From a virus (Duplodnaviria > Caudoviricetes), in the IMG/VR virus record IMGVR_UViG_3300008262_000063, positions 1 through 60,342 of that record: a stretch of 60,342 nucleotides of DNA. One strand, written 5' to 3'. Under the pieces are notes generated by a model, which had not been told where the DNA came from, did not search any database, and saw only the letters and a list, made by a program, of their open reading frames with translations. Shown piece by piece: positions 1 through 60,342 of this stretch. Position 1 is the stretch's first letter; the number at the start of each line of letters is the position of its first letter. A program made the translations under genes and the position numbers.

Positions 1-318
1 TATGTTGCAGGACGTTTTACTTGGGGAACTATTGATGTTTCTTTCAGAGACCCTATCGGACCTTCAGCATCTCAAGCACTTATGGAATGGGTTCGTTTAC
101 ATGCTGAATCTGTAACAGGTAGGATGGGTTACGCTGCTGGATATAAGAAAAACGTAGATTTAGAGATGTTAGATCCGACTGGTGTTGTTGTTGAAAAATG
201 GATTATGGAAGGATGTTTTCTAACCAATGTATCCTTCAATAGTGTTGCTTACAACTCTGATGCAATTATGACTATCAAAGGTACATTACGTCCAGATCGT
301 TGTATTCTTGTTTATTAA
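1..318 (+). CDS. Tail tube protein (T4 gp19-like), 5'-truncated by window edge
   Basis: Frame +1 is open from base 1 (YVAGRFTWGTIDVSFRDPIGPSASQALMEW...). Motifs YxAGR-x-W-x-I-x-F-D, 'YKK...L..LDPTG.VVEKW...GCF' and a C-terminal 'L.PDRC' are typical of gp19-like tubes. It lies upstream of the chaperone and tape measure genes. Confidence 0.85.
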   Translation, partial: YVAGRFTWGTIDVSFRDPIGPSASQALMEWVRLHAESVTGRMGYAAGYKKNVDLEMLDPTGVVVEKWIMEGCFLTNVSFNSVAYNSDAIMTIKGTLRPDRCILVY

Positions 319-355
319 TTTTGTATATCCTTTACAACCAAAAATAATATCCATA

Positions 356-363
356 TATTTATA
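356..363 (+). promoter_or_regulatory. TATTTATA putative late-promoter motif upstream of the homing endonuclease
   Basis: Motif ends 17 nt before ATG 381 and recurs before most structural genes. Confidence 0.55.
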
Positions 364-380
364 TGTAAAAATATAGATAT

Positions 381-1973
381 ATGGATTTTCAATTTTTTAT
401 AACTAACAATAGTTCTGGATTTAAAACAAAAGAAAAATGGTTATCCTATAACCATCCTGAATTGTATAATAAAATTATTGAATATTCATCTAAAATTAAC
501 TTGGAACTTTCTTTTAAAGAAAAGATTTGGTTCTATTATAATAATTTAAAAGAAAGACCAAAATGTGTTTCTTGTGGGGGTGATATAAAGTTTAGAGAAA
601 GGTTTGATAAACCATATGGTGAATTTTGTTCTTTAACTTGTATTAACACAAATAAAGAAGAAATGGTTAAAAGACAAAGTAAAACATTAAAACAAAAATA
701 TGGTGTTGATTTTTTTCCTCAACATGATGATTTTATTAAAAAACAACGAAAGACAAAACTAGAAAAATATGGGGATGAAAATTTTAATAATCCTCAAAAA
801 AATAAGGAAACTAAATTACTAAAATATGGTAATCCTGTATTTAACAATTTTGAAAAATATAAAGATACTTGTATCTTAAAATATGGGACGGACAACTATA
901 GTAAATCAAACAACTACTCAAAAAAAATAAAAGAAAAATTCAAACATCTTTACCCTGAATTGGAATTTAAAAAGATTGAAAAAGAATTTGTTGAGATAAA
1001 GTGTTGTGATTGTGGAGAGTCTACTGATATATCCAAACAACTATTATATGAGAGATATAAACGTAATTATGTTATATGTACAAAATGTAACCCAATAGGA
1101 CATAAAAGTAGAAGTGGACATGAAAAAGAGATATGTGAATTTCTAGCAGAAAATAATATTGAGTTTGTAACTAACAAAAAATTTAATAATAGTAAAACAG
1201 AAATTGATATTTTTATACCTGACTTCAATTTAGGAATCGAAGTTAATGGTGTGTATTGGCACAATGAGTTATTTAAAAATTCAAATTATCATCTTGATAA
1301 GACATTAAGGTCAGAAAAAGAAAATATAACTTTGATTCATGTTTTTGAGGATGAATGGATATATAAAAAAGATATTGTTAAATCTATTATAAAAAATAGA
1401 TTAAAACTAAATGGTAAAACAATATATGGTAGAAAGTGTGAAATTAGAGAATTAGATACAAAAACTACACAAGATTTTTTAAACCAAAACCATATACAGG
1501 GTAATGTAAATTCTAAATACAGAATAGGATTATTTTATGAAAATCAATTAGTTTCAGTTATGACATTTGGAAATGGTAGAATAATGATGGGTGGTAAAAG
1601 TAATGAGTTTGAATTAACCAGATTTTGTAATTTGATAAATTATAATATTATTGGATCAGCCTCTAAATTACTTAATTTTTTTATTAAAAAATATGTACCA
1701 CAAAAGATTGTATCATATTCTGACGTTAGATTATTTAATGGGGAATTATATAAAAAATTAAATTTTAATAAAATACATCAATCCAAACCGAATTACTGGT
1801 ATGTTATTGATGACATCAGACATAACAGATTTAATTTTAGAAAATCCATATTAGTTAAACATGGATTTGATAAGAATAAAACAGAAAAGGAAATAATGTT
1901 TGAAAGAAAAATATATCGAATATATGATTGTGGTAATATTAGATGGGAATTAACACCAAGTTATGGATTATAG
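381..1973 (+). CDS. Free-standing Hef-like homing endonuclease (Zn ribbons, KYG repeats, Vsr/DUF559-like PD-(D/E)xK nuclease, C-terminal GNAT-like domain)
   Basis: CVSC...CSLTC and CCDC...CTKC zinc motifs; repeated K-x-x-L-x-KYG units; 'EKEICEFL...EIDIFIPDFNLGIEVNGVYWH...HVFEDEW'; C-terminal 'FLNQNHIQG...ELTRFC...GSASKLL...SYSD...PNYWY...RIYDCG'. Very K/N-rich. Confidence 0.75.
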   Translation: MDFQFFITNNSSGFKTKEKWLSYNHPELYNKIIEYSSKINLELSFKEKIWFYYNNLKERPKCVSCGGDIKFRERFDKPYGEFCSLTCINTNKEEMVKRQSKTLKQKYGVDFFPQHDDFIKKQRKTKLEKYGDENFNNPQKNKETKLLKYGNPVFNNFEKYKDTCILKYGTDNYSKSNNYSKKIKEKFKHLYPELEFKKIEKEFVEIKCCDCGESTDISKQLLYERYKRNYVICTKCNPIGHKSRSGHEKEICEFLAENNIEFVTNKKFNNSKTEIDIFIPDFNLGIEVNGVYWHNELFKNSNYHLDKTLRSEKENITLIHVFEDEWIYKKDIVKSIIKNRLKLNGKTIYGRKCEIRELDTKTTQDFLNQNHIQGNVNSKYRIGLFYENQLVSVMTFGNGRIMMGGKSNEFELTRFCNLINYNIIGSASKLLNFFIKKYVPQKIVSYSDVRLFNGELYKKLNFNKIHQSKPNYWYVIDDIRHNRFNFRKSILVKHGFDKNKTEKEIMFERKIYRIYDCGNIRWELTPSYGL

Positions 1974-2016
1974 TTTAGTTTTTTATAAAACTAACTATTA
2001 TTTAAAATAAAAAACT

Positions 2017-2775
2017 ATGGATTCCAATTTATTTAATGCCGCTACCGAAAACTTTAATCTTCCCCATGATGTAGTCCCATTACCAACTGGAGGTATATTT
2101 TATAAAAATAAAAAAAAATCAGTTAAGGTTGGGTATTTGACCGCACATGATGAAAATATATTAATTGGTGCAACTCAAAACTCAAATCAAAATATTATCT
2201 TAACATTATTAAGAAGTAAAATATATGAACATGATTTAAGACCTGAAGAATTATTGGAAGGTGATATAGAAGCAATTCTTATTTATTTAAGAAATACATC
2301 TTTTGGTCCTGAATATGTGGTTAATGTGATTGACCCAAAAACTAACAAAAGTTTTGAAACAACAATCGTTTTGGACGAACTTAACATTAAAAAAACACAA
2401 TTCACTCCTGATGAAAATGGAATGTTTACAACAATGTTACCTCGTTCAGGAAATACTGTTAAGTTAAGACCATTAACATATTCTGAGATTTTGGACATTG
2501 ATAAGATGTCTGAACAATACCCTGTTGGTAGGGTAGCTCCAACGGTTACGTGGAGATTAAATAAAATGATTCAAGAGGTTGATGGAATTGCTGATAGAGA
2601 AAAAATTGCATCCTTTATTGAAACATTACCAATATTAGATTCAAAATATATTAGAAACTTTGTAAGAGACAATCAACCATCATTAGATTTAGAAAAAACA
2701 GTTATAGCCCCGTCAGGAGAAAAGGTATCTTTCAAGATTACCTTTGGGGTGGAGTTTTTTCGCCCTTTCTTCTAG
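2017..2775 (+). CDS. Tail assembly chaperone / T4 gp26-like baseplate hub assembly protein
   Basis: 'VPLPTGGIFY...LTAHDENIL...GDIEAILIYLRNTSFGPEY...LPRSG..VKLRPLT' and a terminal 'FFRP'. Lies between tube and tape measure genes. Confidence 0.75.
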   Translation: MDSNLFNAATENFNLPHDVVPLPTGGIFYKNKKKSVKVGYLTAHDENILIGATQNSNQNIILTLLRSKIYEHDLRPEELLEGDIEAILIYLRNTSFGPEYVVNVIDPKTNKSFETTIVLDELNIKKTQFTPDENGMFTTMLPRSGNTVKLRPLTYSEILDIDKMSEQYPVGRVAPTVTWRLNKMIQEVDGIADREKIASFIETLPILDSKYIRNFVRDNQPSLDLEKTVIAPSGEKVSFKITFGVEFFRPFF

Positions 2776-2785
2776 TTATAGACAG

Positions 2786-2923
2786 ATGATGATAGATGAG
2801 TACTTTGCATTAGGAAAATTTATTGGAACCTCATATTCAGATTTTTTGATAATGCCAACATATTTTAGGAAATATCTGATAAATAAAATAATCGAAGTTA
2901 ATAGTCCCCCTGACAATAAATAA
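2786..2923 (+). CDS. Small 45-aa ORF (MMIDEYFALGKFIGTSYSDFLIMPTYFRKYLINKIIEVNSPPDNK); second chaperone part (gp51-like / gpT-like), probably reached by +1 frameshift
   Basis: Absent from the ORF track (<60 aa). The frame is open back through TTT TTC at 2756-2761. 'YSDFLIMPTYFRKYLI' resembles chaperone extension motifs. Confidence 0.7.
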   Translation: MMIDEYFALGKFIGTSYSDFLIMPTYFRKYLINKIIEVNSPPDNK

Positions 2924-2943
2924 TTGTTGGGGGTATTTATTTT
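2906..2943 (+). terminator. Stem-loop CCCCCTGACAAT-AAATA-ATTGTTGGGGG followed by a T-rich run
   Basis: Imperfect inverted repeat with G-U pairs spanning the stop of the 45-aa ORF. A TATTTAT motif (2934-2940) follows immediately. Confidence 0.45.
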
Positions 2944-2961
2944 ATATTAAAATGAATCAAA

Positions 2962-4779
2962 ATGGGAAAATCTAGTGGATTAAGTCAGTTAACAAGTGCT
3001 TTACAAGCGGCGTCAAAAGCCGCTGATGGATTTAAAAATTCCATAATGGGAATGGAAGATAATGCTATAGCAATTGCAAAACAATTCGGACAAGGACGAG
3101 AAAATATTACAAATATAAAAGCCGGTTTAGCGGACGCTTCCGATAGTTTGGTTAAAGTTGGGGTTAATATAAAACAAACTATTGAAGAAGCTGGGAAAAT
3201 ACAAGTTTCCTTTTCAAAAGAAATTGGAAGAAACGCACTTCTAACATCAGAATCTTTTGGACAAATCAAAGCGATGACAGATGTAACTGGTGTTGGTGTA
3301 GACAAACTCACTGCAGGTTTTGCGGATGCTGGTATATCAATTTTGAATTCGGGAAAAGAAATGCAAAAAGTTGTTAATGTGTCTCGGTCTTTGGGTTTGG
3401 ATACACAAGCAGTGTCTGGTATGGTGGTTAAAAATTTAGGTGAAACATCTAAATTTAATTTTCAGGGTGGAGTTGAAGGTATGGCTAAGATGGCGGCACA
3501 GGCTGTTAATTTAAGAATAGATATGTCAACAATCCTATCTAAAGCTGAACAGTTATTTGATCCTGAGAATGCTATTAATATGGCGAGTGCTATGCAGAGA
3601 TTAGGTGTTGCTCAAAGTTCTTTATTAGATCCACTTAGATTAATGGATATGGCACAAAATGACCCTGCTGAGTTACAAAACCAAATTGCTGAAATGAGTA
3701 AGGAATTTGTTAGATTAAATGAAAAAGGACAATTTGAAATTATGCCCGGGGCTAAAAGGCAGATGATGGAAATTTCTAAAGAATTATTTGGTAATACGAC
3801 TCAATTAAGTAAAATGGCTTTAGCGGGTGCTGAGTTAGAAGATAAATTAAGTAAAATAAAATTACCTGAAGATACTTTTACCGAAGAACAAAGAAAATTT
3901 ATCGCAAATATGGCAACCATGGGACCTGGTGGTGAGTATAAATTAAAAGTTGATGGTGAAGATGTTGGTTTGGATAAGGCATTAGATTTATTTACTCAAG
4001 ATAAAGGTAAATTAGATAAGTTTATGGAGGCACAAGCTCCAAAAACTATGGAAGAGTTGGCTAAAGAACAAATTGACATATTCACTAGTATGGCTAACGA
4101 CTTAGATTTTCTTAAAAGTATTGATACACGTTTAGGTATGGTATTAGGTTCAAGTAAAACTGCTGAAAGCATGTTAACTGCGGGTAAAGAATTATCAAGT
4201 GAATTACCTAAGATATTCGGAGAAGAAGAACTTAGTACTAAACAGTTAAGGAAAAAAACTGATGAAGGTTTAACGGGGGTAACTAGTGCTTTAAAGGAAG
4301 GTGATATTGCAGGTGCAGGTAAACAACTCTTGGATAATGTTGGTGGATTTTTAACTTCGTCATTTGAAGGTGTTGTTAGAAGAGGAGAATCAGCAATTAA
4401 GGAAATAGGTGAATTAAAAAATGAAAGTATACAAGCAATTAAAGGTGCTGGAACTGAACTAATAAAAGGATTAACAGGTGTTGATTTAAAAGATAAAGAA
4501 CTTATTGAAAGTAATCAAAAATTAAAAGAGGGTACTGTAAAACCTATGGGTAGTACTGAAGAATTAAAAACAAAAGATAAATCTGAATCGATACCTAAAG
4601 AAGCGTCAACAAATGAAATTAAGTTTACACAACCACTTAAATTAGATATATCAGTATCTGGTGTTTCAGGGTTATCTGAGGATCAAATTAAATCACTCAT
4701 CCAACAAGCCAATTGGGACCAATTACTTTATGATGCAGTACAAAGAGCGGAAAAACAAAAAGTTGGTACACCTAAATAA
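2962..4779 (+). CDS. Tape measure protein
   Basis: 605-aa helical A/G/K/Q/M-rich protein with 'GVEGMAKMAAQA..LR..M' and 'A..LQ.LG' motifs, directly after the chaperone genes. Length is similar to T4 gp29. Confidence 0.8.
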   Translation: MGKSSGLSQLTSALQAASKAADGFKNSIMGMEDNAIAIAKQFGQGRENITNIKAGLADASDSLVKVGVNIKQTIEEAGKIQVSFSKEIGRNALLTSESFGQIKAMTDVTGVGVDKLTAGFADAGISILNSGKEMQKVVNVSRSLGLDTQAVSGMVVKNLGETSKFNFQGGVEGMAKMAAQAVNLRIDMSTILSKAEQLFDPENAINMASAMQRLGVAQSSLLDPLRLMDMAQNDPAELQNQIAEMSKEFVRLNEKGQFEIMPGAKRQMMEISKELFGNTTQLSKMALAGAELEDKLSKIKLPEDTFTEEQRKFIANMATMGPGGEYKLKVDGEDVGLDKALDLFTQDKGKLDKFMEAQAPKTMEELAKEQIDIFTSMANDLDFLKSIDTRLGMVLGSSKTAESMLTAGKELSSELPKIFGEEELSTKQLRKKTDEGLTGVTSALKEGDIAGAGKQLLDNVGGFLTSSFEGVVRRGESAIKEIGELKNESIQAIKGAGTELIKGLTGVDLKDKELIESNQKLKEGTVKPMGSTEELKTKDKSESIPKEASTNEIKFTQPLKLDISVSGVSGLSEDQIKSLIQQANWDQLLYDAVQRAEKQKVGTPK

Positions 4780-4811
4780 AAATAAAAAATATCTATTTAT
4801 TATAAAAAAGT

Positions 4812-7800
4812 ATGTCAGATAGTTCATTATCATTTATATCTACAGCTAGTTTCAGAAACAGTTTAATGTCTCGTAATTTAGCTCCTTATACATTACAAGG
4901 AGTGTATTCACCCCCTGTGTCTAATACTAATTACCCGACAGTCATAGGAGATTTAAATGTTATTGATTCACCAAATAATTTAATTGGTGATAGCCCGTTT
5001 CCTGATAGATTATATCCATTAAACGAATATGGACCTGAAGGTGGGTATTCTAATACTGTTATAAATAACAAATATCCATTAAGACCAAACAAAGGTGAAT
5101 ATGACCCAAATGACACTGAACTTGATTTGGTTAACGAATTTTATATTGACGCAGCTTATATAGAAAACAGATACGGACCTATTGGTGGTTACATGAGTAT
5201 GGTGGTAATTGATTCTTTGGAAAATAAGAATAAGTTATATACCCCATATTGGAATCCACCGACATTTATTCCGTCTTCTTATTCACCTTATCAGATTTTG
5301 TTATCAAATGATCCAACAGGTTCTTCAGGTTTATTATCTCAGGATTCTTTCATCGTTAAGTTGGGCGCTCAAACATTAAAGAATTTATTACAAGATAGAG
5401 TTGATGTTGAAAATGCTCAAATAAATGGAAGTGCTGGTAGTTTGGACACATTTAGTAATCCTTTGAATTCAACTTTGCTTGTATCAGGTAGACTAGATAC
5501 TACTAATAAAAATTACAAAATTACCATACCTGAACAAGGATTAGGAACATCTCAGTCATTATCTTCAAGGTTATCAGACAATTATTTTCCTGCGTCACCA
5601 ATACCCGGAGATTATTTTATCGAGAGTCCATTTAACGGTGGTTCAAGTGCTCAGATTACAAGTGGTGTAAATGCTTTAAATCAATTAACTGGTGGTGCAT
5701 TGGGTGGGATTCTGAATGTTTTAAGAAATCCATCACAAATATTTTTAGCTAATACGGGTAATGGACAACGTTCCATTCTTTTTGCCAATATAGATTATAA
5801 CAGATACCAACCTCCATACGATAGAAACTTGGGAGCCGCAGTTGCCGTAGGACAATTTGCACTTAACGCTCTTGATGTAACGACAGGTGGTTTTTATGTT
5901 GGTAGTAGAAATGCTGACCCATCAACAATTACCTCACCTCCGAATCAAATTCCTGTTGATGCTTTTGGAAGACAGATTCAGACACCTGTTTATGGACCTT
6001 CTGAATTGGGAATTTTATTTGAAGGTAATGAAAATAAAATAAATTTTGGTTTAGCAGGTAAATCATTTACGGATGGTGGAGGTATTGATGGACAATTTGT
6101 TTGGACATCACCAAAATATAAAGGGAACGCTGGATATAAAGCAACACCTGGTGGGGGTGTTGGATCACTTGATACTGAATTCAATCAAATTAGTTCACAA
6201 TATACTAGTAATGAATCAACAAGTATAACATTCAAACCTTCATCAATATTAGATGCTACACAAAGATTAATTGAATCTGCGGATAATGTTGCTGGTATAA
6301 CAAAATTAAAACATGTTGGAAACGCTATAAATCAAGTGAGTAAGGTTTTCAATGATGGGTATAAAGAAATGACTAAAGGTTCAAGGGTTTTATCATATCA
6401 AGATAATACAAATGGGGGAGAAGCGGGTATTGAATATTGTAGGGTATTTACAAAAGATACTCCATATTACACTTATAATGATTTACAAAAAACTGATGGA
6501 ATAACAACATCAGGAAGAAGATTTGTGAATTCAGTTTTTGATAATACATACAACCTAAACATAGCACCACTAAGAAATCCTGGTTCTACAAATATACTAC
6601 CTAATGAAAAAGGACAATTAGTTGCTAAGAAATATATGTTCTCTTTGGAAAATTTGGCTTGGAGAACTTCAAGTAGGCCTGGACTTACTTATGATGATTT
6701 ACCTGTATGTGAGAGAGGACCTAATGGAGGTAGAGTAATGTGGTTTCCACCTTATGATTTAACATTTAGTGATACTAGTACACCAAACTTTCAACAAACC
6801 AATTTCTTAGGTAGACCTGAACCAATATATACATATAATAATACAACTAGATCAGGTTCTATTAGTTGGAAAATAATTGTGGATCATCCATCAGTTATGA
6901 ATACAATAATTGAGAAACAATTAAAAGGACAACAAAAAGAAAGGATTGATTCTATAATTGATTCATTCTTTGCTGGATGTGTTAAATATGATGTATACGA
7001 ACTTGCTAAAAAGTTTAATATGTTAAAACCATCCGATATCTATGAATATCAAGAAATTTTGAATAACCCTAGATTAACTAGAGAGGAATTAGCGGGTGTT
7101 AATTTTGAAATACAAAAAACTGTAACAATACCAGCACCTATAGGTGGAAGTACAAATGGTCAAGGTGGGGATTCAAATATATCAAATGTTGATAAAAAAA
7201 CATATCAAGACGATCCTGAACAGAAAAATTTTGAAGATAGATATAAAGAATTGGCGTTTTATTTCCATGATGATATACCAGGTCCTCAAACAGGAACTGT
7301 ATCAAATCAACCTTATTCACAAACTTTTGATTCTTATAAATCTTTGATGACAACATATGAAAATACATCAAATTCATTATTTGGGGACACATCACCTTTC
7401 TGTAAAAAAACAGGAACAGTTAAAGTAACCGAAAATGGAAGAACTCAAGTTGATACTGGTAAGTCACATCAACAGTATTGTAATGAAGCTAAAAATGTTA
7501 AACAATTCTTTGATACCATAGTTGAATCAAACTATAATGTAATCTCAAAAAATGAGAAAAATTTTATTGTTGATGCTTATAATATTATTAAGAAGGGAGG
7601 TACTGTAACTATCGAAATGATAGGTTCTGCGTCTGCGTTGGGTAATCAAGATTATAATAAAAATCTTTCTTTAAGAAGGATTGATTCAGTTAAGAAATTT
7701 TTTAAAGAAACAACAATAGGTGACGCTAATTTGGGTAATGAAATTGATAAAAAATTTTTTATAAAATCAGCTCAAGGAGATGGTGAGGATATATCAATAC

Positions 7801-9932
7801 CAAAAGCGGGTACTGGTGATACCTTTGGATTTGAGGTAAACTGTAGAAATGATATTAAAGGTGGAAATAATAACATAACCGACAATTCCAAAGCTCAGAT
7901 ATATTCAGTTTATGCAATGGCTTGTAGGAGAGTTAAAATTAAAGAAATTAAAGTTACATTACCACAAGTTGAAGTTGAAAATGAAGTTAAAACCAATCAA
8001 ACTGATATTGCCCCAAAAGAACAAAAGGTAGTTGTAAAATCAACAGTAATACCACCTAGATTACAACCAACTATTAGTGTTACTAAAAAATTGAAAGATG
8101 GTATTAGTAAAAAAATATTAAGAAATCTATTTTCCGAATGTGATTACTTTGATGTAATACAGAAAGAAAATCCGATGATATATCAAACAATTAAGGAAAA
8201 GATTAAATACTTCAACCCAGCGTTCCACTCAATGACACCTGAAGGATTGAATGCTCGTTTAACGTTCTTAAATCAATGTGTTAGACCTGGTGAAACAATT
8301 CCTGTAATAGGTGCTGATGGTAGACCGAAATATAATGATGCAGTTAATACATCATTTGGTGCTCCTCCCATTCTTATTTTAAGGGTAGGTGACTTTTATA
8401 ATACAAAGATTGTTCCTACAAGTTTGGGTTTTACATATGAAAGTAATTTATTGGATATTAATCCTGAAGGTATTGGTATTCAGCCAATGATTGTAAAAGT
8501 ATCTATGGGATTCAATATGATTGGAGGACATGGTTTATCCAAACCTGTTGAACAATTGCAGAACGCATTATCATTTAATTATTATGCAAATACTGAAATA
8601 TATGATGAAAGGGCGACGCCTACTGATGATTCGTATAAGAAGATAGATAAAGAATTAGAACAAGTTATATTAGCTGGTGAAAAACCTGCAACTCTTAATA
8701 ATGTTACTAATAATCCTACAAATGATGGTGGTGATACTATTGGTGAAATTCAGACAAATATACCAATTCCTAGTGGACAAACAGGTGTTACCTCATACCA
8801 AAAAGTTATGGATAAATTCTTTGATGAAACCGTAACATACTTCAACACTGTGGTTAACCAAATGGAAAAAATCACATTGACGTATAATATGGGTATCATG
8901 CAATTAGTGAATGATAAAAGGAAAAATACTAATGGAACCATTTATTTAAGTGGAGCTAGTGTAACACCAAATCCTGAAGTAAAAATAATATGGGGACAAC
9001 CTGATGGTGATAATACAAGATTAACTAAACTATTTACTGATGTAATAAAAGATATTGAAACAAATCAAAATCCATTACTCAATGGCGGATTATTAAAAAA
9101 TAATTTACAAAATGGATATTTTGGTGCTGAACCCGAAATCAAAGAATTTAAGCTTAATTTAATTAACTATATTAAAAAATTAAGTTCAGACTTTTCTAAT
9201 GGTATTGTTACAACTTATACTGATTTAGTAAATTTTGAAGCTAACTATGTTCAGTATTTTAGAAAGATTAATTTAATTGAAACAAAAACCGATGGTAAAA
9301 TTTTAGAAAGTAATGTTCCAAGAGTTTATAATATATCAGGAACCAGTGAAGTTAGTAACTCAAGTAAACCACCAGAAGGACAAGAACCAACAAACAGAGG
9401 TGTACCACAAAATACATTTGAGGAATTAGATTTTGATTATACAGATGTGATTCAATCACTCAAAGAGTATAACAAACTTTTGGATTCAAGTGGTATAACT
9501 ACAAGTAATGAATATCAAGATGGTGAGTTTAGACTGGCTGATACTGAAGCTAATTTTGATCTTGAGAATAAACTTTTCTTCATGGTTATTTCTAGAATTT
9601 TGGATAATAAAAATAAAAGACAAGAATTTGTTTCCGCTTTAACTAAAGGACCTTCAGTAAGTAAAAACAACTTTAAAAATAAATTAGAAAAGGTTGTTGA
9701 AAAGTTACAAAACAAATATTCAAAAGAATTAAGAAAAGAAGAAAAGTTATTTGAGAACTTTAGAAAAAATAAAGAGTTCAAAACATTTGTTAATGAACCA
9801 TTACAAAAATTATTTCCTAAAGGTAAAACAAGAAAATTTGAATACTCAACAGTACCGGGAACTAATGATGTTGCACAGAAGGCTCAAATATTAGCACTAT
9901 ACACAAAAAAAACAAATATATTAGAATTCTAA
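4812..9932 (+). CDS. Large baseplate/tail-tube initiator protein (gpU/gp54-like fold) with an inserted OmpA-like domain
   Basis: 'FPPYDLTFSDTSTPNFQQTNFLGRPEPIYTYNNTTRSGSISW' and 'PPILILRVGDFYNTKIV...QPMIVKVSMGF' are tube-initiator motifs. 'IGSASALGNQDYNKNLSLRRIDSVKKFF...RRVKI' is an OmpA_C motif. Confidence 0.65.
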   Translation: MSDSSLSFISTASFRNSLMSRNLAPYTLQGVYSPPVSNTNYPTVIGDLNVIDSPNNLIGDSPFPDRLYPLNEYGPEGGYSNTVINNKYPLRPNKGEYDPNDTELDLVNEFYIDAAYIENRYGPIGGYMSMVVIDSLENKNKLYTPYWNPPTFIPSSYSPYQILLSNDPTGSSGLLSQDSFIVKLGAQTLKNLLQDRVDVENAQINGSAGSLDTFSNPLNSTLLVSGRLDTTNKNYKITIPEQGLGTSQSLSSRLSDNYFPASPIPGDYFIESPFNGGSSAQITSGVNALNQLTGGALGGILNVLRNPSQIFLANTGNGQRSILFANIDYNRYQPPYDRNLGAAVAVGQFALNALDVTTGGFYVGSRNADPSTITSPPNQIPVDAFGRQIQTPVYGPSELGILFEGNENKINFGLAGKSFTDGGGIDGQFVWTSPKYKGNAGYKATPGGGVGSLDTEFNQISSQYTSNESTSITFKPSSILDATQRLIESADNVAGITKLKHVGNAINQVSKVFNDGYKEMTKGSRVLSYQDNTNGGEAGIEYCRVFTKDTPYYTYNDLQKTDGITTSGRRFVNSVFDNTYNLNIAPLRNPGSTNILPNEKGQLVAKKYMFSLENLAWRTSSRPGLTYDDLPVCERGPNGGRVMWFPPYDLTFSDTSTPNFQQTNFLGRPEPIYTYNNTTRSGSISWKIIVDHPSVMNTIIEKQLKGQQKERIDSIIDSFFAGCVKYDVYELAKKFNMLKPSDIYEYQEILNNPRLTREELAGVNFEIQKTVTIPAPIGGSTNGQGGDSNISNVDKKTYQDDPEQKNFEDRYKELAFYFHDDIPGPQTGTVSNQPYSQTFDSYKSLMTTYENTSNSLFGDTSPFCKKTGTVKVTENGRTQVDTGKSHQQYCNEAKNVKQFFDTIVESNYNVISKNEKNFIVDAYNIIKKGGTVTIEMIGSASALGNQDYNKNLSLRRIDSVKKFFKETTIGDANLGNEIDKKFFIKSAQGDGEDISIPKAGTGDTFGFEVNCRNDIKGGNNNITDNSKAQIYSVYAMACRRVKIKEIKVTLPQVEVENEVKTNQTDIAPKEQKVVVKSTVIPPRLQPTISVTKKLKDGISKKILRNLFSECDYFDVIQKENPMIYQTIKEKIKYFNPAFHSMTPEGLNARLTFLNQCVRPGETIPVIGADGRPKYNDAVNTSFGAPPILILRVGDFYNTKIVPTSLGFTYESNLLDINPEGIGIQPMIVKVSMGFNMIGGHGLSKPVEQLQNALSFNYYANTEIYDERATPTDDSYKKIDKELEQVILAGEKPATLNNVTNNPTNDGGDTIGEIQTNIPIPSGQTGVTSYQKVMDKFFDETVTYFNTVVNQMEKITLTYNMGIMQLVNDKRKNTNGTIYLSGASVTPNPEVKIIWGQPDGDNTRLTKLFTDVIKDIETNQNPLLNGGLLKNNLQNGYFGAEPEIKEFKLNLINYIKKLSSDFSNGIVTTYTDLVNFEANYVQYFRKINLIETKTDGKILESNVPRVYNISGTSEVSNSSKPPEGQEPTNRGVPQNTFEELDFDYTDVIQSLKEYNKLLDSSGITTSNEYQDGEFRLADTEANFDLENKLFFMVISRILDNKNKRQEFVSALTKGPSVSKNNFKNKLEKVVEKLQNKYSKELRKEEKLFENFRKNKEFKTFVNEPLQKLFPKGKTRKFEYSTVPGTNDVAQKAQILALYTKKTNILEF

Positions 9933-9934
9933 TT

Positions 9935-10258
9935 ATGGCTAGACAAATTTATAATCGTTACAATGAATTTCTTGTTGATGGTCAACAAACGGTTGTTCCA
10001 TATATTAACTTGCCCGCCAAGTCAACTGATAAAAGATATATTTACAAAGTCGGAATGACAAGGATGGATAAAGTATCACAACAATATTACGGTAGCCCAA
10101 CATTTGGATGGTTAATTTTGATGGGTAATCCGATTTATGGTGGACTCGAATGGAATATACCCGATGGGGCAATATTAACCATTCCGTATCCATTAGTTTC
10201 ATCCTTGCAAGATTATAAAAACGAGTTAGAAAATTATTTCTTTTATTATGGTAAGTAG
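9935..10258 (+). CDS. Baseplate LysM-like protein (P2 gpX / T4 gp53-like)
   Basis: 'RMDKVSQQYYGSPTFGWLILMGNP...IPDGAILTIP' fits the gpX/LysM pattern in its expected position. Confidence 0.8.
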   Translation: MARQIYNRYNEFLVDGQQTVVPYINLPAKSTDKRYIYKVGMTRMDKVSQQYYGSPTFGWLILMGNPIYGGLEWNIPDGAILTIPYPLVSSLQDYKNELENYFFYYGK

Positions 10259-13200
10259 ACCTGAAAATATATTAGTTGAATTTGATTACAATAACATTAC
10301 AGTTATAGATCCAAATAAAGTTGTTGATGAATTTGGGGTATCAAAAGAAAGATTAATCCGACATGAGGATTTGGTTATGTATGCAAACTTGGAATGTAGT
10401 TTATTACCAAGAACTAAGTTAGCTATCGGAGTTGCAAATAATGATGCAATTCAGACAATATCAATAGCTAGTATTAACTTTTTGAAACCTGGTGGAAAAC
10501 AGTATTTGGATAATTCTTATACTGATGAAATAACAGGTAAAGATACAATCAATGGTGAAGGTGTTAATCAACCTAAAGTTAATTCAATTAAAAATCCTAA
10601 TAAATCAAATGATTATTATACTAGACAAACTATTTTGTCAGGAGGAAAACCAGGACCTACGGACAATGGATTATTGGGTATTAAAAGTATTACAATTAGA
10701 CAGAATACTTCATTCACACCTCAAGTTAAAATAACATTGGAAGATGTTAAAGGTAGAGCTTTGTTTGAATCGGGAGATCAGTCCCCATATGCTGCCTTCT
10801 TCAACTTACCTTATCCAACATTTTATTTAACAATAAAAGGATATTTGGGAAAGGCTGTTAGGTTAGCGTTAATGTTAACTAAATTTGGAGCATCTTATGA
10901 TACAGGTAGTGGTAATTTTAAAATAGATTTGGATTTTGTAACATACAAATATACAATATTGGCTGAGGTTTCAATGGGACATCTGTTAGCCACTCCACAT
11001 ATGTATAAATCTAAATTAAGTATTCAAAGTACTAAAGGTGGTGGAAGTAATTTTACTGATGTGAGTGATGGTGTAGTTGAAAAAGGATATCAAAAAATAC
11101 AAGAGTTATATAGTGAGTATAAGTCGAAAGGTTTAATTCCTGATGATTTTCCTGAGTTAACAATTTTACAACTAAGAGATAGACTTGATTTTTTTATTAA
11201 AAACAAGTTGGAAACTTTCGCTAAACAAAATATGACCCCATTAACAAATTTGGAGACATATAGAACACAGTTATCGGATTATCAAGGTGAGGTATTTCTT
11301 TTTGAAGCGGGAAAAAGATCTTGGTTTAATACCTATATGGATAAAACTAATTTCTATGTGTTAGATGATAAAGTTACCAAAGTATATATTTTCAAAAAAG
11401 AATTTAGTTCATCGGTAGAAAGAGAAAAGGCGTTAACTAAACTTAACGGTATTATTAATGAATATAATAAAAAACTTAATGATAATAAAACTTGTGGAAC
11501 TGTTGCTAATTCTGGGTATGAAATTGGTGGAAAATTTACACCAGCGTCTATACCAAATAGAGTTACCGTTAATGTATTTAATGTTGACATTAAAGTTGAA
11601 GATGTTGACATAACCGAAACTTATATTAAAAGATCTGGAAAAGAACCAACAGAAACACAAAGATTAGGATTGGAGGCAGAACTTAAAAGTTCATTTAGAA
11701 GTGCGACTCAAATGAAATTACAAAATGGTGAATTACTAACTGATACCACTTTTTATATATTTGAGGGTGAAAATAGATTTATGGATTTAACTAAACAGAT
11801 GGAAACTGAAAGGTTAAAAATTAAAGAAACTGTTGAAACTGAAATCACGAATTTATTATCAGAATTGTTAAAAAACAACAATGATGGAGTTGGATTTGTA
11901 CCAAATCTTAGAAATGTACTTGCAGTTATATTTGCAAGTGGGGAAGCATTTATTCGATTAATGGATGATGTTCACACAAAAGCGTGGGAACAAAGAGATA
12001 ATGATATTAGAAAAAATGTTATCTTTAATAAAGAAGTTGCTGGAGCATCTCAAGATAACTTAAATTCGGGAAATAATTTTAATACACCAGTATATCCGTG
12101 GCCTCAAGTAATATTAGCGACGAATGGAGATAAGGGACAAGAGAAATATGAGATTAGATATCCCGGTGATAATTCATTAGTCAAGATTACAAAGGCGGAC
12201 AACTATGTGGCATGGCCGGAAGTTGAATTTGTTGAAGAATTTATAAAAGGTTTTGTTCAAAGAACTAACCCCAAAAAAGAACTAGGACCAACCCAGAACG
12301 AATTATATGATATCAAGAGGGTTACATTCAACGCCATTGAATTCCCTGTCACAAATCAGTTATTTAGTAATAAAGAAGAAGTAAAATATTTTTATGAATT
12401 ATATGAGAGATTAATATTCATTTCAAATTATTCAAAACTATCAAGAGCGTATTTGTCAAATTCTGTGGTTGGACAAATCACTGAGGTAATTGCTGAAACA
12501 GAAAAAATAAATATAGTTAATAGTTTATCTAATGATAATCCTTTTATAATACAAAAACTCAAAAACTATGGAATTAACTCAAGTAATATAACAACAATCT
12601 TGAAACAATTCTCTAATGGTGGAACAGGTATTAGCTGGCAAAATTATATTAGGGGTATATTCAATACCAAATATATTAAAAATATTATTGAAAACAGTCA
12701 ATTTGAATTTATAAGTCCTTCCATATTCAATAATAGATTGTCGCAACCTCAAGTTTCAATATCTGGTGAGGATAAACTTATAAATTACATTACAGGATCA
12801 ACTGATTCAAATAGTATTGATTATACTGATACATTCCCTTTTACTAATTTGGATTGGGTTAAATCAAACTTATCCGATGGAAGTTCAATTTCCGATATCA
12901 AATCAAGTTTTGATACTAGAAAGGTATTAAATTACAGTCAGAGTAGAAAAACAATTACAAACTTTTCTGATACCGCTGAAAAAAATAAAATCAAACCTTT
13001 TACTAATTTTTTAACACAAACACCTCAAGAACCACAACCTGTGGGACAGAATCAGGCGATTAATTTAAAAACTTTTTATGAGGGTAGAATAAATGAATAT
13101 AAGAATCAATTAGTTACTGAGGGAAATATAAGATATAGAAATTATAGTGGATTTGTAAATGCGGAACAGACAACCTCAATGTTGAATACTCCATATTTTA

Positions 13201-16200
13201 TAAATGCAATTCAGGATGGATTAAAAAAATTCAGAGAATATGATAAACATCCATTTGTATCTGCAGCTTATTTATTTTTAAATAGTCTCCCCCTATCAAC
13301 ATTAAGGGAAAAGTATAAATCATTAACTAATAATCAACCTGAAGATTTAGATTATATCTTTGCGTCACTTAAAAAGTTTGGCGCGGTACACAAAATGCCG
13401 TATGCTTGGATATTAAAAATGGGTTCGATATGGCATAGATATAAAAAATATGTTGAGAGTGGTGTTGATATTTTGGATAATTCTTGGAAAAACTTTGACA
13501 GTTTAACTAATTACGATCCAGGTACATCAGCCTTAACCAAAACATATTATTTAACTTATGAAGGTGCTAATATAGATATTATTTTGGAGGATATTAATGT
13601 TTTGGGTTCACAAACATCGGTTATAATTAACACCGGGTTTTACCCAAAATTAATTAATGATTTTAATATATTTTTACAAGGGTTTGAAATTATTAAAACT
13701 AATACCCAAGTTAATGGGGCGTGTTCGATTAACGGTACAACATTAACTGTTAATCAAATTAATGGGGGGTTATTACAAGTTGGTAATATACTTGCCGGAT
13801 TAAATTTAGAACCTAATACAACTATTGTTTCATTTTTAAATGGAGCGACTGGTGGAACGGGTGATTATCAAATTAATATTTCACAAACGGCAACAACCGC
13901 TTTATTTAGTGTTACTAATGTTCCTTTCGGAGGATTTACAAGTGCAAGTATCAATGATGCTTTTGCGTCTGGTTTAACTTTAAATTATGTTGGGGATTCA
14001 ATTATTGATTGGAGTAATACATTAGAGACAAAAAATATTAGGGTAATACCTTGGTCGATTACGGTTAATAGTGGGGATAATAAATTTGCTTATTTATTAC
14101 CATCACATGGTTCGTTATTAAATCAAGCTAAGTATGAAACATTCAAAAACAATGATTTAAAAATTGAACTAACAGGTAATACATCATTACATAATGGTTC
14201 TGTTAGATTATTTTGGACGGCGCCAAATTATGGTTATTATGATAATACTAAAGTTAGTAAACCATCTCCGACTGATTATATTAAAAAAATATTTTCAGAT
14301 AGAGTTAATCAGGAAAATTTCTCAATAAATGGTATATCGGCATATACCAAAATGGATGAAGTTTTATCTGTTTTTGAAAGATCGGTATTGGATGGTTTTG
14401 AGAAAGAGTTCTTAAAATTTTCGAGAACTGTATATGATATTGATGATACTATTGGTTCTTCGGTGGATCCATTACAAATAATGGAATTATCGTCTTCTGC
14501 AGATTTACAGAATCAAATAAATCAGAGTAGTGGAACGGTAAGTGAAAAAAATATTCGTAATTTCCAAGCATTTATGAGGGAAATGATGAAGCTACCTAAA
14601 TTAACTGGAAATACGGGAACTGAAATTGTTACAAAATATCAATCAAAACAGTTTGAAATATTCAACAGTTATATCAATCAATTTTTACAGTTTGATGTTT
14701 ATTTTAAATTTGGTAACCCATCAAATTATGATAGAAAACTATTCTATTCATTTTCAAATGTACCTGTTGTAGATGCTTACGAATGGGATAAATATACTAT
14801 AGTAACTCCTGACGCACTACCTACTAATGGTGGTGGAGTATCACTATTAACATCCAAAACAAATTATCCTGACGCATGGAGAACTTTGGAAACCTATGTT
14901 GGATTCTCAAATATACCTGAATTAAAATACGATAACAACGGTTCATATATTACAGATTTCTTTATTGATTTGAATGTTGCCTTCACCGAGTTTAATATTA
15001 AGCAATTTGCTAAAATTATTAAGATGTATGCAACTCAAAAGTTGAACAAATTTCAGTCGAACCCAATAAGTCCACCAACACCTATCCCAAGTACACCACC
15101 AAATATTGTTGCGATTGCGTTACTTAAAAATCTATATACTATATCAGTAGAACAAAGAGGACCTAAATATAGATCAATTTATAAAAGTCCTGAAGGTGTT
15201 TTATTGTTTGAAAGTGCTTTTACTTTTTATACTATAGTTGGTACAACACCTACTGATATTAAACAAAAATTAATAGATGAGGTTATTATCGGTGCTTACG
15301 GTAGTACAACAACTAATCCGAATGATCCACAGTATATTGTGAGATTAGAAGAAATTGATCCACCAACTTACGATCCGATACCAAGTCCACTTAACAAAAA
15401 TGGTATTAATGCGTTCTTTAATGGTATGACAACATTTTTAAATGGGGTTGAAGATTTTCAAGGTAAGATTATAAATGTGTTAATACCTAAATTACAGAAA
15501 GATTTACCTGATGTTAATAATACTATAGAACCTGCAAAGGCTAATGAATTAAATGGAGAACCACAACCTAAAGTTGAACTATGGGAATCATTTAAAGCTT
15601 TAAATGATAAATGGATTGCAGGTAACGATTTTAAAAACAAGACATTATTCGAGGACGTTCTTTTATTAGATAGAGCCAGTAGAAATATTGGTGATAAAGT
15701 TTTAATAGATATTTTTAAATTAAAAGAAACCTTAAATACCATAGCACCAAAAGTTAACATGTTGTCATTTGTTCAGACAATAATCGTTGAAAATAATTTT
15801 GTTGTTATGAATATCCCATCGTATATTAATTTCTATAATGTACAAGAAGCAACTAAAAATCCTAAACCCAAAGTTGAAGGTAGTGCGGATTTTGCAAACA
15901 CACTATTCGGTACATTTTTGAATGTAGATTATAGAGATTCCACCGCAAAAATGGTTTGTTTTTATGGTGGTAAACCGAGTGAACAATTGGATATTAAAAA
16001 TGTTGATTATAGATTTAGAAATGACGCTTTTGATTTGAGAAGAGCCAGTGACAATCCATTAATTGAAGATTTAACAGGAAAAAAAGATTGGGATAAATCA
16101 AACAAAGTTGTTGGATTTAATGTTGATATTGGACCTCAAAATCAAGGGGTATTTAAAACATTTAGTGTTGGACAAAACTCAGGTTTGGCGACTGCGGAGT

Positions 16201-17234
16201 CGTTAGAAATATTAAATCAAATGGCTAATCAAGGTGGTAACCGTGGAGGGACAACTCAAAACATTTCTTTATATAATTTATATAAAAATAGAAGTTATTC
16301 ATGTTCGGTTAGTATGTTGGGTAATGCTTTGATACAACCAACGATGTACTTTAACCTTAGAAATGTCCCGATGTTTAGTGGACCTTATATGATATTGGAA
16401 GTAAATCACCAAATATCTTCAGGAGAATTTTCAACGGACATTAGAGGAATTCGACAACCAACAGCATCATTACCAAAAATTGATAATTATCTACAATCAC
16501 TTAAGACAAATTTAATTAGTAAAATCAATGAAGTAATTACACAAGAAAAAGATGCGGATACTGCTAAGAATCCAACTAATATTGCGGGACTATCAAGTCA
16601 GGCTCAAACTTTATTGGCGACTAATTCTAATACAATTAATAGTAATCAGACATGTACACCAACGATAACTAGGTACGAAAGATTTACAAATGAATCACCA
16701 AAAAGAAATGAAATAACTGCATTAGATGCTAGAAATATAATTTCTGAAATTATTTTTGTTAATGTAACAGAACAAAATAAAGAGAAAAAATTAATATTGG
16801 CGATTAGTATTTTTGCAAAAATATATATTGGTAGTAGAAGTTCACAATCCTCAAAATTCCAAGCCTATGGTTATAATTTTATGGGGTTAGATTTGAAAGC
16901 TGATTGGGGTGAATTATCACCATATACTGACAATAAATTTTTCTGTTCTAATAATAATACTCCTTATCTTATTTTTGGAAGTTTTAATAAGAATATTGAT
17001 TTCTTAAAAGCAAGATGGGAACCTAGAATGTTGAATAATACCCAAGTTCCAGCAGGACAAGGAACACAAATAGCTATAGATTTTATTACTAAGTTTGTTG
17101 TTGAAAATGGATTTAATAATATTAATGAGGGTGTTGCGTTCTACAATAAAATAAAACAAGATGGAACATTATCAGATTACACTAAAGTTGTTAGTGAAGC
17201 ATTTGTTTTATGGGATTCAATGAGAAATCGATAA
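10248..17234 (+). CDS. Giant baseplate hub protein (gpD/gp27-like), 2328 aa
   Basis: N-terminal 'GIKSITI...PQVKITLEDVKGRALF...FFNLPYPTFYLTIKGY' and late 'YSCSVSMLGNALIQPTMYFNL...FSGPYMILEVNHQISSGEFSTDIRGIR' hub motifs. Overlaps the LysM gene. Confidence 0.7.
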   Translation: MVSRPENILVEFDYNNITVIDPNKVVDEFGVSKERLIRHEDLVMYANLECSLLPRTKLAIGVANNDAIQTISIASINFLKPGGKQYLDNSYTDEITGKDTINGEGVNQPKVNSIKNPNKSNDYYTRQTILSGGKPGPTDNGLLGIKSITIRQNTSFTPQVKITLEDVKGRALFESGDQSPYAAFFNLPYPTFYLTIKGYLGKAVRLALMLTKFGASYDTGSGNFKIDLDFVTYKYTILAEVSMGHLLATPHMYKSKLSIQSTKGGGSNFTDVSDGVVEKGYQKIQELYSEYKSKGLIPDDFPELTILQLRDRLDFFIKNKLETFAKQNMTPLTNLETYRTQLSDYQGEVFLFEAGKRSWFNTYMDKTNFYVLDDKVTKVYIFKKEFSSSVEREKALTKLNGIINEYNKKLNDNKTCGTVANSGYEIGGKFTPASIPNRVTVNVFNVDIKVEDVDITETYIKRSGKEPTETQRLGLEAELKSSFRSATQMKLQNGELLTDTTFYIFEGENRFMDLTKQMETERLKIKETVETEITNLLSELLKNNNDGVGFVPNLRNVLAVIFASGEAFIRLMDDVHTKAWEQRDNDIRKNVIFNKEVAGASQDNLNSGNNFNTPVYPWPQVILATNGDKGQEKYEIRYPGDNSLVKITKADNYVAWPEVEFVEEFIKGFVQRTNPKKELGPTQNELYDIKRVTFNAIEFPVTNQLFSNKEEVKYFYELYERLIFISNYSKLSRAYLSNSVVGQITEVIAETEKINIVNSLSNDNPFIIQKLKNYGINSSNITTILKQFSNGGTGISWQNYIRGIFNTKYIKNIIENSQFEFISPSIFNNRLSQPQVSISGEDKLINYITGSTDSNSIDYTDTFPFTNLDWVKSNLSDGSSISDIKSSFDTRKVLNYSQSRKTITNFSDTAEKNKIKPFTNFLTQTPQEPQPVGQNQAINLKTFYEGRINEYKNQLVTEGNIRYRNYSGFVNAEQTTSMLNTPYFINAIQDGLKKFREYDKHPFVSAAYLFLNSLPLSTLREKYKSLTNNQPEDLDYIFASLKKFGAVHKMPYAWILKMGSIWHRYKKYVESGVDILDNSWKNFDSLTNYDPGTSALTKTYYLTYEGANIDIILEDINVLGSQTSVIINTGFYPKLINDFNIFLQGFEIIKTNTQVNGACSINGTTLTVNQINGGLLQVGNILAGLNLEPNTTIVSFLNGATGGTGDYQINISQTATTALFSVTNVPFGGFTSASINDAFASGLTLNYVGDSIIDWSNTLETKNIRVIPWSITVNSGDNKFAYLLPSHGSLLNQAKYETFKNNDLKIELTGNTSLHNGSVRLFWTAPNYGYYDNTKVSKPSPTDYIKKIFSDRVNQENFSINGISAYTKMDEVLSVFERSVLDGFEKEFLKFSRTVYDIDDTIGSSVDPLQIMELSSSADLQNQINQSSGTVSEKNIRNFQAFMREMMKLPKLTGNTGTEIVTKYQSKQFEIFNSYINQFLQFDVYFKFGNPSNYDRKLFYSFSNVPVVDAYEWDKYTIVTPDALPTNGGGVSLLTSKTNYPDAWRTLETYVGFSNIPELKYDNNGSYITDFFIDLNVAFTEFNIKQFAKIIKMYATQKLNKFQSNPISPPTPIPSTPPNIVAIALLKNLYTISVEQRGPKYRSIYKSPEGVLLFESAFTFYTIVGTTPTDIKQKLIDEVIIGAYGSTTTNPNDPQYIVRLEEIDPPTYDPIPSPLNKNGINAFFNGMTTFLNGVEDFQGKIINVLIPKLQKDLPDVNNTIEPAKANELNGEPQPKVELWESFKALNDKWIAGNDFKNKTLFEDVLLLDRASRNIGDKVLIDIFKLKETLNTIAPKVNMLSFVQTIIVENNFVVMNIPSYINFYNVQEATKNPKPKVEGSADFANTLFGTFLNVDYRDSTAKMVCFYGGKPSEQLDIKNVDYRFRNDAFDLRRASDNPLIEDLTGKKDWDKSNKVVGFNVDIGPQNQGVFKTFSVGQNSGLATAESLEILNQMANQGGNRGGTTQNISLYNLYKNRSYSCSVSMLGNALIQPTMYFNLRNVPMFSGPYMILEVNHQISSGEFSTDIRGIRQPTASLPKIDNYLQSLKTNLISKINEVITQEKDADTAKNPTNIAGLSSQAQTLLATNSNTINSNQTCTPTITRYERFTNESPKRNEITALDARNIISEIIFVNVTEQNKEKKLILAISIFAKIYIGSRSSQSSKFQAYGYNFMGLDLKADWGELSPYTDNKFFCSNNNTPYLIFGSFNKNIDFLKARWEPRMLNNTQVPAGQGTQIAIDFITKFVVENGFNNINEGVAFYNKIKQDGTLSDYTKVVSEAFVLWDSMRNR

Positions 17235-17276
17235 TTTTTTTTAATAAACCAATATATTTATATTAAAATAAAAACT

Positions 17277-17501
17277 ATGAGCGTAAAATTAATTTTAGAT
17301 AGTTACTTAGGTAAAAATACACGTCATTCTGAAAAAGATATGGGCGATGGAACTAAACAAGTTTGTGACTTGGACACCGGAGAGTGTTACACTGTTAGAA
17401 TGAAAGATGGTTTAATTGAAAGAGTTGATAACACTTTGAAAACTAACAGAAAAATTCAAGTTGAAACCACAACAGGTATAAAACAATTATTAAACGGATA
17501 A
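17277..17501 (+). CDS. Small hypothetical protein (74 aa, CDLDTGEC motif)
   Basis: Clean ORF preceded by TATTTATA (17255-17262) and an AAAACT-ATG leader. Confidence 0.7.
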   Translation: MSVKLILDSYLGKNTRHSEKDMGDGTKQVCDLDTGECYTVRMKDGLIERVDNTLKTNRKIQVETTTGIKQLLNG

Positions 17502-17508
17502 CCCAAAA

Positions 17509-18195
17509 ATGAGAGTTGATTTAAAAATTATTGAAGAAATCAAAAGACATAATCAGATTACTAGATATATCAATGAACAGGAATTACCACCTCCTCCACC
17601 ACCAGGTGATGCAGGGGAATTACCTCCTCCACCTCCAGGTGACGCAGGTGCTCCACCCCCTCCTCCTGCACCTGGTGTAGGTGCTCCACCACCAGCCGCT
17701 CCACCACAACCTGTTGATGTTGCTGCGGATCCTGATGTGGAAAAAATTGGGGATGAAAAGGAAAAGGAAAACAAAGAAGAAATTAAAGTAACTGATTTAG
17801 TTAAAAGTCAAAAATCTGTTGAAGATAAACAAGAAGAATATTTTGAAACATTATTCAACCACCTCAACGATTTGGAACAAAAACTTGGGACTATGGATGA
17901 CATAATTAACAAGTTAAATACACTAGAGACTAAGATAGAAAAATATAGAACAAAAAGTCCTGAAGAAAAAATGGAATTAAGAACATTGGATTCAGGACCA
18001 TTCAATCAGAAATTGAGTCAATTCTTTGAAGATAAAGAAGAAGACTTTGAAAAATCTGGAAAAGAACAATATATTATAACTCCTGACGATGTTGAAGGTT
18101 ACTCACCAAATGAAATCAAAAGAAGTTTTAGAGACTTCGGAGATACGGAAATGACACCTGAAAACGACATGAGCGGATTCAAGAAAATATATTAG
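17509..18195 (+). CDS. Polyproline / acidic coiled-coil protein, function unknown
   Basis: ELPPPPPPGDAG-type repeats followed by a heptad coiled coil (LNDLEQKLGTMDDIINKLNTLETKIEK). Confidence 0.75.
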   Translation: MRVDLKIIEEIKRHNQITRYINEQELPPPPPPGDAGELPPPPPGDAGAPPPPPAPGVGAPPPAAPPQPVDVAADPDVEKIGDEKEKENKEEIKVTDLVKSQKSVEDKQEEYFETLFNHLNDLEQKLGTMDDIINKLNTLETKIEKYRTKSPEEKMELRTLDSGPFNQKLSQFFEDKEEDFEKSGKEQYIITPDDVEGYSPNEIKRSFRDFGDTEMTPENDMSGFKKIY

Positions 18196-18202
18196 TACTT
18201 TA

Positions 18203-18234
18203 TTTGACAAACCCACGGCTGACACTTACTATTG
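18203..18234 (+). promoter_or_regulatory. Host-type (early) promoter upstream of ssb
   Basis: TTGACA(18204-09)-N17-TACTAT(18227-32). It can also be read as Bacteroidota TTTG-N20-TActATTG (one mismatch to TAnnTTTG). Confidence 0.6.
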
Positions 18235-18269
18235 TGTATAATATTTCTTAACTTAAAATTTATTAAAAC

Positions 18270-19118
18270 ATGGCGACAAATCCATTAGATGCTATTTTAG
18301 CACAGTACGAACAATCACAAAAATCTGGTAGTAATACCAACAAAATGTCTCAAGATGAAAGAATGAAGAAATACTTCGCAGCTCTTCTTAAAGACAATGA
18401 AAAACAAGGACAAAAAAGACTTAGAATTCTACCAACTAATGATGGAAGTTCCCCCTTTAAAGAGGTGTGGTTTCACGAAATCCAAGTTGATGGTAAATGG
18501 CAAAAATTCTACGATCCAGGTAAGAACTCTAATGAACGTTCACCTTTGAGTGAAGTTTATGAAGAACTTATGGCGACTGGAAGAGAATCCGATAAAGAAC
18601 TCGCAAAACAATATAAACCAAGAAAATTTTACATCGTTAAGGTTATTGATCGTGATAACGAACAAGACGGTGTAAAATTTTGGAGGTTCAAACACAACTA
18701 CAAGAACGAGGGTATATTGGACAAAATAATTCCAATCTTCCGAGCTAAAGGTGATGTTACCGATTCTCAAAAAGGTAGAGACATTATCCTTGAAATGACT
18801 AAAGCAAAAACTCCAAAAGGTGGATTCTATACAATTATACAAACTGTTATGTATGATGATCCATCACCTCTACATGATAATGATGAAACATCAAAATCAT
18901 GGATTAATGATGAATTAACTTGGGAAGATGTTTATTCTAAAAAACCTGTAGAATATTTGGAAGCAATTGCAAAAGGTGAAACGCCAAAATGGGATAGTGA
19001 AAAAGGTGGTTATACTTACGGTGATTCATCAACTGGTGAAGTTTCTATTGGTGGTAAATCAACAACCTATAGTGACCCTCAAGAAGATTTTGATGCTGAC
19101 GGAGACCTTCCATTTTAA
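18270..19118 (+). CDS. ssb: Single-stranded DNA-binding protein (T4 gp32-like)
   Basis: 'RLRILP...PFKEVWFH...PRKFYIVKVIDRD...GVKFWRF...GRDIIL' and an acidic tail ending DGDLPF. Confidence 0.85.
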   Translation: MATNPLDAILAQYEQSQKSGSNTNKMSQDERMKKYFAALLKDNEKQGQKRLRILPTNDGSSPFKEVWFHEIQVDGKWQKFYDPGKNSNERSPLSEVYEELMATGRESDKELAKQYKPRKFYIVKVIDRDNEQDGVKFWRFKHNYKNEGILDKIIPIFRAKGDVTDSQKGRDIILEMTKAKTPKGGFYTIIQTVMYDDPSPLHDNDETSKSWINDELTWEDVYSKKPVEYLEAIAKGETPKWDSEKGGYTYGDSSTGEVSIGGKSTTYSDPQEDFDADGDLPF

Positions 19119-19135
19119 AAATATTTTCTAATCTC

Positions 19136-19166
19136 GAACCCCATTTAATAGGTGGGGTTCATTTTT
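19136..19166 (+). terminator. Intrinsic terminator after ssb
   Basis: GAACCCCATT-TAATA-GGTGGGGTTC stem followed by ATTTTT. Confidence 0.8.
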
Positions 19167-19186
19167 AAATTCACTAAAAATTTTAA

Positions 19187-19951
19187 ATGAATCACCCTTT
19201 CATTTCATGTAAATGTATAACTTATGGTAGAGTAAGTTTGTTAGAGGAAAGTTTATACTCTTTTTTAAATCAAAACTATGATGGAAAAAAAGAAATGATT
19301 ATAGTTAATGACTACCCATTACAAACATTAAAATTCGATCACCCTGACGTTAAGATTTATAATCTGAGTGAAACATTTCAAACTATTGGTGAAAAAGAAA
19401 ATTATGCAGTTTCGTTATGTTCTGGTGAAATTATTGCGGTTTGGGATGATGACGATATTGCATTACCAAATCACCTATCAAACGTTTCAAAATATTTTAT
19501 TAAAGATACCGATTTACTTCATTGGCAAAAAGGAGTATTTTATAACGAACCAAATATTACTGCAATAACAAGTTTGGGAAATTCGGGTATTGTATATAGT
19601 AAACAAATTTGGGAGAAGGTAGGTAAACACCCAATAGAGAATGCCGGATATGATGCAACATTTGTTCATAACATTATGAGAATGTCTAACAAAATTGTTA
19701 AAGCGTCACCACCTGACAATGAAGTATCGTGGTTTTACATGTGGGGAGGAAGAGATTATCATATGAGTGGGATGGGAACTGATTCACCAGAAAGACCTAA
19801 TGTCATTGTAAGACATTCACAATATATTGAAAATGAAAGAAGGAAAGGTAAAATACCAACAGGTGAAATAGAATTAAAACCAAAATGGAAAAAAGATTAT
19901 CAAAAATTATTAAACGATTATAACAATGGCAATAAAGAAAAAAGAAATTAG
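19187..19951 (+). CDS. Glycosyltransferase family 2 (GT-A)
   Basis: 'ISCKCITYGR...SFLNQNY...IIVND...IGEKEN...GEIIAVWDDDD' is the GT2 N-terminal signature. Confidence 0.85.
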   Translation: MNHPFISCKCITYGRVSLLEESLYSFLNQNYDGKKEMIIVNDYPLQTLKFDHPDVKIYNLSETFQTIGEKENYAVSLCSGEIIAVWDDDDIALPNHLSNVSKYFIKDTDLLHWQKGVFYNEPNITAITSLGNSGIVYSKQIWEKVGKHPIENAGYDATFVHNIMRMSNKIVKASPPDNEVSWFYMWGGRDYHMSGMGTDSPERPNVIVRHSQYIENERRKGKIPTGEIELKPKWKKDYQKLLNDYNNGNKEKRN

Positions 19952-20927
19952 TTTGGATTCTATTAAGTCCAAATTTTCAACAAAAACAAAATATAAGACG
20001 GAAAGTTTCTACAATTGTGGAGAATCGTTCATGGATGCTTGTGGATTACCAGGACCTGTTATGGGTGGGATTAACATCTTTTTAGGGCATACGAATACTT
20101 CGAAAACTACTGCAATGATTTTAGCTGCGGCTGATGCACAAAAAAGAGGACATCTTCCTGTGTTTATTATTACCGAAAAAAAGTGGAATTGGCCACACGC
20201 AGTTGAATTAGGATTAGAAGCTGAACAAACAGAAGATGGAACATGGGATGGGGACTTTATATTCAACGATAGTTTTGATTATATTGAACAAGCTACTGAA
20301 TATATAAATAATTTGTTAGACGCTCAAGAAAAAGGTGAGTTACCTTATAACTTACTTATTTTATGGGATAGTGTTGGTTCATTACCATGTCAAATGACTT
20401 TTGAAGGTAAAGGTGGAAAAATGCACAATGCGGCGGCTTTAGCTGATAAGGTTGGAATGGGTATTCATTCAAGAATTACGAAATCAAAGAAAGAAGATTA
20501 TCCGTATTATAATACTATGGTTGTAATCAACCAACCTTGGGTTCAATTACCCTCAAATCCTTTTGGACAACCAAAAATTAAAGCTAAAGGTGGTGAAGCT
20601 TTATGGCTAGCAGCATCATTAGTATTTCTTTTTGGTAATGAAGTGGATAATGGTATTAACCACATTACAGCAACGAAAAATGGAAGAACAGTTTCTTACG
20701 CTGTTAGAACTAAAATTTCTATACTTAAAAATCATGTAAATGGTATTGCTTACAAAGATGGTAAAATCATAGCAGTACCACAAGGTTATATATCCGATAC
20801 AAAGGAAGCGTTGGAGAAATACAAAAAAGAATATTCACAATATTGGAACGCAATATTGAGTGGAACTGGTGAGATTACTTTAGATGAGACTGTATCTGAA
20901 ATCAATGATATTTCTTATGAAGATTAA
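19926..20927 (+). CDS. recA: RecA/UvsX-like recombinase
   Basis: Walker A variant GHTNTSKT, Walker B ILWDS, 'VINQ', 'GGEALWLAAS' and 'ILKNH'. Confidence 0.85.
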   Translation: MAIKKKEISLDSIKSKFSTKTKYKTESFYNCGESFMDACGLPGPVMGGINIFLGHTNTSKTTAMILAAADAQKRGHLPVFIITEKKWNWPHAVELGLEAEQTEDGTWDGDFIFNDSFDYIEQATEYINNLLDAQEKGELPYNLLILWDSVGSLPCQMTFEGKGGKMHNAAALADKVGMGIHSRITKSKKEDYPYYNTMVVINQPWVQLPSNPFGQPKIKAKGGEALWLAASLVFLFGNEVDNGINHITATKNGRTVSYAVRTKISILKNHVNGIAYKDGKIIAVPQGYISDTKEALEKYKKEYSQYWNAILSGTGEITLDETVSEINDISYED

Positions 20928-20938
20928 AAAATTTATAT

Positions 20939-20946
20939 TACATTTG
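20939..20946 (+). promoter_or_regulatory. Bacteroidota -7 element (TAnnTTTG) upstream of dam
   Basis: Exact TACATTTG ending 14 nt before ATG 20961. No clear -33 element. Confidence 0.45.
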
Positions 20947-20960
20947 TAAAAAAAACGCAC

Positions 20961-21800
20961 ATGCTTTCTTATATCGGTGGCAAATCAAAAATCGGAAAAT
21001 GGATTGTACCATTCATTCCAAAAGACACAGAAACGTATGTAGAACCTTTCTCAGGAATGTATTGGGTATTCTTCAACATGGATTTGAAAGAATACCCAAA
21101 CCTGAAGAATGTTGTCTATAACGACTTCAACCCTTTAAATTATAACTTATTTAAATGTATTCAGAACCCATCTGAACTATTGAAACATATTGAATCAATA
21201 CCTTGTCAACAGTTTGGCGTTAGTGACACCCCACAAGTATTTAAAGAACAATTCAACCTGTTCCAATCTGAAATATTCAATGAAGGTTTTAAAGTCGAAA
21301 CACCTGATTATTCAACAGCAGCAAAATATGTCTATGTGTTGACGCAAGTATTCAGTGGTTCTAAACCTGAAACAAGTTCATTCATTGATTTGAAAGGTAA
21401 GTATAAATCAAAGTATCTTACATTCAGAGATAAGTTGAGTAAACCTGATTGGGTTGAACACTTCTTGAAAATCACCAATGTTGAGAATATGGACTTTGCT
21501 GATGTTATCAATAAATACGATTCTCCAAAGACTTATTTCTACACTGACCCTCCTTATTGGAAAACTGAGAATTATTACTCTAATCACGATTTTGACAGAA
21601 ATGACCACGAGAGATTGGCAAATGTTTTAAAAGAAATGGAAGGTAAATTCAGTCTATCTTATTATGACTTTGATTTACTTAGTCAATGGTTTCCTAAAGA
21701 TGAATACAAATGGGAATCAAAAGAATTCGCCAAAGCGGCTGCGGCTAAAAAGGGTAAAGAACAAACGAAAGGAACAGAATTGTTAATCATGAATTATTAA
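20961..21800 (+). CDS. dam: DNA N6-adenine methyltransferase (Dam/D12 class)
   Basis: 'YIGGKS', 'YVEPFSG', 'YND', catalytic DPPY, terminal 'ELLIMNY'. Confidence 0.9.
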   Translation: MLSYIGGKSKIGKWIVPFIPKDTETYVEPFSGMYWVFFNMDLKEYPNLKNVVYNDFNPLNYNLFKCIQNPSELLKHIESIPCQQFGVSDTPQVFKEQFNLFQSEIFNEGFKVETPDYSTAAKYVYVLTQVFSGSKPETSSFIDLKGKYKSKYLTFRDKLSKPDWVEHFLKITNVENMDFADVINKYDSPKTYFYTDPPYWKTENYYSNHDFDRNDHERLANVLKEMEGKFSLSYYDFDLLSQWFPKDEYKWESKEFAKAAAAKKGKEQTKGTELLIMNY

Positions 21801-21804
21801 TTAA

Positions 21805-22812
21805 ATGAATAAAACGTTAATAATTGACGCAAACAACCTCCTTAAAATAGGCTTCCATGGTGTAAAAGATTATTACCACAACGGAAAACATATTGGTGGG
21901 ATATGGCATTTCTTGAATACAATTAGACGATTTATTGAGGAACAAAACTTTGATAAGGTAATTGTTTTTTGGGATGGTGAGGGTAACTCATCCGCAAGAA
22001 AATTAATCTATCCACAATATAAAGAAAATCGTAACAAAGTACCTGACGAACCGAAGGACGAATCTTTCAGTTACCAAAAACAAAGAGTCAAACAATATTT
22101 GGAAGAAATGTTTGTAAGACAAGTTGATATTGGAAATAATGAAGCTGATGATTTGATTGCTCATTATTGTCATATAGCGACTAATGAGAAAATAACCATA
22201 TTCTCAGGTGATATGGACTTGACACAACTTATATCGGACAATGTATCGATATACTCACCAAGGATAAAACAAACGTATAAAAAGGGTGATAGAATCAAGG
22301 TACAAGAATACTGGGTACCTCATTACAATATTAAAACCTATAAAGTTTTGGCGGGTGATAAATCAGATAATATTGATGGAATATATTATTTAGGTGATAA
22401 AACCTTATTTAAATTATTTCCGGAGTTATTGGAGGATGAAATTAGTGTTGAACAAGTTTTGAATAAGGCTGAAGAATTATTAAAAGAAGATAAAAACAAT
22501 TCCGTTCTCAAAAACCTTTTATCAGGTAAAACAAAAAGTGGAATTTATGGACAGGAATATTTTGAAATTAATGAAAAAATTGTTAATCTTGATAACCCCT
22601 TGATTAGTAATGAGGGAAAAGAGATTGTAGAATTATATTACAAAGAAACTTTAGACCCTGAAGGTAGAGGACATAGAAACCTAATAAAAATGATGATGGA
22701 AGATGGTTTCTTTAAATTTTTACCGAAAGGTGATGACGCTTGGGTTAACTTTGTAAAACCATTTTTAAAACTAACACGAAAAGAGAAAAAAAATTTTAAA
22801 ACTAAAAATTAA
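21805..22812 (+). CDS. 5'-3' exonuclease / flap endonuclease (T4 RNase H, PolI N-terminal-like)
   Basis: 'LIIDAN', 'WDG', 'YKENR', 'EADDLI', 'SGDMDLTQL', 'GDKSDNIDG'. Confidence 0.92.
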   Translation: MNKTLIIDANNLLKIGFHGVKDYYHNGKHIGGIWHFLNTIRRFIEEQNFDKVIVFWDGEGNSSARKLIYPQYKENRNKVPDEPKDESFSYQKQRVKQYLEEMFVRQVDIGNNEADDLIAHYCHIATNEKITIFSGDMDLTQLISDNVSIYSPRIKQTYKKGDRIKVQEYWVPHYNIKTYKVLAGDKSDNIDGIYYLGDKTLFKLFPELLEDEISVEQVLNKAEELLKEDKNNSVLKNLLSGKTKSGIYGQEYFEINEKIVNLDNPLISNEGKEIVELYYKETLDPEGRGHRNLIKMMMEDGFFKFLPKGDDAWVNFVKPFLKLTRKEKKNFKTKN

Positions 22813-22817
22813 AAAAA

Positions 22818-23273
22818 ATGAGAGAGCAACACGATTTAATGAAACTTGAGTTTCTTATGATGGTAAACGATAATATTATCGTTCAAAGATTTTTCAATGT
22901 AAGAGATTATAACCCCAAAGCCAAAAATTCTGTTGAATTGTTGGAGTATATGAATGGGTTGGTTTCAGACATTCAGTATTCACTTAAAATGAAGTCAGTG
23001 TCGTATTTGTTGGAGAATCAGTATGAGATAACAAATAACCCTTCAATCTTGAATACGTCTTTTATAGACGGTCCTGAGTACTTTAACATTTTCATAAAAC
23101 AAAATGACAAGACAATTTGTCATAGACAAATTGATGCAAAATTGTACCCACCTAAAATAAGATACACCGTAGACATACGCCAGCAAATAAAAAATGTACT
23201 TTACGATCTTACTGACATTTTTTCAGATAAAGATTTAACATTTGAATATTTGGGATATAGCACTTTAGTATAA
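22818..23273 (+). CDS. Hypothetical protein (151 aa)
   Basis: Compact ORF between the exonuclease and helicase genes; no motif recognised. Confidence 0.7.
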   Translation: MREQHDLMKLEFLMMVNDNIIVQRFFNVRDYNPKAKNSVELLEYMNGLVSDIQYSLKMKSVSYLLENQYEITNNPSILNTSFIDGPEYFNIFIKQNDKTICHRQIDAKLYPPKIRYTVDIRQQIKNVLYDLTDIFSDKDLTFEYLGYSTLV

Positions 23274-23300
23274 TATTTATCTAAAACTCACCTAAAATTT

Positions 23301-24677
23301 ATGACTAATAATAAAAATTTTGATTACTTAGGAAGTTCATTTCAGATACAACTACTTAATCAAATAATTCTAGATAGTAATTTTTCAAGGTCGATTGTTG
23401 ATGTTATAGAACCAAACTATTTCGAAAACAAGTACTTTAAACTCATCATACAGATGATTAAAGAATACAATCAAAAGTGGGACAGTGTTCCCACTTTTGA
23501 TACCTTAGAGCAAATCGCTAAATCGGAATTCCAACAAGAAAATGTTGTTAAGGTTGTTATTGATACAATTAAAAAAATCAAAGAAGCTCAATTGTCTGGT
23601 GGTGAGTTTGTTCAAGAAAAGGCACTTAAATTCTGTAAACAACAAGAATTACAGAAAGCCATTACCAAGGCTCAGAAAGTAATTGATGGGGGTGAATTTG
23701 AAAACTATGACACCCTTGAAGAAATGATTAGAGAAGCTCTACAAGTAGGTGTTAGAGATGATGGGATGTTAAATGTATTCTCCAATTTGGATGATGTATT
23801 GAATGAAGATTTCAGACATCCAATTCCAATGGGTATCCCCGGTATTGATAAATTATTGAAAGGTGGTTTAGCTAAAGGGGAAATTGGTGTGGTACTTGCA
23901 CCAACAGGTGTTGGTAAATCAACATTCCTAACAAAAATAGCAAACCATGGTTTTAATTTGGGATATAATGTTCTACAAATATTTTTTGAGGATAATCCCA
24001 AGGTTATTCAAAGAAAACATTTTACCTTGTGGACTAAAGTTCACCCTGATGATATGTCAAACAAAAAGGATGAAGTTATCAAAAAGGTTAGACATATTGA
24101 AAATACCATGGAAAACCAACTTATCTTGGAAAAACTTCCATCTGATACAATGACAATGAGTCAAATCAAAAATCTTGTTAGAAAGAAGATTGCTGAGGGT
24201 GTTAAAATTGATATGATATTATTGGATTATATTGATTGTGTTGTGCCTGAGAAGAACTTGGGTGACGAATGGAAATCAGAAGGTTCAGTTATGAGAGCAT
24301 TTGAGGCAATGTGTCATGAATTGAGTTTGGCGGGATGGACGGCAACTCAAGGTAACAGAAGTTCAATATCATCTGAGGTGGTAACAACGGATCAAATGGG
24401 TGGTTCTATTAAGAAGGCTCAAGTTGGACATGTTATCATATCAGTCGCTAAAACATTACAACAGAAAGAGATGAAATTAGCAACTATAGCTATAACAAAA
24501 TCAAGGATTGGTGATGATGGTATTATCTTCGAAAATTGTAAGTTTGATAATGGTATGTTGGACATTGATACAGAATCATCGGTTACTTTCTTAGGACATG
24601 AAGAACAAAAAGAAGAAAACAATAGACAGAGAATTAAAGATTTATTAGAAAAAAGAAAACAAAAACAAGGTATTTAA
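23301..24677 (+). CDS. dnaB: Replicative DnaB-like helicase (T4 gp41-like)
   Basis: Walker A APTGVGKS, 'FFED', 'LLDYID', 'WTATQGNR', 'KSR'. Confidence 0.92.
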   Translation: MTNNKNFDYLGSSFQIQLLNQIILDSNFSRSIVDVIEPNYFENKYFKLIIQMIKEYNQKWDSVPTFDTLEQIAKSEFQQENVVKVVIDTIKKIKEAQLSGGEFVQEKALKFCKQQELQKAITKAQKVIDGGEFENYDTLEEMIREALQVGVRDDGMLNVFSNLDDVLNEDFRHPIPMGIPGIDKLLKGGLAKGEIGVVLAPTGVGKSTFLTKIANHGFNLGYNVLQIFFEDNPKVIQRKHFTLWTKVHPDDMSNKKDEVIKKVRHIENTMENQLILEKLPSDTMTMSQIKNLVRKKIAEGVKIDMILLDYIDCVVPEKNLGDEWKSEGSVMRAFEAMCHELSLAGWTATQGNRSSISSEVVTTDQMGGSIKKAQVGHVIISVAKTLQQKEMKLATIAITKSRIGDDGIIFENCKFDNGMLDIDTESSVTFLGHEEQKEENNRQRIKDLLEKRKQKQGI

Positions 24678-24680
24678 ATT

Positions 24681-25631
24681 ATGACTGAAAAAATATTAAC
24701 AGAAAATCCAAATCGTTTTGTGATTTTCCCCATCCAATACAATGACATTTGGGAATACTATAAACAACATCAGGCGGCTTTTTGGACGGCTGAAGAGGTT
24801 GACTTGACAGGTGACATCAGAGAGTGGCAGAACTTGTCTGAGAACGAACAATACTTCATCAAGAACATATTGTCATTCTTCGCAGCATCTGATGGTATTG
24901 TCAATGAGAACTTGGCTGAGAACTTCTACCGTGAAGTACAATACCCTGAAGCAAAATTTTTCTATGGATTTCAATTAATGATGGAAAATATCCATTCTTT
25001 AATGTATTCTTTATTAATTGATACTTATATATCCAGTCCAAAGGAAAAGGACGAATGTTTCAATGCGATTGATAGATTACCTGCGGTTCAGAAAAAAGCC
25101 AAATGGGCTTTGGATTGGATTGAAAAAGCGTCCTTCCAAGAAAGATTGGTAGCGTTTGCTGCGGTTGAGGGGATATTCTTTTCAGGGTCATTTTGTTCAA
25201 TATTTTGGTTGAAATCAAGGGGGGTTATGCAAGGTCTTTGTAATGCTAATTCATTGATTTTCAAAGATGAAAACCTACATTGTGATTTCGCAATTCACTT
25301 GTTGAACAACCACGTTGAGAATAAACCAAGTGAAAAAAGAATAAAGGAAATATTATTGTCAGCTTTGGAAATTGAAAAAGAGTTTATCACAGAATCACTA
25401 CCAGTGTCATTAATCGGAATGAATTCCAATTTAATGAAACAATACTTGGAATTTGTTGTTGATGGTTTGTTGGTTAAATTTGGATGTAGTAAACAATTTA
25501 ATGTTGAACAACCATTCAAGTTTATGGAACAAATTGCAATTGAAACCAAAGGTAACTTCTTCGAATCAAGAACTATGGAGTATCAAAAAGCAAAACTTAA
25601 CGAAACTATTTCATTCACAGACGATTTTTAA
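24681..25631 (+). CDS. nrdB: Ribonucleotide reductase class Ia beta subunit
   Basis: 'FWTAEEVD', '[13 protein letters not shown]', 'ENIHSLMY' with the radical Tyr, '[10 protein letters not shown]', 'DENLH'. Confidence 0.97.
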
Positions 25632-25640
25632 AAATTAATT

Positions 25641-28058
25641 ATGTCATTAAGAATTCAAAAAAGAGATGGGGAGGTTGTCGCCTTTAACCCCACCAAAATA
25701 CAAACAAGAATTAAACGAGCAAGTAAAACCCTAAATGTTAATTCAGATCAGATATTCATTAAGGTAATCACATCAGTTCCAACTGAGGGTATAATCTCAA
25801 CAAAACAATTGGATAAGTTGATTTATGAGATTGCTGCGTCATATACTGGAAGTCATCACGATTATTCAAGGTTGGCTTCCTCTGTTGCAATATCCTCATA
25901 TCACAAAGAAACCAATGAAAGTTTTAGTCAAACAATGAAATCATTGGCTAGTGTTGGAATTGTTAATGAAGAGTTAATAAATACAATTAACCAATATGGT
26001 GAATCAAACATTGATGAGGTTATTAATCACGATAATGATTATAACTTTGATTACTTTGCTTGGCGTTCATTGTATGAAATGTATTTGTTGAAAACTCCTG
26101 AAGGTGTTACAGTTGAAAGACCCCAACATATGTATATGAGGGTTGCTTTATGGGTAACAAAATCATTTGATGATGCTATTGAATACTACAAATCTTTATC
26201 AAATCAACTTATATCTCCGGCAACCCCAATCATGATTAATTCGGGAACAAAGATTCCACAATTAGCGTCATGTGTATTACACTACAATGATGATGATAGT
26301 AGAGAAGGTTTATTGAATACAATGACTGACATATCAACATACTCAGCGGATGCCGCGGGTATCGGACTTTGTATGTCAAATATTCGTAGTAAAGAAAGTA
26401 GATTGAGTACATCTGGTGGATATGCTGGTGGATTGTTAAAATATCTTAAAATTGTTAATGAATCGTTAAGATTTTTTAATCAACAAGGAAGAAGACCAGG
26501 TTCTGCTGCAATATACTTAGAACCTTGGCATAAAGACATATTTGACTTGTTGGACATCAAAAAGAATACTGGTGCTGAAGAACTAAGAGCTAGGGATTTA
26601 TTCACTGCATTATGGATTCCTGACAACTTTATGAGAGCGGTGAAGGAAGATAGTGATTGGTATTTATTTTGTCCCAACGACATCAAGAAATCAGGATTAC
26701 CTGCGTTGCAAGAAGTGTATGGGGATGAATATGAACATGTCTATAACAAAGCGGTTGAATTAGGTATTGGTAAAAAAGTTAGAGCACAAGATGTGTGGAC
26801 TAAGGTAATTGAGGCTCAAATTGAGACTGGTGTTCCTTATCTATGTTCTAAAGATAATGCAAACAAAAAGACAAACCATCAAAACATTGGGGTGATTAGA
26901 CAATCGAACCTTTGTAATGAAATCTATCAATATACGGATGAGAAAACAACGGCAATCTGTACATTATCTTCAATGGTATTAAAGAACTTTGTTAAAGATG
27001 GTACATTTGATTTTGAATTGTTATATAGAGAAACAAGAAAGGTTGTTAGAGCGTTGAACAAGGTTATTGATATTAATAACTACTCAACATCAAAAGGTGA
27101 AAAGGGTGGAAGAGAACAAAGATCAATTGCGATTGGAACACAAGGATTAGCGGATGTATTCTATCTAATGGATTATGAATTTACATCACCTGAGGCAAAA
27201 CAACTTAATAAAGATATCTTTGAAACAATTTATTATGCTGCGATTAAAGAGAGTAATAAATTAGTTAAAAGTGGTGAATACAAAGCGTATGATTTCTTTG
27301 TAGGGTCACCAATGTCAAAAGGTACATTCCAATTTGATATGTGGGGATTGACAGAGGATAACTTATCAGGTAGATGGCCGTGGTTACTATTAAAAGATAG
27401 TGTAATCAAATATGGTGTATGTAATTCATTGTTTACAGCTCAGATGCCAGTTGCAAGTTCCGCCAAGATTACAGGTTCATATGAGATGACTGAACCTGCC
27501 CATTCCGCAATATTCAATAGACGTGTAGTTGGTGGTGAGATTACGATTGTTAACAAGTATCTAATTGCTGACTTTGAGAAACTTGGAATATGGGGTGAAG
27601 ATTTGAAAAATGAAATTATATATAACGAAGGTTCGATACAAAATATTAACTTCAATAACCACCTTGATCCGGAAGATAAAAAGTACAATCAAAAAGTTAA
27701 AAGAATTGAACACTTGATTAAGAAGTACAAAACAATATGGGAGATATCACAGAGGGAATTGATTGATATGGCGGCAGATAGAGGTCCATTTATTGACCAA
27801 TCACAATCAATGAATATCTATATGGGTAATCCCACCTTAACAAAAATAACATCATCACATTTCCACGCTTGGCAGAAAGGATTGAAGACATTATGTTATT
27901 ATATTAGAACTAAGGCAATATCAACTGGTGCCAAACATTTGGCTATGGACATATCTAAGATGGACAAACCAAGGACAACACCAACATTACCTCACGTTGA
28001 TCAAATAAAGACAAAACCTGACGATTCACCATTCGATTGTTTCGGTTGTTCATCGTAA
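25641..28058 (+). CDS. nrdA: Ribonucleotide reductase class Ia alpha subunit with ATP cone
   Basis: ATP cone 'IQKRDG', 'ERPQ', 'SNLCNEI', 'MPVASS', 'DQSQS', 'YYIR', C-terminal CFGC. Confidence 0.97.
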   Translation: MSLRIQKRDGEVVAFNPTKIQTRIKRASKTLNVNSDQIFIKVITSVPTEGIISTKQLDKLIYEIAASYTGSHHDYSRLASSVAISSYHKETNESFSQTMKSLASVGIVNEELINTINQYGESNIDEVINHDNDYNFDYFAWRSLYEMYLLKTPEGVTVERPQHMYMRVALWVTKSFDDAIEYYKSLSNQLISPATPIMINSGTKIPQLASCVLHYNDDDSREGLLNTMTDISTYSADAAGIGLCMSNIRSKESRLSTSGGYAGGLLKYLKIVNESLRFFNQQGRRPGSAAIYLEPWHKDIFDLLDIKKNTGAEELRARDLFTALWIPDNFMRAVKEDSDWYLFCPNDIKKSGLPALQEVYGDEYEHVYNKAVELGIGKKVRAQDVWTKVIEAQIETGVPYLCSKDNANKKTNHQNIGVIRQSNLCNEIYQYTDEKTTAICTLSSMVLKNFVKDGTFDFELLYRETRKVVRALNKVIDINNYSTSKGEKGGREQRSIAIGTQGLADVFYLMDYEFTSPEAKQLNKDIFETIYYAAIKESNKLVKSGEYKAYDFFVGSPMSKGTFQFDMWGLTEDNLSGRWPWLLLKDSVIKYGVCNSLFTAQMPVASSAKITGSYEMTEPAHSAIFNRRVVGGEITIVNKYLIADFEKLGIWGEDLKNEIIYNEGSIQNINFNNHLDPEDKKYNQKVKRIEHLIKKYKTIWEISQRELIDMAADRGPFIDQSQSMNIYMGNPTLTKITSSHFHAWQKGLKTLCYYIRTKAISTGAKHLAMDISKMDKPRTTPTLPHVDQIKTKPDDSPFDCFGCSS

Positions 28059-28066
28059 AAAATAAG

Positions 28067-28093
28067 AATCACGACATTATGTCGTGATTTTTT
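28067..28093 (+). terminator. Intrinsic terminator after nrdA
   Basis: Perfect 10-bp stem AATCACGACA-TTA-TGTCGTGATT followed by a T run. Confidence 0.85.
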
Positions 28094-28139
28094 GTTTTAT
28101 GGTATTTATAGAAATAATTCAAACATTATATTTATCAAT

Positions 28140-28598
28140 ATGGCAGATGGATTTACATATGGTATAAACTTTCCATTCCGAGATTCATATCTTGGAAACT
28201 ATTTAAGTTTATCTCAAACAACAGATGAGGAAGTAAGAACTAACTTAATTCACCTTCTCTTAACAAGGAAAGGTACAAGATATTATTTACCTGATTTTGG
28301 TACTAGATTATATGAATACATTTTTGAACCAATGGATGGACCGACTTTCTCTGATTTGGAAGCCGAAATAAGGGATTCAGTTACTGAATATTTACCGGGC
28401 ATTACAGTTACAAATATAACAATAAATCCGGCATCTGAAGGTGAAGAAGATAAGGGTACATATATCAACGACAATAATGAAAGAGTTTTTACAGTACCAG
28501 GAATTAGTCAAGCTGAACATACCGCGAAAATCAAAATAGATTACTTGGTTACCGATACAGCATTTAACTCAAGTGATTTTATAATTATCAATATTTAA
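28140..28598 (+). CDS. Baseplate wedge protein gp25-like (sheath initiator); start moved to ATG 28140
   Basis: 'GINFPF...NLIHLLLTRKGTRYYLPDFGTRLYEYIFEP'. The track's TTG start at 28092 lies in the terminator tail, and TATTTAT motifs at 28103 and 28129 precede ATG 28140. Confidence 0.9.
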   Translation: MADGFTYGINFPFRDSYLGNYLSLSQTTDEEVRTNLIHLLLTRKGTRYYLPDFGTRLYEYIFEPMDGPTFSDLEAEIRDSVTEYLPGITVTNITINPASEGEEDKGTYINDNNERVFTVPGISQAEHTAKIKIDYLVTDTAFNSSDFIIINI

Positions 28599-28602
28599 TA
28601 TT

Positions 28603-30441
28603 ATGGCGAATAAAAAAATATCATATACAACCAGGGATTTTCAGTCAATAAGAACTGAATTAATAAACTTTACTCGAACATATTATCCTGATTTAATTGA
28701 TAATTTCAATGATGCTTCGGTTTTCTCCGCATTATTGGATTTAAACGCTGCGGTATCAGATAACTTACAATTTAATATAGATAGAAGTATACAAGAAACT
28801 GTATTACAATTTGCACAACAACGTTCATCTATTTTTAACATAGCTAAAACTTATGGTTTAAAAATCCCCGGACAAAGACCATCAGTTGCGTTAGTTAATT
28901 TCTCGATAACAGTACCAGCATTTGGTGATAGAGAAGATTTAAGATATTGTGGTATATTAAGAAGAGGGGCTCAGATTAATGGTGCGGGACAAGTATTTGA
29001 AACCGTTTATGATATTGATTTTGCTTCGGCAGTAAATGCTGAAGGATTCCCAAATAGGTTAAAAATACCTAATTTTGATTCAGGAAATAGATTGTTAAAC
29101 TACACTATTGTTAAACAAGAAACGGTTGTTAATGGTATCACTAAAGTGTTCAAAAGAGTAATAACACCAAACGATATTAAACCATTCTTTGAATTATTTT
29201 TACCTGAAAGAAATGTTTTAGGGGTGACAAGTGTGTTATTAAAAGATGGTACACAATATGCTAACATACCCTCAGTACAAGAATTTTTGGGATTAGATAA
29301 TAGATGGTACGAAGTAAAGGCTTTGGCGGAAGATAGAGTTTTTGTTGAAGATCCAACTAAAGTTGCGGATAACCCTGGTATAAAGGTTGGAAAATATATT
29401 ACAACCTCAACCAAATTTATAACAGAATACACACCTGAAGGATTCTTTAAAATGACATTCGGAGGTGGAAGTCAATCGGCTGATGAACAATTGAGAGAAT
29501 TCGCAAGAAATGGATATCAGTTAGATTTATACAAGTACTCTAATAACTTTGCTTTAGGTAGTACACTTAAGGCGAATACGACATTATTTGTTCAATATAG
29601 AATAGGTGGAGGAACATCTAGTAATTTAGGTGTTAATGTGATAACTCAAATAGGTACTGTTTCATTCTTTGTTAACGGTCCTTCAGATTCAGTTAATACA
29701 AGTGTGGTTAATTCATTATCTTGTACTAATGTCACTGCAGCTATTGGAGGGGCACCAAATCCAACAACCGAAGAGGTTAGAAACTTGGTGGCATTTAACT
29801 TTGCTGCACAAAACAGGGCGGTAACTGTTAATGATTATGAATCAATAATAAGAACAATGCCGTCTCAATTTGGAGCACCTGCAAAGGTATCAATAACTGA
29901 GGAGAATAACAAAATTAAAATTAAGATTCTATCTTATGATGAGTCAGGAAATCTAACTGAAATCACCTCAAACACACTTAAAAGTAATATTGCGAACTAT
30001 CTATCAAACTATAGAATGATAAATGATTATATATCAATTGAATCTGCAAATGTAATTGACTTATCGTTTACAATTGATGTTGTCTTGGATAATAGTCAGA
30101 ATCAGGGGGCGGTTATCGCTCAAATTGCCGATAGTGTTAGTGAATATATGAGTCCAAAATCAAGAGAAATGGGACAAAATGTTAATGTATCTGAAATCAG
30201 AAGAATAATCCAATCTCAAAATGGAATTATATCAGTTGCCGATATTTTAATTTTTAATAAGGTGGGAGGACAATATTCATCATCTCAAACTTCACAAAGA
30301 TATTTGGATAGTAATACAAAACAGATAGAATTAATTGACGATACCATATTTGCGGAACCGAGTCAAACGTATCAGGTTAGATTTTCTGGTAAGGATATTA
30401 ATGTGAGAGTTAAGAATTTATCTACCGTCAATTTCTCCTAA
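28603..30441 (+). CDS. Baseplate wedge protein gp6 / baseplate J-like
   Basis: 'YTTRDFQSIR', 'QETVLQFAQQRSSI', 'YRIGGG', 'QNRAVTVNDY'. Confidence 0.9.
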   Translation: MANKKISYTTRDFQSIRTELINFTRTYYPDLIDNFNDASVFSALLDLNAAVSDNLQFNIDRSIQETVLQFAQQRSSIFNIAKTYGLKIPGQRPSVALVNFSITVPAFGDREDLRYCGILRRGAQINGAGQVFETVYDIDFASAVNAEGFPNRLKIPNFDSGNRLLNYTIVKQETVVNGITKVFKRVITPNDIKPFFELFLPERNVLGVTSVLLKDGTQYANIPSVQEFLGLDNRWYEVKALAEDRVFVEDPTKVADNPGIKVGKYITTSTKFITEYTPEGFFKMTFGGGSQSADEQLREFARNGYQLDLYKYSNNFALGSTLKANTTLFVQYRIGGGTSSNLGVNVITQIGTVSFFVNGPSDSVNTSVVNSLSCTNVTAAIGGAPNPTTEEVRNLVAFNFAAQNRAVTVNDYESIIRTMPSQFGAPAKVSITEENNKIKIKILSYDESGNLTEITSNTLKSNIANYLSNYRMINDYISIESANVIDLSFTIDVVLDNSQNQGAVIAQIADSVSEYMSPKSREMGQNVNVSEIRRIIQSQNGIISVADILIFNKVGGQYSSSQTSQRYLDSNTKQIELIDDTIFAEPSQTYQVRFSGKDINVRVKNLSTVNFS

Positions 30442-30515
30442 TAATTTATTTCCCCCATAATTGATTTATCTTTTTGAAAAAGTCAAATAAAGTATTTATT
30501 TAAAAAGATAAATTA

Positions 30516-33500
30516 ATGTCAAATACATATAGAATAAGAACCCAAGTTGGGGTTGATAAATCCATTAAATTACTATTAGATCAGGATTTTGAACAGTTAG
30601 AGATACTTTCTCTTAAAATATTATCAAGTCAAGTTTATAATAGACAATGTTCCGATTATGGTGTTATCATTGGTAGAATATCTGCAAATAATGGATTAGG
30701 TTTACCAAATTGTAAGGTATCTCTATTTATTCCACTTTCAAGTGAAGATGAAGAAAATCCTGTAATATCAACTTTATATCCGTATAAATCACTATCTGAT
30801 GTCAACGAGGATGGGTATAGATATAATTTATTACCATACACAAAATCATATAGTGCTCACGTCCCTACAGGTAGTTTTCCTGATAGAGAAGATGCTTTGA
30901 TTGACACCAATGTGATTGAAGTTTATGATAAGTATTATAAGTTCACAACACAAACGAATGACAGTGGTGACTATATGATATTTGGTGTCCCACTTGGTTC
31001 ACAAACGATTCATGTTGACATTGACTTATCAGACATCGGTGAATTCTCATTATCACCACAGGACTTAATTAGAGCTGGTGTTGCGACAGAATCTCAGGTT
31101 GCAGGTGCTTCATTTAAATCATCAAGTAATTTAAATAGTTTACCTCAGATTATATCATTTAACAGAACAATAAATGTTGATCCTTTTTGGGGAGAAACTG
31201 ATGTTTGTAGTATTGGTATAACAAGAACTGACTTCGATATCACTGCGGAATCAAATGTGAATATCACACCAACTGCGATATTCATGGGTTCTATTATTTC
31301 ATCAGGGGATGATCAATCTCAAAAAAGTAATTGTAAAATAAAACCAAAACAAGGTGATTTATGTGGATTAGTTGCTGGACCTGGTGAAATTTTAGCAATT
31401 AGACAAACAATACAACAAGATAATCAAGGTAGACCAATACTTGAAGTTTTTGAATTGGACTCAGGAGGACAAGTTATTGATGATAATGGTACATGGTTAA
31501 TTGATGTACCAATGAATTTGGATTATGTCTTCACTAATGAATTTGGTGAAAGAGTTATATCTAACGATCCAAGTGTTGGTATCCCGACAAGAGGAAAATA
31601 TAGATTTAAAATTAAATGGAATCAATCACCTAAGTTATCTGATCCAATTAAAAGAGCGTATTTCTTAGTTCCAAATATTAGAGAATATGGTTGGACATCA
31701 GGTGGAAATGATCCGGGAGTGTCAAATCCAAATGTTTATAAATCATACGCTTTTAGTTTAGATTGGGATGAATATGTTGATCCTCAAGCCGCTATAGATT
31801 GTGAGGATTATTTTTATTTAATGTCATTTAATAAAGTTTATACTGTAACACAATTAATAGACCAATATAGAAGGGGTTATTTACCTAATAGAACAATTTC
31901 AATAAGAAATATCTTGGACGATGCTTGTGAAAGTGAAAACGTTAAGTTCCCTACTAATGATGCTTTTTATAGATTTGATTCACAATATTTGTTATTTATT
32001 ATTTTGTTATATATCGCTAGACCAATATTATATATATTATTAATAGTTTCACATCTATTGGCGGGATTATTATATGTTTTAACATTTGGTAGTTCACTTT
32101 GGAGAAAAATTGCAAACTTAAGATTACCAAATTTATCTTATCCTGATTGTGATTTGTGTAACTGTAAAGAAGGGGGTGACGCAACAGGTCCGGGTCCTTC
32201 AGCGGCACAAACAGCAATTGACGAGGCATTAACTCAACAAGGATATTTAACACCACTATGGTCTTTCAGTCAATATACACGACCAGCAGGACTTTGGCAA
32301 GATAGACATGGTGAACAGAACCCCAATCCCGCTAGTTTTACATATCCTTATGATCAAATCAGTCAACTAAACGGTGTTTGGTGTGGACAATATAGTCCTT
32401 TTTGTGATCCACAGACTAATTTCTTAGACGAACCCAATTATTTAACATTTTCTGAACAACTTTTATTAACAGGAAAACCATACGATCCCGGATTACCATC
32501 GCCAGGTACATTTGCACCTCAAATGCAAGATTTATTAAACGGTAGAAAGATATTTACAACAAGTATCCCAATTTTCGAGAGATTAAATCTTTTTAATTTA
32601 AAATCAGCATACTATGATGGTAATAGGACTACTGAATGGGATTATTATGTTACTGGTCAGGATGGGGATTGGTTTCCTCAAAATCAAGATGTAAGAAATT
32701 CAACCAATCCTTGGGGTGGTGGAAATAGAATTAGAGTGTCATTCAGACCAACATTAAATGGTTATCCTGATTGGCGTGACGATCCTTTTTCATTCACCGA
32801 CAAATGGATTGTGTTTGGCACTGAAGCACCATATCATTTTGATAATGTATTAGTTTTGATGGTAAAACCTGAAAAATTAGGTGAATTTACATCAGGTAAA
32901 CTAGTAACATTCCAAAATCCTGAATTATCAAGTGATAGAAATCTAACAGGAAATACGACAAATCAATTTGGTAATACTGCCACTACAGGACAAACTATTA
33001 ACACTGGACCTACGAGTATTGATGTTAATTGGGCTAAATTTGATGGGACGGGAGATAATGTAACAACCTATCTAATTAATGATGGGGTTGATGAAGTAGA
33101 ATATAATAAATATCCAATGGATATTGAATATTTTCAAGTTATTACTGCAGACACTATTGCTAATTTTTATAGTTTTCTTTATGGACAACCAGGAAATCCT
33201 GAAAATTATCAATTTGATTATTCATTTCCTTTTTCTGGTAAACATTACCCCAACTATCCTGGTACATTACATCACGCATTGTTTACCCGTACTAATATTG
33301 TTACAATGAGAGTTGATGATAACGATTTTGTTCAAAATCAATATCGAGGTCAATCTAATACTAATAGATTTTATCAAACAGGTACATATCGTGTTAGTCC
33401 TGCACAATCATTTAATAATTTTGAAAATCAAGTTCTTGTATTCTTAGTAAGAGGAGTTGACCCGTATTCCAAGAGAGGTGAAGTTGAGTATGATTTATCA

Positions 33501-36038
33501 GGTGTTATTAATCCATTCTCTTCGCCTATATGGGCTAGAACTCCAGTTCCCCCAACAAACTTGGGAATAAATAACTGGAATAGATTTGATTTTAGTTCAA
33601 ATTGTAATCCTTATTATAATCCTGGATGTATCGATCCCTTACAATCCCCCCTTCCAAGATTTGTAGTTAGAGGTGATAATTTTAAACTAAACATACCAAT
33701 TAATGGAGGTATTAAAAATACTAGACACAATAATAATGTCGATGGGTTTGATTCTGATAGTGGACAATATTTGTATTATCCATCATATCGTTATAAACCA
33801 AATACTGTAGGTACATCTAGTTTTATTGAATTTAATTCAGGATTACCTAAATATTATTCACAATTAGATAAAACAACATTTTATTCTTATTTGGATAATG
33901 CTAGAGATGTTAGTGATGTTACAAATAATAGTAACACAAACCCTACAACACAAGACAATCCAGTATATTTAAAACTGAATAGAGATTATCAGTCAAACAA
34001 CAGAGGTTACCCCCCACGATATACTGAACAATTAAGAAACGCATTTCAAGTTGAATTCAGAAGAATACGTGATCTTCAAGAAGAAAGATATCCTATTTTA
34101 AATGGGGATCAAGATCGTATAGGGCTTGATAGACATAAAAGTCCAAACATATATTATCGTTCATATTGGCCGAATCAAATTGTTGAAGGTGGTACATTTA
34201 TGAATCAAGTATTATGTTTAAATGGTGGGGCTGGACAATGTAGTTTAGGTCCTGATTTAGATCCTAACGATAATAGACCAAAAGGGGTGTCTTATTATTA
34301 CGCCCCATCTTACTTATTATATAATTTATCATATTCATATACCACTACAATGGCGTCTGAGGGTAGAATCGTAATGAGATCGGATAGGTTACCTATCTCA
34401 ACATCATATATTCAAGATTTACAGAATGTTTTCCCATTATTTTCTAACCCATTATTTACGGTATATACCATAAATGAAGATGATGATGGAAGTGGAGGAA
34501 CTGGAGGTTTATTTGGATCTAGTACATCATCACCTCTTAACACACCAAACTTTGGTGATATAGCACAGAATGCTGAGGATAATCCGGAAGGAGTACCAAT
34601 ATTAAATACATTTTCATGCGAATCATTAGTACCATTAGGTTGTTATACTCCAGATGGTAATGAAATTACTGTTTTAGAAAGACCCAATGTTTGTTATGAA
34701 AATGGTGTAAATAACGCACTTATCATCGATAATGGTTGTTATGTACTTATAACAGCACCATTTGCCTCAATAATTAAAGATTTTTCATTATTAAACGAAT
34801 GGACAAATAGGATACAAATTAACTATGCTGCTTGTAGAAATATATGGTCGCATATGTTTACGAATAATTGGATTAATGGTACATTATATGCCTTCTCCTT
34901 CAAAAACGATACATTTTTCGACATTAATAACAACCCTGTACGTAATTATTGTAAAGATACTGTAATACTACATCCGACTAATAACTATTATTATAGAAGT
35001 AGCCCATACATCTCAGGATCAACAACACAATCGGGAACATTTATTGGGGCTAATAGAAGAGCACCTACAGTTGGGACATATAAAGGTAATGAAAGAAATC
35101 TTAAATTCCCAACAACTATTGTTGATTTAGGACCTAGAAATGACTTCACACAAGAATTAGTACTTACTAATGAATATGATGGATATATAATGAACAGATT
35201 ATCCGATACAACATATAAAGATGTATCTGAAATTCTTAATATCCTAATTGTAAGTAGATTAATTAATAACAGCTTTATTCAAAATTTATTAGGTACTGGA
35301 GGAGCAAATGTTAAGAGTTATTTCAATGGTAGAGATGAGTATAAAAACTTTGTTGATGGTGATTATGCTCAAATGATTTCAATAAATTCAGAATTGGGTG
35401 TTGTTGAATTTGATGCTGATAATTATCCACCAATTGGTGGACCAAATGATCAGGATCCAATTTATTTTGTAAGTACTCGAAGTGATGATCCTGTATTTGG
35501 TATATTCTTTTCATCTGATTCACAAACTAGAGACTATCTTTCACCAAAGAGAACAATTATTAATCCGCTAGCATCTCCGAATAGTAGCTGTGCTTTTAGT
35601 AATTTCTTTGTTTATTCACAAGAAGTGCCATTTTACCAGTGGCAAATAAATAACAATGAGAATTCAGCCGGATCACCATACAATAACATATTTGGTTCAC
35701 AGAGTAACACATGGTTCACCACACCGATTTCAACATCGTTCTTTAAAAGAAGATATCAATCATTGGATAGGTTAGATACAAACTCAAGATATTTCAGAAG
35801 TAATAGTTCGTTCTCAAGAGATTCTAAAGGATATATTTATTCGTATGACAGTAATCCATTATCACCAAATTACAATCAATACGACGCATCGCGACCATCT
35901 TGGAATACAAATAGTCCCCAATCGAATGCGGTTACAGTTGGTGCCCCATATTATTTTTATTTTGGGTTGAAAAATGGTAAAACCGCATGGGATAGATTTA
36001 TTAAGAAATGGATAAACTTTGAAAACATAACAGAATAA
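30516..36038 (+). CDS. Large virion structural protein (1840 aa) with N-terminal prealbumin/carboxypeptidase-regulatory-like domain and an internal hydrophobic segment
   Basis: 'GRISANNGLGLPNCKVS...TNDSGDYMIFGVPLG'; hydrophobic stretch YLLFIILL...VLTFG; baseplate context. Confidence 0.6.
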   Translation: MSNTYRIRTQVGVDKSIKLLLDQDFEQLEILSLKILSSQVYNRQCSDYGVIIGRISANNGLGLPNCKVSLFIPLSSEDEENPVISTLYPYKSLSDVNEDGYRYNLLPYTKSYSAHVPTGSFPDREDALIDTNVIEVYDKYYKFTTQTNDSGDYMIFGVPLGSQTIHVDIDLSDIGEFSLSPQDLIRAGVATESQVAGASFKSSSNLNSLPQIISFNRTINVDPFWGETDVCSIGITRTDFDITAESNVNITPTAIFMGSIISSGDDQSQKSNCKIKPKQGDLCGLVAGPGEILAIRQTIQQDNQGRPILEVFELDSGGQVIDDNGTWLIDVPMNLDYVFTNEFGERVISNDPSVGIPTRGKYRFKIKWNQSPKLSDPIKRAYFLVPNIREYGWTSGGNDPGVSNPNVYKSYAFSLDWDEYVDPQAAIDCEDYFYLMSFNKVYTVTQLIDQYRRGYLPNRTISIRNILDDACESENVKFPTNDAFYRFDSQYLLFIILLYIARPILYILLIVSHLLAGLLYVLTFGSSLWRKIANLRLPNLSYPDCDLCNCKEGGDATGPGPSAAQTAIDEALTQQGYLTPLWSFSQYTRPAGLWQDRHGEQNPNPASFTYPYDQISQLNGVWCGQYSPFCDPQTNFLDEPNYLTFSEQLLLTGKPYDPGLPSPGTFAPQMQDLLNGRKIFTTSIPIFERLNLFNLKSAYYDGNRTTEWDYYVTGQDGDWFPQNQDVRNSTNPWGGGNRIRVSFRPTLNGYPDWRDDPFSFTDKWIVFGTEAPYHFDNVLVLMVKPEKLGEFTSGKLVTFQNPELSSDRNLTGNTTNQFGNTATTGQTINTGPTSIDVNWAKFDGTGDNVTTYLINDGVDEVEYNKYPMDIEYFQVITADTIANFYSFLYGQPGNPENYQFDYSFPFSGKHYPNYPGTLHHALFTRTNIVTMRVDDNDFVQNQYRGQSNTNRFYQTGTYRVSPAQSFNNFENQVLVFLVRGVDPYSKRGEVEYDLSGVINPFSSPIWARTPVPPTNLGINNWNRFDFSSNCNPYYNPGCIDPLQSPLPRFVVRGDNFKLNIPINGGIKNTRHNNNVDGFDSDSGQYLYYPSYRYKPNTVGTSSFIEFNSGLPKYYSQLDKTTFYSYLDNARDVSDVTNNSNTNPTTQDNPVYLKLNRDYQSNNRGYPPRYTEQLRNAFQVEFRRIRDLQEERYPILNGDQDRIGLDRHKSPNIYYRSYWPNQIVEGGTFMNQVLCLNGGAGQCSLGPDLDPNDNRPKGVSYYYAPSYLLYNLSYSYTTTMASEGRIVMRSDRLPISTSYIQDLQNVFPLFSNPLFTVYTINEDDDGSGGTGGLFGSSTSSPLNTPNFGDIAQNAEDNPEGVPILNTFSCESLVPLGCYTPDGNEITVLERPNVCYENGVNNALIIDNGCYVLITAPFASIIKDFSLLNEWTNRIQINYAACRNIWSHMFTNNWINGTLYAFSFKNDTFFDINNNPVRNYCKDTVILHPTNNYYYRSSPYISGSTTQSGTFIGANRRAPTVGTYKGNERNLKFPTTIVDLGPRNDFTQELVLTNEYDGYIMNRLSDTTYKDVSEILNILIVSRLINNSFIQNLLGTGGANVKSYFNGRDEYKNFVDGDYAQMISINSELGVVEFDADNYPPIGGPNDQDPIYFVSTRSDDPVFGIFFSSDSQTRDYLSPKRTIINPLASPNSSCAFSNFFVYSQEVPFYQWQINNNENSAGSPYNNIFGSQSNTWFTTPISTSFFKRRYQSLDRLDTNSRYFRSNSSFSRDSKGYIYSYDSNPLSPNYNQYDASRPSWNTNSPQSNAVTVGAPYYFYFGLKNGKTAWDRFIKKWINFENITE

Positions 36039-37877
36039 ATGGGTAATAGAAATGATACAAGAATAGTTTTAGGTTCGTTTAGATATAAAGGATCACCTAA
36101 TACCGATTTATCAATTCCACTTGATTTGGAGGAAACTCAAAAACAAATGGTTGAATATGAAAGAACCGCCAACGTAAATTTGGAAGAAACTTTTTTACAA
36201 GAAAGGGAAAGTTCTAACAAATTCAGACCGGCTTGTAAGTTCTCAATAATATTTAAAAACGCTTATACTGGCTCGACTATTGGAAATCCACCATACCCGC
36301 CTTTTGAACAGAATTTGTATTATGTTAACGCTTTGGAAACAGTTATTCAAAGATGTGACCCAAACTCAAATTTCCCATGGGGTGGATTTCCATTGTATAA
36401 TGAATTTGATTTTATTCGATATGATAATAATGTATCAGGATATACGGCATCATCGGGTTCAACACCTGCTCATGTAAACTTCGCAACTAAAAGTGCATCA
36501 AGTTATAATTGGAACTTTTTCATCAGTTATGCTTATGAGAATGATTATAATAAACAATTACGAGCAACATTCAAAGTACCGAATGAGCCAAATCCTACAT
36601 TCCCAACGGTAAATTGGGGAGTTAGTGATGGTATTCCATTCGTTATTAAACAATCAACATATAATGGAAGAAATATAATTGGATTTAGATGTCCTATTAA
36701 ACACGGGATGAGTGTTGGAGATTTCTTTAAAGTTAGTTCCAATTTCAGATACACTGGAACTAGTGTTAATGATGTTTATCAAGTATATTCATTGGGTGAT
36801 AACATATTTGGTAGTGAAGAATATGTGTTTAATATCATTAATGTAGGATATACTGGTACAACATTTAATGATGGAGGGCAAGGTACTGCTCGAAGAGTTA
36901 TATCAAGAGATAATGTTGATGATACTATCTCAAAATATTATATAAGAAAAAATAAAATATTAACAAATATTGATGATGTTATTGTTACTAAAACAGGATT
37001 CGAACAGACAGCATTTAGAAATGTTAAAAAATTTGAACCAGCAAATTTAACCCCTAATTTAACATCAAGAATATCAGTTAAAGAAGGATCTCAAGCTTAT
37101 TCAGTTACAGTAAATAACATTGTAGATATTAATAATTTGTTGGATAATCAAAAGAGACCTGTTTCTGAATTATTTTTTACCGTTATGTGGAAAGGGTATT
37201 TTGGATGGACATTTGGAGTTAATAATTCTCAGACTGGAAATTATTACCCTATGAAACAAGGATGGGACTTTAATATACCATCATCAGGAACAACAACAGT
37301 TCCTAATCCTTGGTGGGATAATAACAATTCATTATCGAATACCAATTTCACATTTTCAGACTATCAAAAAACGATAAATGGTAATGACTATAATTTCACC
37401 TATTTGAATACATTACAAAAAGATGATGTATTGGATGGTGATTTATGTGAGTGGAATGATTTTGAACAAACTGAAAGAGTAATTTCTCGTGTTTACCATA
37501 AAATAAAATTTAACCCAAATTTATTTAATATAAATCAATCAAACGATACTACAGCCTCCAACCAAAGAGGATATTATTATAATCCATTACACTCAATGAC
37601 AATTAGAGTTTTTTCGGATTATATAGAGGAAGGTGATAAAAAATTGGTTGAAAATATTCCGAACTACGCATATTTCACATCAACAAATGATAAATTCATT
37701 TGGAGAGATTTATACCCTTATGGGTATGTTGACAGTACTGGATTGGGTGTTGATTATCCATTTTTAAACGGTGTTCACTATCCTCATGAAAATTTTATTT
37801 TTAGAATTATTCCTGAAGGAACTAATTATATTGAACAAACCATAACCAGACAACCAATAAGTGACCCTTGTGAATAA
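36039..37877 (+). CDS. Hypothetical structural protein (612 aa)
   Basis: Abuts the previous stop; N/T/Y/F-rich beta-type composition; structural operon context. Confidence 0.6.
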   Translation: MGNRNDTRIVLGSFRYKGSPNTDLSIPLDLEETQKQMVEYERTANVNLEETFLQERESSNKFRPACKFSIIFKNAYTGSTIGNPPYPPFEQNLYYVNALETVIQRCDPNSNFPWGGFPLYNEFDFIRYDNNVSGYTASSGSTPAHVNFATKSASSYNWNFFISYAYENDYNKQLRATFKVPNEPNPTFPTVNWGVSDGIPFVIKQSTYNGRNIIGFRCPIKHGMSVGDFFKVSSNFRYTGTSVNDVYQVYSLGDNIFGSEEYVFNIINVGYTGTTFNDGGQGTARRVISRDNVDDTISKYYIRKNKILTNIDDVIVTKTGFEQTAFRNVKKFEPANLTPNLTSRISVKEGSQAYSVTVNNIVDINNLLDNQKRPVSELFFTVMWKGYFGWTFGVNNSQTGNYYPMKQGWDFNIPSSGTTTVPNPWWDNNNSLSNTNFTFSDYQKTINGNDYNFTYLNTLQKDDVLDGDLCEWNDFEQTERVISRVYHKIKFNPNLFNINQSNDTTASNQRGYYYNPLHSMTIRVFSDYIEEGDKKLVENIPNYAYFTSTNDKFIWRDLYPYGYVDSTGLGVDYPFLNGVHYPHENFIFRIIPEGTNYIEQTITRQPISDPCE

Positions 37878-38694
37878 ATTTTATTTAAAACTTTCAGATG
37901 TAAACCAAGGACTTCAATTACCCGTTGAAGTTAATTGGGATTTCCTTGGTAAACAAGATAGTATTGAAGATTACGAATCTACAGTAATTGATGAAATTAT
38001 TGGTACTGCGACGGATTTTGAAGTATCAAGGTTTTATCATGATGAATACAATCCACCAAATGATAATAGAACAAGTGTTCATTATGATTTCAGGTTCTAT
38101 TCAAGTGGGGTTACATCTGTAAGTTCAACAACTGTTGCAAGTACTAACTTATGGGTTAACAGTTATTTGGCGGAAGGATTCTCATCAACAGAGGTTTACT
38201 ACTTCAGTCGACCTTTTAGAAATTCCTTCTTCAAGTTGGACTTCTATGATAGTAATGATGTTAAAAGTCAAACAAATTATTTTACGGTTATTATTCCAAC
38301 CCAACAAGGATTAACTCAAAGTGCGTCAACATCTAGTGTATTAAGTAATGTTAATATAAAAAAACCATATTTCATCTTGGATTTCATTGGAGATCAGGAG
38401 GGATTCTTTTTTTATTGGTTAACCGATTTTGATTATTTACAGATTGACACATTTTATATGTCAGCAAAATTCTTTGATGCTAAATTGGGAGTCTTTATTA
38501 AAATGATGAATACACCTCAAGCATTATTACCAAACAAATTTATTTTTGATGGTGGTAAATATTTCTTTCATAAAGTTGAGTTAAATTATAGTAATAAAAC
38601 ATACAAAATATTTGATGGTGAGTCACCAAATACAAGAATTGGAACAAGTATTAATCCAATGATATGGTATGAATATGTAAATCCGCCTGAATAA
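37861..38694 (+). CDS. Hypothetical structural protein (277 aa; GTG start at 37861 or 37870)
   Basis: Overlaps the upstream stop; 'FRNSFFKLDFYDS...AKFFDAK'. Confidence 0.6.
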   Translation: MTLVNKFYLKLSDVNQGLQLPVEVNWDFLGKQDSIEDYESTVIDEIIGTATDFEVSRFYHDEYNPPNDNRTSVHYDFRFYSSGVTSVSSTTVASTNLWVNSYLAEGFSSTEVYYFSRPFRNSFFKLDFYDSNDVKSQTNYFTVIIPTQQGLTQSASTSSVLSNVNIKKPYFILDFIGDQEGFFFYWLTDFDYLQIDTFYMSAKFFDAKLGVFIKMMNTPQALLPNKFIFDGGKYFFHKVELNYSNKTYKIFDGESPNTRIGTSINPMIWYEYVNPPE

Positions 38695-38695
38695 A

Positions 38696-39871
38696 ATGAG
38701 AACATTAAACAGACATATTAGAATTTCACCTGAAGTTATAAGTAGTGACTTATTCTTGGTTAGATTTAATGCTGGTGGGCAAGTAATTCCATCAGAAATC
38801 GATCCATGCTGTGAAATCACAACAACAACCACAACAAGTAATTTAACAGGGTTGACTTATGTTTATTCATCAATGACACAACTATTGTCAGGTGGGACAA
38901 ATGGAACATCATTATTAACTGGTTTAACAATCCCAATTTTATTAACTGAAACGGCAACTGATATTGGTTACTATTCTGTTTTTGATGGAATGATATTACA
39001 ACAAGATGTAATGAATAATTTCATATTTACAGGGGATTCTGTATTTCCATATTATACAGTTATATTGTATAATACCTCAGAGAATGAGTTGAAAAAATAC
39101 TTAAGTTTCTCAAGTTATGAAATTTCTTGGGGAGATGGACAAACAGAACCAATCTCACCATATACTCCTTTACCAATATCACACACATATGGAAGTGACG
39201 GAGAATACATAATATCAGTAAAAGGAATGAGTCCTTGGGGATTTAATACAATTAAAAAAACTGTGTACATCCCAATTACAGGAGCAACTACCGATAATCC
39301 GAATGGTACTGCTTATTTCACACCATTGGGTGGTAGTTGGTCAGGAACGCCAATTATGTATGATTATATATTCAGCGGAGATGCAAGTTGTGATGCGACA
39401 ATTGATGGATTTGATGATTTCTTATCAGGAAGTCCTTTGGTTATTAGTGGATACACAAAATCATCATTGAGTGACTTACAAGTTTATGGGCCTAAAAATA
39501 CTTTAGTAGGTGGTAAATATAGAGTTGGACCCGTTACAGGTTCAAGTGGGGCTGTTGGAGTATTCTATGGAACTCCATCAAACTCTGATTATACCGCCTA
39601 TACAATAAATAATATTGATTATTATGATTACCCTGATGATATAACAATTTTCATTGTCAGTGGGGTATCTTCGGTTGATTATGTGTGTTCGGCAATAACT
39701 AAAAATGAAGTGTTATTGAATGTAATTTTTGAGCCTGAAGTACAATCAAATGTGTTTATCGAAAGGGGTAAAAATTCTGGACTTGAGAGATTGATTAGAT
39801 TAGGGGAGGTTGATAATATAGGTGACTTAGAAAAGTATGGGTATGGATTTTTCAATATAATAAATACGTAA
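38696..39871 (+). CDS. Structural protein with PKD-like domain and poly-Thr linker
   Basis: 'ISWGDG...ISHTYGSDGEYIISVKG' PKD motif; 'PCCEITTTTTTS'. Confidence 0.65.
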   Translation: MRTLNRHIRISPEVISSDLFLVRFNAGGQVIPSEIDPCCEITTTTTTSNLTGLTYVYSSMTQLLSGGTNGTSLLTGLTIPILLTETATDIGYYSVFDGMILQQDVMNNFIFTGDSVFPYYTVILYNTSENELKKYLSFSSYEISWGDGQTEPISPYTPLPISHTYGSDGEYIISVKGMSPWGFNTIKKTVYIPITGATTDNPNGTAYFTPLGGSWSGTPIMYDYIFSGDASCDATIDGFDDFLSGSPLVISGYTKSSLSDLQVYGPKNTLVGGKYRVGPVTGSSGAVGVFYGTPSNSDYTAYTINNIDYYDYPDDITIFIVSGVSSVDYVCSAITKNEVLLNVIFEPEVQSNVFIERGKNSGLERLIRLGEVDNIGDLEKYGYGFFNIINT

Positions 39872-39923
39872 CTTCAATATTTATAAGAAGTAAGAAATAT
39901 AAACAGATTAAAATTTTAATTAA

Positions 39924-40832
39924 ATGGCGGTAGGTAGCTATGGTACGATTAGACCAGCAGACGTTTCACCTGAAGATGTAGAAATAATATTAAATTATAC
40001 TCCTTCGAGAGATGATACAAATAACTTTGTATTAACCAAATTGGATGCTCAATCAATATTGAGACCTTATTTTAATAACGATCAAACAGGGGGTAATGCA
40101 AATATAGAAATTTTAGGTGGACTTTATAACTTAAAATTACCTGCCGAACAGTTTAACAGAATTGGTATATATACCCTTTATATTAGACCTGTACAAATTA
40201 GAACAACATTATTGGATTGTGGTGTTTTATCGGCACTTCCTAATGTTAGAGGTATAATTATCGACTTAAATGCGGTACCTGTACAATATAGAAATAAATT
40301 TGTTAATCAAGGTTTAGTTGGGTTTAGAATTGAATACTTGAATAGTGATGGAAGTAAAATCCCTAACTTTTTTAGAATAATAACTTCTTCATTTTTCTGT
40401 GAACCAGTAATTCAAAATCTTACAAATACATCACAAAAAGCTATTAGATACCGATATACTGATAGTAGTAGTAATTTAATATTCTGTACATTATCGCCAT
40501 CATCGGCACCAACGAATAAACCGAATGCTATCCCATTTATTGGACAACCAAATCAAAGTGTGATAATTAGTCATACATTCTTCAATCCTTTAAGTTTGGA
40601 CATTGAAATTGCGGAACATGACTTCTCAACATTGGCGATTGCTCTATTTGGTAATCAGACTAAATCAATTGATGACGGTATCTACACCTTATACGATTCT
40701 GATAACAACATTTACAGACAATACAACTTATATGAAATTAGAGATCAGTTTAATGAGTTGTTGTATGAGGTTAGACAGGATAGAGGGGATAATATTGATT
40801 TCAGTAAAAACTTCACAAATATAACTCAATAA
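39924..40832 (+). CDS. Hypothetical structural protein (302 aa)
   Basis: Preceded by TATTTATA (39878-39885); TAATG-coupled to the next gene. Confidence 0.65.
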   Translation: MAVGSYGTIRPADVSPEDVEIILNYTPSRDDTNNFVLTKLDAQSILRPYFNNDQTGGNANIEILGGLYNLKLPAEQFNRIGIYTLYIRPVQIRTTLLDCGVLSALPNVRGIIIDLNAVPVQYRNKFVNQGLVGFRIEYLNSDGSKIPNFFRIITSSFFCEPVIQNLTNTSQKAIRYRYTDSSSNLIFCTLSPSSAPTNKPNAIPFIGQPNQSVIISHTFFNPLSLDIEIAEHDFSTLAIALFGNQTKSIDDGIYTLYDSDNNIYRQYNLYEIRDQFNELLYEVRQDRGDNIDFSKNFTNITQ

Positions 40833-43800
40833 TGGCTAATAAATTTACTTGTCCCCCACAGGCATCAGGTGCTGGTAGTTTCTCTAACAATTTAGTTGGA
40901 CTACAACTTGTTGCGGGTGGTGGATTAACTCAAGGTAATTTTGAATTCACACAATCCGCTAGTGAAAAGGTAAATAGAACCTTTACCACAGGAACATTCT
41001 CAAACCCAATAAATTTAGAATCTTTGGGTTTAGATGGTGTTAATCAATCAAGATTAGTGGTTGAAAATAATTTTAAAGTTTATCCAAATTATGATTTAGC
41101 ACAAATAAGTAACTTTGTTTTATATGGTTCAATGGTAAAACGAATGTCTGCTGCTGTAACAACCATCATTAGTTATTTTCCTGGTGCAATTGAATCAACG
41201 TTTTTGGGTTTAAATTATTTAACAGGTGAAACTGCGTCTAATATAGCATATAATCAAGTTACAAATGTAACCTCATTTGATTTAGATTTAGGTAGAATTA
41301 GAAATCCATTCGGAATAGATTTTACTGTTAACTCAACAAGAAACTTAGAATTAAGAGAAATTCAAGTCTCAACTTTGAGAAATATGTCAATTCAATATGC
41401 TAACTATTCATTATATCTTAATGGTAATGGTTATCAAGTAGTTGGAATTGTGCCCACAACATCATTGACTGATGGAACACTCAACTTAACTGTTCAGGGT
41501 AATCCATTTTCAGGACAATCAACAACATTTGATGACTTGGTTATTCGACCTAATGATACACAAGTTAACAAAGTTTTTAATGAAAATTTAGATGAAGTAG
41601 AGAATTTCCTATTAAATAGAAATATAACACCAAAATATACTGCAACATTTCAGATACCAAGAGAATCTGAAGATGGAACATTCTATATTGAAAATTCTCA
41701 ATTAACTTGGACATTATATGGGAAATGGAATCTTGATATTATAACTGCAGCTTTCACTAATTATTTAACTCAATTAAATGATATAAGTGAACTGTATGAT
41801 GAGTTTAGAACAAACTTAGTCTCAAGGTTTTTAACTACTGGAGCGTTTAAAGAATTCGATACTGATGGACAAAAAGTAGAGAAAATTTTACAAATTTATG
41901 GTAGAAGTTTTGATGAAATAAATAAATACATCACCTCATTGTCATTTATGACTTCAGTAAACTATACTGTAGGTAATGATATTCCAAGTCAACTTCTTAA
42001 GAATTTAGCTCAAACATTGGGTTGGAAGACAAACATCTCACCAATAACCAATGATGAATTTCTTGCTTCAGTATTCGGACAATCAAATCAACAAAAATCG
42101 AATTTTACTGGTTTAGCGGTTTCACAAACCCCTGATGAATTAAATTATCAATTCTATAGAAACATAATTTTAAATTCAGCGTACCTTTTCAAGTCAAAGG
42201 GAACTAGAAAATCAATTGAAATCCTTTTGAAACTTATAGGGGCACCAGATGCTTTGGTTGAATTTAATGAATTTATTTATTTGGCTGATCAAAAAATCAA
42301 CATGAATAAATTCAATACTGAATTTGCAAGTATTTCAGGAGGAACATATGTGCAACAACTTCCTGTTTTAGAACCCGGAAATACGTTTTCTATTTTTGGG
42401 GTTGAATATACTGGATTTACAACTGAGGCAATAATCCAAGATGTAAACATATCAATAAATGAATTCCCAATTGATAATTTGGGTTATCCCGCTTCTCCAA
42501 TAGATTCTGAGGATTTTTATTTCCAAATTGGTAGTGGTTGGTTTGAACAAACTCCACAACATAGATCACCAGAACAAGTTGATTTAACTTTAAGTGTGTT
42601 TACAGGAAACAATCCAAATTTCCAAACATCATTATTACCTTTTTCATATGGACAGGAATATCTTAATAGATTTAGGAGATTCCCATTCATGAATTTGGGA
42701 TATAAATTATCGCCATCTGTTGATAACAATAAGAGTTGGTATGACGATGAAATAAATCTAAGATTAAATTTGGATGGTAACATCAATGCTAGATATTTTG
42801 TTGCTGATGATAAATTAGTTTTAAATGTTAAAAACACTGAAATATTCCTTAATCCTGCTCAAGGATTGGCTTATGATGTATGGTATTTGTCTAGAGAATT
42901 GAATTACCCCATTCCAAATCAAGGAATGAATTTTGGTGGGACTAATCCATGTGACCCATGTCCAATACCAAGATATCCATATAGAGGTGGTGTTGATTGG
43001 ACGGAAATCAATCCAAAACCAAGAAGCAAATCTTTCTTTGAATTTGCTCAAACATTTTGGAGAAACATGATTAATGTTAGAAACCGTCAATACTCATTTA
43101 ATGGTAAAACAGGTGGTTACCCAACATTAGAGTCAATATATTGGAGATATTTGGAATCTGAAAATGTTGATGTGACAAACAATAATTTCACATATCAAAC
43201 AATGTTGGAGTATGTTAATGGATTGGGTGATTATTGGGTTAGATTAATTGAGCAAATGGTTCCTGCAACAACTATCTTCAATACGGGAGTTAAATTAGAA
43301 AATTCAATATTCCATAGACAAAAGTTTGTGTGGAAAAGACAAAGAGGATGTCAAATTATTACGGTAGAAGAAACAAATCCTTGTGAATGTATAGAATTAT
43401 CAATAAAAAGTATATTTACAAGTCAAACCAACGTAATAAAATTAACACCAAATGGTTATTATAATGGAAAACAAACTTTTGTATACGCAGATGGGGGTAA
43501 TACTGTTATAATTTCTTATAATTCATTATTATCAAGGTGGGAATTCTTTATAAATTTAAATTTATTAGCTTATTTAGACTCAACAGATGATTGTCCTATA
43601 GGTAAAGATTGGAAGAGTGATATTTTATCCATATCAACTGTAGGTGTTGATTGTGGACCGACAAAACAAAGACCTCCATTATGTAGACCTTGTGAATTAA
43701 ATGAGAATATCTATCGATTGGATTGTCCTGTGGATTCGGTTGAATGTCCAATATATCCGTGGGATGTTAATCCGACAATAACAAGTTTTGGTTCGGTGTT

Positions 43801-44155
43801 AAGTAATGTATTGAATTCGTATTTAACAACGAATGGACAATCTTTAAGTAATTGTGATTTAAATAGTATGACAACAACATGGTATGTTGATTTACGATTA
43901 AACAATACTACTGTTGTTTCATACCCATTCTTTAATGGTATTGCTTACAATATACCAACATTTAGTACACCGAGTGTTTCTGATTGGGATAATGCGGTAG
44001 TCGCCGCGTTAGAGTTACTTAAAAATTATGGATATAATTATTACTTAACAGAGAGTGATACGGTAGTGGTTTATAGTGAATCATGTGCAATTTCTGAGAC
44101 AATAGTAAACTTTAAAATAAACGTAGGAATAAATTTTCAAATATATTGTAGTTAA
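40832..44155 (+). CDS. Baseplate wedge gp7 / P2 gpI-like protein with Cys-rich C-terminal extensions
   Basis: '[11 protein letters not shown]...[29 protein letters not shown]' is the tail protein I motif. Confidence 0.7.
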
Positions 44156-47100
44156 TGGCTTGTGATTTAAATGTTATAATAAATGGTATAACTGGAGACT
44201 GTTCAAACAGTAGTTTAGGTGCATTTGACATTAGTATTGTTGGAGACGCCCCTGATTATTCAATCCAATGGATTGAACCCCCATTAGGTACAATTGCGTT
44301 AGGACCTGGGGTTACAGGTTATAGTATAAATTCATTATCCGCTGGAACATATACATTAAATGTTTTAGATAGTTGTCCGTTAGAAAATACGGTTTATTTA
44401 TTTAATATTAATATATCATCAGGAACTTGTGTTTCGATTGAATCAAGTGGAACTACTTGTGGATTAAATAATGGATTAATTACGGCATCTACCACAAATC
44501 TTTATGCTCAAGCAAGCTATATTTTATACGAGACTACAAATGGTTATGTTACATCAGGAACAACACCTATCACTAATTTTGTTTTTGGATCATTATCGGC
44601 AGGAACATATTATGTAATTGCTGATGACGGGGGAGGATGCACAGGTAAAAGCCAAAGTTGTATCATCAAACCTTCAAATCCTTTTACTTTTGGTTTATAT
44701 CAAGTTAATAATTCACCTTGTTTCATAAATACAGGTGCATTATATATCACAGGTTTAACAGGTAATCCGCCTTATACTTATTCATGGTCTAATGGTGGAA
44801 TAGGACAATCAATAACAGGATTAAGTAATGGTAATTATTCTGTTGTAGTTACGGATGGGTTAGGATGTAACGCTGTAGCAACTGCAACAATAGAATCCGT
44901 ACCATCAATAGGAACTTTAATTCTGATAGATAGTGAACCGACATGTTATAGCTCAGATGGAGTTGCAACAGTGTATATTACAGGAGGAACAGGTCCGTAT
45001 CATATTGAAGGTTCTAATGGTGATGTAATTATCACCTTTGACACTTCTTATACATTTACAGGATTATCATCAGGATTCTTTTCCGTTACTGTTACAGATG
45101 CTGGTTTATGTCAATCAACTATAACAACAACATTACAAACACCAAGTGGACTATCACTAGTGAGCGTTGATGTAACAAACTCTACTTGTAACAATAATGG
45201 AGGAGGTATACTAGTTTCCATATTCGGTGGAACTTCACCATATCTATACACCCTAACAGATTCATTATCCAATTCAACAACATTCATACAGCCTGTTCAA
45301 AATGGTGGAGCAAATTTCTTAGGGTTAAGTTCAGGGACTTACTTATTAACCATTGATGATAACTTGGGTATATGCCCTTATTCACAATATGTGACAGTTA
45401 ATAATACCGTATTATATACATTGAGTGTTAGTACCACAGGTACAACATGTGGGAATGATAATGGTTCGGTAACTTTATCTATCACAACTGGTGGTACAGG
45501 TCCTTACAATTATCAAATCAATGGACAAACAGTAATCTCAAATACATTATCATATACATTTACAAATTTACCATCAGGAAGTTATACTGCTTCAGTTACT
45601 GATATTAACCTATGTCAACAAATATCACCATTCACAATTAATAGTTCTCAAGCGGTTAATTTCATTTTGAATGGAACAAGTCCTGTTGGTAATAATGGGA
45701 TAATAGAAACATTCATAACAAGTGGTGAACCTCCATTTACATTAAATTGGAGTCCAAATGTCGGAGCTCAATCTGGATTAACTGTGACAAACTTATCAGC
45801 AGGAACATACTCACTAACTGTTGTTGATATTTCAGGGTGTTCACAAACTAGATCGATTGATTTATTAGGTTATAATTTATATTCATCTTATGAAGTTTAT
45901 AACATTTGTTCTGATGATTTAACAAATAGTGAACAGATTATTAAGAAAGGTTTAAAACAAATGTTACTTGAGGGATTCTTTGATTTAACATCTGGTGATA
46001 CAAATTGTATTTTAAATTCATCAATATTCGAGGCTGTCGTATCGGTTGACGGTATTGTCCAAACTGGAATATTTTATAGTGGAACAGGAGTAAATGATTT
46101 CCCAACTGATTCTGTTTTCTTTGATACTGTTGAAAACTTATTATTAAATTATCCGAATATTGAAACGGTTATTATTGATCCTGTGACTGGGAATTTAAAA
46201 ATAAGTACACTATGTAATCCACCAATAACAATCATGGATGCTACGGTAATCATTGATGTTAAAGTTTATTATAATATAAGTTGTGAAGTATGTGCTCCTC
46301 CTGTTAATACGGAAACGATTATTCGTATTAATACAACATTGATTTCAAGTGGATCAACTCCAACGGATAAGTTCCAATTGGCGACAACGTTGGCGGGGAC
46401 TTATAATTTTGATGTTGATTGGGGTGACGGTGTGGTTGAAACAATCACAACTTGGAATGATCCTAAGACTGAACATACGTATGCAACTGGTGGGGTAAAA
46501 GAAATAAGAATAAGTGGACAATTCAGTGGATGGACATTTAATAACGCTGGGGATAGAAATAAACTTATTGAAATTAAACAATGGGGTATATTAGAATTGG
46601 GTGATACTCCAGGTCATTTCTATGGTTGTAATAATTTGGTATTAACTGGTGTTACAGACTTTATTAATTTGTCAACGACATCAACGTTGGAGAACACCTT
46701 CAGAGATTGTACTTCTTTGACAACAATCAATAATGTTGAGTATTGGGACACATCAAATATTACAAGTTTTGTAAACACATTCAATGGAACTGTCTTTAAT
46801 CAGGATATTACATCTTGGGAAGTTTCAGGTGTAACAGATATGTCATTTATGTTCTTTAATAACACATCATTCAATCAAGATATTGGTTCATGGAATGTAT
46901 CAAATGTTGTTGATATGAGTGGTATGTTTTACAATGCAACATCATTCAACCAAGATATTGGTGGATGGGATGTATCAAATGTTACTAATATGAACGTCAT
47001 GTTTTTTAACGCAACATCATTCAATCAAGATATTGGTTTATGGGATGTATCTAGTGTTACTAATATGGCTGGTATGTTCGAAGATGCAACATCATTCAAT

Positions 47101-47874
47101 CAAGATATTGGTTCATGGAATGTATTAAATGTTACTAATATGTCAGTTATGTTCCAATTTGCAACATCATTCAATCAAGATATTGGTTTATGGGATGTAT
47201 CTAGTGTTACTAATATGGCTGGTATGTTCGAAGATGCAACATCATTCAATCAAGATATTGGTTTATGGGATGTATCAAATGTTACTAATATGGCTGGTAT
47301 GTTTTCCAATGCAACATCATTCAATCAAGATATTGGTTCATGGAATGTATTAAATGTTACTAATATGGATAGTATGTTTTCCAATGCAACATCATTCAAT
47401 CAAGATATTGGTTTATGGGATGTATCGAATGTTACTAATATGTCATTTATGTTCTTTAATAACGCATCATTCAATCAAGATATTGGTTTATGGGATGTGT
47501 CAAATGTTACTGATATGAGTGGAATGTTCCTAAACACAACATCATTCAATCAAGATATTGGTTCATGGAACGTATCAAATGTTACTGATATGACTGGAAT
47601 GTTCCAAGATGCAACATCATTCAATCAAGATATTGGTTTATGGGATGTATCAAATGTTACTAGTATGGTTAGTATGCTTAGGGACTGTGGAATGAATCAA
47701 ACAAATTATGAAAATCTACTCATAGGTTGGGACTCATTACCATCGTTACAAATTGCAGTTAATTTAGGTGCGTTAGGAAGACAATATCAAATAGGAAGTG
47801 CTTCAGATATCGCCAGATCTAATATTATCGCTTCTTACTCTTGGACAATAACAGGAGATATAGCGGTACCATAA
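44155..47874 (+). CDS. Adhesin-like fibre protein: SprB repeats + PKD + DUF285/BspA-like 25-aa repeats
   Basis: Several 'TC..NG.I....GG..PY.Y......L..G.Y...VTD..GC' SprB units; 'VDWGDG..EHTY'; 12 'FNQDIG.WDVS.VT.M..MF..A.S' units; cap 'NYENLLIGW...WTITGD'. Confidence 0.85.
46795..47694 (+). repeat. Tandem array of 12 x 75-bp coding repeats (DUF285)
   Basis: Units start at 46795+75n with TTCAATCAAGATATTGG consensus. Units 4 (47020-47094) and 6 (47170-47244) are identical. Confidence 0.95.
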
Positions 47875-47875
47875 T

Positions 47876-47909
47876 AAAAAACCCCACCTAAAAAGTGGGG
47901 TTTTATTTT
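47876..47909. terminator. Bidirectional intrinsic terminator between convergent operons
   Basis: AAAACCCCAC-CTAAAAA-GTGGGGTTTT, with an A run on the left and a T run on the right. Confidence 0.85.
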
Positions 47910-48507
47910 ACCATATTTTTTCTTGTTTCATATATCCTAACACACAACAATAAGCGTCACTCATATCAAAATTCTCTTTCTTGAGTGTATTGTTCTTGGT
48001 ATATACCCAATTAATTTGGGGTTCTTTCTTTGCAACCTGTTCCCATATAATTTGTTTCTTATCACAATCTTTTGGGAATCCACCAAATAATACATGTTTA
48101 CCTTTATCATTTTCTCTAACCAACCAAGGAAATGCGTTCTTTCTTGAATTGTAAGTTGAAATGTATTCAGGAACAACACCTAATGTATCATAAATTTCTT
48201 TTGATATAAGAGTATTAAATCTAAGAAGAGTTTGAACGGTATAAACATTATTACTGTTCAATAGAGGTTCTTCAATTACTACTGTAGTTATATTCAAATT
48301 TGAATAATCCTTTAACTTATGTTTAAAGATTTCACTTTTCAATATTAACTCCTTTATTTTATTTTCTTCCTTTGGTTTCGGTCTTGGAGAAATATGAGTT
48401 AGTTCTAATAATTCTTTGGTTTCCAAATCAAAAAGTGCCCAGCCTATTGTACTTGTTGATACATCTAGACCGAGCACCTTTGGGGTTTCTTTAATATCTT
48501 TATTCAT
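47908..48507 (-). CDS. ruvC: RuvC-like Holliday junction resolvase
   Basis: 'VLGLDVSTSTIGWA', 'VVIEEP', 'LLRFN', 'FDMSDAY' give the RNase H-fold acidic tetrad. Confidence 0.85.
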   Translation of the reverse strand: MNKDIKETPKVLGLDVSTSTIGWALFDLETKELLELTHISPRPKPKEENKIKELILKSEIFKHKLKDYSNLNITTVVIEEPLLNSNNVYTVQTLLRFNTLISKEIYDTLGVVPEYISTYNSRKNAFPWLVRENDKGKHVLFGGFPKDCDKKQIIWEQVAKKEPQINWVYTKNNTLKKENFDMSDAYCCVLGYMKQEKIW

Positions 48508-48511
48508 AAAA

Positions 48512-51500
48512 TTATATATCCAATTTAATCAAAATCTGCTGAATACCCTGTCTTAAAACAGGAGATTGCATTTTCGATATAATCATAAGATTTTTGTCAG
48601 AATCGTAAAGACCAACCTCAGTTATGTAACGATTGTTACTTGATAACCAAGTTGGGTTTGATGGAGTTTGGAATTCCGCTTGACTTAAATTAATCTTATA
48701 TACCATTTCATAAATTGTTGCTTGAATATCAGTTTCAACATTACCATAAAAATAATATTCATCACCAAAGTTAAGTTGATGTCCTGTAAATCCTACAGTT
48801 GTTAAATCAATATAGTCACTTAAATCATAAATGTCAGCATCATCATATAAATCCTGAGTGATTACAAATGTATTTGCGGTTAATGATTGTTGAGTGATAA
48901 ATCCGTTAATCGTTGAACCACTCAATTGATCTGTGAAATCAATTATCTTCCATTCATCTGATTGAGGTCTTCCCGTACCATCAACCTTTTGACAAATTAT
49001 TTCAAATTTATTTGCAAAAAATCCTGGTATTAAATCACAAACTGTTGGACATAATGTTGTCGTAGTTGTAACAGGAAATAAAGTTGTAGTGGTTGTCGTT
49101 ATATTACAAGGATTAATTGTTGTAGTTGTTGTACATACTGATTCACACAAATCAATAGTAAAATCATCTCCTGATATTAAATTAATTACATCTGTTGTCA
49201 CAATACCACTTATTGTAAGTACACAACCAGTGTAAGGTGATAAAGATAAATCGGTAGTTACTTCATTAATCACACCATAACAATCTACATATGTTAGTTC
49301 TGTACTTCCAGCACAAGGACCACAATTTTCAGTTAATGAAACACACTGACAACCAAGGGTAAATACATCCAAGAATGTTGTTGACGAAACTGATGTATAT
49401 GATGGATTGGTTACAGTCCAGTTACCTAATGGAGAGTCCTCGATGGTAAGTCCTGGTAATATCGCGATTTCGGTTGAACCTGAAGAAAATATCCAATTAG
49501 ATCCATTATAAGAAATTAAAGAATTACCTGAACCAATAAAGTCAATATAAACTAATTCTCCTGAAATCAATGATGGATAAAATAATAAATTATTACATAC
49601 TTCATCAAGACCTATCATCTCACAATATTCTAAAACGAATGGTTTGTATTGATCACAAGTTGAAAATCCTGTTATAGTATTTTCACCAATATCATATGAA
49701 AAATCACCAATAGGATTGTCTAACATACTATCAAATGTTAATAGTAGTGGATCTGTTAAATCACTTGGAAGAATAACCCAATTTGTACCATTAAAATAAA
49801 AATTATATATAGTCTCCAAAAATGTAACATAAATTGGTTGTCCATTTAAGAATTTAGTAGTGGGGTATAAATATAAACCAATATAACTTCCTGGTGTTTC
49901 AAATCCATTGTCTATCCATAAAATGATACCATCATACCAACAAGGACAAGGATTAACTGTTGTTGTGGTTGTGGTAACATTGGATAACTGATTTAAACAA
50001 GGAAACTCAGAACCAAAACGAATTGCAACATTCTGTGATGGTATTGGATTACAAGTGACATTTGGTCCTTGAATTCGTGAATAATAATTACAATGTAATG
50101 AATTGGTATAATCAAAAGTATTTGATAATCTGTAAGTTACATAAAGATACTCAGAAGAACCTGTCAATATACCTTCAATAGAATTGTTATCAACCCCACA
50201 AACATTTGGAGTAATCAATGTTACTTTTGGTGCAGGTAATGTCCAGTTTCTGTTTGATTTATATGACATTGATGCTATAATTTCCTCATCATCAAAAATG
50301 ATTATTTTCGAATCTGGGAACACTTTACCAACTCTACTAGGATAACCGTCCAAGTTTGGATTTGTATCCCACAAATGGTAATATCTGATACCAGGCGTAT
50401 TCATGTCAGAGTTTTTGGTTGACTCTAAATGATGTACAGTAAATAAATTCAAATCTTCAAAACCTGGAGGATCAACATAGAAAGATTGTCCATTACAACA
50501 ATTAGGGTTTTTATGCCACATTATCCATGGTAAATCTATTCTGAAATTTCTTGCTTGTCCTGTTGTATCCTCAACACCATCATCAAATGGTTCTAAAGCA
50601 AATTTCTCTCCATAAAACAAATCAACTGTCTGATTGGTATAATGTACAATAGAGATAGCTTTTTGTTGTTCAGGTGTAACTGTTACTTTTTCATCAAATG
50701 AATTATAGTAATAAACAGAACTTGTATCTGTTTGTCCACTACTTGAAGCATAACCGAAATATTCTTTTGAGCCCAAATAGTTTATAGAACCGAATTTAGT
50801 ATAATCTTTATAAGCATTTGGATCGATACCTGCTGGTGTCTCAGACCAAGGAATATTCATATTCCATATCTTCACATCAAATTCATCTGTATAACAAACT
50901 GATTCGTAATTGATAACATTATTAGACCAATGATTACTTGGAGTTATACTATCATAAATTTCGGTAATTACTGGTGGGTAAACTAACACTCTGGCATAAC
51001 ATTCTGAACTGAATGTTGAAAAGTCAGGAGTGGTTCTATCCAAAGTGATTAAGTCATTACAAACATCAATTACTCTATATGTTAAAATTGTATAACAAGA
51101 TGAAACATTAACCAAACAATCAACTGGTGGTGGAGGACAACAAGGATTTATAAATGAACAAGTTGTCGTTGTTGTAGTGGTAGTTGGTATCGGAGTAACA
51201 CAAGGATTTGTTGTTGTTGTGGTTGTTGTTGGGCAAGGATTTGGACTACATTCCCCCAAATTAACAAGATTGTATAAACCAGCACCCTCAACTGTTGGAA
51301 CTGTTGAACTCAATGTACAGAAAGTAAAAGCAGTTGAAGATAATAGGATTGATGAAAAAGATCCACTACAACCTGTATAATTTAATAGTATTGAAGTTTT
51401 ACCAACGGATATTTGATATTCAGTACAAGAAACACACGGAGATGTTGTAGTTGTGGTTGTAGTACCCGTAATACAAATACAATCTGAAATTCCATTCCCA

Positions 51501-52036
51501 TCAAAATATATTGTAACAATATCACCTTTTTGTATGGATCTAACTGAATTATCGTTACAAGAATTGTTAATAAGATTAATTGTATTTGTCCCAATTAATG
51601 TACTCATATCAACAATATAATTAGAATTAATTACGTGAGTGTTATTTGTTTTAGCACTCCAATTAATAACATCACCTACAGTTGTTCCCGTGAAAAAACC
51701 TCTAGGAGATGCTCTATTATAGACTGGTTCAACAATAGAAGCCATAAATGGAATTCCATATGTGTTGCCGGCTGTACCATCAACATAATATGGATATTTT
51801 ACGTTTTCTTTATTTGATTGTGGAACTCCAGCCGAGTTCTGAGCATTGAAACTTGGTTCTAATACGAAACTGTTAAATTGATTATAACTTGATTGAGGTA
51901 ATGCGTTATATGAAACCTCACTATCACCAATTTGGAAATATGATATGTTAAAATTACCTTGAGAAATCTTTAACCTACCTGTATCGGTAATTCTCGTATT
52001 TATTAAACCTGATGTATTTTTTAAAATGTATCCCAT
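48512..52036 (-). CDS. Tail fibre/baseplate-attached protein with Cys-rich modules and poly-Thr linkers
   Basis: N-terminal 'ITDTGRLKIS...ISYFQIGDSE' and C-terminal 'YITEVGLYDSDKNLMIISK' form a split tail-collar (P2 gpH N-terminal-like) motif. Seven runs of 5-8 Thr. Confidence 0.7.
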   Translation of the reverse strand: MGYILKNTSGLINTRITDTGRLKISQGNFNISYFQIGDSEVSYNALPQSSYNQFNSFVLEPSFNAQNSAGVPQSNKENVKYPYYVDGTAGNTYGIPFMASIVEPVYNRASPRGFFTGTTVGDVINWSAKTNNTHVINSNYIVDMSTLIGTNTINLINNSCNDNSVRSIQKGDIVTIYFDGNGISDCICITGTTTTTTTSPCVSCTEYQISVGKTSILLNYTGCSGSFSSILLSSTAFTFCTLSSTVPTVEGAGLYNLVNLGECSPNPCPTTTTTTTNPCVTPIPTTTTTTTTCSFINPCCPPPPVDCLVNVSSCYTILTYRVIDVCNDLITLDRTTPDFSTFSSECYARVLVYPPVITEIYDSITPSNHWSNNVINYESVCYTDEFDVKIWNMNIPWSETPAGIDPNAYKDYTKFGSINYLGSKEYFGYASSSGQTDTSSVYYYNSFDEKVTVTPEQQKAISIVHYTNQTVDLFYGEKFALEPFDDGVEDTTGQARNFRIDLPWIMWHKNPNCCNGQSFYVDPPGFEDLNLFTVHHLESTKNSDMNTPGIRYYHLWDTNPNLDGYPSRVGKVFPDSKIIIFDDEEIIASMSYKSNRNWTLPAPKVTLITPNVCGVDNNSIEGILTGSSEYLYVTYRLSNTFDYTNSLHCNYYSRIQGPNVTCNPIPSQNVAIRFGSEFPCLNQLSNVTTTTTTVNPCPCWYDGIILWIDNGFETPGSYIGLYLYPTTKFLNGQPIYVTFLETIYNFYFNGTNWVILPSDLTDPLLLTFDSMLDNPIGDFSYDIGENTITGFSTCDQYKPFVLEYCEMIGLDEVCNNLLFYPSLISGELVYIDFIGSGNSLISYNGSNWIFSSGSTEIAILPGLTIEDSPLGNWTVTNPSYTSVSSTTFLDVFTLGCQCVSLTENCGPCAGSTELTYVDCYGVINEVTTDLSLSPYTGCVLTISGIVTTDVINLISGDDFTIDLCESVCTTTTTINPCNITTTTTTLFPVTTTTTLCPTVCDLIPGFFANKFEIICQKVDGTGRPQSDEWKIIDFTDQLSGSTINGFITQQSLTANTFVITQDLYDDADIYDLSDYIDLTTVGFTGHQLNFGDEYYFYGNVETDIQATIYEMVYKINLSQAEFQTPSNPTWLSSNNRYITEVGLYDSDKNLMIISKMQSPVLRQGIQQILIKLDI

Positions 52037-52060
52037 AAAATATAAATATAATGTTTTATA

Positions 52061-52786
52061 TTATGTAGTTGAGACATTGCAACAACTACACCCAAAAATG
52101 TTAAGATTGCTTAAAGAATAAAATTCTTCATTGGTTGTAAAATAACAGTTTATATCAGTATTCTTAACCGAAGAAGTTGTTGTTGTAAGTAAAAAATCTG
52201 TAGAACCACTCAATGTTAAACCATTCCAAGTATCCGTAGATGTATTCACAAACAAGGTTTCTGATTGACATCCAGGGATTAAATTAAACGTTGAACCTGT
52301 GGTTAACCCTGTCGATGAGGGTACAACCGTAATTGAATCAATCACAAGTTGAGAATTGGTTGTTGTGGTTGACGCTGAATACACTGGTGAAACTTTATTA
52401 ACATTCGTATGATTTAAATCGAATGTAATGTAAGTACCATTTGGTAAGGATGGGGTTACAACAATATTTGTTTCGTATTTTTTAGTTAGAGTTACACTGT
52501 TATTTTGTAATACTGAAGTTTTCGTATTTAAATAAACACTGTAAGTTATTGGATCGTTTGGTTTATTTAGAATTACTGTATTTGTACTAGTTGCCGATAG
52601 AGAATCTTTAACAATTACAGTATAAATCCCTGTACACAAATTTATGAATAAAGGTGTGTTTCTAAAAGAAACTCCAGCATCGATAGAATATGAATATGGT
52701 GGAGTTCCGTTCTGAGCTGTGACAGATAAAGAACCATCACATCCACATATTCCTTGATTTAAATTAACTGATGAAAATAGTGCCAT
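52061..52786 (-). CDS. SprB-repeat protein (241 aa)
   Basis: 'CGCDGSLSVTAQNGTPPYSYSID...FINLCTGIYTVIVKDS'; Thr/Ser-rich. Confidence 0.7.
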   Translation of the reverse strand: MALFSSVNLNQGICGCDGSLSVTAQNGTPPYSYSIDAGVSFRNTPLFINLCTGIYTVIVKDSLSATSTNTVILNKPNDPITYSVYLNTKTSVLQNNSVTLTKKYETNIVVTPSLPNGTYITFDLNHTNVNKVSPVYSASTTTTNSQLVIDSITVVPSSTGLTTGSTFNLIPGCQSETLFVNTSTDTWNGLTLSGSTDFLLTTTTSSVKNTDINCYFTTNEEFYSLSNLNIFGCSCCNVSTT

Positions 52787-52794
52787 TTTTTATT

Positions 52795-53499
52795 TTAAAA
52801 ACATGAGCCTTCAGAGACTGTAATAGTTGATTTTGCTTTAACTCTGTAAAGAATTGTCCAGCCTGTGAAGTTTTGATTGATACCTGGAATAGGTGGATAT
52901 GATGGATTTGAATTAAATGTTGTTATACTATTTGTAGTAAAAATACTTGTTGACGATCCTGAAACTGACCACCCCCCATTATTTGGTATTAATGGATCAT
53001 AATAAACAATTTCTTGTCCCGTTGGGTCGGAAATCCACTTTGGATAACCATTTAACGTCCCATCAGGTACAAAATTAAATGAATATTGTTCTGTTATTGT
53101 TCCATCAATTGACGTTACTGTAATTGTCATACAGAACGAATATACTTCATATGGTGGTAAAGTTGTTGTTGAAGTGGTAGTTGTTGTAGTTGCGGGAGGT
53201 CCTCCGACAGTACAACTGGTAGTCACCATAAAATCACCATAATAATCAGTAATTGATGCTGTGTATGTACCAACAGATAAATTACCTATAGTTTGTCCAC
53301 CCTGAATTGTTTGTCCATTTGGATATGTCCATTTTATAGTATACGGAATTGTACCACCAGTAATACCAAGAGTAATAAAGCCATTGGATAAACTCTCTTT
53401 TCCTGTAACATTTGTTACATTACATTTTACTATCATTGGTGCCACAGTAAAAATACTACAACTATTAACAGGTAAGTATCCAGGATTTTGGTATGCCAT
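52795..53499 (-). CDS. SprB-repeat protein with poly-Thr linker (234 aa)
   Basis: 'NGFITLGITGGTIPYTIKW...NLSVGTYTASITDY' then 'PPATTTTTTSTTTLPP'. Confidence 0.7.
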   Translation of the reverse strand: MAYQNPGYLPVNSCSIFTVAPMIVKCNVTNVTGKESLSNGFITLGITGGTIPYTIKWTYPNGQTIQGGQTIGNLSVGTYTASITDYYGDFMVTTSCTVGGPPATTTTTTSTTTLPPYEVYSFCMTITVTSIDGTITEQYSFNFVPDGTLNGYPKWISDPTGQEIVYYDPLIPNNGGWSVSGSSTSIFTTNSITTFNSNPSYPPIPGINQNFTGWTILYRVKAKSTITVSEGSCF

Positions 53500-53523
53500 A
53501 AAATTTATTTTCTATAAATAGAT

Positions 53524-54504
53524 TTATTGTTCATTTTTTATGACATTTTTCATTTGTTCAATATATTTTATGGTTGAACTGTTTTTTTCGATATAATCGA
53601 AAAAGTTTGGATTCTCTTTTAGTTTTAATAATGGATTAACATTAATAAATTCGCCTTTATAAAATTTAGAGGGCTTCAAATCTTCGGTAACACCCGCCAT
53701 GTGTAAAATTGGATGTTTTTCATATGTTGCAATTGTATCTGTCGCCCAAGAAAAACTTAAATCATTAACAATCCTTGTTTCATGTCCTGTCCGCCACAAA
53801 TTCCAAAGAACCGCCCACATATCGGCCGTCCATATTTGAAGATCTCCTGATGGAATTCTATGTCTCATATTAAACTCATAAAGTTTACGATATAGAACCT
53901 CACAATCAGTGAAAACCTTTTCCCAAAAAGTATAATCTGTATTTTTTATAAGGTATTGAGCCCCACCAGAATTCTTATTATTTTCTTTTACCACTTCAAC
54001 GGGGATATCAATAATATCGGACATTAATTGAATCAATTGTCCTTTAGATAAGTTTGGATGGTGGGTTTCGTATCTTTGACAACATCCCATGATATAATCA
54101 TAACTGATATAACTAAGAGTGTCTGATAAATATACAACATCATCTTGTAATAATTTATCAAAATCGGGTAGTTGTCTGAAAATTATATCAGAGTCATGAT
54201 AGAAATAATATTTACCTAATTCAGGATATTCTTTTAACCATCTTGAAAGAGCTAATGGTCTTAAACTTGGGATATATTTTTTATCTTTTCTATCATCAAG
54301 ATAATGATGTATATTAATTCCCAAGTCTTTCATTTTCAAAGATTCCTCAGTTGGGGAGGTATTACCATTAACCATCACAAACAAAACGTGAATATTTTCA
54401 GGTTTGATACCTTTTTCTATGAAATTATTAGTATATACTTTGGTTTGCCAATGAAAATAAGGAATGTCTGGATGAGCAGATACAAAAACTAAATTATTCT
54501 CCAT
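53524..54504 (-). CDS. GT-A glycosyltransferase resembling HPAT/SGT1 (GT95/GT96) protein O-glycosyltransferases
   Basis: 'YFHWQ', 'YIPSLRPLALSRWL', DxD 'HDSDIIF', 'GGAQY', 'WTADMWA', 'ILHMAG', 'FYKGEF', in the same order as the plant family motifs as recalled. Confidence 0.65.
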   Translation of the reverse strand: MENNLVFVSAHPDIPYFHWQTKVYTNNFIEKGIKPENIHVLFVMVNGNTSPTEESLKMKDLGINIHHYLDDRKDKKYIPSLRPLALSRWLKEYPELGKYYFYHDSDIIFRQLPDFDKLLQDDVVYLSDTLSYISYDYIMGCCQRYETHHPNLSKGQLIQLMSDIIDIPVEVVKENNKNSGGAQYLIKNTDYTFWEKVFTDCEVLYRKLYEFNMRHRIPSGDLQIWTADMWAVLWNLWRTGHETRIVNDLSFSWATDTIATYEKHPILHMAGVTEDLKPSKFYKGEFINVNPLLKLKENPNFFDYIEKNSSTIKYIEQMKNVIKNEQ

Positions 54505-54539
54505 AAATTTTTATCAAAAATATAGAGGATAATTTGACT

Positions 54540-55754
54540 TTATAAATAATATAGAATATCCGCAGTACCAACAAAAGTTGCATTCGCTCCCAATGGGGTT
54601 ATACAAATCCACATTTCATCTCTAGTGCCATCAACATTTTGACCCGGTCTAATTTGATTATCATCAATTTTTGTTGTTGTTAAAGCAGATGTCCCCGCTT
54701 CACCAATTAATGATGTCATTATATGACCTGGTGAAGTTATTGTGGGTGTACCATCACCTAATGAGTACTGAAAAGGTGAGTTTGGTATATCAACCCAAGT
54801 TGGTGTTGACGATAAAGTCGGATTAAATTCCATTGACATTAAGTAATTGTCATTTGATGTGTTTAATATACTTATTGAGTCAAATTGTGATGTAACACCA
54901 ATATACCCCTCCTTTAACCTATAACCAATGTATGGATATTTCGTACCTGATAACAACATAGTGGTTGTCGCAGTATAAGGAACTGACACTGTTGAATACA
55001 GTCCGTTTAAAGCACCTTCTGTTGATGTTTGAGAACAAATCATATCAAAATAACCTGAACCAACCCCAACTTGTCTTATCTCGTATCTTATCGGTTGATT
55101 TGGCGATGACATATATACTGTTGGGATATTATTTGCTGCCGTATAATCAATAAAATATATTGTTTGACCAGATAATACCATACCAAATCTCATTCGACCA
55201 ACACCCAACCATTGATAATCAACTGTCATTAAATTAGATTGAGACCAATCAAAATTATTTGGGTTAAATTCAGTAGTACCCCAAGTTGTTGAATCCGCAC
55301 TAAAACTACAAGAACCACTCAAGTAAATATTAAATGTATGCGCACTTGTAACACCATTACTCTCCAAAAAGAAACCATCGAAAACTGAATTATAGGGAGA
55401 ACCAGTTGTTGATTGAAAACATCCAACTCTTTTAATTACATTAGGTTCTATTTGAAAATTACTAAAACTACCTTCAAATAATTGACTTTTACCTGGTTGA
55501 TAAATTGGATGTGTTTTAGTCTTACGAATAACCAAGTCATTGTTAGCTGAGGTTGACATTCTCACTCTTGCATATTGTTGGTCAAATATTGATGTAGCTG
55601 TACCAGCCGTAACCTCACTAACTTGAAGTGGGTTTTTATCAAATGTATGTTTGATATCCAAAAGATTTTGTACTGCGGCAGTCCTTAAACGACCAAAAGC
55701 GTCCAAGTTAGGACCATCTGAATATTTTACTGAGTTATTAAAAATGTATGCCAT
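54540..55754 (-). CDS. Hypothetical virion protein (DAFGRLR motif; possible lectin-like beta-sandwich)
   Basis: 'DAFGRLR...YQPGKSQL...DGFFLE...DYQWLGVGRMRFG' pattern seen in phage structural proteins; the fold is an inference. Confidence 0.55.
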   Translation of the reverse strand: MAYIFNNSVKYSDGPNLDAFGRLRTAAVQNLLDIKHTFDKNPLQVSEVTAGTATSIFDQQYARVRMSTSANNDLVIRKTKTHPIYQPGKSQLFEGSFSNFQIEPNVIKRVGCFQSTTGSPYNSVFDGFFLESNGVTSAHTFNIYLSGSCSFSADSTTWGTTEFNPNNFDWSQSNLMTVDYQWLGVGRMRFGMVLSGQTIYFIDYTAANNIPTVYMSSPNQPIRYEIRQVGVGSGYFDMICSQTSTEGALNGLYSTVSVPYTATTTMLLSGTKYPYIGYRLKEGYIGVTSQFDSISILNTSNDNYLMSMEFNPTLSSTPTWVDIPNSPFQYSLGDGTPTITSPGHIMTSLIGEAGTSALTTTKIDDNQIRPGQNVDGTRDEMWICITPLGANATFVGTADILYYL

Positions 55755-55755
55755 A

Positions 55756-56775
55756 TTATATTAGCCACCAATTATTATTTCTTGCCACCAATGTAAGTGA
55801 CATATAGTTTATGTTCATATCAACGTAAGAATTTCCATCTATTGTTCCGACTGAGGGTGTTATTCGAATCCTATATGAACCAGCATTTCCCCCCTCATCT
55901 TTTATGATTAATTTTAATCCAGTTAAATTTGTTGGGTCAGGTATAGTAACATCAACATTACCTAAATAATTTATTCCATTATAAGTTATACCTGAACTAA
56001 GAGTTATTGCCGATGTTGTTATACCAGTTGTACTAATGAATTGGGTTGAACCTGTTGAATATACTGTACCTGTAACATTTAAATCACCATATATATTGAA
56101 TTCATTACCTGCGGCAAAAACCAAATTACTTCTATTAACACTAGTTGTACCATTACCAATTATGAATGCTGATTGAGTTGATGCTGTTAAATTATACTGT
56201 CCTTGAGCATGTTGAAAACTACCTACAGTAATAGTGCCTAATCCCTCAGAATGAGATCCTGTCCCAATTGAAATTGTATCACTACCCTCAGAGTGTGAAC
56301 TTCCACCTATTGATTGAGTAGTGTCACCTTCAGCGTGAGAATAAGGACCATATGATATTGAATTGATACCCTCACTATGTGAATATCCCCCATTTGATTC
56401 AGTTGTTCTACCTTCAGAATGAGACCAATTACCTGAAGCAATATTTAATCCACCATTCGAAAAAGAGTAATCACCTGATGAAGTATTGGATTGTCCAAAT
56501 GAAAAACTCAATAATCCTGTCGATGTTGAGCCCGTAGATTGAAATGAGTTTTGTATTGTAATTGGAGAACAACCATATATATTTGTGACATAAAAATCAG
56601 TAATACAGTTACCACTACCACCACTGAATGGTGTGAATAAATTAATAAATTGACCTAAAGTTGCTTTATATGAAGAACCTGCAGGATTTTGTGATGTATC
56701 ACCCGTAATTACAATATGAATTAAATCATTCGGAGTAACACCTGTCGCTAAGGTTCTATCAGTAAGAAATGCCAT
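55756..56775 (-). CDS. Fibre protein with YadA-head-like 14-aa repeats
   Basis: About 8 units of S(H/F)(S/A)EG-x9; neck-like 'FIIGNGT...RSN'; C-terminal 'IKDEGGNAG...I.G......INYMSLTLV...NNWWLI'. Confidence 0.7.
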   Translation of the reverse strand: MAFLTDRTLATGVTPNDLIHIVITGDTSQNPAGSSYKATLGQFINLFTPFSGGSGNCITDFYVTNIYGCSPITIQNSFQSTGSTSTGLLSFSFGQSNTSSGDYSFSNGGLNIASGNWSHSEGRTTESNGGYSHSEGINSISYGPYSHAEGDTTQSIGGSSHSEGSDTISIGTGSHSEGLGTITVGSFQHAQGQYNLTASTQSAFIIGNGTTSVNRSNLVFAAGNEFNIYGDLNVTGTVYSTGSTQFISTTGITTSAITLSSGITYNGINYLGNVDVTIPDPTNLTGLKLIIKDEGGNAGSYRIRITPSVGTIDGNSYVDMNINYMSLTLVARNNNWWLI

Positions 56776-56796
56776 TTATTTTTTATTTATAAATAG

Positions 56797-57096
56797 TTAG
56801 GACATAAAGAAATAACCAACACCATCCATAAAATAAAAATCTTCCAGATTCATAAACTCTTTGATGTCTGCGCTACAATATAATACTTTGAATCTTTCAC
56901 AACCATCACTTGTAATTACTTTAACCCCAATAGCTGGTGCGGAATTGAATTGTGGTGGAAGAATAATTGTATTTATTGCTGGCACTGTGGTGGAAATGTA
57001 TGCTAATAAAATACATTGATTACCAAATACATCACAAACGTAAACGGTATATGGTTGATTTAAACCGATGATGTTATTGAATACTAATGCTGTCAT
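56797..57096 (-). CDS. Small Cys-containing Ig/SprB-like module protein (99 aa)
   Basis: 'G..QPYTVYVCD....C...VKVITSDGC'; paralog of 59170-59385. Confidence 0.65.
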   Translation of the reverse strand: MTALVFNNIIGLNQPYTVYVCDVFGNQCILLAYISTTVPAINTIILPPQFNSAPAIGVKVITSDGCERFKVLYCSADIKEFMNLEDFYFMDGVGYFFMS

Positions 57097-59166
57097 TTAT
57101 AATGGATTACAACACATAAATATTACGTAGTTGCGGAACCCCCAATAATTGAGATACATTCCCAAACTTTGGAACGAATTCCCCGCCAAGAACGATGAAG
57201 AAGAACCCAAAGGTAATGAAGGATAACTTGCAGAATATGAAATATATCGCCAACATTCATTTTCATAAGGGAAATCAGTTAAACTGAACACTTGATTAGG
57301 TATTGATGTCGGACCTAACAATGTTTGAATAACATATTCATTTGTTCCACATCTTTGGAATAAATAATACCCGACAGGAGCTGATGACGTTGGTGTAGGT
57401 GTTAATGTTGGAGTAACCGAAGGTGTTGGTGTCGGAGTTGGTGTTAAAGTAACACTTGGAACACAAACTGAACAATCGGCATCCAAATCTAACGGACCGT
57501 CAACCAAATCAATGTAATTCATTCCATTAATTATTAAATCAATACCAACATATGTAATACATCTTGAAATACCATCAACATTCGCTTTGAATACTGATAA
57601 CTGAGATAATGTCCCACCTGATGGTAAAGGTAATGGATTTGAAGCATAATACAAATTACCATTTTCACAATCAATAAATTTCTTACTACTTGGACAATCA
57701 ATTAAACCAAGAACCGTATTGAATGTTACATTACCTGAAACACTACAAGGTCTTGTAACTTCGGGTGAATTGGATGGTGTAATTGTCGGAGTTGGGGTTG
57801 GAGTTGGGGTATAACCACTTATAGTTACATCAATTGCTCTACCGCCACAAGGATCACTTGGTGATGGTGTTGGTGTCATTGTTGGAGTTGTGGAGATTGT
57901 TGGGGTGATACTTGGTGTGGGTGTAACCTCACAATCAAATATTGCATTAAAATCTAACACAGAACAATTAACAGTTGGGGTTGGAGTAGGAGTGGGACAA
58001 GCACCACTGAATACATAAGTGTCACATAAATCAGGACACAATGAACTACAAGGATATTGTCCTTCCAATAAACAAGTTCCATCTAATATTGTTGATAAAC
58101 ACCAAGTTCCACCAGTTGTATAATAGATAACATAACCATTTGTTTCACCACTCCAATAAGGCTCAGAGTTATGAATTCCACCATATTTGAAATAATCATC
58201 ATAACCCAAACCAGTGTCATTAACGCAATAATTAACAATGGGTTGCCTATCAATTAGAATACAATATGGAGTTCCACTACAAGTGTATAAACTATAACCA
58301 CTTGGACAAGTATAACCTGTATTGGTTGTATCACCACTAGATGATAAAGGTATTTCTTGACCAATAAAATCTAAAGTACTGAATAAAGTATTACCACTTA
58401 ATTGAGAATAACTAGTGTACCCACTTAGGGTTGAAACATCTCCACTATAAATCTCGGCACAAAAAGCTGCAAAATCCCCAGTATTTAAACCTTCTAGTTC
58501 AATAATATTTAACCCTGAGTTTAGTGTTATTGGGAATACGTGGTGATTAATGAAAATAAAACTATAACCTGTCATTGATTGTGTTACAGTAGTAAAATTA
58601 CTACTTCTACAATCTACAAGTGTTTGATTATTAACTTTTAATCTAATGTCATTATCAGCAGATAAACCAAAATAATAAGTTCCACCACTAGCAATATCCA
58701 AACAATATGAAAATCCTATCCATTCATTTAGTGGTGGTGCTGGAGTACCTGTTGACGGCCAAATACCCGCATCATTTAGTCTTCCTGTTATTGTTGAACC
58801 TAAACCCCATAAAGAGTTTTGGATTGAAGTTGGTCCATAAGTTCCATCATTATTAACTCCACTACCGACTCCACCAGCTTGCATGTTTAGGATTCTACCA
58901 CTATTATCTAATAAGAATTCTGTACTAAATAAAGGTGTTCCATTTTCAGTTGTTGTACTTCCTGTTGTTCCTGAGTTTGAAATAGGAAATGATAAATTAG
59001 TAATATCTTCGTAAAAGATTACACCTAATTTATTATAAACGGAAACATTACTTGATGCGAAACCAGTGTAGAAATAAGTTCCACCACTTGTTGCTGCGGT
59101 TGTGGTAAATATACAATCATCTGAATCTATGGTTGGGGTATAACCCGATGGACAAGGACAACTCAT
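57097..59166 (-). CDS. Cys-rich protein with PA14-like domain and Pro-Thr repeats (689 aa)
   Basis: 'GTYYFGLSADNDIRLKVNNQ...ITLNSGLNIIELEGLN' is PA14-like; CPSGY motif twice; four PTPTPT linkers. Confidence 0.7.
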   Translation of the reverse strand: MSCPCPSGYTPTIDSDDCIFTTTAATSGGTYFYTGFASSNVSVYNKLGVIFYEDITNLSFPISNSGTTGSTTTENGTPLFSTEFLLDNSGRILNMQAGGVGSGVNNDGTYGPTSIQNSLWGLGSTITGRLNDAGIWPSTGTPAPPLNEWIGFSYCLDIASGGTYYFGLSADNDIRLKVNNQTLVDCRSSNFTTVTQSMTGYSFIFINHHVFPITLNSGLNIIELEGLNTGDFAAFCAEIYSGDVSTLSGYTSYSQLSGNTLFSTLDFIGQEIPLSSSGDTTNTGYTCPSGYSLYTCSGTPYCILIDRQPIVNYCVNDTGLGYDDYFKYGGIHNSEPYWSGETNGYVIYYTTGGTWCLSTILDGTCLLEGQYPCSSLCPDLCDTYVFSGACPTPTPTPTVNCSVLDFNAIFDCEVTPTPSITPTISTTPTMTPTPSPSDPCGGRAIDVTISGYTPTPTPTPTITPSNSPEVTRPCSVSGNVTFNTVLGLIDCPSSKKFIDCENGNLYYASNPLPLPSGGTLSQLSVFKANVDGISRCITYVGIDLIINGMNYIDLVDGPLDLDADCSVCVPSVTLTPTPTPTPSVTPTLTPTPTSSAPVGYYLFQRCGTNEYVIQTLLGPTSIPNQVFSLTDFPYENECWRYISYSASYPSLPLGSSSSFLAGNSFQSLGMYLNYWGFRNYVIFMCCNPL

Positions 59167-59169
59167 TTG

Positions 59170-59385
59170 TTAAACTACTAAATTTGAGATTATTTCACAA
59201 TTATTATCATCAACAACTTTAATATTATATGATAATTGACCATCCATAATTAATGGTACATCAAATGAGTACGTTCCACCACTATAGGTATCAACATAAA
59301 CACAAGTAGTAAGAGGATCATCACAAAGATAAATGTCAAAAGGTGTTGCACCTGAAACTCCATTTATTGTTATTGTTGTTGGCAT
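59170..59385 (-). CDS. Small Cys-containing Ig/SprB-like module protein (71 aa)
   Basis: 'GATPFDIYLCD....C...IKVVDDNNC'; first gene of the minus-strand operon. Confidence 0.7.
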   Translation of the reverse strand: MPTTITINGVSGATPFDIYLCDDPLTTCVYVDTYSGGTYSFDVPLIMDGQLSYNIKVVDDNNCEIISNLVV

Positions 59386-59416
59386 TTGACAAAATTGTTT
59401 TTAATAAATATATTAG
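59385..59416. promoter_or_regulatory. Overlapping divergent promoters: host-type (+, primase) and TATTTAT late motif (-, structural operon)
   Basis: Plus strand TTGACA(59386-91)-N17-TATATT(59409-14). ATAAATA at 59404-59410 reads TATTTAT on the minus strand. Confidence 0.55.
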
Positions 59417-59429
59417 GTAGTAAAACTTT

Positions 59430-60338
59430 GTGAATAATATGTTAGATGATAATGAAATAATAGTGGATTTACTCCGAGACATCTTTGGTAAAGAAAAACA
59501 ACATTATGAATCAAAATGTCAAATTTCACATAATTGTCCTCAGTGTGATGAAGGTAGAAATAAGGGTAATATGGAAATTAACTATTTTAAACATGTGTAT
59601 AAATGTTGGAGTTGTGGTGATACTAATGATATGCACGGATCTTTGGGCAAACTCATAAAGAAATATGGTAAGAAGTCCCACTATAAAACATATTCTTTAT
59701 TAGCACCAGAGGAAATAAAACCAATAAATAAAAAAATACCCAAATTAAAACTACCTGAGAATTTCAAAAAGTTTAATGAAGTTTCAAGTATCTACCCAGT
59801 AAGAAGACAAGCATATAATTATTTAACAAATAGGGGGATAACCGATGAAATGATTGAAAGATATGGAATTGGTTTTTGTGATAATGGAAGTCATGCTGGA
59901 CGAATAATAATCCCCTCCTATGATAAAAAGGATGAATTAAATTATTATATCGCTAGAAGTTGGGATTTACATAGTAGAGCCAAATACAAGAACCCTGAAG
60001 CCGAAAAAGATAAAATCATCTTCTTTGAAAGTTTGATAGATTGGGAAAAAGATATAACTTTGGTTGAAGGAGCGTTTGATTCAATATTCATTCCCAATAG
60101 TATCCCAATGTTAGGAAAACATATGAGTTCATTATTATTTGATACCTTATATGAGAAAGCAAAAGGGGAAATAACGATTGCGTTGGATGGTGATGCTTAT
60201 GAAAATGCGATAAAATTATACCACGAATTAAATGGTGGGAACTTATATGGAAGAATAAGGGTTGTTAAATTACCCCTTGATAAAGATATTGCCGATTTGA
60301 GGGGAAACATTAATGAATATTATATAACAATACGATGA
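59430..60338 (+). CDS. dnaG: DNA primase (DnaG-like; start may be ATG 59439)
   Basis: Zn finger CPQC...CWSC; 'YLTNRGI', 'GRIIIP', 'KYKNP'; TOPRIM 'LVEGAFD', 'LDGDA', 'KDIAD'. Confidence 0.92.
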   Translation: MNNMLDDNEIIVDLLRDIFGKEKQHYESKCQISHNCPQCDEGRNKGNMEINYFKHVYKCWSCGDTNDMHGSLGKLIKKYGKKSHYKTYSLLAPEEIKPINKKIPKLKLPENFKKFNEVSSIYPVRRQAYNYLTNRGITDEMIERYGIGFCDNGSHAGRIIIPSYDKKDELNYYIARSWDLHSRAKYKNPEAEKDKIIFFESLIDWEKDITLVEGAFDSIFIPNSIPMLGKHMSSLLFDTLYEKAKGEITIALDGDAYENAIKLYHELNGGNLYGRIRVVKLPLDKDIADLRGNINEYYITIR

Positions 60339-60342
60339 CAGA

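What the first reader, a model, noticed from the sequence alone, without database searches (positions are those of the whole stretch)
48512..59385. Candidate phage-encoded O-glycosylation system: HPAT/SGT1-like transferase inside an operon of mucin-like virion proteins
Seen: ORF 53524-54504 carries YFHWQ, Y...RP.AL..WL, HDSD, WTADMWA, ILH..G and F.K..F in order. Its co-oriented neighbours carry Thr runs of 5-8 residues (48512-52036, 52795-53499) and PTPTPT linkers (57097-59166) between Cys-rich modules. Established, recalled from memory: plant hydroxyproline O-arabinosyltransferases (GT95) and peptidyl-serine alpha-galactosyltransferase (GT96) have Y..WQ, N(R/K)P...WL, WxxEMY, HY..G and FDK motifs and glycosylate Ser/Hyp-rich extensins. 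Virion glycosylation is known in some actinobacteriophages. Inference: this phage O-glycosylates Thr/Pro linkers of its own fibres, forming a mucin-like coat for stiffening, protease protection, or adhesion and shielding.
Basis: partly seen in the sequence, partly recalled or inferred. Interest (0 to 1): 0.88.

Follow-up and report, generated by a model that had tools for sequence, protein, structure and literature searches.

The report
Phage sugar-transferase paired with poly-threonine tracts
A large uncultured phage carries an unannotated sugar-adding enzyme, distantly related to the plant enzymes that glycosylate cell-wall proteins, among fibre-like proteins with threonine runs; in many unrelated phages this enzyme occurs next to such runs, so these phages probably sugar-coat their particles, though no sugar has been measured.

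Summary
ORF 53524-54504 (-) has all six motifs. Its co-oriented neighbours carry 8 Thr runs of 5-8 residues and 4 PT linkers.

The 326-aa protein is phrog_4417, function unknown, with no Pfam hit. Its model (pLDDT 97.3) is a GT-A fold closest to retaining GT8-type enzymes (glycogenin Z 15.1). A profile comparison links it over 252 columns, motif by motif, to bacterial proteins that carry Pfam HPAT PF23452 (89%, E 2e-6).

Co-occurrence:
- All 10 GenBank phage lineages fetched (of 77 records) have Thr runs on head, tail or neighbouring proteins.
- 7 of 88 viral loci with a Thr8 ORF carry the family, always adjacent, against 0 of 367 control loci (p = 8e-6).
- 80 loci with tail-tube homologues but no enzyme show 1 Thr run.

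Counter-evidence:
- Fused bacterial forms lack Thr-run neighbours (2 of 44).
- Pfam's own HPAT model does not hit the protein.
- No glycan has been shown.

Best reading (0.7): a cytoplasmic enzyme O-glycosylates Thr tracts of virion proteins. Eight literature searches found no report of it. This scan has noted the same pairing before on other DNA.

The parts
53524..54504 (-). 326-aa soluble GT-A glycosyltransferase-like protein (phrog_4417), a remote relative of the HPAT family. It has a DxD motif (D104-S-D106), H268 and K283.
   Evidence: phrog_4417, E 5.3e-67; invariant residues; AlphaFold2, pLDDT 97.3; GT8-like fold; hhalign to PF23452-bearing proteins, 89%, E 2.2e-6.
48512..52036 (-). 1174-aa Cys-rich modular protein with 7 poly-Thr linkers. 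Window positions of the runs: 51443-51463, 51209-51229, 51161-51184, 49958-49975, 49118-49132, 49082-49099, 49055-49069. Candidate acceptor.
   Evidence: No Pfam, PHROG or NCBIfam match.
52795..53499 (-). 234-aa protein directly downstream of the transferase, with TTTTTTSTTT (T6 at 53173-53190) between two domains. Candidate acceptor.
52061..52786 (-). 241-aa Thr/Ser-rich protein (17.4% Thr) with one SprB-type repeat and two T4 runs.
   Evidence: SprB, E 2e-5, below Pfam's cut-off.
57097..59166 (-). 689-aa Cys-rich protein with a weak PA14-like stretch and four PT/PS linkers (57973-57996, 57856-57876, 57784-57810, 57418-57444). Possible acceptor.
   Evidence: (PA14, E 1.9e-4, below cut-off).
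54540..55754 (-). 404-aa virion structural protein directly upstream of the transferase.
   Evidence: phrog_1645 'virion structural protein', E 3.4e-45.
55756..56775 (-). 339-aa fibre-like protein with repeats like the head repeats of trimeric autotransporter adhesins.
   Evidence: phrog_25468, E 9.8e-16; EmaA/YadA-type models, far below their cut-offs.
38696..39871 (+). 391-aa protein in the plus-strand baseplate/fibre block, with one T6 run (38819-38836).
   Evidence: No Pfam or PHROG match.
19187..19951 (+). 254-aa GT2-family glycosyltransferase in the replication block. It might extend the glycan; that role is inferred only.
   Evidence: PF00535, E 1.9e-10, 41.4 bits against a cut-off of 23.3.

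Best explanation
ORF 53524-54504 encodes a soluble, metal-dependent GT-A glycosyltransferase made late in infection in the host cytoplasm.

Proposed mechanism:
- It uses a host nucleotide sugar and puts the first sugar on threonine hydroxyls in poly-Thr tracts, and possibly in Thr/Pro tracts.
- Those tracts link the folded modules of the phage's own fibre-like proteins.
- Because its nearest solved folds are retaining enzymes, the linkage is probably alpha.
- Other transferases, perhaps the GT2 at 19187-19951, may extend the glycan.
- The poly-Thr tract acts as a genetically encoded acceptor tag and the enzyme as its reader. The result is a mucin-like coat on exposed parts of the virion.

Shown here: the fold, the conserved catalytic-type residues, the homology to HPAT-family proteins, and the co-occurrence of enzyme and Thr runs.

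Inferred: the acceptor, the sugar, the linkage, the timing and the benefit to the phage.
For: Enzyme.
- AlphaFold2 model: pLDDT 97.3, pTM 0.93.
- Foldseek finds only glycosyltransferases at the top. UGGT catalytic domain scores E 3e-8; WbbM, LARGE1, XXYLT1, glycogenin and GT6 follow.
- VIA-align: glycogenin-1 3u2t Z 15.1 (rmsd 3.5, 225 aligned); LgtC 14.2; UGGT 14.2; Skp1 alpha-galactosyltransferase 14.2; GlyE 13.3; PBCV-1 capsid glycosyltransferase A64R 11.3.
- D104, D106, H268 and K283 are conserved.

Fusions.
- Of 10 long relatives scanned, 3 carry PF11397 (GT60 GlcNAc transferase), 1 of those also carries O-FucT, and 1 carries GT6.
- Of 94 further relatives, 7 carry Glyco_transf_7C, 2 GT6, 2 GT2 and 1 GT29. 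One each carries GDP-mannose dehydratase, epimerase and sulfotransferase.

Co-occurrence.
(a) Same lineage: 78 of 80 IMG/VR loci (52-81% identity) have T5+ or PT/PS-linker ORFs beside the gene. The other 2 are cut short downstream. These loci are not independent; several are duplicates.
(b) GenBank: 10 phage lineages fetched of 77 records with a homologue. They infect Chryseobacterium, Enterococcus (2), Lacticaseibacillus, Clostridium, Lactococcus (2), Staphylococcus, Lactobacillus and Arcanobacterium.
   - All 10 have T5+ runs within 3 kb.
   - In 8 of the 10 the run lies in the gene immediately upstream.
   - 22 of 328 ORFs carry runs. These are mostly major tail, tail tube, head or protease-region proteins, often at the C-terminus.
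(c) Reverse test:
   - Viral loci picked only for eight consecutive ACN codons: 7 of 118 carry the family (30-42% identity to the window's protein).
   - In each of the 7 the family gene lies directly after the Thr-run ORF.
   - Controls picked for (GCN)8, (GGN)8 and (AAY)8: 0 of 119, 0 of 117 and 0 of 120.
   - Loci with a T8 ORF 7 of 88, all others 0 of 367; Fisher p = 8e-6.
(d) Relatives without the enzyme:
   - 5 of 5 fetched orthologues of the bIL285 tail protein lack its C-terminal T9.
   - In 80 IMG/VR loci with that tail protein, 0 have the enzyme and 1 has a T5 run.
(e) Bacterial genomes: single-domain forms have a T5+ ORF within 6 kb in 24 of 34 loci.

Peptide-acceptor context in relatives.
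- Bacterial PF23452 proteins are fused to PqqD (PF05402) in 10 of the 83 listed; an eleventh protein, the weakest hit, carries PF05402 alone.
- One fused family member sits beside a LanC-like protein, an HlyD protein and a weak SPASM match.
Against: - No glycan, mass shift or enzyme activity has been shown for any member of this family. Everything here is computational.
- Pfam's HPAT model does not hit the window's protein (0 families at E <= 0.1; none in the record). It hits 1 of 61 relatives, at E 0.09 only, and 0 of 94 at E <= 0.01.
- The bacterial proteins used as the bridge pass Pfam's cut-off only narrowly (26.5 and 28.0 bits against 23.9).
- Fused forms of 400 aa or more in bacterial chromosomes have Thr-run neighbours in only 2 of 44 loci. 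10 of 34 single-domain loci also have none within 6 kb, and some of those sit on short contigs. The family is therefore not tied to poly-Thr everywhere.
- In vipetofem and bIL285 the gene next to the enzyme (major head protein) has no run. The runs lie 1.3-1.8 kb away.
- One run-bearing ORF in phage 1706 is annotated as a holin, not a virion protein.
- In this window the neighbours are called virion proteins only from PHROG and repeat matches.
- Thr/Pro linkers also occur widely without known glycosylation.
- The nearest solved folds include lipo-oligosaccharide and polysaccharide enzymes (LgtC, WbbM). The fold alone does not fix the acceptor.
Confidence: 0.7

Rival explanations
1. The enzyme glycosylates something other than virion proteins, such as a host envelope polymer (teichoic acid, LPS, capsule) or phage DNA. 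The Thr/Pro tracts are then ordinary flexible linkers that happen to lie nearby.
For: - Solved folds near the top include LgtC (Z 14.2) and WbbM (Z 14.1). The prophage teichoic-acid transferase TarP also appears (Z 9.9).
- Fused relatives in bacterial chromosomes lack Thr-run neighbours (2 of 44).
- Phage glycosyltransferases for DNA and for serotype conversion are established knowledge, and are mentioned in the passage of PMC12619734 that I read.
Against: - The gene sits inside head/tail modules, not in lysogeny or replication modules, in all 10 GenBank lineages fetched.
- Enzyme and Thr runs appear together on non-homologous proteins in phages of three host phyla. Both are missing from relatives: 0 of 80 loci have the enzyme and 1 of 80 has a run.
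Confidence: 0.12
2. The enzyme does modify the Thr tracts, but with a sugar-1-phosphate or another non-classical group (a Stealth/GlcNAc-1-phosphotransferase-like reaction) rather than by simple O-glycosylation.
For: - The only sequence-level match to a solved structure is the GNPTAB catalytic domain (E 0.069, profile search).
- That fold also appears in the structural search (7s6n, Z 9.7).
- One of 61 relatives gave a Stealth_CR2 match at E 0.17.
Against: - These matches are weak and rank far below the GT8-type matches (Z 13-15).
- The homologous HPAT-family proteins and the fusion partners are classical glycosyltransferases.
Confidence: 0.06
3. The protein is a structural or assembly factor that has kept a glycosyltransferase fold but lost activity. 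The Thr tracts are unmodified, or are modified by host enzymes.
For: It lies between structural genes. No activity has been shown for any member.
Against: - The DxD aspartates, H268 and K283 are invariant or nearly so across 61 sequences down to 32% identity. That is not expected of an inactive scaffold.
- The domain is repeatedly fused to other sugar-handling enzymes.
Confidence: 0.05

Closest known systems
Mycobacteriophage virion glycosylation (Freeman et al. 2023, Cell Host Microbe). The paper is not held here. I know it only from a passage of PMC12619734 and from recall.
   Same: - Phage-encoded glycosyltransferases modify the phage's own virion proteins in the host cytoplasm.
- According to the passage read, glycans sit at the C-termini of capsid and tail-tube subunits. 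That is where the Thr runs lie in the Firmicutes phages carrying this family.
   Different: - The enzyme family differs. None of the 77 GenBank phage records with a homologue (tblastn E <= 1e-5) is a Mycobacterium phage.
- Here the acceptor would be a recognisable poly-Thr tag.
- In this window the tracts are internal linkers of large fibre-like proteins, not C-terminal tails.
- The hosts are Bacteroidota and Firmicutes, plus one Actinomycetota host (Arcanobacterium).
- Nothing has been shown experimentally.
Hydroxyproline O-arabinosyltransferase family (Pfam PF23452 HPAT; CAZy GT95), and by recall the related plant peptidyl-serine alpha-galactosyltransferase (GT96).
   Same: - Whole-domain profile homology to bacterial PF23452 proteins.
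- Motifs are collinear: PY..WQ, Y/N-R...L..WL, DxD, W..DM.A, IIH/ILH and K..Y/F.
- PF23452 is the nearest named family by language-model features.
- By recall, the plant enzymes put the first sugar on Hyp or Ser of repetitive, extended cell-wall proteins. That is the same logic as poly-Thr tracts.
   Different: - The protein does not reach Pfam's threshold.
- It is soluble, with no N-terminal membrane anchor; strand 1 starts at residue 6. The plant enzymes are Golgi membrane proteins (recalled).
- The presumed acceptor is Thr, not Hyp or Ser.
- The donor sugar is unknown.
- I held no plant sequences, so the link runs through bacterial PF23452 proteins.
GT8-type retaining GT-A enzymes that act on proteins: glycogenin, GlyE of the pneumococcal serine-rich repeat protein pathway, Skp1 alpha-galactosyltransferase and UGGT (GT24).
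   Same: These are the best structural matches (Z 13.3-15.1, 216-243 residues aligned), with a DxD motif and a late His.
   Different: - Sequence identity is 6-14%.
- There is no Pfam Glyco_transf_8 hit.
- Most of these enzymes extend an existing sugar or act on themselves rather than start on a poly-Thr tract.
PBCV-1 A64R, the chlorovirus capsid glycosyltransferase.
   Same: A virus-encoded cytoplasmic GT-A enzyme that glycosylates the virus's own capsid protein. It is a structural match at Z 11.3 (2p6w).
   Different: It ranks lower than the GT8 matches, comes from a eukaryotic virus, and by recall makes N-linked glycans.

Membership tests
PHROG phrog_4417 (function unknown) | Significant full-length match to the family profile | tested here: met
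   E 5.3e-67, 227 bits, residues 7-321 on profile positions 3-291 of 293.
Pfam PF23452 HPAT (CAZy GT95 type) | Score above Pfam's gathering cut-off (23.9 bits) | tested here: not met
   No Pfam family at E <= 0.1. No match in the whole record at E <= 10. 1 of 61 relatives at E 0.09. 0 of 94 at E <= 0.01. Family genes in 5 bacterial genomes were not hit.
Pfam PF23452 HPAT (CAZy GT95 type) | Homology over the whole catalytic domain to proteins that do carry PF23452 | tested here: met
   hhalign A1 against A4: probability 89.1%, E 2.2e-6, 252 columns. Reciprocal HMM hits 48 of 83 and 87 of 270. Unrelated control 0.15%. The bridge proteins pass Pfam's cut-off narrowly, at 26.5 and 28.0 bits.
Pfam PF23452 HPAT (CAZy GT95 type) | Collinear conserved motifs (Y..WQ, R/N...L..WL, DxD, W..DM, H, K) | tested here: met
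   The consensus of 34 PF23452 proteins and the residue-by-residue hhalign output pair each motif with its counterpart in the window's protein.
Pfam PF23452 HPAT (CAZy GT95 type) | Transfer of arabinofuranose to hydroxyproline; Golgi type II membrane anchor (both recalled) | not testable with these tools
   Activity cannot be computed. The model shows no N-terminal helix before strand 1 at residues 6-12, so a membrane anchor is unlikely.
CAZy GT96 (peptidyl-serine alpha-galactosyltransferase, SGT1) | Sequence homology to SGT1 | not tested
No SGT1 sequence or model was available from any tool.
GT-A fold, retaining GT8-like group | Rossmann-like GT-A fold, with best structural matches to GT8/GT24 enzymes over most of the domain | tested here: met
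   Z 13.1-15.1 to glycogenin, LgtC, UGGT, Skp1 GalT, WbbM, GlyE and a GT8 protein of Anaerococcus. Foldseek E 3e-8 to 3e-6, TM 0.39-0.44.
GT-A fold, retaining GT8-like group | DxD metal/nucleotide-sugar motif after a central strand, plus a late His | tested here: met
   D104-S-D106 follows strand 99-102. D106 and H268 are invariant and D104 is at least 90% conserved. Structural equivalence to the GT8 residues was not checked residue by residue.
GT-A fold, retaining GT8-like group | Match to Pfam Glyco_transf_8 (PF01501; accession recalled) | tested here: not met
   0 Pfam families for the protein. The family is not among those hit by 61 + 94 relatives.
Actinobacteriophage virion glycosylation system | Glycans attached to capsid and tail-tube subunits | not testable with these tools
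   Needs mass spectrometry. Only the positions of the presumed acceptor tracts can be read: C-termini of tail and head proteins in relatives, and internal linkers here.
Actinobacteriophage virion glycosylation system | Homologous glycosyltransferases | tested here: not met
   0 of 77 GenBank phage records with a tblastn match (E <= 1e-5) are Mycobacterium phages. One infects Arcanobacterium.

The most novel reading that the evidence does not exclude
Poly-threonine runs are portable, genetically encoded glycosylation tags, read by a dedicated cytoplasmic polypeptide O-glycosyltransferase. This tag-and-enzyme pair has spread by gene transfer among phages of at least three bacterial phyla, from 36-kb temperate siphoviruses to jumbo myoviruses, and gives them mucin-like coats. 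The enzyme shares ancestry with the plant enzymes that start extensin glycosylation, and with bacterial enzymes fused to peptide-recognition (PqqD) domains. That would define one ancient superfamily of enzymes that glycosylate repetitive or leader-guided peptides.
Probability: 0.55. Interest if true: 0.85.

Novelty: new variant of a known kind. Interest (0 to 1): 0.7.

Why it matters
As far as I know, virion protein glycosylation in phages has been shown by experiment only for actinobacteriophages: I read one passage citing this work, and that it stands alone is my recall. If this family glycosylates poly-Thr tracts, several things follow.

- Sugar-coated virions would be common in phages of lactic acid bacteria, enterococci, staphylococci, clostridia and Bacteroidota, and in large uncultured aquatic phages.
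- That bears on phage stability, on adhesion to mucus or cell walls, on recognition by antibodies in phage therapy, and on dairy phage control.
- The system is simple: one enzyme and a short tag. It is directly testable in harmless laboratory systems such as Lactococcus phages 1706 and bIL285.
- It could serve as a tool for site-directed glycosylation in bacterial cytoplasm.
- It gives a function to a large unannotated family. I found 2297 relatives in one search and 823 representatives at 50% identity.
- It links that family to the plant HPAT family.

Tried and rejected
Direct tests for HPAT membership.
- Pfam scans of the protein and of 155 relatives gave no usable hit.
- A PF23452 search of the window's own record found nothing.
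- A search of 5 bacterial genomes that hold family members gave only an unrelated 11.6-bit match.
- A search of 301 Bacteroidota genomes found nothing.
- The link was found only through two Acidimicrobiia proteins noticed as weak hits of my family profile.

Sequence search of solved structures.
- With the single protein: nothing.
- With the profile: only GNPTAB at E 0.069.

Enterococcus phage phiEf11.
- In passages of PMC5221750 I read that its major tail protein runs at 28-30 kDa against a predicted 21.5 kDa. The authors suspect an unknown modification.
- I fetched its first 22 kb. It holds neither the family nor any run of four or more Thr.
- That anomaly is therefore unrelated, and I dropped it.

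Literature.
- Eight full-text searches looked for a report of this family, or of poly-Thr glycosylation in phages. None was found. One search was aimed at experimental hints.
- I saw search listings and abstract starts only, except passages of PMC9863714, PMC12619734, PMC6115969, PMC12582341, PMC12801897 and PMC5221750.
- Freeman et al. 2023 is not held, so I know it only from citations and recall.
- Subscription journals are mostly not searched. Supplements were not requested.

Steps not taken.
- I did not run complex prediction, because enzyme-substrate pairs are poor cases for it.
- I did not fold the acceptor proteins.
- No library of predicted structures was available, so the fold could not be compared with models of plant HPAT or SGT1.

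Full report
WHAT THE WINDOW IS

The window is a whole IMG/VR virus record of 60,342 bases. CheckV rates it 21% complete, so it is a fragment of a phage of perhaps 290 kb. G+C is 26-35%.

PHROG matches show a T4-like myovirus:
- baseplate hub and wedge proteins;
- DnaB-type helicase and primase;
- UvsX-like recombinase and single-strand binding protein;
- both subunits of ribonucleotide reductase.

The host is probably in Bacteroidota. The closest GenBank phage homologue of the protein in question is in Chryseobacterium phage MA9V-3. SprB repeats occur in several proteins.

THE OBSERVATION

They form a tight minus-strand array from 59385 to 48512 with gaps of 0-35 nt.

The 326-aa product of 53524-54504 has the six motifs in the stated order. 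One spacing is off by a single residue.

Thr runs:
- 48512-52036 has seven runs of 5-8 Thr.
- 52795-53499 has one T6.
- 57097-59166 has four PT/PS linkers.
- 38696-39871, on the other strand, has one more T6.
- The other ORFs have none, apart from two T4 runs in 52061-52786.

By my arithmetic from the composition, about 0.03 such runs are expected by chance in the 1174-aa protein. The runs use mixed ACN codons and are flanked by Cys and Pro, so they look like selected linkers between Cys-rich modules.

WHAT THE PROTEIN IS

- It has no Pfam or NCBIfam match.
- It is a full-length member of phrog_4417, function unknown (E 5.3e-67).
- The family is large: 2297 relatives in the word-indexed search, none of the best 120 with a Pfam domain, and 823 representatives at 50% identity.
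- A 61-sequence alignment keeps Y77, D106, Y132, G181, W225, M229, F251, H268, G271 and K283 invariant, and D104 nearly so.
- The AlphaFold2 model is very confident: pLDDT 97.3, pTM 0.93.
- Foldseek against the PDB puts only glycosyltransferases on top. UGGT catalytic domain scores E 3e-8; WbbM, LARGE1, XXYLT1, glycogenin and GT6 follow. TM-scores are modest, 0.39-0.44.
- The search that does not rely on Foldseek gave:
  - glycogenin-1, Z 15.1 (rmsd 3.5 over 225 residues);
  - LgtC, UGGT and the Skp1 alpha-galactosyltransferase, Z 14.2 each;
  - WbbM, Z 14.1;
  - GlyE of the pneumococcal serine-rich-repeat pathway, Z 13.3;
  - the chlorovirus capsid transferase A64R, Z 11.3.

It is therefore a GT-A enzyme of the retaining, GT8-like kind, with a DxD motif (D104-S-D106) after strand 99-102. 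It has no N-terminal helix, so it is a soluble cytoplasmic protein.

IS IT HPAT-LIKE?

Pfam's HPAT model (PF23452) does not hit it. It hits 1 of 61 relatives, at E 0.09, and 0 of 94 at E <= 0.01. By Pfam's own threshold it is not a member.

Four lines of evidence point to a remote relationship:
- Language-model features: 19 of the 30 nearest named ESM-Atlas clusters are clusters whose only Pfam family is PF23452, carried by 10% and 58% of members in the two clusters shown, with scores of 0.96-0.97.
- Bridge proteins: my family profile weakly hit two 290-294-aa proteins in Acidimicrobiia contigs. Both pass Pfam's HPAT cut-off, at 26.5 and 28.0 bits against 23.9.
- Relatives of the bridge: 83 were found, and most of them (62 of the 83 by my count of the listing) carry PF23452 in the precomputed annotation.
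- Profile comparison:
  - A profile of 34 of those relatives aligns with the family profile at 89% probability, E 2.2e-6, over 252 columns.
  - Motif pairs: PYFHWQ with PY..WQ; YIPSLRPLALSRWL with Y..NRL.SL.EWL; HDSD with LDPD; WTADMWA with WESDM.A; ILH with IIH; FYKGEF with LW.K..Y.
  - Reciprocal HMM searches hit 48 of 83 and 87 of 270 proteins.
  - An unrelated profile gave 0.15%.

The path to the plant enzymes runs through bacterial proteins that are themselves peripheral Pfam members. GT96 could not be tested.

WHAT THE DOMAIN KEEPS COMPANY WITH

Many relatives are longer proteins.
- Of 10 scanned, 3 add a GT60-type GlcNAc transferase domain (PF11397). One of these also adds a protein O-fucosyltransferase domain and a discoidin domain. 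One other adds GT6.
- Of 94 more, 7 add Glyco_transf_7C, 2 GT6, 2 GT2 and 1 GT29. One each adds GDP-mannose dehydratase, an epimerase and a sulfotransferase.

The domain therefore works in multi-step glycan building.

DOES IT TRAVEL WITH THR RUNS?

Same lineage. 78 of 80 IMG/VR loci at 52-81% identity have T5+ or PT/PS-linker ORFs around the gene. The other two are cut off just downstream. These loci share ancestry and some are duplicates, so they count as one case.

Independent lineages. I fetched 10 of the 77 GenBank records with a homologue, one per apparent lineage.

| Phage | Position of the enzyme gene | Thr runs |
|---|---|---|
| Enterococcus phiFL1A | directly after the major tail protein | tail protein ends in TTTTTSTTTTTTSSTTTTTTT; a head-region protein has three more runs |
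| Clostridium phiCTP1 | directly after the tail tube gene | tail tube has two runs; portal and a small head protein have one each |
| Lactococcus 1706 | directly after the major tail protein | T10 at the tail protein's end |
| Staphylococcus PMBT8 | directly after the major tail protein | T16 at the tail protein's end |
| Arcanobacterium TPWB06 | after the major tail protein; a short annotated CDS overlapping the tail gene's end lies between | T9 at the tail protein's end |
| Lactobacillus LpeD | after two small proteins | nine runs between them; one is annotated 'glycoprotein' for its likeness to a herpesvirus mucin-like protein |
| Chryseobacterium MA9V-3 | after a run-bearing protein, with a second run-bearing protein two genes upstream | long Thr/Ser tracts |
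| Lacticaseibacillus R3.3 | after a probable capsid gene | two runs |
| Enterococcus vipetofem | beside the major head protein, which has no run | run on the tail protein's end, 1.8 kb away (T9) |
| Lactococcus bIL285 | beside the major head protein, which has no run | run on the tail protein's end, 1.3 kb away (T9) |

Sources for the table. In all, 22 of 328 ORFs in these regions have T5+ runs. Where annotated they are morphogenesis proteins, except one holin in 1706.

Reverse test.
- I scanned IMG/VR for eight consecutive ACN codons.
- Of the 118 loci returned, 7 encode the family, at 30-42% identity to the window's protein. None is from its own lineage.
- In all 7 the family gene lies directly after the run-bearing ORF.
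- The same scan for Ala, Gly and Asn codon runs gave 0 of 119, 0 of 117 and 0 of 120.
- Classed by translated content, 7 of 88 loci with a T8 ORF carry the family, against 0 of 367 others (Fisher p = 8e-6).
G+C differs between sets (0.41, 0.55, 0.48, 0.31).

Relatives without the enzyme.
- The bIL285 tail protein has 194 homologues below 60% identity in GenBank phages of genera absent from the enzyme list.
- The five I fetched all lack the C-terminal T9.
- Of 80 IMG/VR loci with that tail protein (44-70% identity, 6-kb flanks), none has the enzyme and one has a T5 run.

WHERE THE PAIRING FAILS

In 80 loci from bacterial and archaeal genome assemblies, the enzyme occurs in two forms.
- Single-domain forms under 400 aa, mostly in prophage-like settings of Firmicutes and Bacteroidota, have a T5+ ORF within 6 kb in 24 of 34 cases.
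- Fused forms of 400 aa or more do so in only 2 of 44. These occur mostly in Chitinophaga, Pedobacter, Mucilaginibacter, Sphingobacterium and marine Acidimicrobiia.
- Four further genes were cut by contig ends.

One fused form in Chitinophaga lies beside an HlyD protein, a LanC-like protein and a weak SPASM match. Ten of the 83 bacterial PF23452 relatives are fused to PqqD. By established knowledge, PqqD is the peptide-recognition element of modified-peptide pathways.

This hints that the wider superfamily acts on peptides, with other ways of finding the acceptor. It rests on one locus and on domain listings, and I did not follow it further.

HOW IT MOST LIKELY WORKS

Shown:
- a confident GT-A fold with conserved catalytic-type residues;
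- homology to HPAT-family proteins;
- fusion to other sugar enzymes;
- a strong, two-way, controlled association of the single-domain form with poly-Thr tracts on non-homologous structural proteins, in phages of three host phyla.

Inferred:
- The enzyme starts O-glycosylation on the Thr tracts in the cytoplasm, from a host nucleotide sugar.
- The linkage is probably alpha, since the nearest solved folds are retaining enzymes.
- The GT2 at 19187-19951 or host enzymes may extend the glycan.
- In this phage the tracts are internal linkers of large Cys-rich fibre-like proteins rather than C-terminal tails, so the sugars would stiffen or protect the linkers.

I put this reading at 0.7. The rivals, each less likely, are another acceptor, a sugar-phosphate transfer, or an inactive scaffold.

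NOVELTY

Eight full-text searches found no report on this family or on poly-Thr glycosylation of phage particles. The library lacks most subscription journals.

The known case is mycobacteriophage virion glycosylation. I could not read that paper. It uses enzymes with no detectable similarity at tblastn level.

This scan has met the same pairing many times on other DNA. Earlier follow-up reports reached the same reading. I saw those notes after my own tests, and they agree. They are not independent evidence.

I rate it a new variant of a known kind, with interest 0.7.

Noticed in passing
window 19187-19951 (+): A second glycosyltransferase (GT2 family, PF00535, E 1.9e-10) lies between the single-strand binding protein and the UvsX-like recombinase genes. 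It could extend the virion glycan or modify DNA. Lactobacillus phage LpeD also has a GT2 gene about 8 kb from its family member.
   Followed up: no
L575:5998-7722 and flanks (Chitinophaga genome contig): A 574-aa fused form of the family (N-terminal family domain plus a weak Glyco_transf_7C match) lies beside an HlyD-type protein, a LanC-like protein and a weak SPASM match. It looks like a modified-peptide gene cluster. Fused forms lack Thr-run neighbours in 42 of 44 loci.
   Followed up: partly
proteins P0343-P0353 (relatives of L554:1216-2100): Ten bacterial proteins of 354-387 aa combine the Pfam HPAT domain (PF23452) with PqqD (PF05402), and P0354 carries PF05402 alone. By established knowledge, PqqD is the peptide-binding element of modified-peptide pathways. 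This suggests leader-guided peptide glycosyltransferases in the same superfamily.
   Followed up: no
L554, L556, L562 (marine Acidimicrobiia and Bacteroidota contigs): Giant fusions of 1013-1377 aa join the family domain to a discoidin (F5/8 type C) domain and a GT60 GlcNAc-transferase domain. One also has a protein O-fucosyltransferase domain. In L554 and L556 an HPAT-family paralogue lies about 4 kb away on the other strand.
   Followed up: partly
window 44155-47874 (+): The 1239-aa protein combines SprB repeats (E 7.5e-13) with a long array of DUF285 repeats (E 4.7e-131). It is a large fibre-like protein with 12.1% Thr but no Thr run.
   Followed up: no
L548:9572-9976 (Lactobacillus phage LpeD orf68): The gene directly before the family member is annotated 'glycoprotein' because its TTTTTTSSTT repeats resemble equine herpesvirus glycoprotein gp2. 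The label comes from low-complexity similarity, yet it names what the protein may really be.
   Followed up: partly
L712 (Enterococcus phage phiEf11, first 22 kb): The published oversize migration of its major tail protein (28-30 against 21.5 kDa; PMC5221750, passages read) is not explained by this system. The region holds neither the enzyme nor Thr runs.
   Followed up: yes
window 381-1973 (+): The 530-aa protein matches phage homing/HNH endonuclease families strongly (phrog_3339, E 2.6e-114). It also matches a 'Mom-like DNA modification protein' family at E 6e-10.
   Followed up: no
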